A DNA stretch of 64,000 nucleotides from Nitrospirota bacterium (GTDB lineage Bacteria > Nitrospirota > Thermodesulfovibrionia > Thermodesulfovibrionales > Dissulfurispiraceae). A program made the position numbers and the translations under genes. Below, one piece after another: positions 1 through 64,000 of this stretch. The notes under the pieces were generated by a model, which did not search any database, had not been told where the DNA came from, and saw only the letters and a program-made list of their open reading frames with translations. Each line of letters starts with the position of its first letter. The stretch's first letter is position 1. The stretch covers positions 256,001-320,000 of the forward strand of contig CAWBMP010000002.1 in assembly GCA_963790025.1 (NCBI GenBank), written 5' to 3'.

Positions 1-1
1 A

Positions 2-187
2 GTTTTTAAAAAAGGAAAATACTGGATAGTGCTGAGGCATTCCGGAGAAGCGGTCATGAACTGGTTTTATACACCAGGCAAACATTATGGCGATAGCGAT
101 GACACTCGCTCTACGCTGAAGGGGTATCAGTGGGAGGATATTCAGAATTATGATTTTGTATTTAAAGTGAAGGGGATCGTTCAATAA
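2..187 (+). CDS. 3' end of a hypothetical protein entering from the left edge
   Basis: Frame open from base 2 (VFKKGKYWIVLRHSG...DFVFKVKGIVQ) to TAA at 185-187, followed by a GGAGG RBS for the next gene. Confidence 0.7.
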   Translation, partial: VFKKGKYWIVLRHSGEAVMNWFYTPGKHYGDSDDTRSTLKGYQWEDIQNYDFVFKVKGIVQ

Positions 188-200
188 TAGGAGGCTGAGA

Positions 201-1256
201 ATGTATAAAAAATGCTGCATATACTTATTTATTGCAATTTCCTTCCTTTATATCTCTCCACGGGAAAGCTTTGCCAAAGACGCCGGTACGATAACCGAAC
301 TAAGCGGAAGCGTATCTTACCGGGAAAAAGACAATGTCCCGTACCACCCAGCCAGAAAAGGTACCGAAATAAATGTTGGGTACTGGTTCAAAACGAGTGA
401 AGACGGATGGGCGATATTGACATTATCTGACGGGAGCAATATGACTCTTGCAAATAATACAGAGCTTAAGATAACAAAATTTATTATCGACAAAAAGAAG
501 AAAAACGGCATATTCAATGTGCTCCAGGGGAAGCTCAGGGCTTCTGTTGTAAGGCTTGCCGGTGAAAGTGTCGATTACAAAGTGCAGAGCCCCACGGCTG
601 TTGCAGGTATAAAGGGGACTGAGTTCATGATGATGACCCAGGGTCCGGCCAACGTGTTTTTCGGAAATGAGGGTATGGCCGAAATATCGGGTGATGCAAC
701 GTCTGCAAAACCTTTGAGCGCCGGTACGCTGGTCCAAAATACCAGGGGATATACGCCTGTAGACCCTGTGGAGGTAAAACCTGATACGCCGCTGAACACG
801 GCAAAAAAAGACTTTGAAGGAATAACAGCGGCAACCCCCCCCAGGGACTGGGAGATGTCGAACAATCTGCCCCACATTATAGCCCGCTGGAACATCAATT
901 ACGGACAATATCTCGCAGACGCGGGAAAATACGATGAAGCGCTCTATGTATTTCAGATAGCCCTTGACCTTACAACTCTGCCGGAAATAAGGAGTGAAGC
1001 AAGGCTCCAAAGGGGCGCTGTTTACTCCCGATTTCTCAGAAACAAGGAAGCGGCTCTATCCGAATATTTGCTGGTAGTGGAAGCATATCCCCGGGTGCCT
1101 CAGAGGGAAACAGCCCTTTATCTGGCCGGGATGACACTCTATGAAATGGGCCTTAAGGGTCAGGCAAAAGAGAAGCTTTTTGAGTACAAAAAAGAATATC
1201 CGGACGGAAGAAATATATCCAATGTTGAAACAATATTGAATATTTGGGACAAGTAG
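201..1256 (+). CDS. Exported FecR-domain protein with C-terminal TPR repeats
   Basis: Signal peptide (ESFA|K), FecR-like core (SPTAVAGIKGTEF), TPR-like helices at the C-terminus, GGAGG RBS; lies next to a CHASE2 gene, a common pairing. Confidence 0.85.
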   Translation: MYKKCCIYLFIAISFLYISPRESFAKDAGTITELSGSVSYREKDNVPYHPARKGTEINVGYWFKTSEDGWAILTLSDGSNMTLANNTELKITKFIIDKKKKNGIFNVLQGKLRASVVRLAGESVDYKVQSPTAVAGIKGTEFMMMTQGPANVFFGNEGMAEISGDATSAKPLSAGTLVQNTRGYTPVDPVEVKPDTPLNTAKKDFEGITAATPPRDWEMSNNLPHIIARWNINYGQYLADAGKYDEALYVFQIALDLTTLPEIRSEARLQRGAVYSRFLRNKEAALSEYLLVVEAYPRVPQRETALYLAGMTLYEMGLKGQAKEKLFEYKKEYPDGRNISNVETILNIWDK

Positions 1257-1277
1257 TTTTAAACTCGGGTTAAAGGA

Positions 1278-3389
1278 TTGAGACTTAACAGATCAATCAT
1301 ATTCATGCTGATCGGCCTTGGCGCCGGTCTCTTTTCATTATTTCTTTACAGCAGGAATATAGATTTCTTTAATACTATCGACCTCAAACTCAAGGATGTC
1401 AGGTTCAGAACAAGGAGGATGGTCCCTGACAGCCGTGTAGTTATTGTTGCCATTGATTCCAGGAGCATCAATAAACTCGGCAGATGGCCCTGGGACAGAA
1501 AGGTAATTGCCGGACTTATAGAAGCCCTCGACACATATGGCGCCAAAACGATTGCCATGGATATCGTTTTCTCCGAGCCTTCCAATGCCTCCTCTGATAA
1601 AGAGCTTGCAGGAGCGCTTCGGAAGAGCGGCAATGTGATCGCCGGATATTTCTTCAGGGGTGAGGAGGGCAAGCCGGCTACAGTTGAGCTGCTGCAGAGG
1701 ACCAAAGTAAGTGATGTGAGGCTGGGCAGTGAGGTGCAGGGACTGCCTGTAGTGACATTTCCGGGCGTTGAGATGAATATACCCATTATTTCTGACGCTG
1801 CGCGCAGCGCCGGATTTTTTAATATACTGCCGGACAGGGACGGAATATTAAGATTTGCAACCCTTGTTGCGCTCTACAGGGGTGATGCTTATCCTTCCCT
1901 GCCTCTTGCAGCCCTCAGGCACCATCTTGCCAACAAGCTCATAATCGACGTCGCACAATACGGCGTGGACGGGCTTATGATCGGGAACAGGAGAATACCT
2001 GTCGATGAAGCCGGACGGTTTACCCTCAATTACTACGGCAGGCAAGCGAAGTTCAGGACAATTCCTGCGGTTGATGTCATAGAAAAACGGCTTGACAGGG
2101 ACGCGCTGAAAAATACACTGGTATTCGTAGGAGCGACTGAAATCGGTATTTCCGATGTGAGGGCGACGCCTCAGGGTTCCATCCCTGGGGTAGAAGTGCA
2201 TGCCACAGTAGCGTCGAATGTGCTACAGGACCGGTTCCTGACAAGAGATGGACAGGTCATAGCATTGGAGATATTCCTTATTATACTCTTTCCTCTCCTG
2301 CTGGCAATGTTTTTAAGGGCCACACGCAGGACTGTCCCGGCCCTTATCTTCCTTGTTGCGATTACAGGGACTTACTTTTTCTTCAACAATTTTCTGTTCG
2401 CCCATTATTCTTTAAACATAGGTGTCATATTCCCTGCTATCTCTATCGGGCTGACCTATCTCGGTTCCGAAGCCTACAGAAATTTCACGGAAGAAAGGCA
2501 GGGGCGTTTTCTCAGGAAGGCCTTCGCAGGTCACGTAAGTGCAGACATCGTCGGGCAGATAGTAGACAACCATGACTCACTCAACCTTCTTGGACAGAAG
2601 AGGGAGATATCGGTACTTTTTTGCGGAATAAAGGGATTTCCCACTCTCTCTGAGAACTTGCCCCCTGAGTCCCTCGTTATGCTTTTGAACCGGTACCTGG
2701 GCCCGATGACCGATATCATCCTGAAACACGGCGGAATGCTCGATAAATATATCGGGGACACTATTATGGCACTATACAATGCACCGTTGACGCTTGAAGA
2801 CCACGCAGCTTATGTCTGTATAAGTGCAGTGGATATGATGGACAAGCTCAAAGAGGTCAATGCCGACTTAAGAGAAAAGGGACTGCCCGAAATCGATATC
2901 GGAATCGGGGTAAGCACCGGTGATGCCATTTTGGGTAATATGGGCACCGACTTGCAGTTTGAGTATACAGCAATGGGTAATACAGTGGACCTGGCTGCAA
3001 GACTGGAAGACGTGACTGTGAAATACAGGACACATATAATTGTCAGTGAATCCACAATGAAACTCTTACAGGCGACAGATATCGGGGATACCGAATACAG
3101 CACTCTTACTTTCAGAGAGCTTGACCTCATAAAAACAGCGGAAAAAAACAGACCCGTAACTATTTATGAATTATTATTGAATGCGGACCCTCTGCTTGTC
3201 GGAAAATTCGGCGAGGCAATGAAACTTTACCGGCAGCAGAAATTCAATGAAGCACTGAACATCTTCACGGAATTGAACGCCGAATATAAGGATGGGCCTT
3301 CCGGAGTGTTTATGGAGAGATGCAGGGAATCTATCGTTCACCCGCCGGACATTACTTGGGATGGAGTCTACGCGACGAAAACAAAATAG
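1278..3389 (+). CDS. CHASE2-domain class III adenylate/guanylate cyclase-like protein with degenerate catalytic motifs
   Basis: CHASE2 motifs (GRWPWDR, PGVEVHA), three TM helices, cyclase core DKYIGD, C-terminal WDGVY. Confidence 0.88.
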   Translation: MRLNRSIIFMLIGLGAGLFSLFLYSRNIDFFNTIDLKLKDVRFRTRRMVPDSRVVIVAIDSRSINKLGRWPWDRKVIAGLIEALDTYGAKTIAMDIVFSEPSNASSDKELAGALRKSGNVIAGYFFRGEEGKPATVELLQRTKVSDVRLGSEVQGLPVVTFPGVEMNIPIISDAARSAGFFNILPDRDGILRFATLVALYRGDAYPSLPLAALRHHLANKLIIDVAQYGVDGLMIGNRRIPVDEAGRFTLNYYGRQAKFRTIPAVDVIEKRLDRDALKNTLVFVGATEIGISDVRATPQGSIPGVEVHATVASNVLQDRFLTRDGQVIALEIFLIILFPLLLAMFLRATRRTVPALIFLVAITGTYFFFNNFLFAHYSLNIGVIFPAISIGLTYLGSEAYRNFTEERQGRFLRKAFAGHVSADIVGQIVDNHDSLNLLGQKREISVLFCGIKGFPTLSENLPPESLVMLLNRYLGPMTDIILKHGGMLDKYIGDTIMALYNAPLTLEDHAAYVCISAVDMMDKLKEVNADLREKGLPEIDIGIGVSTGDAILGNMGTDLQFEYTAMGNTVDLAARLEDVTVKYRTHIIVSESTMKLLQATDIGDTEYSTLTFRELDLIKTAEKNRPVTIYELLLNADPLLVGKFGEAMKLYRQQKFNEALNIFTELNAEYKDGPSGVFMERCRESIVHPPDITWDGVYATKTK

Positions 3390-3482
3390 ACTTTAAATGT
3401 GCTTTCAATAAAACAAGCCTTCATTTCAATATGTTTTTGGGTAATTCCTTTTATTCGCCATCCGTGATATTCTATTTATGTA

Positions 3483-4991
3483 ATGCGTCAAGAAAGACTT
3501 GACAACTTTCACAAAGAGTCGGGGTATTTGGCAACGCGTCCGGCATGGTTACGCTATGTGGTTGCCATGGTATTTGTTGGAGTTGCCATCGCTGTACGTG
3601 TGGTTTTTTTGCATACTCTCGGGCTGCGCAACTTCTACCTGACGTTCTATCCCGCCGTGATAATCACGGCACTCTATGGAGGCCTTGCCGCAGGCTTGTT
3701 TGCAGCAATCCTTTCTGCCTTGTCAGCTGACTACGTCTTGATAGAACCGGTCGGATCTTTCTACATCAAAGATCCTTCTGATATTTGGGGCATGGCTGTC
3801 TTTATCATAAGCTGCACAATGATTATTTTCATAACGGAGGCCATGCATCGCGCCCGGGCACGTGCCGGCAAAGCAGAGACACAGGCCAAACTTGCCGCTG
3901 AACAAATAAAAGCAGAGGAAGCTCTCCGGGAGCGCGAAAAACGATTGGGTCTTTTCATCGAGCATGCCCCTGTCGCCTTGGCCATGTTTGACCGCGAGAT
4001 GCGCTATATAAGTGTGAGTCGCCGCTGGATGAGAGATTACGGGCTCGGTGATCGCGATTTGCAGGGGCTGTCACACTACGAGATCTTTCCGGAGATTCCA
4101 GCCCGATGGAAGACCATTCATCGACAAGCTCTGGCAGGAGAAGTGTTCGTTGCTGACGATGATCGTTTCGAGCGGGCGGATGGGTCGGTGCAGTGGCTTC
4201 GATGGGAAGTGCACCCCTGGCATAACGCAGCGGGCGATGTCGCCGGTATCGTGATCTTTAGCGAAGACATCACAGAACGCAAGCGGGCTGAGGAAGAACG
4301 AAAAGAGGCATACAAAGAGCTTGAAGGATTTGCCTATACTGTTGCACATGATCTTCGCGCTCCCCTCCGGCATATGACGAGCTTTGCTGAAATGCTGAAA
4401 AAAAGGATGAAGGGTAAACTTGATGAACAGGCGCTCCATTATACGGATGTGATATCAGAGGAATCAAAGAGGATGGGGATGCTTGTAGACGATCTGCTTG
4501 AATTCACCAGCATGAAGCGCATTAATAAACAACTCGAGAAAGTAAATTTGAATTCGCTGGTAAGAGAAGCCGTCGCTTATCTTGGAGATGAAGTGAAAGT
4601 TCGGGATATCCGATGGGAAATCGATGAGCTGCCTGAAGTTGAGTGTGACCAATCGATGCTTAAGCTCGTGCTTGTCAATCTCATCTCTAATGCAGTTAAA
4701 TTCACTCAAACTCGCCGCCCCGCTGAAATTAAGATTTGGTGTAAAGAGGACAAGGACGAAGTTGTTTTTTCAATTAAAGACAACGGCGCGGGGTTTGACA
4801 TGGAATATGCGGACAAACTTTTCAATGTATTCCAGCGTCTTCATCATCATGACGAATTTGAAGGCACAGGCATAGGCCTTGCCAATGTCCGGCGCATCAT
4901 TTCCAGCCATGGCGGAAGGACCTGGGCCGAAGGCTCTGTGGGACAGGGCGCCACATTCTACTTTACATTACCTAAGACAAAGGAGAAATAA
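3483..4991 (+). CDS. Membrane sensor histidine kinase (DUF4118-like TM, PAS, HisKA, HATPase)
   Basis: H-box VAHDLRAPL, N-box NLISNAVKF, DNGAGF, GTGIGL; PAS/PAC segment ending EDITERK. Confidence 0.92.
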   Translation: MRQERLDNFHKESGYLATRPAWLRYVVAMVFVGVAIAVRVVFLHTLGLRNFYLTFYPAVIITALYGGLAAGLFAAILSALSADYVLIEPVGSFYIKDPSDIWGMAVFIISCTMIIFITEAMHRARARAGKAETQAKLAAEQIKAEEALREREKRLGLFIEHAPVALAMFDREMRYISVSRRWMRDYGLGDRDLQGLSHYEIFPEIPARWKTIHRQALAGEVFVADDDRFERADGSVQWLRWEVHPWHNAAGDVAGIVIFSEDITERKRAEEERKEAYKELEGFAYTVAHDLRAPLRHMTSFAEMLKKRMKGKLDEQALHYTDVISEESKRMGMLVDDLLEFTSMKRINKQLEKVNLNSLVREAVAYLGDEVKVRDIRWEIDELPEVECDQSMLKLVLVNLISNAVKFTQTRRPAEIKIWCKEDKDEVVFSIKDNGAGFDMEYADKLFNVFQRLHHHDEFEGTGIGLANVRRIISSHGGRTWAEGSVGQGATFYFTLPKTKEK

Positions 4992-4993
4992 AT

Positions 4994-5440
4994 ATGGAGG
5001 ATCTTAGATGTATTTTGCTGGTTGAAGATGATCCTTATGATGTGGAACTCATCCAGGCAGGTCTTGCTGAAAACAATCTCGCCAATAAAGTTGTAGTAGC
5101 CCGTGACGGTGAAGAAGCTCTCGATTTCTTCAACTGCAGTGGAAAGTTTGCCGACAGGACTGGTGTGCATCCCGCTGTTGTAATGCTCGATCTGAAGCTT
5201 CCCAAGGTAAGCGGTCTCGAGGTGCTCAAACACATAAAGACTGACGAGAGGCTCAAAGTCTTGCCGGTGGTAATTCTCACCTCATCCCATAAAGATCGGG
5301 ATATCGCCGAAAGTTACAGGCTAGGCGCAAATGGATTCGTCGTAAAACCTGTCGACTTTCACCAGTTTATTGATGCGGTCAAACAGACAGGAGCTTTCTG
5401 GGCCATCATCAACGAACCTCCGCCAGTAACGGCGTGCTAA
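4994..5440 (+). CDS. Single-domain response regulator (Rcp1-like)
   Basis: LLVEDD, LDLKLP, ILTSS, VKP receiver motifs; directly follows the kinase. Confidence 0.92.
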   Translation: MEDLRCILLVEDDPYDVELIQAGLAENNLANKVVVARDGEEALDFFNCSGKFADRTGVHPAVVMLDLKLPKVSGLEVLKHIKTDERLKVLPVVILTSSHKDRDIAESYRLGANGFVVKPVDFHQFIDAVKQTGAFWAIINEPPPVTAC

Positions 5441-5462
5441 ACTAAGCAGACTTGACCCATCT

Positions 5463-6368
5463 CTATTTTGAAGAGGAGCACCCGCCTATCATCTCTTCGG
5501 CACGTGCAGTTCCCTTGTTATCGCCTGAACTTTTGCTGATGAATTGTGCTCTTTTAAAAAACTCCATAGCATCTTCCTGCCTCCCCTGCATGCATAAAAC
5601 ATTGCCGATGCCCATTAAGTCCATTGCCATTTTCATCGCAAACCCTGCGTCCTTATCAAGCACGAGGGCATCCTGGTAGAACCCCCTTGCTTCCTCATAT
5701 GCCTTTGCCGCTACTTTTGCGTCGGCAAGCAGCCTGAATGAATTGGCCTCCTCCTGCCTTTCTCCCAGACTTCTGTTCCACTGAAGTCCCTCCGCACCAA
5801 AAGCAAGGGCTGCGTCAGGTGTATTATTTAGCAGGGCAATTTTTGCCTTGAGGTTGTAGATCTTTCCTTTTTCGGCGCAGGTTTCGTCCTTGCAGAAATT
5901 GAGGGCTTTATCTGCCCATTCTATAGCAGACGGATATTTGCCCTCGTCTACGTAAAGGACTGCTTTTATAAATGCCGCCCCTGCCAGTTGCGATGGATAA
6001 AAAGGTACGTGCCTGAAGTTCAATATTTCATCGAGGCACTTGCGAGCGTTCTCCCTGTCATCGAGCTTCCGGTAGACAACCGCCATATTCATAAGATTTA
6101 TTGCTATCCCATCTGCATGCTCGATGGAGGAACTGGCCTTTAATGCCTCGCCGTAAAGTTCTAATGCCCTTTTGAAATTGCCGCTCCTAAAAGCGGAATC
6201 GGCTTTCCCGTTTAACTCAATTGAAATTATTTCGGCATCCAAACGGCTGGGCGGGGCAGAACTGCAGCCAAATAAAAATATACAGCAGGCAATAGGCAAT
6301 AGGCTATAGGCAATGGCGTTTATTTGCCTATAGCCTATCGCCCATAGCCTATTGCCTTCCTTATTCAT
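5463..6368 (-). CDS. TPR-repeat lipoprotein, last gene of an Mla/Mce-type operon
   Basis: Lipobox LFG|C followed by repeated TPR-like helices; overlaps the MCE gene end. Confidence 0.8.
   Translation of the reverse strand: MNKEGNRLWAIGYRQINAIAYSLLPIACCIFLFGCSSAPPSRLDAEIISIELNGKADSAFRSGNFKRALELYGEALKASSSIEHADGIAINLMNMAVVYRKLDDRENARKCLDEILNFRHVPFYPSQLAGAAFIKAVLYVDEGKYPSAIEWADKALNFCKDETCAEKGKIYNLKAKIALLNNTPDAALAFGAEGLQWNRSLGERQEEANSFRLLADAKVAAKAYEEARGFYQDALVLDKDAGFAMKMAMDLMGIGNVLCMQGRQEDAMEFFKRAQFISKSSGDNKGTARAEEMIGGCSSSK
6287..6357. repeat. Inverted array of heptamer repeats inside the lipoprotein signal peptide
   Basis: Left arm AGGCAAT-AGGCAAT-AGGCTAT-AGGCAAT, 8-nt spacer, right arm TTTGCCT-ATAGCCT-ATCGCCC-ATAGCCT-ATTGCCT. 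Confidence 0.9.
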
Positions 6369-7326
6369 AGCTGTCTACATTTAATTTTTTTTCTTCAGGC
6401 TGTTTTATAAAAAGGCGCAAAGGCCAAACTTTTTTAATAGAGCCCATAACTTCCTTTGCGTCATCGGCTACATCATTGCTCTTTTCGACGAGGGAAGGAA
6501 CCTGCGGAGCGGCCTGCTCTGCGGCCTTTCTTAATACCTCAGTCGTCTTCTGGACGTTTTCGAGGCTTTTGCCGGTCTTATCCAGAAGGTCAGGCAGATC
6601 TTTGTCGATTCTCTTTATTATGGCGCCCGTGCCTGATATTGTCTGTTTGGTTGTATCGAGAACAGAATCGACGTTCCTGAAAGAGGTGGAAAGGTTTTTA
6701 TCTGTGTTGACCAGCAGGGCATCAAGCTTCTGCCTTGTAATGTTGACATCTTTTGAAAGCGTATTGATATTTCTCATAGTCTGTTTTATATCACCGTCGG
6801 GGTCATTGATATAAGCTATAATTTGCTTTAAATCCTTGAGTGCCGGCGTTATTTCATCCTTCAATTCTCCCGCAATCTCGCTAATACCCTTCTCCCTCCG
6901 GAAAGGGAGCATCACCTCTCCAACAGCCTCTTTTGCATTTTCAGAGCCCGGGGTTATTTCTATAATGCTGTCTCCGATGAGCCCTTCTCTCATAAGCCTG
7001 GCCCTCGAGTCGATCTTTACCCATTTCATATATTGGTTGTTTATCGACAGCTCAACTCTCACCTTTGCATTTTCTTCCAATGATATTGACTTTACCCTGC
7101 CTATTTTAAATCCGCTGAGCTTTACTGCCTGGCCCTCATTGATATCATATCCGCTGTCGGCCATGAGATAGACGCTTGTCTTTCGGGTAAAAATGTCCTG
7201 CCGCATACCTATAAAGATTATTATTACTAAAATAGCAGCAACAGCCGCCAGGATAAATAGACCCACTTTCTTCTGAATATCCGCATAACGCCGATCAGTA
7301 TCTTTCAAGATTCCCATATTGCCCAT
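6361..7326 (-). CDS. MlaD/MCE-family protein with coiled-coil extension
   Basis: VGLFIL TM anchor, GQAVKLSGFKIGRV, GLIGDSIIEITPG MCE motifs, long helical tail. Confidence 0.9.
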   Translation of the reverse strand: MGNMGILKDTDRRYADIQKKVGLFILAAVAAILVIIIFIGMRQDIFTRKTSVYLMADSGYDINEGQAVKLSGFKIGRVKSISLEENAKVRVELSINNQYMKWVKIDSRARLMREGLIGDSIIEITPGSENAKEAVGEVMLPFRREKGISEIAGELKDEITPALKDLKQIIAYINDPDGDIKQTMRNINTLSKDVNITRQKLDALLVNTDKNLSTSFRNVDSVLDTTKQTISGTGAIIKRIDKDLPDLLDKTGKSLENVQKTTEVLRKAAEQAAPQVPSLVEKSNDVADDAKEVMGSIKKVWPLRLFIKQPEEKKLNVDSYE

Positions 7327-7976
7327 TTTCTATTGATCTGCTTTAAGGTCATATCGGATTCCACATGCTGCATCGATTTCTCATCCACGCTTATGTAAAC
7401 AGAAATCCTGCCGACTTTCCTCAAATGAAAATCCTGTGTCAATCTTCCCAAACCCTCAGTCTCCTCAGAGGGGAGATCTTTAAAGGGCGCATCATAGATT
7501 ATCAGTTCCGGTTCTGTGAGCATTGCCCTTACCAGACCTGCCATCCTCTTTTCGTGCGGCGTCAGGTGTCCCGGCATTTTGCCCATAAACCCCGAAAGAT
7601 TTTCTCCGCCTATTTTTAGCGCTCTGCATAACGCAATAACTTTGTCTTCCAGGTCATCAGGCCGTTTCCCCTGCTGATAATATGACGGAAGTATAACATT
7701 TTCCCAGACCGTAAGACTGCTGAGCAGCCTGCCATCCTGCCACACCATCCCCACCCTGCTCAGGACTTTAAATAGTTCCTGTTCCGGAATGGAATAGATA
7801 CTTTTGCCCAACAGAAAGACCCTCCCGGCGAGCGGCTTACGCAGACCCACGATGGTATCTAGAAGCACCTGCTTTTCGTGTCTGGAATTTGCTATTATCT
7901 TGCAGCGGCAGCCGGATCTTACCTCAAATGAGGCGTAGTCGAAGCTCTCCGTAGTAACATTCTCAAATTGTATCAT
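7305..7976 (-). CDS. MlaF-like ABC ATP-binding protein with degenerate motifs
   Basis: ABC fold cues (LTVWENV, RAMLTEPELIIYD) between the MlaE-like and MlaD-like genes, but Walker A, signature and H-loop are altered. Confidence 0.8.
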   Translation of the reverse strand: MIQFENVTTESFDYASFEVRSGCRCKIIANSRHEKQVLLDTIVGLRKPLAGRVFLLGKSIYSIPEQELFKVLSRVGMVWQDGRLLSSLTVWENVILPSYYQQGKRPDDLEDKVIALCRALKIGGENLSGFMGKMPGHLTPHEKRMAGLVRAMLTEPELIIYDAPFKDLPSEETEGLGRLTQDFHLRKVGRISVYISVDEKSMQHVESDMTLKQINRKWAIWES

Positions 7977-8761
7977 AAGTACGATACAAGAGTGATCAAT
8001 CCGTCACAGATGAATACCGAAAACAGGCTGTGCATCACCGCTATAGTCGTAGCCCGCGGGATTTCAGTTATGGACGACTTTACCCGGAGTCCCTGATAAC
8101 ACGAGATAACGGAAATAACAAGACCGAAAACTATACTTTTCGACAACGATATGCCGATTTCAAAAAAATTGAGGGCCGAGAATATGACCAGTGCATGCTG
8201 GAAGAAGGAAGTACCGGTGAATAGTGATGACACAAACAACCCTCCTATAACAGACACTATCTGAAAATAGACGGTCAGAATCAGCACCGAGACAGTAATA
8301 CCTGTTACCCTGGGGACAACAATGTAATTCAGGGGAGAAATACCCATGACCTTCAATCCGTCTATTTCTCCATTAATCTTCATGGAGCCAAGTTCTACGG
8401 TCAATGCGGCGCCACTCCTCGCTATAATTATTATGACCGTCAGCAGAGGCCCAAGTTCTCTGACTACTGTCCATATTAAAATTTTTCCGGCAAGAGCAGC
8501 ATTCATACCTGTAATACTGGTTGTCTGAGTAATAATTACGACTCCTATAAGACAGGCTATGATGGAAACCGTCTTAAGCGCCTGTATCCCGGTAAAATAT
8601 ATCTGTCTGTAAAGGATTGTCCGTACAGGCTCAATTTTCAGGGATGAAATACGTCTTAAAGCATTGTAGAGCAGCCGGTAGGGGGCCGCGAAATGAGTAA
8701 AGGCATCAATAGTGTATTCGCCGACTTTCTGCACATTCAGGGCATGTATCATTAAATGCAT
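7973..8761 (-). CDS. MlaE-family ABC permease
   Basis: RELGPLL, RSGAA..ELGSMKINGEIDGLKVMGISPLNYIVVPR; the exact start is uncertain. Confidence 0.9.
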   Translation of the reverse strand: MHLMIHALNVQKVGEYTIDAFTHFAAPYRLLYNALRRISSLKIEPVRTILYRQIYFTGIQALKTVSIIACLIGVVIITQTTSITGMNAALAGKILIWTVVRELGPLLTVIIIIARSGAALTVELGSMKINGEIDGLKVMGISPLNYIVVPRVTGITVSVLILTVYFQIVSVIGGLFVSSLFTGTSFFQHALVIFSALNFFEIGISLSKSIVFGLVISVISCYQGLRVKSSITEIPRATTIAVMHSLFSVFICDGLITLVSYL

Positions 8762-8812
8762 TTTATCATATTGACATCATTATTGGGAGAACGGCTTTTT
8801 ACGGAACCGTCA

Positions 8813-11745
8813 TTACTTTGGGAGGGTAAGGCTGAACGTGCTTCCTTCCCCTGGAACACTTGCGACCCATATCCTGCCACCGTGTGCCTCGACAATTGTT
8901 TTGGCAATGGACAGACCAAGGCCCGAACCCTTTGTGTCCCTGCTCACGCGATAGAATGCGTCAAAAATATAAGGGATATGATTTTCAGGGATGCCGACCC
9001 CCGTGTCTATCACCTGCGCAAGAACATCCTTTTCTCTTTCAAAAAGCTTAATTGTAACGGTCCCCCCGGGATTCGTATATCTTATCGCATTGTCAAGGAG
9101 ATTGGTAAAAACCCTGCTGATCATTGGAGAATCGACACTTACAGTAAATGAGGCAGACTCCGGCGTCTTCTCATAAAGAACAGTAATGTTTTTATTGTCC
9201 GCTTCCAGTTTTTCAGTGTCGATCAACTTTGCCAAAATAACGTCCAAATCATATGCAGCCGGTATTGGTTTGCATTCTTTTGCCTCAAATCTTGAAAATT
9301 CGAGGAAATCGCGCACCAACTCTTCCAATTTTTTCAGTTCATCATTTATTACATCAAGACACCCCTGCTCCATTTCCGAACGAGAGTCTCTTTTACAGGC
9401 CCGCAGCCTCGCTAAAAACCCCCCGCCGTTATCACGGGATTCTTCATATCATGGGCAAACATAGAGAGGATGTTCTTTCGTTCCCTTTCCAATCTATTTT
9501 GTTCGGTAATGTCCTCTATAATGACCACAAACCCACCCGAGGGGTCCTTAAATGGGCTTATATATATTCTGAAGGTTTTCTGTTCGGTTGTCCGGCACGT
9601 AATGTCCAGTTTCTGGTTCTGCCTGAAAACATCCTCCGGAATCCAGGGGAGTAACGCCAGTATGTTTTTTTCTGATGCATTTTCTTTTTCAATCCCGGCC
9701 ATTGCCTCCATTTCCTTGTTCCAGTATTTGACTTTCAACAATGAATCAATCGTGATAATGCCCACAGGCGCACTTTCAATGATGTTTTCAGTGAATTCCT
9801 CCAGATACGACAACTCCCGGTTGGCTTCCGCAAGTTCATGACTCGAAAGCCTCAGGCTTTCGGTGATTTGCTTTATGGATTCAGATAGGTCTTCACGTTC
9901 TTTTTCCGTTAACACAAATTTGTTTTTAAAAATGATGGCTGCCATTGAAGAACCTATGGCGCCCGAGAGTATCTTTTCCGCTTCGTCCCGCAGTTCAAAG
10001 AGGTCTTTTGGCGTGAGTTCATCTGAATTTTTCTTTTTTTGGTCCAAAAAATTTACTAGTACACCCTTTGCCTGGGGCCTACCAAGATACCTGGCAAGAA
10101 TGTCCTCAACATCATTATGTGTGAATGATCCGCCTGGTCCCAATCCCTTAACTCTCTCATAGGATTCAACAAAAATGAGTGATTGGATCTCCTCTTCCCC
10201 GGACCGTTTGGTAAATAGTGATACCCCAACATATAGGCCCAGGTTGAAAAGCATACTCCAGAAGAGGGCATGCCCCCACTTCCCCAGTCCTTTTATTCCA
10301 AAGAGATGGTTCGGATTGAACATCTCAGAATTGATCAAAAATGTGATAATTCCCTTATTCTGTAAAATCCCTGCCGTCATCAGGGCAGGCAGGATGAGAG
10401 TATAGGTCAGGATGACAAAACCGGCAATAAGGCCGGTAATGGCCCCTTTTTTATTCCCGCTCTTCCAGTACAGGCCGAGCAGGAATGCAGGTGCAAAGAG
10501 TGTCACAGCTTCGAACGATTTGAGCCCCATGTCTACAAGACTGTAGTATTCACCCATAAGATGTGTAAAGAGATACCCTAAAAGGACGACCCCAAGGATA
10601 ACAAGCCTTTTCATATTTAGAATAATACCCGGGAACCTGGGACTGTCCTGGAATCCCATAAGTGAGGGCATAATGATGCTGTTCATGACCATGGTGCTCA
10701 GGGCGAGAGACTCAACAATCACCATGCTCGTTGCCGCAGAAAAACCGCCTATGAAGGCCAGCAGTGAGAGGTATTTCTTCCCGTGATTCAGCGGCAAGGT
10801 GAGGACGAAATAATCAGCCTCTTTCAGAATGCCCCCAAGAAGCAGACCGCCGGAGGCAATAGGGACCACAAAAATATTTATCATGAAGAGGTACAATGGA
10901 AACAGCCAGGCAGCTTTTGCGATATGGGCCTCATCATAATTCTCCACAACCGCCATGTGAAATTGACGGGGTAAAAACATGATCGCCATCATGGAAAGAA
11001 AGAGAATAGCAAACCATTCGGAATAAGGAGTTCCCGACCCGGCCCCAAGAATCAGGAGATCCGAGAATCCGGACCCTCTGATCCGGGAAAGGACATCAGC
11101 AAAGCCGTCGAACAGGCCGTAAGTCACAAAAAGGCCGACGAGAATGAAGGCCGCTAATTTAATCAGGGACTCAAAGGCAATTGCAAAGACAAGCCCGCTG
11201 TGCCTTTCTGAAAAATCAAGGCGGCGTGCTCCAAAGATGATCGCGAACATTCCCAGAAAAAGAGTGACAAAAAGGCCCAGGGCAATGCCCGCTGCAGTTT
11301 TGCCTGATATTATCGCAAAAGTGCTGATTATAGCCTTGATCTGCAAACCAAGATATGGCGCTATGCCGGCAACGGCCACAAAGGTAACAAGGGCGTTGAG
11401 GAAAAGGGATTTCCCGTACCGTGAACTAATAAAATCCGATATGGTGGTAATCCTGTTTATCTTTGCAATTCTTACTATCCTCCTAAGGAGAATCACCCAT
11501 AAGGCCGCTATAAGGGTCGGCCCTAAATAAACAGGGAGAAAGGACAGCCCGGAGGTTGCAGCCTTGCCGACGCTCCCGTAAAAAGTCCAGGATGTGCAGT
11601 ATACGGCAAGAGAAAGAGAATAGATATAAGGGTTGTTGACAATGCTCTTCCCGGTACGTTCCTTTTTTTCCGCATAGTATGCTAGGGCAAAAAGGAGGAT
11701 TAGATAGCAGAAAGTAACAGCGAAAAGATTGAATGGTGCAAACAT
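8813..11745 (-). pseudogene. Sodium:solute symporter-PAS histidine kinase (CbrA/CrbS-like) split by a -1 frameshift at ~9412-9424
   Basis: ORF 9412..11745 has the SLAVYCTSWTFYGSVG and LPRQFH motifs, a PAS domain and the H-box FAHDMKNP, then stops. The rest of the kinase (NLLDNAIRY, DTGVGI, GSGLGL) continues in the -1 frame (8813..9373). Confidence 0.85.
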
Positions 11746-11753
11746 GGCGGAGC

Positions 11754-11954
11754 CTAAGGTTTCTTATACCGATTAGTTTTATAGTCCACAAAAGCCACAG
11801 ACGCGATATAGACGAGCCAGAAGATGAAGAGGTATGCAATCAACTCTGCACGGAATATCTCTAACAGAGGCCAGCTCAGGCATAATAATCCAAGAGCAAA
11901 AATAAATATGAGAATTTCAAGAGCACCCAATATTGCCCCCCTCATCTTTCGCAA
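11754..11954 (-). CDS. Small two-TM membrane protein upstream of the symporter-kinase
   Basis: 66 aa with two hydrophobic segments, co-oriented and 8 nt from the kinase start. Confidence 0.6.
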   Translation of the reverse strand: MRKMRGAILGALEILIFIFALGLLCLSWPLLEIFRAELIAYLFIFWLVYIASVAFVDYKTNRYKKP

Positions 11955-12096
11955 ATCGCTTGCCGGCGTTCGAGAGCTTTAAGTCCTTGAAAATATTATA
12001 TCACTGTCTCTTATACACCGCAATTTAAGGCAGTGGGTCGTATACGGGGCAGATCTTGACAAAGGCCATAAAAGCGTGATAGCTTCATAATTAGGA

Positions 12097-12558
12097 GTGA
12101 TTCCGAACATGAAGCGCAGCCCGGGACATAAGGAAATCGAACTGAAGATGATAGCCGGCCTCCGGGAGAAAGGGTATAAGCTGACCCCGCAGAGGCTTGA
12201 GACCATCAAAATTCTGGCGCATGACCAATCGCATCCCGGGGCCATGGATATTTTGCACAAGTTAAAGAAAACAGCACCGAAGATAAGCATGTCGACGGTC
12301 TATTACACCCTGGACATTCTGAAAAAGGAGGGACTGGTACAGGAACTTGAATTTTACGACAGGGACAACCGCTACGATGTTAACGTGTCGAGTCATATCA
12401 ATCTCATCTGCAAGAAGTGCGGAAAGATAGAGGATTTTGCGGGACCGCTGCCCTTCTCTTCTGAAACGATAGAAGGTAAAACCGGTTTTCGCCCTGTAGG
12501 AATGCGGTTCGAATTTTACGGGTTCTGTAAAAGGTGCAGGCGCAAGAAGCTGCTGTGA
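12097..12558 (+). CDS. Fur-family transcriptional regulator (possibly PerR-like)
   Basis: LTPQR, STVYYTL, HINLICKKCG and CKRC zinc motifs; precedes a catalase remnant. Confidence 0.9.
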   Translation: MIPNMKRSPGHKEIELKMIAGLREKGYKLTPQRLETIKILAHDQSHPGAMDILHKLKKTAPKISMSTVYYTLDILKKEGLVQELEFYDRDNRYDVNVSSHINLICKKCGKIEDFAGPLPFSSETIEGKTGFRPVGMRFEFYGFCKRCRRKKLL

Positions 12559-12651
12559 CGGTTCATGGCGTGGGCAGTAATTCGCTGTCTGGTGAAATTA
12601 ATTTGAACGTTCTGCTTAGGGCAGATACTAAAATTAAGAATGGAGGTTGTT

Positions 12652-12865
12652 ATGGCAGAAAAAACTAACCACCAACGGCGGCGCTCCCGTCGTTGACAAC
12701 CGGAACATCATGACCGCAGGGAAGCACGGACCCGCGCTCCTGCAGGATGTCTGGTTCCTGGAGAAACTCGCACACTTTGACGGGGAGGCAATCCCGGATC
12801 GCCGCATGCACGCCAAGGGAGCAGCGGACGCACTAGGCATCCCGCTGAGCGAAATACTCAAATAG
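12652..12865 (+). pseudogene. katA: Catalase remnant with a large internal deletion and a 5' frameshift
   Basis: [40 protein letters not shown] is the monofunctional catalase N-terminus; only about 70 codons remain. The ATG at 12652 after GGAGG is out of frame across an A6 run. Confidence 0.88.
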
Positions 12866-12984
12866 TCAGAGAGTAGTCTTCGGACAGAGGCAGTCAGCGC
12901 GGGAACATATTTATAAACTTGATAATCATCATGCTATGGACTGGTGGTCTCCACCCGTCCCCGGAAAAAAGGAGGTACAAACTA

Positions 12985-13374
12985 ATGACAGGTTATGTTG
13001 GTCCTATTGAGAAGGCGACGTTAAATAACAACTTCTTCCGTCAAGTACTATTCACCGGCAAATACAGCCAGCTTGTGGTGATGTGTTTGCAGCCTAATGA
13101 GGAAATCGGCAACGAAGTACACTCTAACGTCGACCAGTTCTTCCGCATTGAAGAAGGTAATGCTAAATTCGTTTTAAATAACAAGGAGGAGCATCTTGTC
13201 GGTGATGGTGACGCGGTTGTGGTGCCTGCCGGCGCATACCACAACGTGATCAATACGTCTTCGACCAAACCGCTCAGGCTATACACCGTATACACTCCTC
13301 CGAATCATCCTGACGGGACGGTGCACAAGACCAAGGCCGAAGCAGATGCAGCGGAGGCCGCGGAACACCACTAA
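12985..13374 (+). CDS. Cupin-domain protein
   Basis: NNFFRQVLFTG.YSQLVVM..EIGNEVH..DQFFRIEEG..VPAGAYHNVIN; AGGAGG RBS supports the ATG at 12985 rather than 12919. Confidence 0.88.
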   Translation: MTGYVGPIEKATLNNNFFRQVLFTGKYSQLVVMCLQPNEEIGNEVHSNVDQFFRIEEGNAKFVLNNKEEHLVGDGDAVVVPAGAYHNVINTSSTKPLRLYTVYTPPNHPDGTVHKTKAEADAAEAAEHH

Positions 13375-13386
13375 ATTTATTGCGGC

Positions 13387-13444
13387 CGTCTATTTTCTTG
13401 GTATAGAGTCTTTTCTTTCCTAATATATGCTGAGAAAATAGACG
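13387..13444. repeat. Intergenic inverted repeat (hairpin or REP-like element)
   Basis: CGTCTATTTTCT ... AGAAAATAGACG, 12-bp perfect arms extendable with G-U pairs, just after the cupin stop. Confidence 0.65.
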
Positions 13445-13502
13445 CTGCTGTCAAATCCTCATCAATGATAAACGGTTTACAGGCAGGATTGCCAAAGCCG
13501 GG

Positions 13503-13586
13503 TTACACTTCAATCGGTTTTATGATGAGCACAACCGCCATGACTACGAATACTATAGTTTCGGAGGCAGGCCCCCAGTACCAACA
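13503..13586 (-). pseudogene. Possible remnant of a LivH-type ABC permease C-terminus
   Basis: Minus strand reads WYWGPASETIVFVVMAVVLIIKPIEV*, resembling the last helix of branched-chain amino-acid permeases; no start codon or upstream body. Confidence 0.4.
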
Positions 13587-13660
13587 ATGAATGTGTTATA
13601 ATTTGCAGCGTCATACTTCTAATACGAATCTCTTACTGACATCGTGGGAGGCCCAAAAAA

Positions 13661-13831
13661 ATGACAATAAAAAAAACTATTCAGTTCAGGAACTGGCCGA
13701 TGTTTTGGAAAATCGGTACAGTTCCGTCGCTCGCAATGGGCATGGTGGGGCTGGCAATGATTTTATGGTTCGTACCGTTGGTTCAGGAGACGATGAGCGA
13801 CAAAATTAGCACAGAAGTAAATCTGGTATAA
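13661..13831 (+). pseudogene. 56-aa single-TM ORF, probably the truncated N-terminus of a chemoreceptor or sensor
   Basis: GGGAGG RBS; MTIKKTIQFRNWPMFWKIGTVPSLAMGMVGLAMILWFVPLVQETMSDKISTEVNLV*; not in the ORF track. Confidence 0.5.
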
Positions 13832-13839
13832 TTTAACAT

Positions 13840-14199
13840 ATGTATTTCTTCATACACCTTTTCATTAATACGATTGCGCTCTGGGTGGCTGCAAAAGTCG
13901 TTTCGGGCATCACGTACCACGGGCCATGGCATGGGCTGCTGCTCGTTGCGGTGGTCTTTGGGGTCTTGAATGCGTTTGTGCGGCCGGTCCTGAAATTACT
14001 ATCTTTCCCTCTCGTCATTTTGACGCTCGGACTATTTATTTTTGTGCTTAACGCCTTTATGCTCTGGCTTACCAGCGCAGCATCAAAGGCCCTCGACCTT
14101 GGATTCGTTGTTGCCGGTTTCTGGCCCGCTTTATGGGGTGGACTTGTCATCAGCATTATCAATATGATCATGTCCGTCCTGATCAACCACCAGGAGTAA
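13840..14199 (+). CDS. YvlD/DUF360 (phage holin-like 4TM) membrane protein
   Basis: GVLNAFVRPVLKLLSFPLVILTLGLF.FVLNA..GFWPALWG. Confidence 0.9.
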   Translation: MYFFIHLFINTIALWVAAKVVSGITYHGPWHGLLLVAVVFGVLNAFVRPVLKLLSFPLVILTLGLFIFVLNAFMLWLTSAASKALDLGFVVAGFWPALWGGLVISIINMIMSVLINHQE

Positions 14200-14204
14200 A
14201 TTCA

Positions 14205-16607
14205 TTGCTGCAAAATGAGCCGCTCGGTTCCTTCTCCATAAATCTTCTTGAATTCAACAAGCTGCTCGGGATAATCGCCGACTTTGCTCACAGCGGGGCA
14301 TCGCGGGATGCGGTGCTCTCAATGCGTCCTCTGGGTGACAGGAGCAGTATTGAAAAGAGACTCGGGCAAACCGGCGAGATCATGAGGATATATGACGGAG
14401 GCGGCACGCTCTCGATACTCCCTTTCTCCGACATCACGCCGCTGCTTGCAAGGTTGGCCCCTGAAGGCGCTGTGCTCGAAGGAGCGGAACTCGCTGAATT
14501 CATACCCGTGCTCGAAAACATGACCGGTATCGCATCCCAGATAAGACAGCGTGGCGACCTCCTTCTCTTGAATGAACTTGCAAGCACGCTGACGGGATTC
14601 CCGGAAATCCTCCGTGTTCTGGAGGGGTCGCTTGACAGCGAGGGCACAATCCTCGACAGTGCCTCCCATACACTTGCAGAACTGCGGGGCCGGATACGCA
14701 GGCTCGAAAGCAGGATACGGAAAAAGCTTGAAGAGATAGTAAGGAACGGAAATGTCGCCGTCTTTTTGCAGGATGATTTTATTACAACGAGGTCCGGCAG
14801 GTGGGTAATCCCCGTAAGAATGGATTCCAAGGGACAGGTCCCCGGGGTTGTGCATGATGTCTCAAAGTCAGGGGAGACTGCGTTTGTAGAACCGCTGGCA
14901 ATCATCAACCTGGCTAACGAACTTGAAAACCTCGTCGCAGGGCAAAGAGCCGAAGAAATACGCATCTTGAGAGTGATGACCGCACAAATCCGCTCAGTGG
15001 CCGGTGACCTGGATAGCCAGTATCGTATTGTAGTTTACCTCGATGCCTTGCGCTGTATTGCAACGTTTGCCCTGATGTTCCGCATGCAGGTCCCGCAAAT
15101 CGCTGAAAAAAGCGTGCCGGGCACTATCAGGCTGGTGGACGCACGCCATCCTCTTCTTATGATAGCCCAAAAAAATAGGGACGACGCCCATTCCCCATTT
15201 TTCAATGTTGTCCCTCTTAATGTTACGCTCGGGGGCGACCACACGGTGATGGTGATCACCGGTTCCAATGCCGGCGGAAAAACTATAGCCATTAAAACGA
15301 TCGGCCTGCTTCAGATCATGGCGCTGACCGGTATGCCGGTACCCGCTGATTCCGCATCGAGCTTCCCGCTGTTTGACAAGCTGCTGCTCGATATCGGAGA
15401 CGAACAGTCAATCGAAAACAATCTATCCACTTTTTCGGGACATGTGGCGAATATTTCGAGAATATTGAAGACGGCTGATACACGGTCACTGGTACTGATA
15501 GATGAACTGGGCACCGGAACAGACCCTGACGAGGGAGGCGCCCTCGCTTGCGCTGTCCTGAAAGAACTCAGGGAATGCAGGGCCCTTGTTTTTGCAACCA
15601 CTCACCTCACGGACATAAAAGGTTTTGTGTACAGGACCGAGGGCATGCTGAACGCCTCTATGGAATTTGATCAAAATACCCTGACCCCCCTGTACCGGTT
15701 GAGGACAGGAGAACCGGGACAGTCTCACGCATTGGATATAGCGCGGCGATGCGGTTTGCCCGACACAATTATCGATTCGGCAAAGGCCATGCTCGGCGGC
15801 ATGAAAGTGGAATTTGATAACCTGATATCCGACCTGAGTGAAAAGAGGGCCCGTTATGAAAAGGAACTGGACGAAATCGGGAAGGAGCGCCTGGAAATAG
15901 CGGGAAAGAACAGGGCACTCGAGGTCGCACTGTCCGAGGCGGAAGCGAGACAAAAAGATTTACTTGCAAACGCGCATAGGGAGGCCGCTGAGATTGTTGC
16001 GAAGTCAAAAAGAGAGATGCATGCCCTGCTCGACGAGGTCAGGAAGAAGGATAGGGAGACAAGCCGGAACGCGATAAAACAGGCAGAGCTGCTACAGGAG
16101 AACATTGCCGCGAAAATCAGTGAATATGAAGGTCCAGCACACGGCACCCCGTCAATCGATGAGATCATGGAGGGTGATGTGGTATATGTCAAATCACTGG
16201 CCGGTGACGCCCCTGTTGTGGAAATAAATTTAAAGCATAACCGCATCAAGGTGGAGTCCGGAGGTAAAGAAGTCGACGTGCCGGTATCCGACATAGGATA
16301 CCGTCGGGGCAAGCAGGCAGTAGCGCGTCAGGAGACTATAAACATACTTAATCCTGATGAGAAGACCTCTTCACGAATCAACCTCGTGGGGATGAGGGTT
16401 GATGAAGCGCTCTCGCAGCTTGAGCCTTTTCTTAACCACGCATCACTTGCGGGGTTCACCGAGGTTATAGTTGTCCACGGGATCGGAGCTGGAATCCTGC
16501 TGAAGGCAGTGAGGGAGCACCTTGAGGGCCACCCCCTTGTGAAGGGCTTCAGAAGCGGGGTACCACGCGAAGGCGGCAGCGGAGTGACCGTAGTAACAAT
16601 GGCATAA
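14205..16607 (+). CDS. mutS2: MutS2 endonuclease/ATPase with Smr domain
   Basis: ITGSNAGGKT, DIGDEQSIE, DELGTGTDPDEG, C-terminal Smr (HGIGAGIL..GGSGVT); likely TTG start at 14205 after AGGAG. Confidence 0.95.
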   Translation: MLQNEPLGSFSINLLEFNKLLGIIADFAHSGASRDAVLSMRPLGDRSSIEKRLGQTGEIMRIYDGGGTLSILPFSDITPLLARLAPEGAVLEGAELAEFIPVLENMTGIASQIRQRGDLLLLNELASTLTGFPEILRVLEGSLDSEGTILDSASHTLAELRGRIRRLESRIRKKLEEIVRNGNVAVFLQDDFITTRSGRWVIPVRMDSKGQVPGVVHDVSKSGETAFVEPLAIINLANELENLVAGQRAEEIRILRVMTAQIRSVAGDLDSQYRIVVYLDALRCIATFALMFRMQVPQIAEKSVPGTIRLVDARHPLLMIAQKNRDDAHSPFFNVVPLNVTLGGDHTVMVITGSNAGGKTIAIKTIGLLQIMALTGMPVPADSASSFPLFDKLLLDIGDEQSIENNLSTFSGHVANISRILKTADTRSLVLIDELGTGTDPDEGGALACAVLKELRECRALVFATTHLTDIKGFVYRTEGMLNASMEFDQNTLTPLYRLRTGEPGQSHALDIARRCGLPDTIIDSAKAMLGGMKVEFDNLISDLSEKRARYEKELDEIGKERLEIAGKNRALEVALSEAEARQKDLLANAHREAAEIVAKSKREMHALLDEVRKKDRETSRNAIKQAELLQENIAAKISEYEGPAHGTPSIDEIMEGDVVYVKSLAGDAPVVEINLKHNRIKVESGGKEVDVPVSDIGYRRGKQAVARQETINILNPDEKTSSRINLVGMRVDEALSQLEPFLNHASLAGFTEVIVVHGIGAGILLKAVREHLEGHPLVKGFRSGVPREGGSGVTVVTMA

Positions 16608-16613
16608 ATAAAA

Positions 16614-16702
16614 AAAGGCTAAAGGGTTAAAAAAAAAGATTAAGAAGAGTCATTTTAAGTTTTGGTCTTCACCTTTTGCTTTTTCACCTTTAGCCTTTAG
16701 CC
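16614..16702. terminator. Imperfect inverted repeat between convergent mutS2 and por operon; likely bidirectional terminator
   Basis: AAAGGCTAAAGG ... CCTTTAGCCTTT arms with heptamer periodicity. Confidence 0.55.
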
Positions 16703-16707
16703 CGTTT

Positions 16708-18363
16708 TTACTTATCCAATGTCATCTGTATGTAGTGGCAGGGGCATTCTTTGGCGCAGAGCCCGCACCCTTTGCAAAAGTCGTAGTCGAATTCGAACTT
16801 GCCGGTTGCAGGGTCTTTCTTCACTGCATTGTCAGGGCAGTACATCAGGCAGTTATTGCACTGGAAGCAGAGACCGCAGCTGAAGCATCGGCCAGCCTCT
16901 TTGATGATCTCCGCATGTTCAAAAGGAGTATATATCTCAGTGAAGTTCTTCAACCTCACATGCACCGGCACCGCTTCCTTTTCGAAGCGCTTCGCTTCGC
17001 GATAGTAATATGTGTTTAAGTCCTTGGAATAAACCACAGGAGGTCTTGAGAGTCTGCTTTCCGTATGCCCCATGATAAAGTCCTCGATGGCGGAAGCAGC
17101 GTGCAGGCCCTGCCCAATGGCCGCCGATACGGTCTCGAGTCCCATCACGGCATCGCCTCCGGCAAACACCCGGTCCATTCCGGTCATCAATTGCTCGTTC
17201 ACATCGATCCATTGATTGTCTCTTTTGTTGATCTCGAAGCCGTCGTAATCCACCGACTGCCCCGTTGCCATGATCACCATATCAGCGGGAAGGACAAATT
17301 CCGATCCCGGGATAGGCACCGGTCTTGCGCGGCCTGAGGCATCAGCTTCTTTCAGCTCCATGCGCACGCAAAGTATGCCGATCACGTGGTTTTCGTCCGT
17401 TATGATCTTCACCGGGTTGGTGTGGTAACGGAACATGATCCGCTCTTCCATCGCCTCGTCTATTTCGGCAGAAATGGCCGGCATCTCGGTCCGGGTGCGG
17501 CGGTAGATAACACTCACATTTCCTCCAAGTCGCTTCGCTACCCTGGCACAGTCCATTGCAGTATTGCCGCCGCCGACAACAACAACGTCCCTTCCCACAT
17601 CCATCTTCTTACCGCTGTTGACCTCTCTCAAAAAGTTGATCCCCGTGAAGACATTCTGTGCGTCCTCACCAGGGATGTTCGTGGATATGCCTTTCTGGGC
17701 GCCAAGTCCCAGGAATACCGCGTCATACTCTCCGGTCAACTCATCGAGCGGTATGTTGACGCCTACGCGCACGTTGCATTCAAGCTCGATCCCGAGCTTC
17801 ATTATGGCCCCGATCTCGCGGTCCAAAACCTCTTTCGGCAGGCGGTATTCCGGAATGCCCCAGCGCATCATGCCGCCGGCCTCTTCCCCGGATTCGAAGA
17901 TCTTTACCCTGAACCCCCTTTTTGCGAGGTGAAAAGCGCACGACAGACCGGCAGGGCCTGAGCCCACTACGGCCACCTTCTCCTTCCTCACTGATGTAAT
18001 GATCTTCTTATGCCCGAGGCGTTTTTCCAAACCGTAATCGCCGATGCTCCGCTCCACGCAGTTAATAGACAACGGGGAATCGAAGTCACGCCGGTTGCAC
18101 TCCGATTCGCAAAACCCCGGGCAAACCCTGCCGCAGACTGCAGGCAAAGGGTTTGTCCGTGTGAGTACATGCCAAGCCTCCTCAAAGTCATGACTTTGTA
18201 CCAGCGTCCCGAGAAATCCCCGGATGTCATTGCCGGCCGGACACCGGTGTGTGCACGGCGGGGTCTGCTGAATGTTTACAGGCATCATGGTACGCCACGA
18301 GCCTGTCTTGTAAGGAACTACTTTTCTTAATTCCAGGGCCAACCCTAAAGGTAACTTTTCCAT
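16708..18363 (-). CDS. PorD(delta)-like ferredoxin fused with a GltD/SudA-like FAD/NAD(P) oxidoreductase
   Basis: N-terminal KTGSWR, CP..CGRVCP..CESEC, GSGPAG, GGGNTAMD, YRR, GGD, C-terminal CFQCNNC...CP and DYDFCKGCGLCAKECP. Confidence 0.88.
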   Translation of the reverse strand: MEKLPLGLALELRKVVPYKTGSWRTMMPVNIQQTPPCTHRCPAGNDIRGFLGTLVQSHDFEEAWHVLTRTNPLPAVCGRVCPGFCESECNRRDFDSPLSINCVERSIGDYGLEKRLGHKKIITSVRKEKVAVVGSGPAGLSCAFHLAKRGFRVKIFESGEEAGGMMRWGIPEYRLPKEVLDREIGAIMKLGIELECNVRVGVNIPLDELTGEYDAVFLGLGAQKGISTNIPGEDAQNVFTGINFLREVNSGKKMDVGRDVVVVGGGNTAMDCARVAKRLGGNVSVIYRRTRTEMPAISAEIDEAMEERIMFRYHTNPVKIITDENHVIGILCVRMELKEADASGRARPVPIPGSEFVLPADMVIMATGQSVDYDGFEINKRDNQWIDVNEQLMTGMDRVFAGGDAVMGLETVSAAIGQGLHAASAIEDFIMGHTESRLSRPPVVYSKDLNTYYYREAKRFEKEAVPVHVRLKNFTEIYTPFEHAEIIKEAGRCFSCGLCFQCNNCLMYCPDNAVKKDPATGKFEFDYDFCKGCGLCAKECPCHYIQMTLDK

Positions 18364-19259
18364 TATAGATTAAACCTCTCTATGTTCTTGTTTGCAATTT
18401 CCTGAATCTCCGCCACTGTCGCGGTGGGCGCCCCTTTCTTAAAGAGGTTCTTGAATCTGCCCTGAAGTTTCAGGTACTCCTCGACCGGTTTCTTCAAAGG
18501 CACCTTCTGGACATTGGTCACTTTGCCGTCCCTGATCTCAAAAATCGGGAAAAGGCAGGTTTGCCTCGCCAGCCTGCAAATCTGTATGGTGAGCTCGCCG
18601 GGATGGGCCCAGCCCAATGGACACGGGGCCAGAATATGCAGGTATTTGGGTCCCTGGATCGAGAGGGCCGTCTTTACTTTCCGCTGTACGTCACGGTAAT
18701 CATCCACTGAAGCGGTCGCAACATACGGTATGCCGTGGTCGGCGGCTATCATGGGCATGTTCTTCTTGCCGGTCCTGTTCCCTCCGGGAGTCGTAGTCGT
18801 CTTTGCCCCGAACGGCGTGAAGCTCGACCGCTGCACTCCCGTATTCATGTAAGCCTCGTTGTCGTAGCATACATATAAAATGTTGTGTCCCCTTTCGAAC
18901 ATGCCGCTGATGCTCTGAAATCCTATATCTGCGGTGCTTCCGTCTCCGCCCTGGGCTATTATGTTGATCGGTCCCTTGTTAAGCGACCTGAACGCAGCGT
19001 CGACACCCGAGGCGACTGCGGCAGCATTCTCGAAAAGACTATGCAAAAAAGGAATGCGCCATGCAGGGTCTGGGTATGGCGAACTGAATACCTCCAGACA
19101 GCCGGTGGCCACACATGCAACGGTGTTCTCCCCCGAAGCATCCGCAACAAGGCGGGCCGCCAAGGCCTGCCCGCAGCCGCCGCATGCACGGTGGCCGCTT
19201 GCAAGGAGGTTTTTCTTCTCCACTTTATCAATATCTATATTTTTTTCTTCCTGTATCAT
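18363..19259 (-). CDS. porB: Pyruvate/2-oxoacid:ferredoxin oxidoreductase beta subunit
   Basis: GHRACGGCG, ATGCLEV, TPP motif GGDG...YDNEAYMNTGVQRS, PCPLGW. Confidence 0.93.
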   Translation of the reverse strand: MIQEEKNIDIDKVEKKNLLASGHRACGGCGQALAARLVADASGENTVACVATGCLEVFSSPYPDPAWRIPFLHSLFENAAAVASGVDAAFRSLNKGPINIIAQGGDGSTADIGFQSISGMFERGHNILYVCYDNEAYMNTGVQRSSFTPFGAKTTTTPGGNRTGKKNMPMIAADHGIPYVATASVDDYRDVQRKVKTALSIQGPKYLHILAPCPLGWAHPGELTIQICRLARQTCLFPIFEIRDGKVTNVQKVPLKKPVEEYLKLQGRFKNLFKKGAPTATVAEIQEIANKNIERFNL

Positions 19260-20431
19260 AGGTCTCTCTCCGCGATGATTTCTTTTTTCAGTCCGAGGAA
19301 TCCAAGCTCGACCGGCTCCTTTTCCACTTTTTCCACCATGTATCTAAGGTCGTCCAGCGAGATGTTCCTGCCTCCCAGTCCCGCAATAAAACTGCTTATG
19401 TAACGTTTAGTCTGCTCTGACCTCGGAAAAGACCAACGTATGTCGCTTGCGAGGATCCCGCCTCTGCCCAACGAGACCGCCTTCTCAAGCACAACAATGT
19501 TACTTTTCCCCTTGAGTGCCTCATAAACCGCCTGCCTCGGGAAAGGGCGGAACGAGCAGATCTGAAGGAGTCCCACTTTTTTACCCTCACTTTCCATGAC
19601 ATCGATCAGGTCTTTGATGCTGCCGACCACCGAGCCCATGGCGACGATCACCACATCCGCATTGTCAAGCTTGTAAGTCTTAAACAGGCCGCCGCTCTCT
19701 CTGCCGAATTTCTTTGCAAAGTCGGCGCTCACCTTTTTGATGACTTCTTCGGATTTCTCGAGCGCGCGATGGAGGGTATACCTGACTTCCATATAAAACC
19801 GCGGGTCGGCGAACAATCCGATCCCCCTTGGCCATGCCGGATCCACCGAATATTTCGGCTTGAACGTAGGCAAGAAGTCGTCGATTTCCTTTTGGTCAGG
19901 GACATCAACAGGTTCAAATGCATGAGTAAGTATAAAGCCGTCCATGCAGACCATTACCGGCAGGGAAGTCTGCTCAGCTATTTTAAAAGCCTGGATATGC
20001 AGGTCCGCCGCCTCCTGGTTGTCTTCAGCGTGGAGCTGCAGCCACCCGGCATCCCTTACCGACATCGAATCCTGGTGGTCGTTCCAGATACTCAGCGGAG
20101 CGGATATGGCCCGGTTGGCGCACGTCAGCACGATCGGCAGGCGCATTCCCGCTATGCAGTAAATCACTTCGGTCATAAGGAGCAGACCCTGCGAAGTAGT
20201 CGCCGTATATGTACGGGCACCCGCTGCACTAGCACCGAGAACAACCGATGCGGCGGAGAATTCGCTCTCCACATTGATGAATTCCGTCTTCAGGTGCCCC
20301 TGGTTCACAAGGTCAGCAAGCCTTTCCACTATATGAGTCTGCGGGGTGATCGGGTATGCCGATATAACATTTGGACGGCACAGTGCCACCACATCCGCAA
20401 CAGCATGTGATCCTTCAATTTGTTTAAGCAT
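19256..20431 (-). CDS. porA: Pyruvate/2-oxoacid:ferredoxin oxidoreductase alpha subunit
   Basis: AYPITPQT, VESEFSA, DGFILTH, GLGGR. Confidence 0.93.
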   Translation of the reverse strand: MLKQIEGSHAVADVVALCRPNVISAYPITPQTHIVERLADLVNQGHLKTEFINVESEFSAASVVLGASAAGARTYTATTSQGLLLMTEVIYCIAGMRLPIVLTCANRAISAPLSIWNDHQDSMSVRDAGWLQLHAEDNQEAADLHIQAFKIAEQTSLPVMVCMDGFILTHAFEPVDVPDQKEIDDFLPTFKPKYSVDPAWPRGIGLFADPRFYMEVRYTLHRALEKSEEVIKKVSADFAKKFGRESGGLFKTYKLDNADVVIVAMGSVVGSIKDLIDVMESEGKKVGLLQICSFRPFPRQAVYEALKGKSNIVVLEKAVSLGRGGILASDIRWSFPRSEQTKRYISSFIAGLGGRNISLDDLRYMVEKVEKEPVELGFLGLKKEIIAERDL

Positions 20432-20984
20432 TTAGCTTCCTCTTTTCGATGATTTCGTGCGCCCTTTCGAGGGCAGCGACATTGTTAGCACCGATATTGC
20501 CCGGAAATTTCTCCACAATGGCCCGCTGAACAGCCTCAAGACTTACAATCCCCGTAAGGCTGCAGAAGGCCCCGATCATTATAGCATTGGGAATAGGCCG
20601 TCCAATGATCTCAAGGGCGATCTCTGTTGCAGGTATAGTCTGTACCGTAGCAGTTGTCTTAAGCCTCAACTCCTCGGGAGACTTTTCTGTATTGACAAGA
20701 ATAAAGCCATTCGGCTTCAAACCCTCCAGCACAGGCACTGTGCTCATCAGATTGGAGTCCTGCACGATCAGATAGTCCGGGGTCCGGACCTCCTCCCTCG
20801 ACCTTATCTTTTTGGTGTCAATCCTTACAAACGCCTGCACAGGAGCTCCAACCCGCTCCGCCCCGAAAGCGGGAAAAGCCTGTGCAAACTTACCGTCGTG
20901 GAACGCTGCAACTGCCAGAAGTTCCGCTGCGGCCACATTCCCCTGTCCTCCGCGTCCGTGTATTCTTATTTCAATCATTCCCAT
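20424..20984 (-). CDS. porC: Pyruvate/2-oxoacid:ferredoxin oxidoreductase gamma subunit
   Basis: EIRIHGRGGQG, FGAERVGAPV, GRPIPN. Confidence 0.93.
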   Translation of the reverse strand: MGMIEIRIHGRGGQGNVAAAELLAVAAFHDGKFAQAFPAFGAERVGAPVQAFVRIDTKKIRSREEVRTPDYLIVQDSNLMSTVPVLEGLKPNGFILVNTEKSPEELRLKTTATVQTIPATEIALEIIGRPIPNAIMIGAFCSLTGIVSLEAVQRAIVEKFPGNIGANNVAALERAHEIIEKRKLNA

Positions 20985-21156
20985 CTCCTATACATAAAGA
21001 TTTGACCGATTATCTGAATTCCTAAAGACCATCCAACTCATAAAAGTATAAAATACAACTATAATAAAAAGCCAAGCATAAATGTTATCGGATTTTGTCT
21101 GATAGTGCTTGTCAGGCGATCCAAGGCGTCATCATTATATTATTAAGGATTTAGTA

Positions 21157-21172
21157 AGCAAAGGATGTGCCA
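21157..21172 (-). promoter_or_regulatory. Sigma54 (-24/-12) promoter for the por operon
   Basis: Minus strand TGGCAC-ATCCT-TTGCT matches the consensus, ~170 nt upstream of porC. Confidence 0.8.
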
Positions 21173-21238
21173 GGCACTGGAAAGCATATATTCAATTGTT
21201 TTCAGGTATTTTATAGGCATCGGACCGTTGGGTGAAGA

Positions 21239-21342
21239 TATAACAAAAATTATAGACTGACGGGCTTGAATAATATTATGCTTAATCTGCAAGCAGATAG
21301 GGATGCTATAACAAAAATTATGGATATAACTTTTTTTATAGC
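21239..21342. promoter_or_regulatory. Repeated sites upstream of the sigma54 promoter (candidate enhancer/UAS)
   Basis: TATAACAAAAATTAT at 21239 and 21307, plus an inverted copy ATAACTTTTTTTATAGC at 21326. Confidence 0.6.
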
Positions 21343-21454
21343 AATCTGTCTTTTGATCCCGCCTACAATCACCGCTGAATTATCAGGACCAGAGAATATG
21401 GGTTAAAATTATCAGACAGGTAAAATTTTCCCTATTTCTTGAAAACATCCGATC

Positions 21455-22645
21455 TTATTGCTGGCGTGGTTCGTCTGTTACAGACAGCGATTTGCTGCGT
21501 GCTGCATTTATCTTGTTACCCGCTATCTCCATTATTGTGACAAGGACCAGGATGCACACTACCTGCGACAGAAGAATAACAGCCGACCATGTATCGGCAG
21601 TTCTTAAAAGGAGCGCATTCAGTCCCAGCGAGAACGACAACAGGTATATGAACAGGACACTATTTCTCTTGCTGTGCAGCAAATATTCCATCCTGTGGTG
21701 CAAATGGTCTTTTCCCACATAGTCCAGCCATTCTTTTATGTTGTGCACTTTACCTGTTGTAAACCTGTTCACAGTAACATAGATCATATCGTAGATAAAG
21801 ACTGAAAATATCAGGATAGGGGTTATAAGGGAGGATATAATACTCCTTTCCGACCACACCCCCATGACCGCAATCGAGGAGAGGGTGAACCCAAGGAAAT
21901 TGCTGCCCGAGTCCCCCAGGAATATCTCGGCTGGTTTCCTTGGCCCGAAATTATAGGGGAGGAAGCCTATGCAGGCCCCCATAACTGCAATAGCCAGCCA
22001 GCCAAGAAACGGTTGGTTGGTCTGAAACGCCACCACGCCTATAAAAAATGATGCAAGTATAGATAGCCCTGTTGCAAGGCCGTCCATTCCATCGAAGAAG
22101 TTCATGGAATTTGTCAAACCGATTATCCAGAGGTATGTAATAAGAGAGTTCAGGAATATGCCTAACAACGTCTGCCTGAATATAATGACGGATATACCGT
22201 TCACCAGCAATATAGTGACTGCAAGGAACTGGAACAGCAACCGTGTACTTGCAGACAGTTTCCTAATATCGTCGAGGATGCCTGAAATGAAGACCACGGA
22301 GGCCGCGACAATTATTGCAAGGACCGGGTTCGACATGGTAGCGTTGCTTTTTACAGAAATAATGAAAGCAAGGAATATCCCGATACCACCCATTAAGGGC
22401 ACCGCATTGCTGTGCACTTTTCGCGCATCGGGTAAGTCCAGAATGCGATATTTAAATGCCAGGGACTTGACCACAGAGGTCGCTATAAAGGCGAACGACG
22501 AGGATAAGAGCAGCATGTGGAGCCACCTGATGCCTCCAATGATATGGAACCATGTCCTGACTGGCGGAAGAGCCAAGATCACAAAAGCTACAACGGTGAT
22601 ACAAAGTATCACAGACCTTTTTCTACTATGCCCTGTCATGCTCAA
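21455..22645 (-). CDS. WecA/TagO-like (MraY family) undecaprenyl-phosphate sugar-1-phosphate transferase
   Basis: RKVH..VPLMGG, GILDD, NSMNFFDGMDGL, IFLGDSGS, HLHHR; multiple TM helices. Confidence 0.92.
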   Translation of the reverse strand: MSMTGHSRKRSVILCITVVAFVILALPPVRTWFHIIGGIRWLHMLLLSSSFAFIATSVVKSLAFKYRILDLPDARKVHSNAVPLMGGIGIFLAFIISVKSNATMSNPVLAIIVAASVVFISGILDDIRKLSASTRLLFQFLAVTILLVNGISVIIFRQTLLGIFLNSLITYLWIIGLTNSMNFFDGMDGLATGLSILASFFIGVVAFQTNQPFLGWLAIAVMGACIGFLPYNFGPRKPAEIFLGDSGSNFLGFTLSSIAVMGVWSERSIISSLITPILIFSVFIYDMIYVTVNRFTTGKVHNIKEWLDYVGKDHLHHRMEYLLHSKRNSVLFIYLLSFSLGLNALLLRTADTWSAVILLSQVVCILVLVTIMEIAGNKINAARSKSLSVTDEPRQQ

Positions 22646-23717
22646 ATCCCTTCATGACTATCTTCGTACCCGCTATTATCCTCCCGATCAAGTCTTCGCT
22701 CAGAGAGGGATAGATAGGCAACGATACGGCTTTTTCCCATATATGCTCTGCATGAGGAAGAATACGGTGTCCTGTGATCCTGTGAACAGGCATGAATACC
22801 GGCCTTCTGCACAGGATGCCTTTCCTGTGCATCCCCTGAATAAATCTGTCTGCCGCGTCCGTTTTTATGACAAACCGGAAAAAAATATTCCCCGCAGGAT
22901 CATCTTTTCCGGGAATGGAGAAGGGCAGTCCATCCATACCGCGCATATATTTCTTTGCAATCCATCTCCTTTTTTTTATAAATTCAGGGAGCCTTTTCAA
23001 CTGGCTTATGCCCAGAGCAGCCTGAAAGTCGGTCATCTTGTAATTAAACCTTAAGGTGTTGTCCCCTTTTTGATCATACTCTCTCAGGTCCCTTGCGCGT
23101 CTCAGCAGCTCTTTTGAATTCGAGACGATCATTCCTCCTTCGCCTGTTGTCATGACCTTTGTTGCATAGAAAGAAAATACAGAAATCTCTCCGAACGAGC
23201 CCACCTTCCTGCCTTTATACTCGGCGCCCACCGACAAAGCGCAGTCTTCAATTATCGGGATTGAATATCTTTTTGATAGATCCATAAAGTCGTCCAGATT
23301 CACAGGTTTACCGAAAAGGTGGACAATTATTATCGCCTTGACCCGCCGGCTTTTTGTTTTCAGCTTCAGATACCTTTCGACCCATTCCGCATCTATGTCC
23401 CATCCATCGTTTGCGCAATCTGCCAGGACAGGCCTTGCACCTGTATACCTCACCGCGTTGCAGGGGGCAATACAGGAATAGGATGGTATAATGACACTGT
23501 CACCGCTTCCAACCCCCAGTGCAAGAAGGGCCGCGTGAATAGCGGCTGTGCCGCTGCTTACCGCAACTCCCCCTTTTACCCCGTTGTATTCTGAAAAGGC
23601 ATCTTCAAATTCTTTTACCACACTACCCTGCGCAATCAGGCCGCTTCTGAATACCGAGGAGACTGCTTTAATATCTCTGTATCCAATAGTAGGTCTCGAA
23701 TGGGGTATCATCTTCAT
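22626..23717 (-). CDS. DegT/DnrJ/EryC1/StrS PLP aminotransferase
   Basis: SSGTAA, IIEDCA, SFYATKVMTTGEGG, NYKMTDFQAALG. Confidence 0.93.
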   Translation of the reverse strand: MKMIPHSRPTIGYRDIKAVSSVFRSGLIAQGSVVKEFEDAFSEYNGVKGGVAVSSGTAAIHAALLALGVGSGDSVIIPSYSCIAPCNAVRYTGARPVLADCANDGWDIDAEWVERYLKLKTKSRRVKAIIIVHLFGKPVNLDDFMDLSKRYSIPIIEDCALSVGAEYKGRKVGSFGEISVFSFYATKVMTTGEGGMIVSNSKELLRRARDLREYDQKGDNTLRFNYKMTDFQAALGISQLKRLPEFIKKRRWIAKKYMRGMDGLPFSIPGKDDPAGNIFFRFVIKTDAADRFIQGMHRKGILCRRPVFMPVHRITGHRILPHAEHIWEKAVSLPIYPSLSEDLIGRIIAGTKIVMKGFEHDRA

Positions 23718-24331
23718 ATGCTTATAAAGAGCCTCAGGGGATGAAATCCCTCGGCGTAATTGACCCTGCCCTGGGTCCCCCTGAAATGGCCGGCCGACCT
23801 GGCAATCTCTGAAATGGAGAGCCCCTGCACGTTAGTCTTGTCAACCTGGGAGGAGTGGGCATTCAACGCCTTTAATTTTCTGTTCATGAATTGCGATATG
23901 TCCATAAACACGGTTGGACAAAAATCAATGGATGTCGGCACTTCATAGAATAGGACATTCCGCGAGTTTCTGGTCGCTGAGATTACTGCCTCTGCAAGGG
24001 ACCTGTGGTCCTGATGAGTGTCTCTGGGATAGTTTGTAAATACGAAAGCCGGTTTTATTTTCTTTAAGACAACCTCTATACCGCTGATCAATTCCTGTAT
24101 ATTGTAACCCAGACTGGTGTCCTTGAATCCTCCCCAGAATATCCCGTCCACCTTCATTATTTTTGCGGCTAGCTCCTGCTCCCTTCGCCTGATATCTGCA
24201 TCCCCTCCGAAAGAGCCGTCGGACATTATCATGACGTAAACTTTCGCTCCACTCTGCTTGTATCTCATTATAGCACCCGCACACCCTATCTCTATGTCGT
24301 CAGGATGCGCTCCTATTGCAAGTATATTCAT
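23714..24331 (-). CDS. PIG-L/LmbE-family deacetylase
   Basis: GAHPDDIE, RRRE, DTHQDH, HSSQ. Confidence 0.92.
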   Translation of the reverse strand: MNILAIGAHPDDIEIGCAGAIMRYKQSGAKVYVMIMSDGSFGGDADIRRREQELAAKIMKVDGIFWGGFKDTSLGYNIQELISGIEVVLKKIKPAFVFTNYPRDTHQDHRSLAEAVISATRNSRNVLFYEVPTSIDFCPTVFMDISQFMNRKLKALNAHSSQVDKTNVQGLSISEIARSAGHFRGTQGRVNYAEGFHPLRLFISI

Positions 24332-25017
24332 CTTCCGTTCTCCTTCCTCATAATTTCGATGCTCTCTTCGCCACAGTTGAAAAGCAAATCAACCACCGAC
24401 ATAAAATACTCAAACTTGCCGAATAATTGCGGATAGACAGGATGCTTGAACTCCTGAAACACCACATCTATACCTGCATCCCTGAACATATCCACATTCA
24501 TATACTTTGCTCCATCCCTGCCGGCAAGATAGGTGCCGGAACCGAGTTGTTTACATATGTCTATAAGTCTTCTGTTCGGTTCGTCGCTCAGAGGTCCCAT
24601 CTCGGAAGCGGTCAATATGCTTGTGGTTATCCCCATGGTTTCCTTTAAAAGCTTAACGCAGGCAATGTTAATATGGGACAACAACGGCCATTCCTGCATG
24701 AAAAAATTTCTTAAAATGTCAATATACCTTTCGAAGTAAGGCGCTTTTCCGTAGTTGATTTCCACTGCATGCACCATTTTCTTTCTCCAGTCGGTCCCGT
24801 TATGCACCCCCACCTCGCTGATTTTCTGCCGAAACCTGTAGTTTACAGGCACCGTAATCCACTGCCAGCCGGCTGATGTCTTAATCCTGTTTCTGTTCTG
24901 ATATTCGTTTTTTTTAAACTGCACATTATCCAGAAGCACAAAAATATCGCATCTGTCCATCTTATCAAAATAGCCGAGCCACGGCATAAACTGGGGCTGA
25001 TGTATGGCAACTATCAA
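24328..25017 (-). CDS. WbqC-family protein
   Basis: IHQPQFMPWLGYFDK, QNRNRIK, YPQL..SVVDLLFNCG. Confidence 0.92.
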   Translation of the reverse strand: MIVAIHQPQFMPWLGYFDKMDRCDIFVLLDNVQFKKNEYQNRNRIKTSAGWQWITVPVNYRFRQKISEVGVHNGTDWRKKMVHAVEINYGKAPYFERYIDILRNFFMQEWPLLSHINIACVKLLKETMGITTSILTASEMGPLSDEPNRRLIDICKQLGSGTYLAGRDGAKYMNVDMFRDAGIDVVFQEFKHPVYPQLFGKFEYFMSVVDLLFNCGEESIEIMRKENGR

Positions 25018-25024
25018 TGCTTTC

Positions 25025-26497
25025 TTATGCCCTGCCTTTCATCTCAACAAAAATGGGATTGCTTAACAACCTGCCGCCGATATCTATGCGGTAATATGTC
25101 TTTGCACCCGGCTTTCCCGCTGCTGTAAGATACTTGTCCGTAAGTTCAATGTCAAGACCTTTGTCCAAATAAATCTCTTTTATTATCACGCCTTCCCTTA
25201 TCAAACTCAGCTTTGGATTGCTTTTCTCCTTGTCGGATAAACTGACCTTGATCCTCAGTCTTACCTCGTTGTCCACGATTGCCGTGTCCCCCATCTCTAT
25301 CCATTTATTGTTCCTGTCATCCCATATCTGAAATTCATCAAGGACCGGTTTCGAGTCACCATAAACTGCGTACATTCTCCCTTTGCGCATCGCATCAAGA
25401 ATTTCTGCTTTATTATTTCTGGTAACAAGGAAGATAGTCTGTGTCTCTCCCATCCACGTGCCCTCTTTATAATCAAGCGCACCTATGGCCCACGCAGGGA
25501 TCTTGCGCCGCCCGCTTATATATTGTTTCAGTACGGTATCCCAGATACCGCCGGGTATAGCGGTATATTTCATGCCCGATGCAAGTGCAGCAAAGCCTGT
25601 ATACCCTGTGGTCCGTAAAAGCTCTTCACAACATGGATGAGTATATAACTCTATTGATTGAATTTCCTCTTTCCCTTCTTCATCCGGATGCGCCCAGAAG
25701 ACCATACCTCCTTTCTTATCAACATAATCGATAACGTTCTGGTAAGGCAGCGCGCCACTGTCACCATGATACTGGTCATACAGGGGAGAGAAGAAGGGGA
25801 AATTATTGATTGTCAATATGATGCCTGCCGACAGGACTATTATGCCCGGAGCGAGGAACGGGCGCTTCACTTTTTTGATAACGACGAGATGCAATCTCGC
25901 ATACTCTTCTTTTTTCTTTAATATAAACCACGTACCCAATGGAACCAGAAGGATCGGCCAGATACTGAGAAAAAACCGCATATCGAATTTTAACGGATTG
26001 CGGTAGCCCACTGACGGAAGGCCCTCCAAATCCTCCGGCTTTTCCAGGCCGATTACAAGAAGCTGCTTATGAAAATTTACGAGTTTAAGGTCTTGGTTCA
26101 GGTAGCTTCCCTCCCAGTAATAAAACGGCGCAGACTCGACACCGGCGATAATTGTCATTTCGGCATTTCTCCCTGCGATGTCCTTAATCAGCCCAAGATA
26201 TTTTTCTGCGCCGTATATTTTGATGGACGGTCTCTCTTCAACTTTTCTTATGACCCTCCTCAATGGAAAGAGGCCATATTCAACCCTCTGGTTGTCTTCA
26301 TCAGTGAGCACGGCAACTTTTAATCCTGCCTCTTTGACCTTCCCGACCATTTCCTCGGGAGAAAATACGCCGCCGCTGATAGTAGTGCCGAGATGGACAA
26401 CACCCGGTATTTTCTCCATTGCGAAAGAGACGCCACAGCAGCCTGAAAAAGCGATGAGCAGGAGGATAACAAAATTTAATTTTATAAGTATCTTCAT
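25025..26497 (-). CDS. Exported/membrane PHP-like domain protein
   Basis: Signal peptide, PHP-like strands (GVVHLG, LTDED, AGVE, FWAHP), internal two-TM hairpin. Confidence 0.55.
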   Translation of the reverse strand: MKILIKLNFVILLLIAFSGCCGVSFAMEKIPGVVHLGTTISGGVFSPEEMVGKVKEAGLKVAVLTDEDNQRVEYGLFPLRRVIRKVEERPSIKIYGAEKYLGLIKDIAGRNAEMTIIAGVESAPFYYWEGSYLNQDLKLVNFHKQLLVIGLEKPEDLEGLPSVGYRNPLKFDMRFFLSIWPILLVPLGTWFILKKKEEYARLHLVVIKKVKRPFLAPGIIVLSAGIILTINNFPFFSPLYDQYHGDSGALPYQNVIDYVDKKGGMVFWAHPDEEGKEEIQSIELYTHPCCEELLRTTGYTGFAALASGMKYTAIPGGIWDTVLKQYISGRRKIPAWAIGALDYKEGTWMGETQTIFLVTRNNKAEILDAMRKGRMYAVYGDSKPVLDEFQIWDDRNNKWIEMGDTAIVDNEVRLRIKVSLSDKEKSNPKLSLIREGVIIKEIYLDKGLDIELTDKYLTAAGKPGAKTYYRIDIGGRLLSNPIFVEMKGRA

Positions 26498-27630
26498 CTG
26501 GATAGCAACTCGATGTACAGTTTAATGGTCTTTTCAACCATCAGTCTGTTATCAAAGGCCACTGCCTTCTTTCTGCCATCCCTGCCGAGTCTTTCTGCGA
26601 GGTCCCTGTCCATTAAGACCCTTAAGGACTCCCTTGCTATGGAAACATAATCACCGGACGGCACAAGCAGACCGTTTAATCCATGCGTGATAATCTCCGG
26701 GATACCGCCGACTTCAGAAGCGACTATCGGTTTTGAGCTTGCCATAGCTTCGAGAAGCACTTTCCCGAGACCCTCATTCAGGGGCGTATGTACAAGGAGG
26801 TCTATCGAACCCATTATCGACGGGATATCCTCTCTAAAACCCAAAAAAATTACCTCTTTGTCCAGGCCAAGCAGGCAGACAAGTTCTCCCATTTCCTTTC
26901 TCTGTGAGCCATCGCCGACAATAATATATTTTGCAAGGGGCAATTCCCGTTTCATTAAATGGCACGCCTTAAGAAAATACTCGCAGCCTTTTACAGGCTC
27001 AAGCCTGCCGACCCACCCCACGAGGGGGACATCAGGTCCAATCCCGAGTTCTTTTCGCATAACAGCGCCGCTGTTCGAAAATTTCTCAACATAGATGCCG
27101 CATGGGATAGTGATAATCCTGTCTTCCGCTGCTATCCGCTCATTGATATATTCCCTTCTTTCAATGTCCGTAAGGGTTATCACCCTGTCGCAGAACCTCG
27201 CGGCAATCCGCTCGAGAAGCACAAATATCCTGCTTATCACGCCGCCGTAATAGCCGTAAAATATGTGTCCATGAGGAGTATGGACAATTGCTTTGATCAT
27301 GGCAGTCCGGCCGGCTATCCTTCCGATAAAGCCTGCCTTTGAGGTGTGCGTATGGATAACATCCGGGTTTATCCTCTTAATGAGGGTTAAAATTCTGAAA
27401 AATGCAAGGATATCCCGGAAGGGGTATATGTTTCTTCTCAGGGACGGGATGTAATTAACAGGAATGCCCGTCGCCTCTGAGAAGGCATCCATATCTGCCT
27501 GCGGCTCAACCGTCGGACCTGTAGCAATGGAGACATCGTGCCCCAGCTTTTTAAGCTCCGCAACAAGATTAAGAAAGACCTCTGCCGAACCGCCCCTGTC
27601 AAGACGCGTTATGATATGAAGGATTTGCAT
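26494..27630 (-). CDS. Glycosyltransferase family 4
   Basis: HIITRLDRGG, HTHTSKAG, EGLGKVLLEAMA. Confidence 0.92.
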   Translation of the reverse strand: MQILHIITRLDRGGSAEVFLNLVAELKKLGHDVSIATGPTVEPQADMDAFSEATGIPVNYIPSLRRNIYPFRDILAFFRILTLIKRINPDVIHTHTSKAGFIGRIAGRTAMIKAIVHTPHGHIFYGYYGGVISRIFVLLERIAARFCDRVITLTDIERREYINERIAAEDRIITIPCGIYVEKFSNSGAVMRKELGIGPDVPLVGWVGRLEPVKGCEYFLKACHLMKRELPLAKYIIVGDGSQRKEMGELVCLLGLDKEVIFLGFREDIPSIMGSIDLLVHTPLNEGLGKVLLEAMASSKPIVASEVGGIPEIITHGLNGLLVPSGDYVSIARESLRVLMDRDLAERLGRDGRKKAVAFDNRLMVEKTIKLYIELLSR

Positions 27631-27642
27631 CGGTAATTTTCA

Positions 27643-29181
27643 TTATTGAACCAAAGTTGTCAAATTTAATTCCTCAGGATAAATTTTCCTGGAAAAATTA
27701 TTGTATACAACAAATTCCTCAAAAATATCTTTCTTATAATTAATGCCCAGTTTGCCCAGTCGTTTTTCCATCTCAGTAACTGCCTGTGGATACATGTCTT
27801 GCCGGACAATATAGACGGTATTCCCTTCACTCCTTACCTTTGCTGTATATTCTAATTTGCGGTCAGAAAAAGTTGGATGAAAAAGAGTAGGCGAAATTAT
27901 TACTTGTTCTTTCGATTCAAATATTAAAGGATATGCAGTCCAGTAATCTGAATAACCAAATGCAAAATTTTTCGACAGCAGCCATTCAGCCAACTGCGGG
28001 TAATGGCAGGCTTTTTTATTTAAAAGAGACTGGCTTAAATTGTATCCATTATATGATAAAATTGTGCACAAAACCATTACGTATAACAGGGTTGACCTGG
28101 CTTTGATATCTGATAATAATTTCCCGATAAATATTGGGAATACTATATAAAGTGGCAGGATGTATCTTGCTGTTCTTTCACCTACGAACGTTGCATAAAA
28201 TATTATAAAGCATATTACATAAATCATAAAAATATTCATATTTTCAATTTTTCTATTCTGTAGAGAGAAAAAAGCCTTTTTTTTGTAACTCCAGAATATA
28301 GCTGCAACAAAAATAAGTAAATTAGGCAAGCCCGCCAGGGATAAAAACATAGGTGGAATAGCTGCCAGTGAACCGGGGATAGTAGAGATCCGCCATAGAA
28401 CTCTTTCTACAATAATTTTCGTCAGGTTTGGCGACGACAGAACACTACGGTCAAGATGTAAAATCCTCCCGGAAAATCTATAAAATGCCGCTCCAGGATA
28501 TTGAATATTATATGCAATACCGGGTGAATAGCCTATAAGGAATCCAATAATAAATAAATATATATACTGGAATAAACATTTTCTGTCCTTTAGGAGAAGC
28601 ACGGTAATTAAAGTAAACAGGCAAGGTAAAATACCTGGGCTCAGCCATAGGCCAAAGCCGGAGAGAAATCCTAAAAAAAGAAAGAACCCCTTTACGTTGT
28701 GGTATTTATCATTGTTCCAACCGACTAATAAAAGGAATAAAATCGAACTGAAAAGCAAAGTCTCTGATTGAGTCCCTCCTGTAAATAACGACAGAGACAA
28801 AACGTAGGAAGGCGGGAACAGGACCACAATTGCCGACGCCAGATAGCCATGATAATCAAGTACCCTTTTGGCAAGAATATAGGTGTAAAATGCCCAGAGG
28901 CATGAAAAAAATACTCCCACACAATTATAGATGAATGATGAGATGCCGAATAGCCTGAATAGTACGGCACCGATATAGCTCGATAATGTTCCGGCGTAAT
29001 GTGCTGACCACATGTAGATTGGGAACTCCTTGAATTCAGAGATGCGTTTTGCCATTAAGCCGAACACCGCGGCATCGCCGTCAACTGTCACCGGGGGAAG
29101 GATATATAAAACGCGAATTGCAATCCCGACGGCAAATATCACAAAAAATAAAATAGTCTCTTTTCCTTTAGGTTTTGACAT
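27643..29181 (-). CDS. GT-C (ArnT/PMT-like) integral membrane glycosyltransferase
   Basis: DGDAAVFGLMA after TM1, about 11 TM helices, RYILP, YSDYW; visibly AT-rich. Confidence 0.7.
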   Translation of the reverse strand: MSKPKGKETILFFVIFAVGIAIRVLYILPPVTVDGDAAVFGLMAKRISEFKEFPIYMWSAHYAGTLSSYIGAVLFRLFGISSFIYNCVGVFFSCLWAFYTYILAKRVLDYHGYLASAIVVLFPPSYVLSLSLFTGGTQSETLLFSSILFLLLVGWNNDKYHNVKGFFLFLGFLSGFGLWLSPGILPCLFTLITVLLLKDRKCLFQYIYLFIIGFLIGYSPGIAYNIQYPGAAFYRFSGRILHLDRSVLSSPNLTKIIVERVLWRISTIPGSLAAIPPMFLSLAGLPNLLIFVAAIFWSYKKKAFFSLQNRKIENMNIFMIYVICFIIFYATFVGERTARYILPLYIVFPIFIGKLLSDIKARSTLLYVMVLCTILSYNGYNLSQSLLNKKACHYPQLAEWLLSKNFAFGYSDYWTAYPLIFESKEQVIISPTLFHPTFSDRKLEYTAKVRSEGNTVYIVRQDMYPQAVTEMEKRLGKLGINYKKDIFEEFVVYNNFSRKIYPEELNLTTLVQ

Positions 29182-29244
29182 TGTGTGAACTCCTTGTACC
29201 TGGCCCCTTTCCTGTAAGGCTCGTAATTATATGCGGTATCCTCA

Positions 29245-30408
29245 TTAGTATCTGTAGAATTCGGTGCAACGCGGGCAAACGGGAAAGTACTTGTCTCTTT
29301 TCAATCCCTCCCTGTACCTTGTTGCCCTCTCGCAATTCCACATTTGTTTAAAGCCGGTTTCTTTTAAGTTGCCAAAGGCATAATTGATGGATTGGCACGG
29401 CCTGACTGAACCGTCAGGAAACACATATGCGACCATCCAGGGGCTCATGCAGCGCTTCTTGTAGCTTTCAGGCAGAAAGTCGAACAAACCGTAATATCGC
29501 CTTACCTCGTCGTCAGTAAGGTTAGGATACACGGAGATATCGATGCCGGTACGCATGGCTTTGACTTTCTTCAGCATCTGCAGAAGTTTATCAGGGACTA
29601 TATTCGGCAGACGTTCCCGAATGAAACCGGCCCAATCGTGAGCTGAGCATGAGAACCCGTCCTGCATTTTTTTTTCGTGCCTGCAGTATATTTCCCTGCT
29701 GGTGAATATAAGATGATGGAACGTTATAGACGAGGCCCCCATCTCTTCGGCGGAGCTTAGCACTTCATCCAGCCTCTCATAATTTGTTTCGAATATAGAT
29801 GTCGATATATTCACCAGGGGAGTATTAAGCTTTTTTTGTTTCTTAAGCGACTGGATTTTCTTAAAACCCGCCATTGCCCTGTCATATGTTCCTGCAGTGC
29901 CCCGTATTTCGTCATGCACATCTCGCGGGCCATCCAGAGAAAAAATTATCTCGTCAATGCCGGCATCAATAATAGTCTCTGCATTCTCCTTTAACAGGAC
30001 GCCGTTTGTGATCATGTTGCATCTCATTTTCCTTTTTTTCACCATCCGTACCACATCGGGCCAATCCCTGTACAGCAGGGGTTCCCCCCCGAACAAGGTG
30101 ATGTTGGGCTTGAAACTCATTACCTCATCCAGGACCTTTTCAATATCGGCCGGATCAAGCTGTTTCTTCAATTCTTCAGGCGAATAACCGAGGGAGCTTC
30201 CGGCCAGGCCCCACTGGCCGCACATCTTGCACCGCAAATTGCATTTGTAGGTGAGGAACAGCGAGATAGTCTCGGGATACGCGCTCCGGCCCCTGTAGAA
30301 CCTGTAAGTGATGAACGACTTGAGCCTCTTATAAAACACACCTGCGGCATACCCCGGCTGCTTGATGGACTTCTTTATAGCGCGCAGAAGATTTCTCTTC
30401 GGGATCAT
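29245..30408 (-). CDS. Radical SAM protein with SPASM/twitch domain
   Basis: CNLRCKMC, GGEP, SLDG, C-terminal CMSPW...DGSVRPC...CPRC. Confidence 0.92.
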   Translation of the reverse strand: MIPKRNLLRAIKKSIKQPGYAAGVFYKRLKSFITYRFYRGRSAYPETISLFLTYKCNLRCKMCGQWGLAGSSLGYSPEELKKQLDPADIEKVLDEVMSFKPNITLFGGEPLLYRDWPDVVRMVKKRKMRCNMITNGVLLKENAETIIDAGIDEIIFSLDGPRDVHDEIRGTAGTYDRAMAGFKKIQSLKKQKKLNTPLVNISTSIFETNYERLDEVLSSAEEMGASSITFHHLIFTSREIYCRHEKKMQDGFSCSAHDWAGFIRERLPNIVPDKLLQMLKKVKAMRTGIDISVYPNLTDDEVRRYYGLFDFLPESYKKRCMSPWMVAYVFPDGSVRPCQSINYAFGNLKETGFKQMWNCERATRYREGLKRDKYFPVCPRCTEFYRY

Positions 30409-31553
30409 CGTCCGACAGTCCTTGCAATAGTTTCCACAACCCTGGACAGGCTTTTCACCGGTACGTAGTGGTGGACAGGTATCAGGACAAGCCTCTCCGC
30501 CATGTATTCGGCATTGGGGTATTTAGGGCCATCGCCATCACCGTATATCTTGTGTATGGGCCTGTCATAGAGAACTGTGGCCTCGACTCCTGATCTGACA
30601 ATTGCATCTATGACCGTCATGCGTTTCTCCGCATCTTCAACCAGGAACGGGAACTGGTTAAATACGACGTGATGTCCGTAAGGCATTATGGGCAGCCTGA
30701 TGCCGTCGATGCGCTTAAGGGCACCATGCAGCAGGAGGCCCTTGTCCTCTCTGTCCTTGAATATTTCTTCAGCTCTTTTCAGCAGACGGCATCCCAGCGC
30801 GGCCTGGAATTCCGTATAGCGAAAACTGTAAAAGTCTTCGTGAAGTGCAGTATACTTGAAGCCGGCAAGGGCCTGCCTGAAAATCGTGTAAAACCAGGGC
30901 CTGACTGCAAGAGAAAGCCCGCATGCCTTAACGTATAACTTTATTCTCGTTGACAGGCCCGGTATGGGAAGTTGCCGGACCTCATCGCGGATGGCTTGAG
31001 CAAGGGCGTCATTGTCCGTTACAATAAGGCCGCCTGCAACAGTCGAAAGGTTTTTGCCCCTGTTAAAACTAACAAACCCGACATCTCCGAATGTGCCCGT
31101 GAATCTGCGCTCCATGCTCGTGCCGAACGAAGAGGCTGCATCCTCAATTATAAATACACCGTCCGGCCCTCTCAATTCTCCCATGTTCACAGGTATGCCG
31201 AACATATGAACAGGCAGGACAGCAAGAGTATTACGGGTCATTGCGCCGGCTGCCTTTTCAGTATCCATATTGAACGTATCCAGAGAGATGTCGGCCAGCC
31301 TGTATTTAAGCCCCGCCTTTCTTATCGGCAGGACAAGCGAGGGCGCAGTATATGCAGGGAGAATAATATCCTCCCTGTCCGAGAGTTTTTTCAGCGCCTT
31401 TAAGATGAGATAGAATGCAGTTGTCCCTGAATTGACCGCGAGCGAATGCCTTACTTTTAGCATCTTCTTCAGTTCCTCTTCGAAATCACAGGAATTAATG
31501 GTCGCGTCCATTATGTCCCTTATCCTTATAGGTGTTCCGGCCGAAGGTATCAT
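30405..31553 (-). CDS. DegT/DnrJ-family aminotransferase (second copy)
   Basis: NSGTTA, IEDAAS, SFNRGKN; start MIPSAG overlaps the upstream stop (ATGA). Confidence 0.88.
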   Translation of the reverse strand: MIPSAGTPIRIRDIMDATINSCDFEEELKKMLKVRHSLAVNSGTTAFYLILKALKKLSDREDIILPAYTAPSLVLPIRKAGLKYRLADISLDTFNMDTEKAAGAMTRNTLAVLPVHMFGIPVNMGELRGPDGVFIIEDAASSFGTSMERRFTGTFGDVGFVSFNRGKNLSTVAGGLIVTDNDALAQAIRDEVRQLPIPGLSTRIKLYVKACGLSLAVRPWFYTIFRQALAGFKYTALHEDFYSFRYTEFQAALGCRLLKRAEEIFKDREDKGLLLHGALKRIDGIRLPIMPYGHHVVFNQFPFLVEDAEKRMTVIDAIVRSGVEATVLYDRPIHKIYGDGDGPKYPNAEYMAERLVLIPVHHYVPVKSLSRVVETIARTVGR

Positions 31554-32134
31554 TTTTGTCCGGATTCCTTTTCGAATACCATTATATAACCCCAGGCCAG
31601 GTACGAATTGCTGATGCCCACTGCTTTCTTCCGCAGGAGCCTGCACCCGACTGCTCTCATTGCCGTTTCTATCTCTTCAGGGGAATATGAGACTGTAGGG
31701 AAATCTCTCTTTCTCATATGCAGCCAATATTTCAGCCTTAAAACCTGATTCAGTTTATTTCTTATGTCTATCACAATTATCCCTTTATTATGGACAATTC
31801 TTGTCATTTCCCTGAATATCGACCCAAGCTCATCAATGGAGGGAAAGTTAATGAGAGTGTTAAGGCACACTGCGACATCAAACATCCCATCTTCGAACGG
31901 CATCGAAAATATGTCGCCCTGCACGACGTTCATCCCTGCGGATTCCGCCTTATTCAGTTGTTCCTGCGACGCATCAATGCCGATGATCTCTTTGCCGCTA
32001 TATTGTCCAATCGCATTTAACTCTCTTAAAAGGGGGCCTTTGCCGCATGCCACATCTGCAATCCTGCCATTAAACACGCTCAGGACTTTTGCAGCTGTTT
32101 TAATTGTTAATTTCGGCAGATAGTCGCGTATCAT
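31550..32134 (-). CDS. Class I SAM-dependent methyltransferase
   Basis: DVACGKG, GIDAS, GDIFSMPFEDGMFD. Confidence 0.88.
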   Translation of the reverse strand: MIRDYLPKLTIKTAAKVLSVFNGRIADVACGKGPLLRELNAIGQYSGKEIIGIDASQEQLNKAESAGMNVVQGDIFSMPFEDGMFDVAVCLNTLINFPSIDELGSIFREMTRIVHNKGIIVIDIRNKLNQVLRLKYWLHMRKRDFPTVSYSPEEIETAMRAVGCRLLRKKAVGISNSYLAWGYIMVFEKESGQK

Positions 32135-33225
32135 AGACAGTTCATCCTCCCCGGCAATAGTTGAATTACTGCTTTTCTTACTTCATCAGTTGTTATATCA
32201 TTGATACAGCTTTTGTCCTCGCAGCGATAAAGCCTGCACTCTTCCATGGGATGTTTAAAGGAAAAATACTTGCAGAGGGTATAATCGCCTTTCAGCGCAA
32301 TATATCTGCTGCTGTCCATATAAGGATGATACCTGAACAGGTTGGTCTGGCCGAAAATTGCAACAGTCGGGACATTCAAGGCAGCGGCCATGTGCATCGG
32401 TCCGGTATCGTTTGTGATAAAAATATTCATTTTCTCGAGCACCGCAGCAAGCTCCATCAGCGGTATATCTATAATTGTTCTTATCTTGTCATCAGGAAAA
32501 TGAGCGGCCATGCTTTCAACCATGGCCTCTTCCCCGCGGCCACCTGTAAGAATAACATGCGCTGACATATCCTCGATAAGCCACTTTATGATTTCTCTGA
32601 ATCTCTCTTCAGGCCACATCCTTGAGGGCCTGTATGCGCCGGGATTAACACCGGCCAGAAAACCATTACCTCCGGTGAATCCTGAGAGTTTGGCAACGGC
32701 CTTTTCCTTTTCGTCCCGTGAGGTGATAAGTTTCGGCGCAGTTTGACTGCTTTTCAGTCCGAGCAATTCGGCAACTTTTATTTTCCTTTCCACTTCGTGT
32801 TCCGATGAGGTGAGGGCATCGGTTGTCTTTTTTGTAAAGGCACATCCTCTTCCTTCGGTATCCCTGCCCACACTCTCTCGTGCATTCAAGGTTTTCAGGA
32901 ATAAAAACCGCTTCACAGCCGCCCTGTATGTTTCTATTACGCTCAGGTCCATGACGATGCCGAATCTTTGCCGGCGCAGTTCTTTTATAAGTCTTAACCA
33001 TCCTGTCAGGCTGCCTTCCTCTATCGCATCGGTCGAAATTATCTTGAAACCCCGGAATCCCTTTTCACGTAAACTCTCGATAATAGGCCTTGTCCTGGAG
33101 ACGGTAAGTACTGTTATTCTGTGGTCCTTGTAACCCGCTAAAACAGCCTCGATTGCTGGGAGCGACATTACAACATCACCTATGCCTCCCAGTTCCAAAA
33201 TGAGCATTTTTTTGTTTTCACCCAT
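32131..33225 (-). CDS. Glycosyltransferase family 9 (heptosyltransferase-like)
   Basis: GIGDVVM, NPGA..RMWP, NDTGPMHMAAA. Confidence 0.92.
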   Translation of the reverse strand: MGENKKMLILELGGIGDVVMSLPAIEAVLAGYKDHRITVLTVSRTRPIIESLREKGFRGFKIISTDAIEEGSLTGWLRLIKELRRQRFGIVMDLSVIETYRAAVKRFLFLKTLNARESVGRDTEGRGCAFTKKTTDALTSSEHEVERKIKVAELLGLKSSQTAPKLITSRDEKEKAVAKLSGFTGGNGFLAGVNPGAYRPSRMWPEERFREIIKWLIEDMSAHVILTGGRGEEAMVESMAAHFPDDKIRTIIDIPLMELAAVLEKMNIFITNDTGPMHMAAALNVPTVAIFGQTNLFRYHPYMDSSRYIALKGDYTLCKYFSFKHPMEECRLYRCEDKSCINDITTDEVRKAVIQLLPGRMNCL

Positions 33226-34381
33226 CCTGATTGCTCCGTCTGCAGCAGGTCAGTTGCCTCTTAATTGCCCCAATAACTTCATCCCCGGTAATCAATGACA
33301 TACAATCATGCTTTTCGCATTCTGCTTTATTACACGGCGAGCAGTAGGTATTTTTCCTTATCACGACATTCTTTTCTCCAAGTGGATGCCACAGGTCATA
33401 ATCAGTAGGGCCCATCATCGATACAGTCGGCACTTCCATTGCAGCCGCGAGATGGAGCGGGCCGGAGTTATTGCAGAGGAAAACATCGCATTGTTTTATA
33501 AAGGCGGCAAGCCTTTTCACCGGCTCATTCAATATCAGGGCCGGCCTGGCAATCTTTAAAGACCTCATGGTCCTTTCGATCAAATTCTCATCGCGACTGC
33601 TGCCGAATATAATTACATCAGCTGCAAGGCCCATTCTTACGAAGTCGTCAATGACACCGGCAAATCTTTCAAGGGGCCATATTTGTGAAGGGAAATACGC
33701 ACCTGGATGGACCCCGATGACAGGTTTCTTTATGTTGTTTTTTGAAAAGTAGTCCAGCGCGTATTCGATGTCATCTTTATAAGGCTCATATCGGGGTACT
33801 ATGAGAGACATATGGCAGCTGCCGCATGCTGCATTTGCCAACCCCATAATTAACTCTGCTGCATGCTTTCCTTTAAAGGCAGAAGGAAGGGGCTTTGTAT
33901 AAAATATGCCTCTGCCCTCAACGTCATATCCAATCCTTGTCTTTACACCAGCTTTATAAAGTGCATATGCAGGAAATATATCGCAATCGCATGTCAGGTC
34001 TATGCCGATATCGAACTTGTGGGATTTGAGAAGTGCAATAAATTTTCTCTTTTCCGAAAAAGACGAAGGCTGCGTAACTATCTCGTCAAAATATCGCCCT
34101 TCAACAACACCCTTATTATATTCTGTCGCGGCAAGTACTATAAAGGCATCTTTAAACCTGCTTCTAATTACTTCAAAAGCGGGAAGTGAGATAACCATAT
34201 CTCCGAGCCTTTTTTGGCCGTACACAATTATCTTTTGATACCGGCCCTGAGCTGGAATTTCAGACCTGCCGATAAAAATGCCTACGGCTTTCAGAAATGC
34301 CCTGCGCATGAAAAAATATGTTATTTTCAATTTGTTAGGCATCACTCTAACCTTTATCGGAAATTTCAACCGGCAGGGCAT
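33218..34381 (-). CDS. Glycosyltransferase family 9 (heptosyltransferase-like)
   Basis: RLGDMVI, HPGA..WP, NNSGPLHLAAA, CSPC..C..HDCM; start may be 34342. Confidence 0.92.
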   Translation of the reverse strand: MPCRLKFPIKVRVMPNKLKITYFFMRRAFLKAVGIFIGRSEIPAQGRYQKIIVYGQKRLGDMVISLPAFEVIRSRFKDAFIVLAATEYNKGVVEGRYFDEIVTQPSSFSEKRKFIALLKSHKFDIGIDLTCDCDIFPAYALYKAGVKTRIGYDVEGRGIFYTKPLPSAFKGKHAAELIMGLANAACGSCHMSLIVPRYEPYKDDIEYALDYFSKNNIKKPVIGVHPGAYFPSQIWPLERFAGVIDDFVRMGLAADVIIFGSSRDENLIERTMRSLKIARPALILNEPVKRLAAFIKQCDVFLCNNSGPLHLAAAMEVPTVSMMGPTDYDLWHPLGEKNVVIRKNTYCSPCNKAECEKHDCMSLITGDEVIGAIKRQLTCCRRSNQDG

Positions 34382-35192
34382 GTACTTCTATCGCATCGGT
34401 TATTATTCTGCCCGACAGGGAGCTGATCAATTTGGCGGCATAGTTCAAAATTCTTATACGGAGCTGGATTATCCCCATGTCAGGAGCGATCCTCCTGACT
34501 TCAAACCCTGCTTGCTCCAGCGCCAGCTTTATAGTTTTGGAAGAAAAGTGATATAAGTGAAGCTCCCTGTCTTCCGGAGTGAATAGTCTCATTTTTCTTC
34601 CCTTGACCAATCTGTACGCGACCTGAGAGAGGATGTTATCGAGGTTCGGCACAGCCAGGATAAATACCCCGCTGTCCTTCAATATGCGCCTTGCCTCCTT
34701 TAACACTGCAAGAGGATTTACGGTGTGCTCCAAAACATGCCACATGGTAACCGCATCAAACGACTTACCGGGCAATCCGAGGTCCAATAATTCTCCCTGG
34801 AAAATATTAAGACCCAGCTTTTCCCTGCCGTAACGCGCAGCAAAAGACGATTTTTCCGTTCCCGTCACAAGCCAGCCGTCCTTTCGGGCAAGCTCAAGAA
34901 AAAGACATTCACCGCAACCTATATCGAGAAGAGAGCCCTTGCTTACGAAAAACCGGTTAAGAGTTCTGAGTCTCTTTTTCCACATGCCTATCCGCTTATT
35001 TCGCTGGTCCCCGAGCCAGGGAGTATAATATTCCTCCGAATAAGCCTTTCCGAGCAATTCTTCCGCAGGGAAGGGATGTACATATACCAGATCGCAGCGT
35101 TTGCATTTCAGGATGGCATATTGTCCAGCTCGATCTATTACATCAGCCTCTCGACCTCCGCAAAGAATGCAATTATTTGTTGATGTAATCAT
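34347..35192 (-). CDS. Class I SAM methyltransferase with N-terminal zinc ribbon
   Basis: CILCG..CKRC, LLDIGCG, WHVLEH, VPN. Confidence 0.9.
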   Translation of the reverse strand: MITSTNNCILCGGREADVIDRAGQYAILKCKRCDLVYVHPFPAEELLGKAYSEEYYTPWLGDQRNKRIGMWKKRLRTLNRFFVSKGSLLDIGCGECLFLELARKDGWLVTGTEKSSFAARYGREKLGLNIFQGELLDLGLPGKSFDAVTMWHVLEHTVNPLAVLKEARRILKDSGVFILAVPNLDNILSQVAYRLVKGRKMRLFTPEDRELHLYHFSSKTIKLALEQAGFEVRRIAPDMGIIQLRIRILNYAAKLISSLSGRIITDAIEVHALPVEISDKG

Positions 35193-36074
35193 CTAACTCC
35201 TGATATTTGCCGGAGTATATTTGGGATTAATACCAAGATTGGACCGAAAACCGTCAAACAATCCCTGCACCACTGCCTTTATCCCGCCCGATGCCTTTAA
35301 TCTTTCCCGGATAACGAGCATCAGAATTACCTTCATCCCATATAAAACGGTCCTGAATACCCTGGAAGGGCATCTGTATTTCCTGAAGATATAGACCTCA
35401 TTTCTGAATGCATAATAGAGCCTGAAATTATCACCGTAGTAAAAATGTTTTTTTCCGAACATGCTATACCACCTTTTACCCCCAGGCCGTCGTTCCATAA
35501 TTTTACTTCCAGGAATCCAGAAAAAAGAGTACCCGTTTACCGACATCCTCAAGGCGTATTCGAGGTCTTCTCCATATATGAAAAATTCCTTGATAGGCAG
35601 ACCCACTTTCAGTATTGCATCAGATTTAATTAATGTGCCGCGCCATGCAAATAAGCTAAAGCTGGTTGGGACAGTGGCTACGTGGCCCTCGCCAGCCGCC
35701 CTTACCGCACCAACAGTATTATTGTCCTTTTCTAATCCGTCCAAACCCTTCAGCAGTTCCTCAAGGGCGTCCTCCGGCATGGTTACATCATCATCAAGCG
35801 TCAATATCAGATCATTGTTGTTTTCGAGCGCGATTTTAATTCCCTCATGATACCCGCCTGCACTGCCTGTATTTTCAGGCAATTTAAAATATATGACATC
35901 GGAGAATTCTTCTGTTAAAATCTTCCCGGTAGTGTCATGACTTGCGTTGTCAACCACTATGATCTCATCAGGCTTTCTGGTTTGATGTAAAAGGTCTTCC
36001 AGCAGGACCTTCAACATAGAAATGTTGTTGTAAGTTACAATTACTGCGGCCACTTTAGGATTGTGCGCCATCAA
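35193..36074 (-). CDS. Glycosyltransferase family 2
   Basis: IVTYN, VVDNAS, NTGSAGG, LDDD, YGEDLEY. Confidence 0.92.
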   Translation of the reverse strand: MMAHNPKVAAVIVTYNNISMLKVLLEDLLHQTRKPDEIIVVDNASHDTTGKILTEEFSDVIYFKLPENTGSAGGYHEGIKIALENNNDLILTLDDDVTMPEDALEELLKGLDGLEKDNNTVGAVRAAGEGHVATVPTSFSLFAWRGTLIKSDAILKVGLPIKEFFIYGEDLEYALRMSVNGYSFFWIPGSKIMERRPGGKRWYSMFGKKHFYYGDNFRLYYAFRNEVYIFRKYRCPSRVFRTVLYGMKVILMLVIRERLKASGGIKAVVQGLFDGFRSNLGINPKYTPANIRS

Positions 36075-37041
36075 CTCTTTCCTCTTTTATAATCTGTTTA
36101 TTTATGAGTTCGACCCGAAGACATTCCCCTTTTCCACGCAGGATTAAGTCCAAAAACCGGAATAAAAGGGATAGCAGCATCCGGAAAGCAAAACTCTTGA
36201 AGATTCCGGCTCTTTGAAAGCTTAACAGCAATTTATTTCTGCTCTCATTTGCATATGCTGCCAGAGAATGTGCAAAAAAATACTCCGGCGTAGCTGTCCG
36301 TATCCTTTCTATCTTAAACCCCGTTTCTTCCGCAAGCCTATGAAATGTCGCTTCTGTGTAAAAATAAAAATGAAACGGCAAGTGCAATCCGGACCAGTAC
36401 TTGCCGAAAAATCCGGAAAGATAGCTCTCGAAGTTCGGGCTATATATAAAGACGTTCCCCCCGGACTTAAGAATCCTCCTGACTTCGAGCAAGGTATCCC
36501 GGGGTGACCCAAGGTGCTCAATTACATGCCACATGATGACAGCATCAAAAAAGTTGTCTTCGAACCGTGCCTCCTGGAGTTTGCCGTTAAAAACATTGAA
36601 GCCTCCCTTCCTGCAGACTTCAACAGCATCAGGATTAATTTCCACTCCATAAGCCTCACAGCCCAGCAAATGGAGGTCATTCAAAAGATCCCCGAAGCCG
36701 CAACCAATGTCCAGAACCTTACCTTTAGCTCTTGCAAGCACCTCACTCAGATATTCACCGGTTATACGCTGGTATAACCCCCTCAGCACCGGATTTTTTT
36801 TGATAGAAGCCCTTGCTGAAGGTAAATCCGAGCTGTTATGAACAACTGAAACGTAATATTGTTCATAGAACTTTGATAGAGAGTGATTATCAGGTCTTGG
36901 ATTCAAATACAGCAGATTGCAGCAATCACATTTTACGATATTAAATACACCGGGGACTTTAAATATGTAGTCCCGTGTCTGTAATTGCGTGTGATAACTG
37001 CCGGAGCCGCATAAATCGCAGGTTACAACTTCTGTTTCCAT
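36055..37041 (-). CDS. Class I SAM methyltransferase with N-terminal zinc ribbon
   Basis: CDLCG..CDCC, VLDIGCG, WHVIEH. Confidence 0.9.
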   Translation of the reverse strand: METEVVTCDLCGSGSYHTQLQTRDYIFKVPGVFNIVKCDCCNLLYLNPRPDNHSLSKFYEQYYVSVVHNSSDLPSARASIKKNPVLRGLYQRITGEYLSEVLARAKGKVLDIGCGFGDLLNDLHLLGCEAYGVEINPDAVEVCRKGGFNVFNGKLQEARFEDNFFDAVIMWHVIEHLGSPRDTLLEVRRILKSGGNVFIYSPNFESYLSGFFGKYWSGLHLPFHFYFYTEATFHRLAEETGFKIERIRTATPEYFFAHSLAAYANESRNKLLLSFQRAGIFKSFAFRMLLSLLFRFLDLILRGKGECLRVELINKQIIKEERVDGAQS

Positions 37042-37059
37042 TCTATTCCCAATCGTGCG

Positions 37060-38166
37060 CTATCTGCTTTTGAGGATATTAAGATACAATCTCTCCATTT
37101 TAGTTACATCTTCATAAATCTGAAACATTTCTTCAACCCTTTTTCTTCCGGCCAGTCCCATCGCCTCCCGCTTTTTCCTGTCACAAATAAGCTCGTTTAT
37201 CTTACTTGCTAATCCGGCAACGTCCCTGGCAGGCACGACAAATCCGGTCATCCCATCAGCAACTGCCTCCGGATTGCCGCCTACGTCGGTAGCGATTACC
37301 GGTTTCCCTGCCGACATCGCTTCCAATATTACCCTGGGAAAGGCCTCCCCCAGTGAAGGGAATACCGCTATGTCAATATCTTTCATAATTGAAGGAACAT
37401 TCTTCCTGTATCCCGCAAAAATAATCTTATAAGAGATTTCCATATCTTTGGAGAGTGCCTTTAGCCGCTGAAGGTATGCAAATTCTCCTTCCCCTATAAG
37501 TAAAAGTCGTGCGCCCTCTATTTGCCCCATTGCGCGGACCAGGTATTCCTGTCCTTTTCCTTCTTCAATGCGGCCGACACAGGCAAGGAGAACCGTAGTA
37601 TCATCTATTCCATATTCATTTCGTACGGAAGTGGATGCAGGAAAAGCATCAAACTCTTTAAGATCAATACCGTTATGAATTGTCACTACTTTCTTTTTGT
37701 TCTTTATCCAATCAAATCTTGAATGCAGGGCCTTGGCAACAACGACGATCCTTGTTGCCAAGGGGTAGAGAAGCCTGTCTAAAACCCTTTCTCCAGTACT
37801 TGACCTGACATGCCATACAAGTGGCATTTTCATAATCCTTGCTGCTATTCCGGCATAAAAGGTCTCAGTGGTGGAATCGGTATGAATAAGAGATATACGA
37901 TTGTTTTTTATAATGGAGATGAGTTTTTTTACAACAAACAGATCCAGATGCCTGATTCTGCCAACGTTGAGAAATATTATATCAGCGCCTGCTTCTTTCA
38001 TTTTCTCTGCAAGCTCCCCCTCGCCGGGGCACATGACCAAAGGATGAAAGAGCTCTTTATTTAAATTTTTTACCATATAATATAAGCTCCACTGCCCGCC
38101 GCCGAACATATGAGTGAATGATGTTGTGTAGAGAATATTATGTCTTATTTTGCCTGCATTCAGCAT
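37060..38166 (-). CDS. Glycosyltransferase family 4
   Basis: GGGQ, NGID, EAFPRVILEAM. Confidence 0.92.
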   Translation of the reverse strand: MLNAGKIRHNILYTTSFTHMFGGGQWSLYYMVKNLNKELFHPLVMCPGEGELAEKMKEAGADIIFLNVGRIRHLDLFVVKKLISIIKNNRISLIHTDSTTETFYAGIAARIMKMPLVWHVRSSTGERVLDRLLYPLATRIVVVAKALHSRFDWIKNKKKVVTIHNGIDLKEFDAFPASTSVRNEYGIDDTTVLLACVGRIEEGKGQEYLVRAMGQIEGARLLLIGEGEFAYLQRLKALSKDMEISYKIIFAGYRKNVPSIMKDIDIAVFPSLGEAFPRVILEAMSAGKPVIATDVGGNPEAVADGMTGFVVPARDVAGLASKINELICDRKKREAMGLAGRKRVEEMFQIYEDVTKMERLYLNILKSR

Positions 38167-39241
38167 ATAAGGCCTCTACTCCCTCCGTCATTCTGCCGAT
38201 TGTGAACATGTCCAGGTATCTTTTTCTGCCGTTTGCCCCATACTTACGCATCAAGTCCGGTGATTTCAGCAACCCGTTTATGGCATCCGCAAGGGCCTTG
38301 CTGTCTCGCGGAGCAACAAGGACCCCCGTATGCTTGTCAACCACAACTTCAGGTATTCCCCCGGTATTTGTCGCAATCACCGGCTTTGACATTGCCATTG
38401 CTTCTATAAGAGAGATGCCAAGACCCTCTCTTTCTGATGACGGCAGGACAGCTATATCCATGAGCTGCAAATAAGGGACAACATCCGTTGTCCGGCCTGC
38501 GAAGATAATTCGATTGCCGATGCCGAGTTCAGATGCCATGCCCTCAAGGGACCTTCTTAGAGAACCGTCTCCTACGAGAAGAAGATATGCGTTGCCCACC
38601 TTTGTAAATGCTTCAAGAAGATACCTGTGGCCCTTAGGTTGCTCAAGAGAAGCGACACACCCTATGACGCCAGAATCTCCCGGAATGACTAATTTCTCTT
38701 TTAGTTCATCAAGGACCGGCATGCCGGCAGGAGTTGGCTCCGGGATGCCGTTATACAGGACTATCACTTTGTTCTCCACTATATTTGTTTTTTCCGATAC
38801 AAAATTTTTGACTGCTCCCGAACAACATATTACCTTACTGGTAAATCTGCCCAGAAATCCTGATATAAAATGGTTCCGAGTATTATAGTCGCTCTCCAGG
38901 GTATGGACATGGTGGAATATACAGGGGACTCCTGCAATGACAGCCGCAGAGCGACCAAGGACCCCGGCGGGATAGGCATGTGTATGAACAATATCTGTCC
39001 TATTTTCTTTAAACCATTTTGCAACTTTAATGAAACTTAAAGGATTGTGATAATTCTTAATGCCCAGAATTTCCACATCCTGGCCGTTTGCTGCCAATTC
39101 ATTAGCAATTTTGCCGCCCCGGCTAAGGCATAAAACAGAGACTTTGAATATTACAGGGTTAAGGTGCATCGTAATATTCTCAATGACCTTTTCCTGGCCG
39201 CCGATTTCAAGGTCCTCAACCACCTGAACTACCCTGATCAT
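38138..39241 (-). CDS. Glycosyltransferase family 4
   Basis: GGQE, HTH, EGLGISLIEAMA. Confidence 0.92.
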   Translation of the reverse strand: MIRVVQVVEDLEIGGQEKVIENITMHLNPVIFKVSVLCLSRGGKIANELAANGQDVEILGIKNYHNPLSFIKVAKWFKENRTDIVHTHAYPAGVLGRSAAVIAGVPCIFHHVHTLESDYNTRNHFISGFLGRFTSKVICCSGAVKNFVSEKTNIVENKVIVLYNGIPEPTPAGMPVLDELKEKLVIPGDSGVIGCVASLEQPKGHRYLLEAFTKVGNAYLLLVGDGSLRRSLEGMASELGIGNRIIFAGRTTDVVPYLQLMDIAVLPSSEREGLGISLIEAMAMSKPVIATNTGGIPEVVVDKHTGVLVAPRDSKALADAINGLLKSPDLMRKYGANGRKRYLDMFTIGRMTEGVEALYAECRQNKT

Positions 39242-40257
39242 TGATTTACAATCCTGAGAATTTCTTCTATTCTATGATTATATGTATGTTTATCGAGAAC
39301 ACTTTTCCTTCCTGCCTGCGCTATTTTTAGCCTCTCATCGGGACGCTCAAGATAATAGGAGGCGAGTTCCCTCAATTCATCAATGCTTCTGAAAATTACC
39401 AATTCTTCTCTGTCGCTAAACAGACTCATTACGTCTTTTTGCGCATCAACCATCAGAAATGCCCCGCAGGCAAGCGCTTCATAGACCCTTGGACTCGCCT
39501 GATGGCATGGGATTTTACCATTAGGATCTTTATAGTGCATGCACAGTACAATTTTAGAAGCGCTATATATCTTGGTCCATAAATCAGGAGGCGTGTGTTC
39601 TCCTCTGACATGCCGCTTCGCAGGGGAGCCTGGAGAAATATTACGACTGCCCGGACCCCAGACAGCAAGACTGAAATCACTTATCCCTTCAAGGATGTCG
39701 ACTCTGTCAGGATAGATAAGAGGGTCCAAAGTGCCTACGAAACTTATATCGGAGCCATAAAGTTTCGTTTCGGCTTCTGTCAATGTCACCGGTCTATGGT
39801 AATGGGAATCACAGGCGAAAGGAAGAAAATAAAGATTTCCTGCAACTGTTTCTTTTAAGATATCATATGCCTCTGAACCTCCTGTAAAGACGCAATCATA
39901 GTGGGGCGCCGCTTTGATAATCGGGTTGAAATCTATAGGCGCATCTATTGTCCACAAGACAGTTTTTACTTGAAGCTTCCTGATTTGATCTATGGTTTCC
40001 GGCAATATCCTGTGCCCACCGGCCTCAATAAAAATGTCCGGCTTAAAGGCTTTTATAACAGAAAGAAGATTTCTGTTGATCCTCTTAAGATCAAATTTAT
40101 TAAGAAAAGGCATCCTGCTTCTGATCCTGCCCGGTATTATAAAATCACTGTCATTGAAAAACATCGTTTCACAGCCTGTTGCCTTAATGGCATTTTCTAC
40201 ATATTCGGTAATCGTTATATAGTATGGATTACGGCAAGTTGAAAAGATAATCTTCAT
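39238..40257 (-). CDS. CgeB-family (DUF3880/GT-B) glycosyltransferase
   Basis: WTIDAP, DISFVG, RVYEALACG, HTYNHR. Confidence 0.85.
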   Translation of the reverse strand: MKIIFSTCRNPYYITITEYVENAIKATGCETMFFNDSDFIIPGRIRSRMPFLNKFDLKRINRNLLSVIKAFKPDIFIEAGGHRILPETIDQIRKLQVKTVLWTIDAPIDFNPIIKAAPHYDCVFTGGSEAYDILKETVAGNLYFLPFACDSHYHRPVTLTEAETKLYGSDISFVGTLDPLIYPDRVDILEGISDFSLAVWGPGSRNISPGSPAKRHVRGEHTPPDLWTKIYSASKIVLCMHYKDPNGKIPCHQASPRVYEALACGAFLMVDAQKDVMSLFSDREELVIFRSIDELRELASYYLERPDERLKIAQAGRKSVLDKHTYNHRIEEILRIVNQ

Positions 40258-40361
40258 ATTCCTTAGATAGAACCCAAATAATCCTTGAAGAGTCTCTCGT
40301 GGTCATAATCCTGGTCCGTCATCTTTTATGCCCAACTGTTTCCAAGGATATTCCATTCCTC

Positions 40362-41297
40362 TCAAACATCAGATTTCAGTCCTTTTAAGAAGCCGAATAA
40401 TTTTTGTCCGATTATAATACGAAGCAGCGATCCTGCAGTCTGTTTTTGCAGAGCTACTCTCCAGTTTACTCTTAATGCCTTAAGGAAATAAGCTTTTCCT
40501 CTCGTGAAGTCGGCGAAGAGCATAAAAGTATGGCTGACATCCATGAGCAGTTCGGCCCTTAAGCCGCTATCAATTGAGTAGTTGTATTTCCTGGAATTCT
40601 CTTCAATAAGCTGATAAATCCGCTCCCTTATTTCTGCAGATGGTTGGGAATAGCTGCCCGAATGCTGGAATGTACAAACGGAAGGCTCAGCCAGAAAGCC
40701 TACAGAGTAATTCATAGCCACTCTGCTGAAAAACTCTCTGTCCTCAAAAACTGAAAGGCCGGTGTCGAAAGAGTCGACCTTTTCAAGAACAGTATTTCTC
40801 AAAACAGCAGTGCATGGAGACCCCAACTTTCCGATAATACAAAGCCTTCGGTATAATTCACCTTTGCCTGTTTTAATATCAGTTTTGGCTAGCCGTGCAT
40901 CAGATGGATCATCTGATGTCGTAAGAAAGAAATTACTGAATACGCATCCGACATCTTTTTCGGCATGGAGGAAATCCAGAGCGGCGCTTAGATGTTCAGG
41001 CATCCAGGTATCGTCATCATCAAGAAAGCCGATAAATCTTCCTCTTGCCAATTTAATCCCCACATTTCGTGAAGAACTCCTTTCCATTCTCGCGCTGTTC
41101 TTTACATACCGGATTATCCCTGAGTTAAGCTGACCGCTGAATTTATCATTGACCATTTCCTTCGTATCATCAGTCGATGCATCATCAATAATAATAATTT
41201 CAAAATCCTGGAAGCTTTGCGCCAGCACACTGCTTACGGCCCTCTCTAAAAGGTGCGATCTGTTGTATGTGGGAATAATGACGCTTATTTCAGGCAT
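40362..41297 (-). CDS. Glycosyltransferase family 2
   Basis: MPEISVIIPTYNR start at 41297, IDDASTD, FLDDDD. Confidence 0.92.
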   Translation of the reverse strand: MPEISVIIPTYNRSHLLERAVSSVLAQSFQDFEIIIIDDASTDDTKEMVNDKFSGQLNSGIIRYVKNSARMERSSSRNVGIKLARGRFIGFLDDDDTWMPEHLSAALDFLHAEKDVGCVFSNFFLTTSDDPSDARLAKTDIKTGKGELYRRLCIIGKLGSPCTAVLRNTVLEKVDSFDTGLSVFEDREFFSRVAMNYSVGFLAEPSVCTFQHSGSYSQPSAEIRERIYQLIEENSRKYNYSIDSGLRAELLMDVSHTFMLFADFTRGKAYFLKALRVNWRVALQKQTAGSLLRIIIGQKLFGFLKGLKSDV

Positions 41298-41298
41298 T

Positions 41299-42254
41299 TC
41301 AAACTGAGGGTTTTGTAAATAATAGTTTCCCAAGTAAAACAATACCAATCTTTATTTTGTTCTTTAAAATGTTTGTTTCTTCAAGCGGTGACTTCCTTAA
41401 AAAAGAATTCATAAATGACAGGGTACTGGATATCATATAAATCATGGTAATCAAAATGCCTCTTGTCTTTCCAAAGTGTTTTTCATAAAGCACCTTGCTT
41501 GACTCAATTGTTCGCCGGTCCGGCGAGTCGATTTTTGAGGCCCCTCCGTAATGGCTTATTGCAGCATCGGGACAATAATATACGAAAAAGCCGGCCTCAT
41601 GGGCCCGATAACACCATTCGAGATCCTCCCCAAAAAAAAGAAGTCCTCTTCCAGCAGTCCTATCCTGCACATCGCACTCTTTCTTATCAGAAGGCAGCAA
41701 CCGCTTATCCAATCCACTTCCCTCGCATCATGTTCATTCCAAAAGTATTTGCCGAACAGTCGGTTTCTGATACTTTCCGGGAGAATCCTGTTGACCCTGA
41801 ACAAAATCAGGAGCGTTCCGGCTATAGATGGAAAACTGAATCCTTTGCTTTGAACAGTCCCATCTATATTAAGTACTTTAGGACCGACTGCGGCCGCTCT
41901 TTCATGTGTCGACATAAAATTGACGAGCACTTTTATCGCGTCTTTCTTCACAATCGTATCGCTGTTTAAAAGGAGAAAATATTCCCCGCGTGCAATCCGC
42001 AATGCCTGATTATTTGCCCTCGCAAAACCTATGTTCTCCGTATTCCTAATGAGTGTAATATCCCTGAATTCTTTTTTTATCATCTCGGGACTGCCGTCCG
42101 TCGACGCGTTATCTACTATAATAAATTCATGATTGATATCGTTTGAGGTTTCGTATATTGAATCAATACAACTCTTTAGAAGGTCTTTGGTATTAAAAGA
42201 TACAATAATTATGGACACGGAGATATTGGCTGTTCCATTCATTATTTCAGGCAT
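41299..42254 (-). pseudogene. GT2 (WbbL-like) split by a 1-nt deletion in a T8 run at 41632-41639
   Basis: ORF 41556..42254 matches GT2 up to EEDFFF; the motif continues as FFGEDLEWCYRA...HYGGAS in the -1 frame (41299..41712). Confidence 0.87.
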
Positions 42255-43209
42255 TCTTAGTCCTTTGCACCTTCATAAGTTCTCTATATTTGATTCTGCC
42301 GGCAATAAAACCTATATTGCCCGTCAGCCATAATTCTTCAGAAAATGCATTTTCTGATGCTATAAATTGCAACAATAACCACTTAATGAAACCTTTGAAT
42401 ACATTGCCTATCGCATAAAGTGGTATGCCCTTAATGCTCTTATACCGGCATTTCCCCATTTGAATGCCTTTAAGTTCGCTCCGGTCATATTCCCATTTTC
42501 TAAAGTAAGATTTTATCATTCGCGATGCCGGTATAAAATGATAAACAACAATATCAGGACAGTATAAAACCATTTCTCCTTTGTCTATCAATATGCGAAC
42601 AAGCTCTGACTCCTCCCCGGTATATAGTTTCCCTGCTGTTCTGCCCATGTTTGTATCGAAGTTTCCATATTTTTGAAACATTGACGAATTAACAGCAAAG
42701 TTGGCGCCATATATATTAGGGTTCGACAATTCTCTTTGCTCATCTCCCAAATCCAGGATGGCAAGCGTTGCAAATAGTTCTATCTTGAGCCACTTCGGCG
42801 GAGTCGTTTCCCACAGAGGCAGTATCTTGCCTCCTATGCATGCAGGGTTGTTCTTTCTGAATGCCTTCACAATGTTATTTAACCAATATTTATCGACAAC
42901 AGTATCATCATCCGTAAAAACTATTATTTCTCCGCCTGCTTCTTTAATACCTCTATTGCGCGCACAAGAGAGACCTTGTTCATTTTCAAAGAAGTATTTG
43001 ACATTCAGCCCTGATTCCATCGCAAATGCCTTAACTACATCCTGTGTGTCGTCACTTGAATTATTATCAACTATCAATATTTCCCACATTAAATCCTTCG
43101 GGACCGACATATCGTAAATACTCTTTAATGTTCTCTTCAGACTTTCTGAACGGTTATAAGTGCAGATTATTACGCTGAGCATAGGACCTTTCAAATCTTC
43201 TATGTCCAT
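42247..43209 (-). CDS. Glycosyltransferase family 2
   Basis: SVIICTYNR, VDNNSSD, GLSCARN, FTDDD, GANF. Confidence 0.93.
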   Translation of the reverse strand: MDIEDLKGPMLSVIICTYNRSESLKRTLKSIYDMSVPKDLMWEILIVDNNSSDDTQDVVKAFAMESGLNVKYFFENEQGLSCARNRGIKEAGGEIIVFTDDDTVVDKYWLNNIVKAFRKNNPACIGGKILPLWETTPPKWLKIELFATLAILDLGDEQRELSNPNIYGANFAVNSSMFQKYGNFDTNMGRTAGKLYTGEESELVRILIDKGEMVLYCPDIVVYHFIPASRMIKSYFRKWEYDRSELKGIQMGKCRYKSIKGIPLYAIGNVFKGFIKWLLLQFIASENAFSEELWLTGNIGFIAGRIKYRELMKVQRTKNA

Positions 43210-43215
43210 ATTAAA

Positions 43216-43947
43216 TTAGCCGCCAAGCACTTCTTTGCATTTTGTTATAAACAAATTCTGCGAGAGGACATTCTGCTTATAAGTAGATTCAAAAGCATGA
43301 TAGATCAGTCTTCCATATGTTGTGCCTAACCCGAATTTGATTTCATCACCCAAACGATACTTAGGCACGACAACATGCGTAGGCATGATGCAACGGACCG
43401 GTATCCCTTGTTCTCTGCAGGCGATTGTCAATTCACCGGCACAATCGGCGCGCACCGTCGCTTCAAAGGTCGGCTGTCCCGCAGCATAGTATACTTTTGA
43501 CGGTACTACCAAAAAACATGGTCCTGCATAAATTAATGGATTGTGAAACCTCACCGGCGGTTTGCCGCGAAACCACCTGGCTAAACGGACACATCTCTCA
43601 ATTCCCTTTTGAGGCAAACTATATAAACGATAGTTTTCTTCGGCCTTTATCATCTCAATATGATCTGCTTGTTGTGCACATCCAATCAGCATCGGCTTTC
43701 GAGTAACTATATTGAGCAATCGGGGAACGACATCATCTGTTAAAGGAATACAGTCGATATCAACAATAATTATTACATCTACTGAACTAACTTTGCTTCG
43801 AACATAGTCCGTTAAAAATTCTCCATGGCTTAATTCGCTTTTACATTGTTTGATCTGCAAATGGAAATGAGAAAATACTCGTCGCTGCCATTGCAGGATA
43901 TCGTCATTGGCATTATCCCTGTAATACGAAATAATTTCAAACTTCAT
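43216..43947 (-). CDS. Hypothetical protein, possible GT-A fold
   Basis: IIIVDIDCIP DxD motif; translationally coupled within the cluster. Confidence 0.55.
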   Translation of the reverse strand: MKFEIISYYRDNANDDILQWQRRVFSHFHLQIKQCKSELSHGEFLTDYVRSKVSSVDVIIIVDIDCIPLTDDVVPRLLNIVTRKPMLIGCAQQADHIEMIKAEENYRLYSLPQKGIERCVRLARWFRGKPPVRFHNPLIYAGPCFLVVPSKVYYAAGQPTFEATVRADCAGELTIACREQGIPVRCIMPTHVVVPKYRLGDEIKFGLGTTYGRLIYHAFESTYKQNVLSQNLFITKCKEVLGG

Positions 43948-43948
43948 A

Positions 43949-45271
43949 CTATTTGTTCAAAGCGGCGGGTCCGTCACTTGTTACAGTTCTTTCGGGAAAT
44001 GGTCCGGTCCACGAAAAAACCGGTAAAAATGCTCCGTGATCAGCGACCTCCGGTATTCGGACCAGCGTCCGTTGACGTGGGACCATGATATGAAGAATTC
44101 TGGCGCGTTCGACTACATCATATGCCTGTGCCTCATCACCAAGAGTTACCGTCAGGAAATAATCGGCTGGAGCGAGTGCCAATTCGGGAACGCAATTTTC
44201 AAGCCAAAATTCTCCAGGTGAAACATCGAAAATTTCTCCATTAAAGCCACTCCATAGAGTGGCTACTCTCTGGCCTGAAAAAGATTCGATATTAATTCCG
44301 GCAACCAGCCGTTTTAAGGGTCGCGTTGCTTGTATCCGCAACGCAAAATAAACTGTATCACATGAGTCTACATAATTTGTATGCGTTCCATCTCCTTTTT
44401 TAATAACAAGCTCCAAACAAATTGCCAGACCATTACCAATACGATCAGATCTCTTATTCAGTTCGATGTCCATCGAATCAGCCGTACCGCTCAAGTACCT
44501 CTTGATAGATTCAACTACAGCGCCGTCATGCTGAATTTCACCGGATTTTAATAATACTGCTCGCGAACACAGACCTTGTATGGCCCCCATATTATGACTC
44601 ACAAACAATACTGTCCTCCCATCCTTTGATGCCTCCTCCATCTTCCCCATACACTTCTTCTGAAACTGCGCATCGCCGACCGCCAGCACTTCATCAACTA
44701 TCAATATCTCAGATTCCAGGTGAGCTGCAACGGCAAAGGCCAACCTCACATACATGCCCGAAGAATATCTCTTCACCGGCGTATCGAGAAATTTCTCAAT
44801 CTCGGCAAAGTCGACAATCTGATCAAACTTTTTCCTGATTTCGGCCTTTGTCATTCCGAGGATTGCACCGTTGAGGAATATGTTTTCTCTTCCTGTCAAC
44901 TCAGGATGAAACCCCGTTCCCACTTCCAGCAGACTCGCCACTCTACCGGTTATCTCGACCCACCCGTTGGTCGGTTCAGTAATACGGCTGAGGACCTTCA
45001 GCAGTGTCGACTTCCCCGCCCCATTGCGGCCAATGATTCCTACACGGTCGCCTTGCCTGACCTCGAAGGAGACGTCCTTTAAGGCGTAAAATTCTTCCTG
45101 TGTGGCCGGCAGAGTCGATTTTTGAGAAGTTAAAGGTGAAAGCAGTTTTTTGCCGATATTATTTGCTCCTCTGGCTATTACATCGCGCAGGGCCGTATAG
45201 CGCTCCTGCCTCCGGTGGCTGAGGATATATTTCTTGCTCAGGTTTTCTACTTTTATGACAGTGTCACTCAT
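43949..45271 (-). CDS. wzt: Polysaccharide ABC transporter ATPase with C-terminal Wzt_C domain
   Basis: GRNGAGKST, YSSGM..RLAF, DEVLAVGD, VSH, ~170-aa C-terminal extension. Confidence 0.93.
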   Translation of the reverse strand: MSDTVIKVENLSKKYILSHRRQERYTALRDVIARGANNIGKKLLSPLTSQKSTLPATQEEFYALKDVSFEVRQGDRVGIIGRNGAGKSTLLKVLSRITEPTNGWVEITGRVASLLEVGTGFHPELTGRENIFLNGAILGMTKAEIRKKFDQIVDFAEIEKFLDTPVKRYSSGMYVRLAFAVAAHLESEILIVDEVLAVGDAQFQKKCMGKMEEASKDGRTVLFVSHNMGAIQGLCSRAVLLKSGEIQHDGAVVESIKRYLSGTADSMDIELNKRSDRIGNGLAICLELVIKKGDGTHTNYVDSCDTVYFALRIQATRPLKRLVAGINIESFSGQRVATLWSGFNGEIFDVSPGEFWLENCVPELALAPADYFLTVTLGDEAQAYDVVERARILHIMVPRQRTLVRIPEVADHGAFLPVFSWTGPFPERTVTSDGPAALNK

Positions 45272-46095
45272 ATCACGTCCGCAAAGGTCTTCTCGGTCTT
45301 CCTGAAATACCAGACCCCCGTCACCAGAAAAAATACAACAAGACCGCAGGATAGCAGAAAACCGGGCAAATACAGATGCACGCTTCCACCGAGGATCGCC
45401 CAGCGAAAGCCGTCAATGACGCCGACCATCGGATTCAACGAGTAAAGAAGACGCCACTTCTCCGGCACAATGTTGCTTGAAAATCCGACAGGGGAGACAT
45501 AGAGCCCGAACTGTACGATAAACGGGACGATATAACGGAAATCCCTGTACTTGACGTTGAGTGCGGTCAGCCAGAGCCCCATTCCCATGGCCGCGGCAAA
45601 AGCGATTGCGATCAACAAAGGAAGAGTGAAAATCCGCCAGCCGGGAACGAAATGATACCAGACCATGAGCCCTACCAGGATCACAGCAGAGATGAGAAAG
45701 TCCACAAAGCTGGTGATCACCGCGCTGGACGGAATAATCAGACGCGGGAAATAGACTTTCGATATAAGATTGGAATTCCCAATCAGGCTGCTGCTCGATT
45801 CGGACAGGGAGTTGGCGAAGAACTGCCAGGGAAGCATGGCGGCAAAGACCATGATCGGATATGGCAACCCTTCTGACGGGAGCTTTGCCAGTTTACCAAA
45901 AACCACAGTAAACACTACCATGGTCAGAAATGGCCTGAGCAGAGCCCAAACAACGCCCACAGCTGTCTGTTTGTAGCGCACAAGGATATCCCGCCAGGCA
46001 AGAAAAAAGAACAACTCGCGGTAGCGCCAGAGGTCTATCCAGTAATGCTTTTCCGTCAGCCCCGCCTCGATTCTTAACGTTTGTTGTTGGGCCAT
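45268..46095 (-). CDS. wzm: Polysaccharide ABC transporter permease
   Basis: RDILVRYKQT..G..W, KVYFPR, YRDFRY, LNPM, FADVI. Confidence 0.93.
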   Translation of the reverse strand: MAQQQTLRIEAGLTEKHYWIDLWRYRELFFFLAWRDILVRYKQTAVGVVWALLRPFLTMVVFTVVFGKLAKLPSEGLPYPIMVFAAMLPWQFFANSLSESSSSLIGNSNLISKVYFPRLIIPSSAVITSFVDFLISAVILVGLMVWYHFVPGWRIFTLPLLIAIAFAAAMGMGLWLTALNVKYRDFRYIVPFIVQFGLYVSPVGFSSNIVPEKWRLLYSLNPMVGVIDGFRWAILGGSVHLYLPGFLLSCGLVVFFLVTGVWYFRKTEKTFADVI

Positions 46096-46156
46096 CAGTT
46101 CCCTTGTAACAAATTAAAAGTATATTTTCGTTTTTTGCGTATTATTTCAGCATATT

Positions 46157-47512
46157 TCATACATTGCTTGGTTCCAGCGCGGTGTCGCCCTTTCCAATAA
46201 TGGCCTCGCTGGCCACAATCATGGCCATTACCAGCCAGAATGGTTCCATTATTCTTACTATTATGAAGGTATTGGCGCTCAGGGCATGGCCCAGGAGCGC
46301 TGCCAGGCCCACAAGCATGCCGAGGCTGACTCCCCGTATAAGCTCATCAGCTGTGTCCCTATAGACTCTCCATGCAACAATAAAGACCCTGCACACCAGA
46401 TAGAGGAGCGCTGCAAGCCCCACCAGCCCGGTCTCTATAAGTGTTCTGAAATACTGTCCGTCTATGAATCCATAACCCGTTATCCCATAGCCGAAAAAAA
46501 GATGTCGCTTTATATCTTCAAGAACTTGCCTGTAAGCGATGATTCTTGCGGATGCTGACATGTCGAAGTATCGCCCTCCTATCTTCACTTGCTGCGGCGA
46601 TTCAATGGGTATTTTCATGAAGGTTTCAGCGAATCTCTGTTCAACTTTTTGAGGCATTATCATTTCTGCCAAAGATACAACGATAACCAGGACGACAATA
46701 AGGAATACTACTCTTTTACTGAACAAAATTAATGATAGATACATTATCGTAACAGCCATCCATGCGCTCCTTGACAATGTAAACAGGAGGGGTATTACGG
46801 CAAGTGCAATCAAAGCAAGGCATGCTATCTTTACGGTCCGGGATTTAATCGATAAAAAAATGCCTGATAGTATGGAAATAATAAAAACAAGGTATCCTCC
46901 AAGCGTATTTGGCTCACCCCATTTGCTCTCGAATGGCGCAGAGATTCTTTCACCTGAAGGTATCTGAAATATACCATATATTGATACGAGCGCCGCCGTT
47001 ATCAGGAGTGCTATAACGTACCTATTTATCTGTTCCCTGTCGTGAATGCTGTGTACTCCGATGAAAAATATTAGAAAATATTCGATATACTTTGTAACAA
47101 AAAAGATTCCCGATAACAGGTGAACTTTACCGAAGAGCATGCCGAAAGACGTTGATGCAAAACATGCAGTCACATAAAATACAATTGCCTTATTTAAAGG
47201 TGTTTTTCTAAACACTCCGATCTCTTTGTAAACAGCGTTCCTCGCAAGCCATCCAAAAGAGATTATCAGTATCAGGAGATCATCGATTCTTAGTGTTACC
47301 TCCCGCTGCGAAACTGATGCCAACACAGCCTGAGGAGACAGGAGCATTGAAAATATAAGCAAGTAGACAGCAGTTTCGGTTGAAAGAAAAGATATTATTA
47401 GAATAAGGATGCCTGCCGTCAGAATAACGACATGGATTGTGCTAAAGTAATTAATAGCCAAAGCAGCAACTAAAGCAATAGCAGCTATAAACAGTAAAAG
47501 ACCGGGGTTTAT
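46157..47512 (-). CDS. O-antigen ligase/Wzy-family polymerase
   Basis: Multi-TM, GEPNTLGGYL, TLSRSAW, FGYG, LIETGLVG; the frame stays open and hydrophobic upstream of TTG 47461 to ATA 47512. Confidence 0.85.
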   Translation of the reverse strand: MNPGLLLFIAAIALVAALAINYFSTIHVVILTAGILILIISFLSTETAVYLLIFSMLLSPQAVLASVSQREVTLRIDDLLILIISFGWLARNAVYKEIGVFRKTPLNKAIVFYVTACFASTSFGMLFGKVHLLSGIFFVTKYIEYFLIFFIGVHSIHDREQINRYVIALLITAALVSIYGIFQIPSGERISAPFESKWGEPNTLGGYLVFIISILSGIFLSIKSRTVKIACLALIALAVIPLLFTLSRSAWMAVTIMYLSLILFSKRVVFLIVVLVIVVSLAEMIMPQKVEQRFAETFMKIPIESPQQVKIGGRYFDMSASARIIAYRQVLEDIKRHLFFGYGITGYGFIDGQYFRTLIETGLVGLAALLYLVCRVFIVAWRVYRDTADELIRGVSLGMLVGLAALLGHALSANTFIIVRIMEPFWLVMAMIVASEAIIGKGDTALEPSNV

Positions 47513-49728
47513 TTTTTCGCTGATTTTGTCCTCCCTGCAAGACGAAGGATTTTGGCTAAAATATTTTGTTTTTCACTTTCTGCAGACCGTTTTTCCTTGT
47601 AGTATTTATGCATTGCGCTGCTAAAGAAGTCCGGATTTACTTCGGGTTTCAAATGATTAAGTATAATGCCCCGTATTTTTCCTCCGACTTTCTCCAGCAT
47701 TAATGTTGTTCTTTTTAAAGCATTCCTTGAAGTTTTCCCGGCCTCGTATACTACAAGGATCCCATCCACCACGCTCCCGAGTATTACAGCATCGGACACA
47801 GGCAGAACAGGCGGGCTATCAAATATGATTAAATCGTAGTTATCCCCCATTTCCTTAATAAATCCGGGAAACCTGCTGGAATTCAGGAATTCAGAAGGCC
47901 GTGTTACAGGTGCTCCGCTTGTAATTATGCTTATGTTTTCCATCCCGGGAAGGCTCATAAGATCATCGACTTTTATCTCTCCCAGCATAATATCCATTAT
48001 GGTCCTGACCACCTCTTGCCATGTGTAATTACCGAGAATTATATTACTCAGTCCAGGCTCCCTCCCGAGGCCGAAATCCAGATGTATGTTTGGGTTTCTC
48101 AAATCGGCATCGACAATAAGCACCCTCTTCCCTGCCTGTGCCAGAACGATCGCAAGGTTTAAAACAGTAAGAGACTTCCCCTCTCCTCCCGATGAACTCG
48201 TAATCATAAGGCTTTTCAGATTTTTCTCTGCAGTGTCAAAAAAGATGTTTGTGCGCAAGGAGCGATAACACTCGGCAGGGATGGAGTTTGACATAAAATG
48301 GCTGATAAGCCGCAGATATTTCTTTATTTGATCACCCTCTATTTTATATGTCTCCTGTAAAAAATCTGTCACATCAGCCGTATCAAGCTTGGGGATAACA
48401 GCAATAACCGGTATGCCGATAAACAACTCCACATCCTCTATTGTGCCTATGGACGTATCAAGGGACTCTAAAACAAAGACAAATACAATACCGAATATTC
48501 CACCTAGTACCAGCCCGAGCATCGCATTCTGGAATGTTTTCGGCGGGTTAATGCGCTCGGTAGGCTCGGTTGCCCTCTTGATTATGCTGACTTCTTCCAC
48601 TTTTTCGGATTCTTTGATAAGGACTTCCTGATATTTTGTCCTCAAGAGGGAAAAAAGGTCCTGATCTATCTTTATTTCCCTCTCGAGGCGGTTTACTTCC
48701 ATCGCAGTCGGGGGCAGCTCGTAAAGCTTCCCCCTGAGATTGCCCATTGCAGCCAAATTTGATTCCTTCATGCTCTGCACGGTCCTGAGTTTCGCTTGAA
48801 TCTGATACATCAATTCAGTACGGACATTTAATATCTTATCATCCACATCCTTCACCTGGGGATGCGCCGGAGTGAAACCTATTAAAAGGTTGTCTCTTTC
48901 AAGCATTAATTCGCTTAGTCTGGCATTCAACCTTGCTATGATACCCGTGGTCGCATCACCCTCGGTGTAGGGCCTCGGCTTTGCCTGAACAGGGATTGCT
49001 TTTCCTTCCCTTAGAACGTCCAGGTAGTATTCATATTCCTTCATGGCCATATCTAGACGATCCTTCTCCGACTCCATCTTTGAGAATCTGTCCAGTGTGT
49101 TTTTCTCTTCATCTGATATCGATACTATGTCTTTTGCCGTTCTATATGTGTTCAGCGCATCCTCAGCTGTTTTTAATCTTGATTCCACGGTTTTAAGCTG
49201 TTCCTCTATGAATTTCTTTGCTTCGAATATCTGTCTGTTCTTTAAAAGTATATTTTCCTCTTTGTATTTCTCAACAACCAGATTTGCCAGCCTCTCAGCT
49301 TCTTTCGGATCGCTCGAGGATATCGTCACATCTATAATGCTCGCATTGCCCTCCTGCTCAGTCTTGATACGGCCCTGTAGTTCAGAGATGATCTTCCCGT
49401 ACTTCTCGTTGTCGGGAGCAGCATCGCGCGGTATGAGACCATCTGCCTTCGCGACCTTTTCAAGAACAGCGTAGCTCTTGATCATCAATCCAGCCGTGGA
49501 AATAGGATCACCGCTCGAAACTGAAAGGACCTCAACAAAAAGACCCACTGTGCTGGTGGACCTCTCTACCCTTACGCTTGCAGTAGCGTTATAAAGGGCC
49601 TCTTTCTTCTGGACAACAGTTACTGCAACGGTAACTATCTGGAATACCAGCGCAGTGATGACGATGATTCGCCACCTTTTCTTTATTATGCGCCAGTAAT
49701 CCCGTATGCTTAATTCGTATTGCTTCAT
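47509..49728 (-). CDS. wzc: Wzc-type polysaccharide co-polymerase/tyrosine kinase
   Basis: Two TM helices flanking a coiled coil, ECYRSLRTN, GEGKS, DADLRNP, DSPP; short YY tail; likely start MKQYEL. Confidence 0.92.
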   Translation of the reverse strand: MKQYELSIRDYWRIIKKRWRIIVITALVFQIVTVAVTVVQKKEALYNATASVRVERSTSTVGLFVEVLSVSSGDPISTAGLMIKSYAVLEKVAKADGLIPRDAAPDNEKYGKIISELQGRIKTEQEGNASIIDVTISSSDPKEAERLANLVVEKYKEENILLKNRQIFEAKKFIEEQLKTVESRLKTAEDALNTYRTAKDIVSISDEEKNTLDRFSKMESEKDRLDMAMKEYEYYLDVLREGKAIPVQAKPRPYTEGDATTGIIARLNARLSELMLERDNLLIGFTPAHPQVKDVDDKILNVRTELMYQIQAKLRTVQSMKESNLAAMGNLRGKLYELPPTAMEVNRLEREIKIDQDLFSLLRTKYQEVLIKESEKVEEVSIIKRATEPTERINPPKTFQNAMLGLVLGGIFGIVFVFVLESLDTSIGTIEDVELFIGIPVIAVIPKLDTADVTDFLQETYKIEGDQIKKYLRLISHFMSNSIPAECYRSLRTNIFFDTAEKNLKSLMITSSSGGEGKSLTVLNLAIVLAQAGKRVLIVDADLRNPNIHLDFGLGREPGLSNIILGNYTWQEVVRTIMDIMLGEIKVDDLMSLPGMENISIITSGAPVTRPSEFLNSSRFPGFIKEMGDNYDLIIFDSPPVLPVSDAVILGSVVDGILVVYEAGKTSRNALKRTTLMLEKVGGKIRGIILNHLKPEVNPDFFSSAMHKYYKEKRSAESEKQNILAKILRLAGRTKSAKK

Positions 49729-49729
49729 T

Positions 49730-52441
49730 TTACCTGACCGGGGACGGGAATGTTGATTGGTACGTACTATAGGGAGCAAAGGGCAGCGTCAGGAACTGCA
49801 GTGTAGGAGCTAATTCGCCAATGAACACGTTCCAGTTGGCGATCCGTGTTCTGGGCACATATATGATATCGTTCTTTAGCAGGGTTATATCTTTTGTCAG
49901 GTCGCCCTTCTGAAGCATGGTTTTGATATCCGCCGAGAGGATTTGGGGTTTTTCAAGTCCTCCCCTTATTACCCGCACATCTTCAATTACAGCAGAGTCT
50001 TTATAACCCTTTGCCGTCCCTATCGCCTGCAAAAGAGTCATATCCGTAGTTAACGGGTATACCCCCGGATTAGCTACCTCGCCAAAGATAAATATATTTT
50101 GCGAAGAACCGCCGGCGTTGGTCGGGACATGAATTATATCTCCGCTTTCGAGAATGATATCTTTGGATTTATCTCCGCTTAACATTGCCTCATAGAGATT
50201 TATCTTGTGTTTCGTGCCGTCCAGCTTTGTTATCTCTATATTTTCGAGATCCGGAGGTTTAGTAAAGCCTCCAGTCGTAACTATAAATCTGGAAAGTGTA
50301 ATCTTCCCTTTGAGCGGATATATGTCTCCTATCCCCTGCCCCGTACCTTTTTGTATGGCGCCGAGCAGCATGACGGTCCTGCCCTTATATTCTTTAACCG
50401 ACACTTCGACTCTCGGCTCTCTAATATATACTGAAAGAGCATTCTTTAAAGCTGCCTCAGCCTGCCTTGCCGTCATATCACTCATTTTTACATCAACAAG
50501 CCCGAACGTGATAAAGCCGTCCTTTCTTACGACAACGTCATAATTCTTTGCTTCAAAGCCCTGCCACATTTTTATTTCCAGCAAATCCCCGGCAGCAATA
50601 AGGTATTCAGGTACACCGGACTCGCTTGTAAATGTGTTGTTTTTTTCAATTGCAGCATCATTTGCCAGGGCAGTGGATATGCCCATAAAGACCAGTGCGC
50701 AAATGATAATGGAAATGATTATTTTCTTAAACTTGCTTACAGGCTGGAGAACAGCAAGAGATAAAATCTCCCTTAATCGGTAAAGATAGAGCCGGTATGT
50801 CCCTGATGTCGACAGCCTGCTGTATGGGCAGGGCAGCCTTTTATTGACAACCCACGCCGGTGGAAACAGTGTCCTGAAAATAAACGATACTTTTTTTATA
50901 ATGCCCTCATTCATTTCCAGGTGGACCAGATAACTTAATCCAGAGGGGCAATTTCCCCTTGCTGCAATATGATAAAACAACCTTTCTCCGTGAGATTTCT
51001 TATAAGCGCCTAATTCCAGCAATACCCATTCAGGAATATCGATTCCCATATTCAATTTGCTCATGGATAGAATATTATACACAAATCTGTGAACGCTGAA
51101 TTCCCTGCTGGTACTAATAATTTTCCGCCAATCCAGCACAGATTCATATATCGACACAAGGGTTGCAATGTCCAGAAGATAAATAAGCTTGGACGCCGAG
51201 TGGGTCACCCTCATGGCATGTTCGCAAAGGTGGACCAGAAAATGGTGCGGCGACATGCATAATACCCCGGCGCCGGCAATTTTGGAAGGCACGGCATCCT
51301 TCCATATCTGATCCATTTTTACTGCCTTTGCATATGGGGCAGGGATGGAAGAGTTTACAAGATGCCAGTGAATATGAAAAGATGGATGCATGGGATTCCG
51401 GCTCCTGTAGTCACGGGTAGTCAAATAGTTATTCTCGTTATCAACACCATCAAAAAAAGACAGATCTATCGCAGTATATCCCATTTTTTCGAGCACATCG
51501 TTTGCCTTCTCAAGATCATCAGTTTTGAGAAGTAAATCTATGTCGGACATCTCTCTGATTCCTATATCCGGATACACAAGTTCCGCGAGGGCGGCCCCCT
51601 TCATTACTATGACATCTATCTGCCGCTCTCCCAATTCTTTGACAACCCTGTTGAACTCTGAATAAAGTATTGTGTTTCTTGCAGCGGTAACAAAATAATC
51701 CCTTCTCAGCTCTGCGATAAAATTATCAAACGCTCCTGTCTCCGGCTCCTTACTCCTTCCCCCCTGCACTTTTTTTAAAACCGCATATATCTTCTGCGAC
51801 ACCCTGTTATCTCTTGCAATTGTCAAACACTTTGACAGATCTATGAAATCCTTCAGGGCCATTGCAGTATCAGAGGCTGCTGCGGCAGGTGAAAAATCTG
51901 CCTGCAGTAAAGACACGAGAAACATCTCTTCTCTTGATTTTGAAACCATTCCTTCCGGGGCATAAAAACCCTTATAACCTCTTATTCTCTCATAAAGAGC
52001 AGCAGTCAGCGGCGACAGGTAATACGCCAGCTTATTGAATTTTGAAAATATCCCTTTCCCCAGATGAACCAACATTCCGCATTTCGCTACCGCGTATACG
52101 CGCCCAAGAATATCGCTTGCTCTTACAGGGGCGTCAGCAGATGAAAATGTATCGCCTTTAGTCAGGAAGATGAATCCATCGTCACTCTCACTCGAAAGGA
52201 CCTTCGATTCTCCTGAGACCCTTTTTCGGCAGCTATCAACAAGCCGGTGCGCTATCATGTGTTCATCTCTTTTATATAGAATGATATCGCCGGCAGACAA
52301 ATCCTCGGGTTTTACGGGTTCGACGTAGATTGTGTCACCCGATCTTAAAACAGGCGACATGCTACCGCCCGTTACGCGCGTGCTCAGGTTTTTGCCGTCA
52401 GTCAGCAGGCCCTCTGCAAGCTGTAAATGATTTACTTTCAA
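49730..52441 (-). CDS. Fusion of S24/S26 peptidase, NTP_transf_5-type nucleotidyltransferase and Wza-like polysaccharide export/SLBB domains
   Basis: GGSMSPVLRSGD..AHRL..TKGD; MKGAALAELVYPDIGIREMSDIDLL; internal hydrophobic signal ending STALA; YLIAAGD..VRKDGFI, IFGEVANPGVY, NDIIYVP. TTG start at 52441 after GAGGAG. Confidence 0.88.
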   Translation of the reverse strand: MKVNHLQLAEGLLTDGKNLSTRVTGGSMSPVLRSGDTIYVEPVKPEDLSAGDIILYKRDEHMIAHRLVDSCRKRVSGESKVLSSESDDGFIFLTKGDTFSSADAPVRASDILGRVYAVAKCGMLVHLGKGIFSKFNKLAYYLSPLTAALYERIRGYKGFYAPEGMVSKSREEMFLVSLLQADFSPAAAASDTAMALKDFIDLSKCLTIARDNRVSQKIYAVLKKVQGGRSKEPETGAFDNFIAELRRDYFVTAARNTILYSEFNRVVKELGERQIDVIVMKGAALAELVYPDIGIREMSDIDLLLKTDDLEKANDVLEKMGYTAIDLSFFDGVDNENNYLTTRDYRSRNPMHPSFHIHWHLVNSSIPAPYAKAVKMDQIWKDAVPSKIAGAGVLCMSPHHFLVHLCEHAMRVTHSASKLIYLLDIATLVSIYESVLDWRKIISTSREFSVHRFVYNILSMSKLNMGIDIPEWVLLELGAYKKSHGERLFYHIAARGNCPSGLSYLVHLEMNEGIIKKVSFIFRTLFPPAWVVNKRLPCPYSRLSTSGTYRLYLYRLREILSLAVLQPVSKFKKIIISIIICALVFMGISTALANDAAIEKNNTFTSESGVPEYLIAAGDLLEIKMWQGFEAKNYDVVVRKDGFITFGLVDVKMSDMTARQAEAALKNALSVYIREPRVEVSVKEYKGRTVMLLGAIQKGTGQGIGDIYPLKGKITLSRFIVTTGGFTKPPDLENIEITKLDGTKHKINLYEAMLSGDKSKDIILESGDIIHVPTNAGGSSQNIFIFGEVANPGVYPLTTDMTLLQAIGTAKGYKDSAVIEDVRVIRGGLEKPQILSADIKTMLQKGDLTKDITLLKNDIIYVPRTRIANWNVFIGELAPTLQFLTLPFAPYSTYQSTFPSPVR

Positions 52442-53319
52442 AAACTCCTCAAATAGTCGACCACATCTTCGACCGGCAAAAAACATAAATCGAATGAATC
52501 AACGCGCTGTCCGATTTGACCTAAAAATTCTACGGAATATTCCATTCCATCCTTGTTCCAGAAAGGAAGGAATGCATTTTTGATCAGTTCTGAAACCGGT
52601 TTCATCCCGCTGACCGGCGCAGCTATGTTGCATTCTGCATGCCTGACAAAAAAAATCTTATTAATGGGCACGCGTGAATTAACTGCATAATTGGCAGAGC
52701 CGTGCCATGGTGTGCCGTAAGCAAAAAAACCCTCATCAGACTCTGATACAAGCACCCTGTCATCGCTTAAAACTTTGACTCCCTGTTTCCCGTTCCATAA
52801 ATTTGCCATCGTGCTTTTGCCGGCGCCTGACCGGCCGACGAATAAATAACCTTTGCCGTTATCGTCCACACAGGATGAATGAAGCAGTACGCCATTGCCT
52901 CTGCCAAGCAGAATTATTGTCAACACTTCCAGGAAGGGGTATAAAAAATGATCTATGCCGGCCTTGTCAATATAAACAGTGCCGCATGTAAAATCCTCGT
53001 CAAACACCGCAAATAATTGTGGGTGGCTGCCTTTTCTTAAAGGTGGGACAGCCAGGGCAAATTTTGAAATTCCGTAAAGCCCCCATGTTGCGTCCGTCGC
53101 AAAAATTACGTGGTCTTGGACGTGCTCTTGTTGAAAGTCGCGTTTTGATAAACGTCCGGCAATAGATAACCGGCAGATAGAAACCGCGTCTGTGTCTCCT
53201 GAAATAAAAAACGGACCAAGACTTTCATCAAGCCTTATGTCATCCTCACAGGAAATGGAATAACCAATACCTCCGATGCGGATCTTTTGCTCACGCAAAC
53301 TGCTATTTCCAATCAACAT
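52438..53319 (-). CDS. HprK-related kinase (ScmC/lasso-peptide kinase-like)
   Basis: LLHSS, GRSGAGKST, LSDDR, GTPWHG. Confidence 0.85.
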   Translation of the reverse strand: MLIGNSSLREQKIRIGGIGYSISCEDDIRLDESLGPFFISGDTDAVSICRLSIAGRLSKRDFQQEHVQDHVIFATDATWGLYGISKFALAVPPLRKGSHPQLFAVFDEDFTCGTVYIDKAGIDHFLYPFLEVLTIILLGRGNGVLLHSSCVDDNGKGYLFVGRSGAGKSTMANLWNGKQGVKVLSDDRVLVSESDEGFFAYGTPWHGSANYAVNSRVPINKIFFVRHAECNIAAPVSGMKPVSELIKNAFLPFWNKDGMEYSVEFLGQIGQRVDSFDLCFLPVEDVVDYLRSF

Positions 53320-53346
53320 TTTGACACAGGCATTTTGCCGGGACTT

Positions 53347-53508
53347 TTAGCTGCCCACGCTGCAATTAGCGCAAGTTGCTTTGCTTCTGCACCTTCCCAT
53401 GAACATGTTATTACCGGCTGCAGTTTTGCAATTTGCGAGTATAGCCTCATCGGGAGTTAATTCAACTTTGTGAATTTCAGGCTTCATATAAGGTTTCTTT
53501 TTTTCCAT
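53347..53508 (-). CDS. Putative 53-aa Cys-rich RiPP precursor (not in ORF track)
   Basis: GGAG RBS; MEKKKPYMKPEIHKVELTPDEAILANCKTAAGNNMFMGRCRSKATCANCSVGS*; fills the gap between the radical SAM and kinase genes. Confidence 0.85.
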   Translation of the reverse strand: MEKKKPYMKPEIHKVELTPDEAILANCKTAAGNNMFMGRCRSKATCANCSVGS

Positions 53509-54566
53509 GGCGCCATCTCCTTTTTTATAAGCTCTGATCTTTTATGAGCTATGTCACACAGATAATTTACAGGGCTTTCCCCACTCCTGTCACCTTCAAG
53601 CATCGATATGCCGGGGCAACTGTCACAAAATACGGCATATTCGCACCCCGCACAGTTTTTCGCCCCTGTTAATCTTCTTTCCCTGACAGCTGCAAACTTG
53701 CGGTAGCCTGCCATAAAACTATTATGCCTCAAGTCACAGTCCGGCTCCGGCACGAAGCCGCATATCCGCAATCTGCCCGAGGGATTAATATGGAACCTGC
53801 CTCTTCCCGCGCCGCAGTTAAAAAGATATTCTTCGCTTGCGGGCCCATTAAATTTTTCGTATAAATCTACCCATTCCCTTTTCCGCTCTTGATCGTTCAT
53901 ATCGAGTTCAACAACTTCGTCAGCGGTCACTCTTACATGATACGGTGACTTGGAACCGTCAAGAGTTGGGTTAATTGTGGGATCATATTTGAATTTTAAG
54001 CCGAGGGATCCGGCAAATCGTTTCATTTCCGCAATCTCATGTCTATTGATAGTTGTGACCATGGTCTTCAAAGATAATGGAATTTTATGCCTTACCAACA
54101 GTTGTATCCCATTGATACAGGCGTCATATGAACCGGCCACACCTGTAATTGACTCGTAAGTCTCCCTGCTCGCGCCGTAAAGCGTAATTTCGACTGAAAA
54201 AGGCCTCCACTTATTTAAAAATACCGCGGTGTCTTCGGTAATCAATGTACCGTTGGTAAAGAGTGTGATTATCAAGCCCTTCTTTTTTGCATATTTGTAA
54301 ATGTCATAAAAATCGTCTCTGATCAGAGGTTCGCCGCCTGTGATAAGAAGCCAGAGACATCCCGCGTCTACGATCTCATCCAGAATACGGTGTATCTCTC
54401 CGCAGGTAAGTTCATTTGCCCCCGAATTGTCTCTTATATAACAGTGGTTGCAGGTAAGATTGCAGTGTGTGGTCAGTTCTATTGTTCCGTCAAGCGGTAT
54501 GTCTTTTTCAATAGCTGCTTCATGGAGCCGCTCGCTAAATTTCCAATAATCGATGTGTTGCATCAT
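53484..54566 (-). CDS. Radical SAM/SPASM peptide maturase
   Basis: CNLTCNHC, GGEP, SPASM CGAG...IC...CAGC...CDSCPG...C; coupled to PqqD. Confidence 0.92.
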   Translation of the reverse strand: MMQHIDYWKFSERLHEAAIEKDIPLDGTIELTTHCNLTCNHCYIRDNSGANELTCGEIHRILDEIVDAGCLWLLITGGEPLIRDDFYDIYKYAKKKGLIITLFTNGTLITEDTAVFLNKWRPFSVEITLYGASRETYESITGVAGSYDACINGIQLLVRHKIPLSLKTMVTTINRHEIAEMKRFAGSLGLKFKYDPTINPTLDGSKSPYHVRVTADEVVELDMNDQERKREWVDLYEKFNGPASEEYLFNCGAGRGRFHINPSGRLRICGFVPEPDCDLRHNSFMAGYRKFAAVRERRLTGAKNCAGCEYAVFCDSCPGISMLEGDRSGESPVNYLCDIAHKRSELIKKEMAPWKKRNLI

Positions 54567-54850
54567 GCCTCTTCCAGAAATTTAATGCCGATCAACTCCC
54601 CGATAAATTCAGAGACATCCGCTGCTGCAGTATCAGCAGAGACCTCATATTCATCTTCAATTGCCTTGCACAGCACAGCAATACTCCTGTTGCCGTCCAG
54701 AAGTTCCCAAATCCTTGTGCCTACTTCATTCAAGGTGTATACACTTGACAAATCTCCAGCATTGTTTACTATCGGGACCAGCACGCACTCATCCCCGATC
54801 CTTCTGAATACGACACCCTGGTTCTTTTTGAAGACAGCATGCGGCATCAT
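54563..54850 (-). CDS. PqqD-family RiPP recognition element
   Basis: RRIGDECVLVP..YTLNEVGTRIWELLDG..EYEV..DVSEFI. Confidence 0.92.
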   Translation of the reverse strand: MMPHAVFKKNQGVVFRRIGDECVLVPIVNNAGDLSSVYTLNEVGTRIWELLDGNRSIAVLCKAIEDEYEVSADTAAADVSEFIGELIGIKFLEEA

Positions 54851-56070
54851 TACTCGTTCTTCCCGAGGCTTTGCAATTCATCGATCTCATCGGGAAAACA
54901 TGCCGCTTTTATCTGTAAAACATGGTCCTTCATAAGATCGACGGTTCTTGGTTCATGTATCTTTTGACCGTAGACATCAAAGACTATTTCTATCACCGGC
55001 CGGAGGGGCGCGAGCCTGTTTACGGATATGACCTTTGCGATCTCTTTTGAATTGAGTTTTACATAACTACCAAGCGGAAAGCCTGAAAACTCGTTTACAA
55101 GTACCTTTAGGATGCTGCGGGGAAATTTCTCTTTCGAGGTCATGATTATATGTTTTATCGCGTCGAACGGCAGGTATCTGTCTCTGAACGGCCTTACTTG
55201 CAGCGTTGCGGCGTATATATCGGAGATGCCCACAATACTCGCATTATTTAATATCTCATCGTTCTTAAGCCCGTTGGGATACCCGGACCCATCGCGTCTC
55301 TCATGGGTCTGGTATGCAGATTGGGCAATATCACCGTATCTCGCTTTAAGTTCCTTCAGTCCTTTCAGTATGTTGTATCCTTGTTCAGTGTGCTTTTTCA
55401 TTAAAGCCAATTCCGCGGAAGTTAGCTTCCCCGGCTTTTTGATGATCTCGGGGGAAACCATAAGCATGCCCACATCCTGAAGAAATGTCAGCATTGCCAG
55501 GGCCTCCAGTTCCTCGTCGATCATTTTAAGTCCAATTCCTATTCTGACAGCAATTATTGCGGTGTTCAGGGAATGGATTACAAGCTGTATAACTACATTG
55601 TCGTCTTTTACTCCCTTGTATATGAGCAGTATCCACGGATTGCTGTCCTTTTGCATGCATGAGGCGAAGTTTTTTGCATACGGTACCAGAGGCTCGACAG
55701 AGAAATCCCTGCCTTCCTTAATAAGCTGGAAAACATTAAAGAGGCTTTCCTTTGCGCCGTTGAATAATTCTTTTACGTGCCTGCAGACATCCGGCCTTTC
55801 AGGGACATACTGTCCTTCAATCTTCCTGAAAGCGAGGTCCTTTTTCTCATCCGCGGTCCTGCCTGGTCCATCTGAAATACTAGAGGCCGGCGTCTTCTCA
55901 ATAGCCTTGAATGAGAGGTCTTTTTTTTCAGGAGAGCTCGCACTTGTTACCTCTGCAGTATGGGCTGCGCTATCCTCAAGATTTTTGAATGAAATTCCAT
56001 TTCCACTGGAAGACGTTTTTTTTATGCTCCCAGATTTATCAGTCATCCGAATACCCGTGTTTCCTCTCAT
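54850..56070 (-). CDS. HD-GYP domain protein with degenerate HD
   Basis: HSLNTA, LQDVG instead of LHDIG, KPGKLT, HERRDGSGYPNGL, PLGSYVKL; start may be at MTDKSG. Confidence 0.85.
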   Translation of the reverse strand: MRGNTGIRMTDKSGSIKKTSSSGNGISFKNLEDSAAHTAEVTSASSPEKKDLSFKAIEKTPASSISDGPGRTADEKKDLAFRKIEGQYVPERPDVCRHVKELFNGAKESLFNVFQLIKEGRDFSVEPLVPYAKNFASCMQKDSNPWILLIYKGVKDDNVVIQLVIHSLNTAIIAVRIGIGLKMIDEELEALAMLTFLQDVGMLMVSPEIIKKPGKLTSAELALMKKHTEQGYNILKGLKELKARYGDIAQSAYQTHERRDGSGYPNGLKNDEILNNASIVGISDIYAATLQVRPFRDRYLPFDAIKHIIMTSKEKFPRSILKVLVNEFSGFPLGSYVKLNSKEIAKVISVNRLAPLRPVIEIVFDVYGQKIHEPRTVDLMKDHVLQIKAACFPDEIDELQSLGKNE

Positions 56071-56860
56071 CGATAAAAACTTTGTTCACAACGTCTTTGT
56101 CCACCCAGAGTTTATTTTCAGAGAAGCCTGTAAGCAGAGAAAGGTCGCATATCTGGTTTACCCTCCGCGGCACCCCCTTTGTATGCTGGTGTATCAGTTC
56201 TATAGCATCCATTGTAAATATCGGGTCATTGGTCCTTCCCGCCTTCTTCAATCTGTAGAATATATAATTTTTTGTATCGGGCAGAGAAAGGTGCCTCAAA
56301 TGGAATTTTATGGTAAGTCTCTGCTCAAGCGGGAGTATGCGGTGGACTGTTTTCCTCAACTCAGGCTGGCCTATAAGCACAAGTGTAATAAGGAACCTGC
56401 CATCCAGCTGAAAATTCAGAAGCAGCCTCATCTCCTCCAGGATTCTCACATCCGTAATCAGATGCGCCTCGTCTACTATCAGGACCGTTCTTTTCCCGTT
56501 GTTATAGTTCTTGACTAATCGATCATTTATCTCGTGTAACAGGTCCAGTTTGCCGGTAGATTGGGTCTTAACATCCAACCGGAATAAAATCTCCCTCAAA
56601 AAATCATTGAGATCAAGTGTAGGGTTGGAAACTATTCCGACATTGATACCTCTTTCCGTCAGTCTTTTTTCCACAACCTTTATAATTGTCGTCTTTCCCG
56701 TCCCTACCTCGCCTGTAAACAAAACACCGCCTTTATCATATGTTATGCCATAGAATATCCTTGCTCTTGCTTCCTCATGAACAACAGACGGAAAATAAGT
56801 GTCAGGCGTGCTTACATTCTGGAATGGTAATGTCGCTAAACCCCAATAACTTTCGTACAC
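56039..56860 (-). CDS. ExeA/GspA-family AAA ATPase
   Basis: YESYWGL..PF, GEVGTGKTT, VDEAH, LIGQPEL, GVPRRVNQIC. Confidence 0.92.
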   Translation of the reverse strand: MYESYWGLATLPFQNVSTPDTYFPSVVHEEARARIFYGITYDKGGVLFTGEVGTGKTTIIKVVEKRLTERGINVGIVSNPTLDLNDFLREILFRLDVKTQSTGKLDLLHEINDRLVKNYNNGKRTVLIVDEAHLITDVRILEEMRLLLNFQLDGRFLITLVLIGQPELRKTVHRILPLEQRLTIKFHLRHLSLPDTKNYIFYRLKKAGRTNDPIFTMDAIELIHQHTKGVPRRVNQICDLSLLTGFSENKLWVDKDVVNKVFIDERKHGYSDD

Positions 56861-56956
56861 ACTATCCTTTTGACCCTCACCCTAACTGGCGAAGCGCTAC
56901 AATTTGGCAACAAAATGTTGTATCGGTATCTTCACAAAATAAAATAATACTATGGC

Positions 56957-56986
56957 ATTATATATAAATTTTCCTTATAGTGTCAA
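56957..56986 (-). promoter_or_regulatory. Sigma70 promoter driving the polysaccharide/RiPP cluster
   Basis: Minus strand TTGACA-18 nt-TATAAT, ~100 nt upstream of the ExeA-like gene. Confidence 0.75.
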
Positions 56987-57085
56987 TGTCTTGAAAGGGA
57001 GATGCCGCTATTCAGGAAACAACACATTATGATACTGCCGGCCAGTGTTTAAAGCCGGAGCCAACGGCTGAGTTCGATACAAAAG

Positions 57086-57113
57086 TTGCATAAATTCGGA
57101 AAAGTCCTATAAT
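57086..57113 (+). promoter_or_regulatory. Sigma70 promoter of tRNA-Sec
   Basis: TTGCAT-16 nt-TATAAT ending 9 nt before the tRNA. Confidence 0.7.
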
Positions 57114-57122
57114 ATCCAGCAT

Positions 57123-57220
57123 GGGAGTGCATAGGGTTCTGGTGTCCCTCCTGGACTTCAAATCCAGTGTTGCCGGCCACAAACCGGCAGGGTGGGTTCG
57201 ATTCCCACACGCTCCCGCCA
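57123..57220 (+). tRNA. selC: tRNA-Sec (anticodon TCA)
   Basis: 98 nt; anticodon arm CTGGA-CTTCAAA-TCCAG, long variable arm TGCCGG..CCGGCA, T arm GTGGG-TTCGATT-CCCAC, 3' GCCA. Confidence 0.95.
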
Positions 57221-57227
57221 GTTAACA

Positions 57228-57530
57228 TCAGTTAGGCTTACCGACTGCCGTGCTTAAATCAGATTCGTTCGTGATGGGGGGTTGAATATGATGACAATTT
57301 ATTATCGTAAGTTTCTTCTTCGCTTTCCCGGATATTTTCTGCAGACATAATATCTGTTCCACGAAAAACTCATCGGTTTCCGAGACGTCTTTGAAATCCA
57401 TTATCAGATGCTCTGAATTGCTTAATCCTACAAAGAAAGCTTTTTTGAGTTTGGCAGCATTCCCGGACGTAAATTTACCGTAAAGCTTTAAAACGCCGAA
57501 GCCGTTGTGTTGCTCGAAATTAAAAGACAT
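57228..57530 (-). CDS. STAS-domain (anti-sigma antagonist-like) protein
   Basis: VLKLYGKFT..LIMDFKDVSETD; AGGAGAG RBS. Confidence 0.7.
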   Translation of the reverse strand: MSFNFEQHNGFGVLKLYGKFTSGNAAKLKKAFFVGLSNSEHLIMDFKDVSETDEFFVEQILCLQKISGKAKKKLTIINCHHIQPPITNESDLSTAVGKPN

Positions 57531-57749
57531 TTATACCGGCCCTCTCCTTGGCCCTAAACATTGCACGGCAATTCAGGAAATATATCATTTAGGATACAAT
57601 TTATTTGTTACAGCAATATTAATACATTGTTGTAAATCGGTTACATTCCCGGATCCACTTTTTGAACCTGTAATATTCCTGTAACAAGTCTCTGTTATAG
57701 TAATGTATTCATTCAATCTGACATAGTAACCGGCAAGCGTGTAATAAAT

Positions 57750-58337
57750 ATGCTTGAGTTCATTCGCTCCACTTATTTTCAGGGTCTGCTGAACAGCTTT
57801 TCGGCTGGAGTTGTGATCTTCAACTCCGAGGGCCTTGTTTATGCAGTGAATGAATCAGCGTACTCTATCCTTGACCTGGAAATGGGGGAGCAATTCAGAA
57901 AACTATGGGTGGAACTCTTTGCAGGGTTTGAACAGAAGGAACCGCTCAAAGAAATCACATGGGAAGTCGAAACAGAGCCATGTGAACTACTTGCAGACTG
58001 CAGAGAGCTTTCCATGGGTATTGCAGAAATATTTGCAAATTCAATCGAATCCATTGCTGCGTCTCGTGGCGCGATAAAAGTTTACGGGTCCATGCATGAG
58101 GGGATATACCTTCTGGAAATCACAGATACAGGCAAGGGCATACACCCAGGGAATCTGCAATTTGTTTTCGATCCATTTTTCACAACGAAAACGGTGGGGG
58201 TAGGTATGGGTTTGTGCAAGGCCGAAAAGACCATAAAAGATCATGAAGGCAGCATCGTTGTCAGAAACGCTGACGGCGGGGGCACAACTGTATCCATAGA
58301 ATTCAAGCTGCCTAAGTATACCGGACTCACCGCCTGA
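57750..58337 (+). pseudogene. PAS fragment joined to HATPase; histidine kinase lacking HisKA
   Basis: Partial PAS N-terminus runs directly into DTGKGI..FDPFFTTK..GMGL; no H-box. Confidence 0.65.
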
Positions 58338-60438
58338 CTGCCAGTACCCCGTCGATTTGCGAAATCTTATTTACAAGTGAAACAACCTGGCCCCTGTTTT
58401 TGACTTCAAGCGTACATTCAAGCACTGCCCGTTGATCGTGCGTTGATGCGGCCTGCAGATGGCTGATATTAACATTGGCTCCGGATACAAGCGCGGTAAT
58501 GCCGGCGAGGATGCCGGGTTTGTCCATGCACTCTATATGGAGTTTTACTGTTGCGGTAATATCGGAGTCCTGGCTCCATTCCACCTCTATAAGCCGTGCA
58601 CTGTCAACGGCAAGCCGCTCGAGATTGTGGCAGTTCCTCCGGTGAATGGTCACTCCTTTTCCTATTGTGATAAAACCTGCTATGTCGTCCCCGGGCACCG
58701 GGAAACAACATCTGCCGATGTGATACATAACGTTGTCGATTCCGGTGATCGTTATGATGCTTCTGCCTTCCTTATGCGGCTTCGTAACCTTCGGAACGAC
58801 TTCCGCCTCCTCTTTCTCCGGCACAAATTTGTTGACGACCTGGTGGGCGGAAACCTTCCCATAGCCGACAGAGACATAAAGGTCCTCGATTGACATAAGG
58901 CTGAAGGATTTTATGATATCTTCCATTTTCTCAGATTTAAGCACTGAAAGGGGCAACCCATGCCGCTTGATCTCGTCTTCCAGAAGCTTTGTCCCCAGTT
59001 CACTGCTCTTTTTCCGTTCCTCAGTTTTCAGCCACTGCTTGATCCTGGTCCTTGCCCGCTGCGTTACTACAAACTTCAACCAATCCTTGCTCGGGCCGTG
59101 TGTAGGGGAGGTAATTATATCCACGACATCGCCGCTATTCAATGTGTACCGCAAAGGTACGATTCTGCCGTTGGCCTTTGCACCGACACATTTGTGGCCG
59201 ACCTGTGTATGAATGCTGTAGGCGAAGTCGACGGGTGTGGAGCCCACCGGCAGTTCCTTAATGTCGCCTTTGGGCGTAAAAACGTACACGGTCTCCGGGA
59301 CCACTTCTCCCTTGACCGCTTCAAGAAACTCCTTTGCGTCGGAAATGTCCTTCACCAACTCTCGCAGCCAGGCAATAAAGCGTGCGTTTTTCTTGTCAAG
59401 GCTGTCTTTTTCCTTGTACCTCCAGTGAGCGGCGATGCCATCTTCGGCAAGTTCATTCATATCATCGGTGCGGATCTGAAATTCCACCCGGTCCCCTCCC
59501 GGCCCGACTACTGTGGTATGGAGCGATTGGTACATGTTCGACTTGGGAAGGCTTATAAAATCCTTGAATCTGCCCGGTACGAGCGGCCATAAAGAATGGA
59601 GAATACCGAGTATGTCGTAGCAGTGACCCACAGTGTCCGTTATGACCCTGATTCCTATAACATCCTGCACCTGCTCAAACGGGATCTTCTGTGTGATCAT
59701 CTTCTGGTAAATGCCGTAATAATGCTTGATCCGGCCTTTTAACACGGCAGGAATGCCTGCCTGCCTGAGTTTTTCAGATATGATGTCCTTTACCTCGCCG
59801 ATGTAACGGTCCTGCTCCTCCCTGCGTTTCGCAACCTTCTTTTCAAGCTCGCTGTACAGGTCCGGCATAAGCGCCCTGAAGCTCAGGTCCTCAAACTCCG
59901 TACGCAGCCAACCTATGCCCAGCCTGTTGGACAGCGGGGCATAAATATCGAGGGTCTCTCGTGCAATTCTTTTTCGTCGTTCCTCGGGCAGATGTTCAAT
60001 TGTCCTCATATTGTGGAGCCTGTCGGCAAATTTGATGAGTATGACCCGCACGTCCTTGGACATGGCGAGGAGCATTTTCCTGAAATTCTCGGCCTGGGCG
60101 TCCTCCTTGGTCTGGGACTCCACCTTCGACAATTTCGTCAGGGCATCAACCAAAAAAGCGATCTCGTTTCCGAATAATTCCCGTATATCGTCGGTTGACA
60201 TGCCGGTATCTTCAACCGTATCGTGCAACAGGCCTGCAGCTATCGTTGCGGTATCGAGTTTCATATCCGCAAGGAGGTCGGCAACGGAGAGCGGATGGGA
60301 TATGTAGGGAGACCCCTCTTCCCGCCGCTGGCTGCAGTGGGCCTCGCTGGAAAATATGTACGCTTTTTTTATGCGGTCGACATTTGCCTTTGGATTGTAT
60401 GCCAAAACTTTTTCTATAACACTTTCGACCGTAACCAT
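58327..60438 (-). CDS. spoT: Bifunctional (p)ppGpp synthase/hydrolase (RelA/SpoT)
   Basis: LLHDTVED, KFADRLHNMRT, YQSLHT, EFQIRT, TGS (DFAYSIHT), CCFPVPGD, ACT domain. Confidence 0.95.
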   Translation of the reverse strand: MVTVESVIEKVLAYNPKANVDRIKKAYIFSSEAHCSQRREEGSPYISHPLSVADLLADMKLDTATIAAGLLHDTVEDTGMSTDDIRELFGNEIAFLVDALTKLSKVESQTKEDAQAENFRKMLLAMSKDVRVILIKFADRLHNMRTIEHLPEERRKRIARETLDIYAPLSNRLGIGWLRTEFEDLSFRALMPDLYSELEKKVAKRREEQDRYIGEVKDIISEKLRQAGIPAVLKGRIKHYYGIYQKMITQKIPFEQVQDVIGIRVITDTVGHCYDILGILHSLWPLVPGRFKDFISLPKSNMYQSLHTTVVGPGGDRVEFQIRTDDMNELAEDGIAAHWRYKEKDSLDKKNARFIAWLRELVKDISDAKEFLEAVKGEVVPETVYVFTPKGDIKELPVGSTPVDFAYSIHTQVGHKCVGAKANGRIVPLRYTLNSGDVVDIITSPTHGPSKDWLKFVVTQRARTRIKQWLKTEERKKSSELGTKLLEDEIKRHGLPLSVLKSEKMEDIIKSFSLMSIEDLYVSVGYGKVSAHQVVNKFVPEKEEAEVVPKVTKPHKEGRSIITITGIDNVMYHIGRCCFPVPGDDIAGFITIGKGVTIHRRNCHNLERLAVDSARLIEVEWSQDSDITATVKLHIECMDKPGILAGITALVSGANVNISHLQAASTHDQRAVLECTLEVKNRGQVVSLVNKISQIDGVLAVRR

Positions 60439-60480
60439 CTATGATTATAACTCCATGATGTTATGTTATGATAGTGCTTT

Positions 60481-61737
60481 ATGGACACTTTAATAATTCG
60501 GGGCGGCAAATCACTTAAGGGAGAAGTCGCCATAAGCGGCGCTAAAAACGCTGCGCTGCCGATTCTTGCAGCGTCCGTTCTGGCCTCCGGCGAAAGCAGG
60601 TTTACCGGTATCCCGGAGCTTAGAGATGTTGCCACAATGGGAAAACTCCTTTCCACGATGGGCTGCAGGTTCGGGTATATGGACGGGAAAGCAGCCATAG
60701 ACAGTGCTTCCATTAACAGTTTTGAGGCGCCTTATGAGCTGGTGAAGACCATGCGGGCCTCGGTACTTGTCCTGGGCCCGCTCCTCGCCAGATACGGGAA
60801 GGCCCGAGTTTCCCTCCCCGGAGGGTGTGCCATCGGCGCCAGACCAATCAATCTCCACTTGATGGGCCTTGAAAAAATGGGCGCCAAAATCAAGCTTGAA
60901 GGTGGATATGTCATTGCCGCGGCAAACCGGCTGAAAGGAGTCTCCATTTATTTCGATACCGTTACCGTAACCGGCACGGAAAATCTGATGATGGCTGCTG
61001 CCCTTGCCAGGGGCACAACCATCCTCGAAAACGCGGCGCGGGAGCCGGAGGTCATAGACCTCGCCAGATGTCTCACCTCAATGGGTGCCCTGATAAAAGG
61101 CGCAGGGGAAAGCGTCATCGAGATAGAAGGGGTCGATGCTTTAAACCCGGTGAAGGGCCACGAAGTTATTCCTGACAGGATTGAGGCAGGAACGTTTATG
61201 GCCATTGCAGGCATCTGCGGCGGCGATCTGCTCCTCAAAAATTGCAGGGCCGATCATCTGGATGCGGTAATCATAAAGCTGAAAGACGCCGGGCTATTAT
61301 TTAAAGTTACGAAAAAGGGTCTCAGGGTTACAGGGCCGGGTCGTCCGGTAGCGGCCGACCTGAAGACAATACCCCATCCGGGGTTTCCCACCGATATGCA
61401 GGCACAGTTCATGGCAATGATGACAGTCGCCAAGGGAACAAGTGTTATAAAAGAGACCGTGTTCGAAAACAGATACATGCACGTTGCAGAGCTCAAGAGA
61501 ATGGGAGCCGACATACGCATCGAGAGCGGCACCGCAACGGTCAGGGGAGTAGAGCAGCTCAAAGGGGCCCCTGTAATGGCGACCGATTTAAGGGCATCGG
61601 CATCGCTTGTCGTTGCCGCACTCCGCGCCCGGGGTGAGACGAAGATCAGCAGAATTTACCATCTTGACAGAGGCTACGAAAAAATGGATGAAAAACTTCG
61701 CAAGATCGGGGCCGATGTGAACAGGGCCCGTGAATAG
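60481..61737 (+). CDS. murA: UDP-N-acetylglucosamine 1-carboxyvinyltransferase
   Basis: GAKNAALP, LPGGCAIGARP, PGFPTDMQ, DLRA, HLDRGY. Confidence 0.97.
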   Translation: MDTLIIRGGKSLKGEVAISGAKNAALPILAASVLASGESRFTGIPELRDVATMGKLLSTMGCRFGYMDGKAAIDSASINSFEAPYELVKTMRASVLVLGPLLARYGKARVSLPGGCAIGARPINLHLMGLEKMGAKIKLEGGYVIAAANRLKGVSIYFDTVTVTGTENLMMAAALARGTTILENAAREPEVIDLARCLTSMGALIKGAGESVIEIEGVDALNPVKGHEVIPDRIEAGTFMAIAGICGGDLLLKNCRADHLDAVIIKLKDAGLLFKVTKKGLRVTGPGRPVAADLKTIPHPGFPTDMQAQFMAMMTVAKGTSVIKETVFENRYMHVAELKRMGADIRIESGTATVRGVEQLKGAPVMATDLRASASLVVAALRARGETKISRIYHLDRGYEKMDEKLRKIGADVNRARE

Positions 61738-61744
61738 TTGTTGA

Positions 61745-63484
61745 TCACTTCTTAAACATCTTTCTTAATTCTTCGAGAGAAATAAAAATCCGGGTCGGTC
61801 TTCCGTGAGGGCAGCAGTGGGGGTTGTCCGCCGCATCAAGGGATTTCAACAGCTCAGCCACCCTCATACCATCAGGTATCTCCTTTCCCCTTATTGAAGT
61901 GTGGCATGCCAGGCGGGCCGCAATCAATTTTCTCATTGACTCAACCGGTTCAACCTCTCTTATGTGCCCCTCAGCTCCCTGAGGGTTTTTGGCGGCACAT
62001 ACTCCAGGTATTTCCAGAAGAGATGAGGCGATATCGGTCAAAATAGAAAGAGGATCGCCGTCCCTGAGCACCTCTGGAATACTACGTATAAGAATTGTAT
62101 CGTGGCCGAAATCCTCAGCCTCGATCCCGACCTCGTTAAGCAAGTGCAATTGATCAAGAAGGACAGTATATTCACCACGCTGTAATTTCACCTGCTGCGG
62201 GAAAAGCAGGCGGTGGGGCTGGATATCGATTTTTTTCAGAAATCTTTCGTAATTGACCCTTTCGTGAGCGGCGTGATAATCAAGCAGGACAAGCCCTCCG
62301 CTGCCCCTGACAGCAATAAAGGTATCACCAAGGTACAGAATCGGTAGCGGACCTGTGGCGAAGGCGCCTGTCTCTTCGGAAATGAGACTATGGGAAAAAA
62401 CAGGGACAGCGCCCGTTTTTGTTTCAAAAACGGGCGCTGTCCCTGTTTTTTCCGAATCAGCAAAGCCGAATCCAGTATCTTTTTTTAAACCTTCCTTAAC
62501 GGTATGGTACACATAATTAAATATGCTGCTCTTGTCCGCAAAACGCACTTCCCTCTTTGTAGGATGGACGTTGAAATCGACCCGGCCCGGATCGATTTCA
62601 AGAAAGATAAAAAAAGCCGGATGTGTCTCTTTCCGGGCCAATCCCTCATAAGCTTTGTAAACAGCATAAGTAAGGGATTGGTCCTTTACAGGACGTCTGT
62701 TCACAAAGAGAAACTGCATGCTCTTATTATTTCTCATATGCGCCAGGCCACTGGTAAAAATGCTCACGCTCATCCCGCCGTCCCCGGCATCCGCGGTCCC
62801 ACACTCAAGCAGGCCGTCCATAAATTCTTTGCCGTAAAGCTGGACCACTCTTTCTCTCGTAGATGATGCGGCAGGCAGACTGAACACCTCGCCGCCGTCC
62901 ATCCTCAAAATAAAAAATATGTGCGGGTGTGATATTGCCTCCCTGGTGACGGTATCGATTATGTGATAGTTTTCGGTAGTATCCGATTTGAGAAATTTGC
63001 GGCGTGCGGGGGTATTGAAAAAAAGCTCCCTGACCTCAATCCCGGTCCCTGCCGCAGCGCAATCTTTCACCGTTTTTATTTCGCCACCATCAATCTCGAC
63101 GCGCGTCCCCGGAGCGCTGGAATCATTTTCGCCGCTCCGCATCGCCGTCATCAGTATCATCCTGGAAACAGCTGCCATGGAGGAAAGGGCCTCTCCGCGA
63201 AATCCCATGGTCTTTATGTTAAAAAGATCCTGCTCATCTCTAATCTTGCTCGTCGCATACCGCTCAAACGCATTCACAGCATCTTCCCGGTCCATACCGG
63301 TGCCGTTATCGGAGACATGAATAAGTTTTTTGCCGGCACGGACTGTTTCGACCGCGATACGGGTACTTGAGGCATCTATGGCATTTTCTAAGAGTTCTTT
63401 GACAACCGAGGCAGGGCGTTCAACCACTTCACCGGCTGCAATTTTATTGCGAAGATACACGGGCAGGACTGTAATAACAGGCAT
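61745..63484 (-). CDS. mutL: DNA mismatch repair endonuclease MutL
   Basis: IAAGEVVERPASVVKELLEN, GFRGEAL, NVHPTK, DYHAAHER, ACH, CPHGRP. Confidence 0.96.
   Translation of the reverse strand: MPVITVLPVYLRNKIAAGEVVERPASVVKELLENAIDASSTRIAVETVRAGKKLIHVSDNGTGMDREDAVNAFERYATSKIRDEQDLFNIKTMGFRGEALSSMAAVSRMILMTAMRSGENDSSAPGTRVEIDGGEIKTVKDCAAAGTGIEVRELFFNTPARRKFLKSDTTENYHIIDTVTREAISHPHIFFILRMDGGEVFSLPAASSTRERVVQLYGKEFMDGLLECGTADAGDGGMSVSIFTSGLAHMRNNKSMQFLFVNRRPVKDQSLTYAVYKAYEGLARKETHPAFFIFLEIDPGRVDFNVHPTKREVRFADKSSIFNYVYHTVKEGLKKDTGFGFADSEKTGTAPVFETKTGAVPVFSHSLISEETGAFATGPLPILYLGDTFIAVRGSGGLVLLDYHAAHERVNYERFLKKIDIQPHRLLFPQQVKLQRGEYTVLLDQLHLLNEVGIEAEDFGHDTILIRSIPEVLRDGDPLSILTDIASSLLEIPGVCAAKNPQGAEGHIREVEPVESMRKLIAARLACHTSIRGKEIPDGMRVAELLKSLDAADNPHCCPHGRPTRIFISLEELRKMFKK
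62393..62453. repeat. Perfect 29-bp inverted repeat with 3-nt loop inside mutL
   Basis: GGAAAAAACAGGGACAGCGCCCGTTTTTG-TTT-CAAAAACGGGCGCTGTCCCTGTTTTTTCC. Confidence 0.95.
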
Positions 63485-63586
63485 GAAATATTTTACCACA
63501 GGGAAACAGGGAAAAGATCTTACGTTATTTGCTATTATACAAATTGAACATTGTCTCTAAGCGGATAAGAGGAGGAGTGAAAAGAC

Positions 63587-64000
63587 ATGAAAAAAACACT
63601 CACAATATTTATATTTTGCCTGCTTTTGATGCCCACTGTCGTTTTTTCCATCGATGTTGATAAATCGGCAGATCTGATACTGCACAGAAATGTTTCCTGG
63701 CACGAGAAAGTCAAGGTGATAGACGAAGTTTCACCTCTGGGAAATGAAAAAATTTTGAACGCGCTAGTTACTGTTTATTATGATAGCTCCCTGCATTACG
63801 GCTGTCCGTCGATACTTTATCATACTGTAAATGGCCTGAGGTTTTATAAGGGAAATAAGAAAGCCTTAGGTGTTGTCAGGGACGGGATACATTACAATGA
63901 ACCCGAAATCAGGATGATAAGCCTGGAAGTTTTGGGTGTGATAGGCTCGGAAGAAGATATCGACATCCTGAGGCCTTTTTTAATGAGCAGTCGCCCTTTT
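63587..64000 (+). CDS. Exported HEAT-repeat-like protein, truncated by the window edge
   Basis: GGAGGAG RBS, signal peptide MKKTLTIFIFCLLLMPTVVFS, EPEIRMISLEVLGVIGSEEDIDILRPFL; open to the end. Confidence 0.7.
   Translation, partial: MKKTLTIFIFCLLLMPTVVFSIDVDKSADLILHRNVSWHEKVKVIDEVSPLGNEKILNALVTVYYDSSLHYGCPSILYHTVNGLRFYKGNKKALGVVRDGIHYNEPEIRMISLEVLGVIGSEEDIDILRPFLMSSRPF

Follow-up and report, generated by a model that had tools for sequence, protein, structure and literature searches.

Linear polyphosphorylated peptide (LPP) clusters of Bacillota encode the proteins LppA/B/K/S/N/D and are embedded in capsule or polysaccharide loci, according to the available portion of the paper that defined them (Popov et al., Nat Commun 2026, PMC13381572). 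In that text LppS is an RRE-dependent leader peptidase by experiment, and LppN, which showed no activity that could be detected in the system used there, apparently depends on a partner that the core cluster does not supply. The same portion gives the biological role of LPPs as unknown and leaves their location in capsule loci unexplained (PMC13381572). Lasso peptide clusters of the pseudomycoidin/paeninodin type likewise combine a kinase (PsmK/PadeK) with a nucleotidyltransferase (NTase), PsmN, and fusions of the NTase with another pathway protein (B2) are reported in the available parts of two papers (PMC6993621, PMC8498205). PsmN adds a hexose to the phosphoserine of the peptide in vivo, as stated in the accessible text of the former (PMC6993621). 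Among polysaccharide exporters of the OPX (Wza) family, an N-terminal lipoprotein signal is found in most class 1 proteins and in about half of class 3 (PMC9603273, available part), and the class-3 protein WzaB is described in the accessible text of a further study as oligomerising only when it is membrane-attached at the N-terminus (PMC12819527).

This article describes a gene of an uncultured Nitrospirota bacterium in which counterparts of these enzymes and an OPX exporter occupy one reading frame. The window is the whole stretch of DNA that was analysed (64,000 nucleotides), and residue numbers of the fusion are counted from ATG 52486 unless stated. The genes and protein parts discussed below are as follows.

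46157..47461, minus strand: Wzy_C/O-antigen-ligase-like membrane protein, downstream of the Wzc-type gene (Wzy_C 43 bits)
47509..49728, minus strand: Wzc-type co-polymerase/tyrosine autokinase (Wzz, GNVR and AAA_31 domains; TIGR01007 150 bits, above the cut-off)
49730..52486, minus strand: S26 peptidase, NTase, internal signal and OPX in one ORF (918 aa from ATG 52486)
52094..52435, minus strand: SipW/Sec11-type (S26B), LppS-like peptidase part, residues 18-131 (TIGR02228, conserved catalytic residues, Foldseek)
50747..51934, minus strand: nucleotidyltransferase module, residues 185-580 (PF14907 match at 215-479, window 51050-51844)
50663..50734, minus strand: Sec-type signal, residues 585-608, predicted from its n/h/c layout and alignment with OPX signals
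49733..50662, minus strand: OPX (Wza-family) part, residues 609-918 (Poly_export 626-698, two SLBB units to 877)
52438..53319, minus strand: HprK-like P-loop kinase (Hpr_kinase_C E 2.8e-4, HprK_rel_B E 1.7e-7, ScmC E 1.4e-7)
53347..53508, minus strand: candidate precursor peptide of 53 aa, 46 aa if the second Met is the start (Cys residues conserved, leader motif YxxPxI, Gly-Ser at the C-terminus)
53484..54566, minus strand: radical SAM enzyme related to SPASM-type peptide maturases (Radical_SAM 75 bits)
54563..54850, minus strand: PqqD-family RiPP recognition element (PqqD 66 bits)
54850-56070, minus strand: HD-GYP-type HD_5 protein, at the conserved head of the cassette
56039-56860, minus strand: AAA_22 ATPase like the XrtA/PEP-CTERM-associated ATPase (TIGR03015 235 bits, below the cut-off of 324.5)

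The fusion occupies a single open frame without interruption (49730-52441/52486, minus strand; 903/918 aa), as the first-pass annotation had proposed in describing one unbroken ORF of about 900 aa. The frame ends with TAA at 49732-49730, and its candidate starts are ATG 52486 (918 aa) and TTG 52441 (903 aa). The TTG is probably the true start because it overlaps the stop of the upstream HprK-like kinase gene as TTGA, GAGGAG lies 3 nt upstream and the starts of relatives align there, their N-termini matching residue 16 of the 918-aa numbering; position 52441 was also the start given initially. The peptidase, nucleotidyltransferase and Wza-like parts that had been named at that stage were recovered by Pfam/NCBIfam domains and by Foldseek. 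The AF2 model of the fusion was moderate (mean pLDDT 66.8, pTM 0.53).

The three-part fusion is a real, evolutionarily conserved gene and not an assembly artefact, and it turns up again in many independent assemblies. The same domain architecture, which it had been suggested to look for in relatives, is present in one frame in 20 further proteins (48-57% identity, 94-98% coverage), and both halves share one frame at the DNA level in six loci (L013, L014, L016, L037, L038 and L039; the figures for L016 are the same as those for L002). Sequence is conserved on either side of the junction, in the same frame, in the alignment of relatives, and neither the frame of the window nor those of the relatives contains the stop or frameshift between the domains that would have argued for separate genes. 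In a quick tree of the NTase, all OPX-fused forms make up one clade of 28 rows (SH-aLRT 90), separate from the free-standing NTases of other phyla. Separate genes in all close relatives, the other outcome foreseen as contrary evidence, were not encountered: a few close relatives lack the OPX part (P0024-26; L040, L041, L045), and the fusion is therefore not obligatory. The cassette together with OPX/Wzc was found again in several phyla.

The peptidase part scores 60.5 bits with the archaeal-type signal peptidase I family TIGR02228 (cut-off 51.85) and 25 bits with Peptidase_S24 (residues 18-84). Conservation among relatives is at least 90% for Ser42, His80, Asp112 and Asp118, the Ser and His align with those of SEC11C (7p2q), and Foldseek matched the domain to 4n31 and 7p2q. 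A Kyte-Doolittle scan found no hydrophobic segment before or after the domain ahead of residue 585, and the part thus lacks the N-terminal membrane anchor that puts the active site of housekeeping S26B signal peptidases outside the cytoplasm; an anchor-less peptidase fits the RiPP leader peptidase LppS, with its catalytic Ser at residue 29, rather than a housekeeping enzyme. The NTase module matches PF14907 (NTP_transf_5) at residues 215-479 with 157.2 bits against a cut-off of 31.2. Residues K296, G297, D315 and D317 are invariant among relatives, the two Asp forming the DxD pair expected of the nucleotidyltransferase fold, and the Foldseek neighbours were ANT(2'')-Ia (4xje/5cfs) and MenT toxins. 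The N-terminal ~580 residues should stay cytoplasmic, because no other hydrophobic segment is present and free-standing NTase homologues, which stop near residue 580, have no membrane segment. A topology with the peptidase outside, using the helix at ~146-172 as a reverse anchor, was considered and rejected, since that helix has low hydrophobicity (KD at most 1.47) and, on the Hessa scale, an insertion energy that sums to about +5.5 to +7.3 kcal/mol.

Among the surrounding genes, all three family matches of the HprK-like kinase are below their curated cut-offs, as are the SPASM maturase family matches of the radical SAM enzyme. The PqqD protein matches TbiB1 (5v1u, E 4.7e-5) and LppB (9x8z_B, E 1.3e-4) among PDB sequences. 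A small ORF homologous to the candidate precursor occupies the same position in all ten related loci examined; in the precursor alignment K9, P10, C27, K28 and C40 never vary, while conservation of G52 and S53 is at least 90%. The RRE-binding leader motif [Y/W]xxPx[L/V/I] is present, with Y7 conserved in at least 90% and I, V or L two residues past the Pro in 11/11 peptides, and a search of the peptide against NCBIfam returned no family at E<=1. An uncontrolled binding prediction for the S26 domain (residues 1-180) with the precursor scored 0.00 in both runs, which speaks neither for nor against an interaction. The HD_5 and AAA_22 pair that heads the cassette recurs near it in five loci (L013, L014, L016, L019, L031) and one of the two in three more (L023, L025, L034). 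On the other side, the likely ATG of the Wzc-type gene (49728) lies 1 nt past the stop of the fusion, and the order Wzc then Wzy_C-like gene is shared with L014, L015 and L016.

The LPP core set (SpI-like peptidase, discrete RRE, HprK-like kinase and NTP transferase) is thus represented, the kinase through sub-threshold matches and its P-loop. The spacing of the catalytic Ser/His/Asp is similar (S27/H65/D97 from the TTG start, S29/H68/D93 in LppS), and the match of the PqqD protein to LppB is a further point in common. Several features differ from the Bacillota clusters. A signal peptide links an OPX exporter to the peptidase and NTase, themselves fused to one another, and the locus has in addition a Cys-rich core and a radical SAM/SPASM-like enzyme. 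The conserved Ser stands at the C-terminus, unlike Ser3 of the core, on which LppA is phosphorylated, and the organism is a Nitrospirota, a diderm. An MsbA-like exporter (LppD) or other ABC_membrane-type exporter was not seen among the ORFs of the window between 29 and 64 kb, where the ABC-2/Wzt pair at 43949-46095 is the only ABC-type exporter found; an ABC_membrane-type exporter adjoins the cassette in L023 and L025.

The lasso systems share with this locus the pair of an HprK-like kinase and an "uncharacterised NTase" and, as far as the available text of those papers goes, phosphorylation of the peptide on its C-terminal Ser, for which the conserved Gly-Ser end suggests the same here. The DxD pair that PsmN requires is invariant in the fusion, and PsmN was modelled on ANT(2'') structures 5cfs/4xje (PMC6993621, available portion), which are also among the Foldseek neighbours found here. 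PsmN itself appears to be a PF14907 member, to judge from the wording of the paper and the common structural neighbours. The locus differs in having neither a lasso cyclase nor a B2 protease. Because their operon also encodes a precursor, an HprK-like kinase, a radical SAM enzyme and a PqqD element, the two fused enzymes match LppS and LppN/PsmN, which sharpens the label "peptide-processing" that they had first received.

In the exporter part, Poly_export is followed by SLBB units as in OPX proteins (PF02563 52.8, PF22461 64.7 and PF10531 47.8 bits, all above cut-offs), with SLBB_2 at residues 796-877. Foldseek matched it to Wza (2j58, E 9e-19) and to the class-3 WzaB (9n9a, E 3.6e-10). The domain resembles class 1 Wza and class 3 WzaB in its Poly_export and two SLBB units and in the position of its gene directly upstream of a Wzc-type gene. 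It differs from them in being neither stand-alone nor a lipoprotein (the Cys of a lipoprotein signal is absent), since it follows an internal signal behind 580 cytoplasmic residues. The outer-membrane helix Wza_C (PF18412) gave no match even at E<=10 in the last 66 or 335 residues; a conserved 41-residue tail follows residue 877, and its helices in the AF2 model (886-899, 906-912) have pLDDT <50. By the Pfam criteria in the available text of PMC9603273 the part is therefore class-3-like, although it may carry a divergent helix. N-terminal extension of OPX proteins is also seen in the FG-GAP/OmpA-OPX fusions, the commonest long form (26 of the 32 extended proteins scanned among the best 150 representatives); their extensions consist of FG-GAP repeat and OmpA modules, and none of the 32 scanned carries PF14907 or a peptidase.

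Between the NTase and the exporter, the first-pass annotation had noticed what looked like a complete Sec signal with an AxA site, and the segment that it quoted was located at residues 585-610. It consists of the n-region KFKK, the core IIISIIICALVFMGI and the c-region STALA, followed by N-D; the predicted cut, A608/N609, falls between 50663 and 50662 after the c-region end A-L-A. The positive n-region, 10-15-residue core and small residues at -3/-1 of a Sec signal are all found in 585-608. In 22/22 OPX-fused proteins this segment is the highest 19-residue hydrophobic window (Kyte-Doolittle 1.54-2.71; 2.71 for the core in the fusion described here), a second one nearly equalling it in P0014 and P0021. 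The charge of the n-region is +2 to +4 in 21/22 rows, and each of the 22 has at least one site obeying the -3/-1 rule, which was applied by hand. Ala608, at -1, is invariant in all 22 and is the sole invariant residue between R570 and G624. Five of the 22 rows have an unfavourable Asn at -3 of the aligned site and, in these, an alternative candidate site three residues upstream. Three of the closest free-standing exporters (P0047, P0054 and P0060) each begin with a classical Sec signal that aligns with the segment, their initiator Met coinciding with residue 585 or 586. The AF2 model places a helix at 584-607 (pLDDT about 52-60).

This layout, the invariant -1 Ala and the alignment with true N-terminal OPX signals support residues 585-608 being a Sec signal peptide, as initially supposed; its position departs from the usual one, since it starts at residue 585 of 918. 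No lipobox Cys occurs at or after the c-region (STALA/ND), and the signal would therefore be of the signal peptidase I type, for which the genome encodes a canonical LepB (TIGR02227, 177.7 bits). Export by Tat was rejected: KFKK has no twin arginine, and the RRLRK of some relatives is not the Tat consensus. To our knowledge, a cytoplasmic module ahead of an internal Sec signal is well known in viral polyproteins and rare in bacteria. The cytochrome b-c1 precursor FbcH of Bradyrhizobium is a bacterial polyprotein with an internal signal peptide. In the hepatitis C virus core-E1 region a cytoplasmic part likewise has at its end the signal peptide for the part that follows, is separated from that part by signal peptidase and is left anchored by the signal, according to the available text of PMC5402940; the viral cases use the ER, whereas cleavage is predicted here.

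A different origin for the fused frame would be a missed stop or an indel that merged two adjacent genes during sequencing or assembly. A search of public runs found three DNA runs with small shares of the sequence and no RNA run. Six contigs from them (151-175 nt) align to 50300-51300 with 0-1 differences and no indels, and they cover the flanks outside 50570-50759, so the junction itself lies beyond their reach; such an error is nevertheless scarcely credible, since 20 other proteins of several sources and six loci at the DNA level show the same continuous frame, and sequence to either side of the junction is conserved in it. A related view, that two proteins arise from one frame, with the OPX made from an internal start and the read-through product a by-product of a stop lost between adjacent genes, draws on six out of ten OPX-fused relatives whose DNA was read, which have an in-frame ATG (L013, L014, L037, L016) or TTG (L038, L039) a few codons before the n-region, exactly where the free-standing homologues begin. 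Separate initiation is therefore possible outside the window. In the window, as first reported, no start codon immediately precedes the segment: the only in-frame ATG/GTG/TTG within codons 480-625 are at 489, 503, 525 and 601, and thus none falls in the 59 codons before K585. M601, the next after 525, lies inside the hydrophobic core, and the OPX part would be obtainable here only via the fusion. The sole Shine-Dalgarno-like element, AGGGAG, abuts an ATT codon with zero spacing, the internal codons of the relatives have no clear ribosome-binding site ahead of them, and the frame has stayed open through ~50% divergence, all of which renders an internal start very unlikely.

A more serious alternative accepts the fusion and takes the segment as a permanent signal-anchor, giving a bitopic protein of ~100 kDa that bridges the cytoplasmic enzymes and the periplasmic export channel and tethers the OPX domain to the inner membrane. 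The uncharged stretch of at least 20 residues, with its strongly hydrophobic core, is long enough for this, and ~17 residues separate the predicted cut from Poly_export, the domain that forms the membrane-proximal ring in Wza. The lack of a Pfam Wza_C, by which the domain resembles the periplasmic class 3 (PMC9603273, available part), and the need of WzaB for membrane attachment (PMC12819527, available part) agree with it as well. However, a plain anchor has no need of the Ala that is invariant at -1 while the rest of the segment varies freely, the short cores of the relatives (12-14 residues, then Pro or Ser) are typical of cleavable signals, and the homologous segment of the free-standing exporters is an ordinary N-terminal signal. 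A permanent anchor is accordingly less likely than a cleavable signal, though a realistic alternative.

The explanation that we favour, with a probability of roughly 60% for the reading as a whole, is that the enzymes stay on the cytoplasmic face, the OPX domain is exported through Sec and is then probably set free by signal peptidase I; topology, cleavage, enzymatic steps and the purpose of the coupling are what we infer from the features above. The small peptide encoded two genes upstream would be the substrate of the fused peptidase and NTase. The PqqD element would bind its YxxPxI leader, the radical SAM enzyme would probably cross-link its cysteines and the HprK-like kinase would probably phosphorylate a Ser, most likely the conserved C-terminal one. 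Segment 585-608 may have been taken over from an ancestral OPX gene that stood alone and whose Sec signal it was; once out of the ribosome it would insert N-in/C-out and send the C-terminal 310-residue Wza-family domain into the periplasm, to work with the Wzc encoded 1 nt downstream. Signal peptidase I most probably cuts after Ala608, which would free the exporter domain and leave the peptidase-NTase pair at the export site, held in the inner membrane by its tail and 1:1 with the exporter.

A bolder proposal, which we consider unlikely though worth stating, is that peptide and polysaccharide end in one molecule and that this is the reason for the fusion. The membrane-held NTase might put the first sugar(s) on the phosphoserine of the peptide once the radical SAM enzyme has crosslinked it, much as PsmN adds hexoses, or might instead join the peptide to a lipid-linked glycan. 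In that case a ribosomal-peptide-phosphoglycan conjugate would be what is exported as slime, with the peptide as primer, cap or anchor of the polymer and the OPX domain of the same polypeptide as its dedicated exit. If true, this would explain the presence of LPP-type clusters in capsule loci and the silence of LppN without outside partners.

No description of a peptidase-NTase-OPX fusion was found in the literature searched, and a search joining HPr kinase, nucleotidyltransferase, PqqD, radical SAM and exopolysaccharide found nothing. Among the matches listed for signal peptidase, RiPP, radical SAM and HPr kinase the fusion was not described, and the one match listed for PF14907/NTP_transf_5 deals with phosphonates.

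A conserved gene that joins LppS-like and LppN-like enzymes to an exporter constitutes Rosetta-stone evidence that the peptide chemistry serves polysaccharide export or assembly. The fusion would give a naturally occurring bacterial example in which a cytoplasmic enzyme module stands ahead of an internal Sec signal. It ties a little-understood phosphopeptide pathway physically to slime export in uncultured Nitrospirota, and it names a polysaccharide-export machine with which the role of LPP-type peptide chemistry can be tested.

A single open frame on the minus strand of the window, from an ATG at 52486 to a TAA at 49732-49730, encodes 918 aa, and residues of the fusion are numbered throughout according to this version. 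The alternative start at 52441, a TTG, was chosen in the first-pass annotation and probably sets the protein length at 903 aa, because it and the stop of the preceding HprK-like gene overlap as TTGA (window 52438-52441), and because it has a GAGGAG 3 nt 5' of it and falls at the same position as the first residue of the relatives in the alignment. At either length, the uninterrupted ORF of about 900 aa described in that annotation is confirmed as one frame. The ATG of the Wzc-type gene lies 1 nt after the TAA (49728-49732), and translational coupling of the fusion is apparent at both ends (window 52438-52441; 49728-49732). The features concerned are as follows.

Fusion residues 18-131: Peptidase_S24/S26 (profile search)
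Fusion residues 215-479: nucleotidyltransferase (NTase), NTP_transf_5 (PF14907), 157 bits
Fusion residues 585-610: internal segment named in the first-pass annotation
Fusion residues 626-698: Poly_export (profile search)
Fusion residues 796-877: SLBB_2 (profile search)
Window 53347-53508, minus strand: unannotated small ORF of 53 aa, between the radical SAM and HprK-like genes

On the peptidase part, TIGR02228 (archaeal-type signal peptidase I) scored 60.5 bits (cut-off 51.85). An AlphaFold2 model of the fusion, of moderate confidence (mean pLDDT 66.8, pTM 0.53), was compared with the PDB and matched SipA (4n31) and human SEC11C (7p2q) at the N-terminus, the ANT(2'')-Ia and MenT nucleotidyltransferases in the middle, and Wza (2j58, E 9e-19) and class-3 WzaB (9n9a) in the C-terminal part, the Wza-family polysaccharide exporter (OPX). 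This comparison gives the identities of all three parts independently of the profiles, and both agree with the peptidase, nucleotidyltransferase and Wza-like parts originally named.

A search for the same domain architecture, proposed at first pass, was carried out with a word index over the whole fusion length and returned 41 proteins including the window's own. Among these were 20 further three-part proteins (853-919 aa, 48-57% identity, 94-98% coverage), a single NTase-OPX protein (P0023, 693 aa), three peptidase-NTase proteins (P0024-26, 558-584 aa) and 16 matched in the OPX part alone. At the DNA level, both halves lie within one frame in six related loci (L013, L014, L016, L037, L038 and L039; L002 and L016 gave identical figures and were counted as one), and the locus L015 carries the NTase-OPX form. 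A frame that stays open across the junction at about 50% divergence cannot be a sequencing error, and the probability that the fusion is real is put at about 0.95. Loci with the fusion come from MAGs labelled Thermodesulfovibrionia, Nitrospirota or 'Deltaproteobacteria'. The locus is accessory even inside the genus, since a full-length match was found in only 2 of the 41 genomes searched among the window genome's own relatives (G000, G004). Among the best 150 OPX representatives, the NTase-OPX junction occurs only in P0013 (889 aa) and in P0167, a fragment; FG-GAP repeats are present in 26 of 32 N-terminally extended OPX proteins scanned, and PF14907 or a peptidase in none of the 32. Fusions of FG-GAP repeats (often with OmpA) to OPX, 650-1090 aa long, are numerous among the nearest relatives of the fusion's OPX part (proteins P0057-P0183). 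A literature search found no published description of the fusion studied here.

The internal segment is the most hydrophobic 19-residue window in all 22 OPX-fused rows of the alignment (Kyte-Doolittle 1.54-2.71), with a second window almost equal in P0014 and P0021; the stretch after the peptidase reaches a maximum of only 1.47. Net charge over the eight residues preceding the core is +2 to +4 in 21 of the 22 rows (0 in P0003 by the same count), and a site fitting the -3/-1 rule occurs at least once in each row. Ala608 is the sole invariant position between R570 and G624 (22/22). At -3, 17 rows have A, S, T, I, V or G and the other five have Asn. When residues 584-918 were used as the query of an exhaustive HMMER search, 17,136 relatives were returned, of which the closest free-standing OPX proteins, P0047 (336 aa, 46% identity), P0054 and P0060, each begin with an ordinary N-terminal signal peptide lacking a lipobox, their residue 1 aligning with fusion residue 585 or 586. 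A fourth, P0056, has no N-terminal signal peptide and may be truncated. Because the signals of free-standing OPX proteins align with it, the buried segment is best read as a captured Sec signal and not a chance hydrophobic patch, and the Sec-like character first ascribed to it is borne out by its charge, its sites and its invariant alanine as well. The genome also carries a second, free-standing OPX homologue, 28% identical to residues 623-851, at G000:C4:597744-598415.

The absence of an in-frame start immediately before the segment was also correctly noted, because the stretch from codon 480 to codon 625 has ATG, GTG or TTG in frame only at codons 489, 503, 525 and 601. Six of the ten OPX-fused relatives examined as DNA have such a codon a few codons 5' of the n-region (ATG in L013, L014, L037 and L016; TTG in L038 and L039), none of the six with a convincing ribosome-binding site before it, and these codons may be relics of the old OPX start. 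In the window the same position is a leucine CTC, with no other canonical start, and the OPX domain can be produced solely as part of the long protein.

The protein very likely has an N-in/C-out topology, its OPX domain being exported. Given this topology, two fates of the segment were weighed: cleavage by signal peptidase I after Ala608 (a canonical LepB gene is present elsewhere in the same genome), or retention as a permanent membrane anchor. The length of the segment would allow it to cross the membrane, it lies only about 17 residues from the Poly_export domain, and oligomerisation of class-3 WzaB needs membrane attachment (PMC12819527), all of which speak for an anchor. However, the alanine at -1 is invariant, the cores of the relatives are short and followed by Pro or Ser, and the segment is homologous with cleaved signals; on these grounds cleavage is favoured and would be the more probable fate.

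Regarding the origin of the parts, more distant lineages (Aminicenantes, Desulfobacteria and other Thermodesulfobacteriota) encode an NTase about 40% identical, with the peptidase (~160 aa) and NTase (~395 aa) as separate adjacent genes in different frames. Their free-standing NTases stop at a point matching residue ~580 of the fusion and lack a hydrophobic tail, and in the loci L031 and L034 the genes for a free-standing OPX protein and for Wzc follow 2-3 kb further on. In a tree of the NTase module built by a quick maximum-likelihood method (40 rows, without P0020 and P0002, SH-aLRT support), one 28-row clade holds every OPX-fused form (support 90), with the four close forms that lack OPX nested among them: P0024 pairs with P0005 (95), P0025 and L040 group with P0023 (96) and P0026 pairs with P0003 (83). 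One fusion event followed by a few losses or splits is the simplest reading, provisional because of the midpoint root and the quick tree method. Directly after the free-standing NTase stop in L040 (4005-4118; also L041 and L045) lie a 36-bp sequence duplicated perfectly in tandem and a 27-bp repeat that is palindromic in part, and the NTase tail still resembles the pre-signal residues of fused forms; the repeats may mark the site where the OPX part was lost.

The fusion occupies sixth place in a compact operon on the minus strand, the 53-aa ORF also lying within the order: AAA_22 ATPase (resembling the XrtA/PEP-CTERM-associated ATPase), HD-GYP-type, PqqD, radical SAM, 53-aa ORF, HprK-like, fusion and Wzc-type, with a Wzy_C protein, an ABC-2/Wzt pair and a glycosyltransferase run 3' of the last. 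The HprK-like P-loop protein is a putative kinase, assigned on sub-threshold matches only. NCBIfam has no model for the 53-aa ORF, a probable RiPP precursor. A counterpart occupies the same place in all ten related loci examined, and the 11 aligned peptides keep a leader motif Y-x-K-P-x-(I/V/L), followed by an A-V-L-x-A-C-K stretch and more conserved Cys residues, nine of them ending in Gly-Ser (L028 ends in GT and L015 differently).

The cassette of PqqD, radical SAM, peptide, HprK-like protein, S24/S26 peptidase and PF14907 recurs across phyla. An OPX gene was present within the fetched stretch in seven of ten cassette loci scanned; of the remaining three, L019 and L023 have EPS-type genes (AAA_22, LMW phosphatase), which are absent in L028. 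Variants occur at L031:7965-8996 and L025:7935-8987, and at L023:6844-7980 and L028:2620-3837, the peptidase being fused to a GNAT acetyltransferase in some and preceded by an inserted PRMT-like methyltransferase in others. Toxin-antitoxin-like genes (PemK-like, HicA-like) lie inside the cassette at L023:8552-9141 and L031:4993-5534, between peptidase and NTase or between PqqD and radical SAM genes. Within the window, the far end of the run of glycosyltransferases has a second radical SAM/SPASM protein adjoining a DegT-type aminotransferase (29245-31646, minus strand), and a 243-aa ORF without Pfam or NCBIfam match lies between the Wzt-type ABC ATPase and glycosyltransferases (43216-43947, minus strand).

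Linear polyphosphorylated peptides (LPPs) were defined by Popov et al., 2026 (PMC13381572). In that report, LppS is a SipW-like signal peptidase I (catalytic S29, H68, D93) that removes the leader only with the RRE protein LppB present, an HprK-like kinase places several phosphates on one serine, and LppN, an 'uncharacterised NTP transferase', is conserved with no activity shown, its partner being suspected outside the core cluster; according to the authors, LPP clusters sit within capsule loci and have no known biological role. In pseudomycoidin (PMC6993621) the homologous pair works in order: PsmK phosphorylates the C-terminal Ser and PsmN, which depends on D134/D136 and whose model was built on ANT(2'') (5cfs/4xje), is then required for adding 1-2 hexoses to the phosphate. 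The window's peptidase likewise lacks a membrane anchor and its triad (S27/H65/D97, counted from the TTG) fits the spacing of LppS, the window's PqqD protein matches LppB (9x8z_B), and its NTase has an invariant DxD pair and the same structural neighbours as PsmN. The window differs in three respects: it adds a radical SAM enzyme and a core rich in Cys, its annotated part has no MsbA-like exporter, and its enzymes are fused to the exporter.

Whether the segment is cleaved or anchored, the peptidase-NTase pair would be tethered to the inner membrane on the cytoplasmic side, next to Wzc and the exporter and in a fixed ratio to them. On a conservative view, this would co-localise and co-express a peptide pathway acting on the polysaccharide by regulation or decoration; on a bolder one, the product may be a covalent peptide-phosphoglycan.
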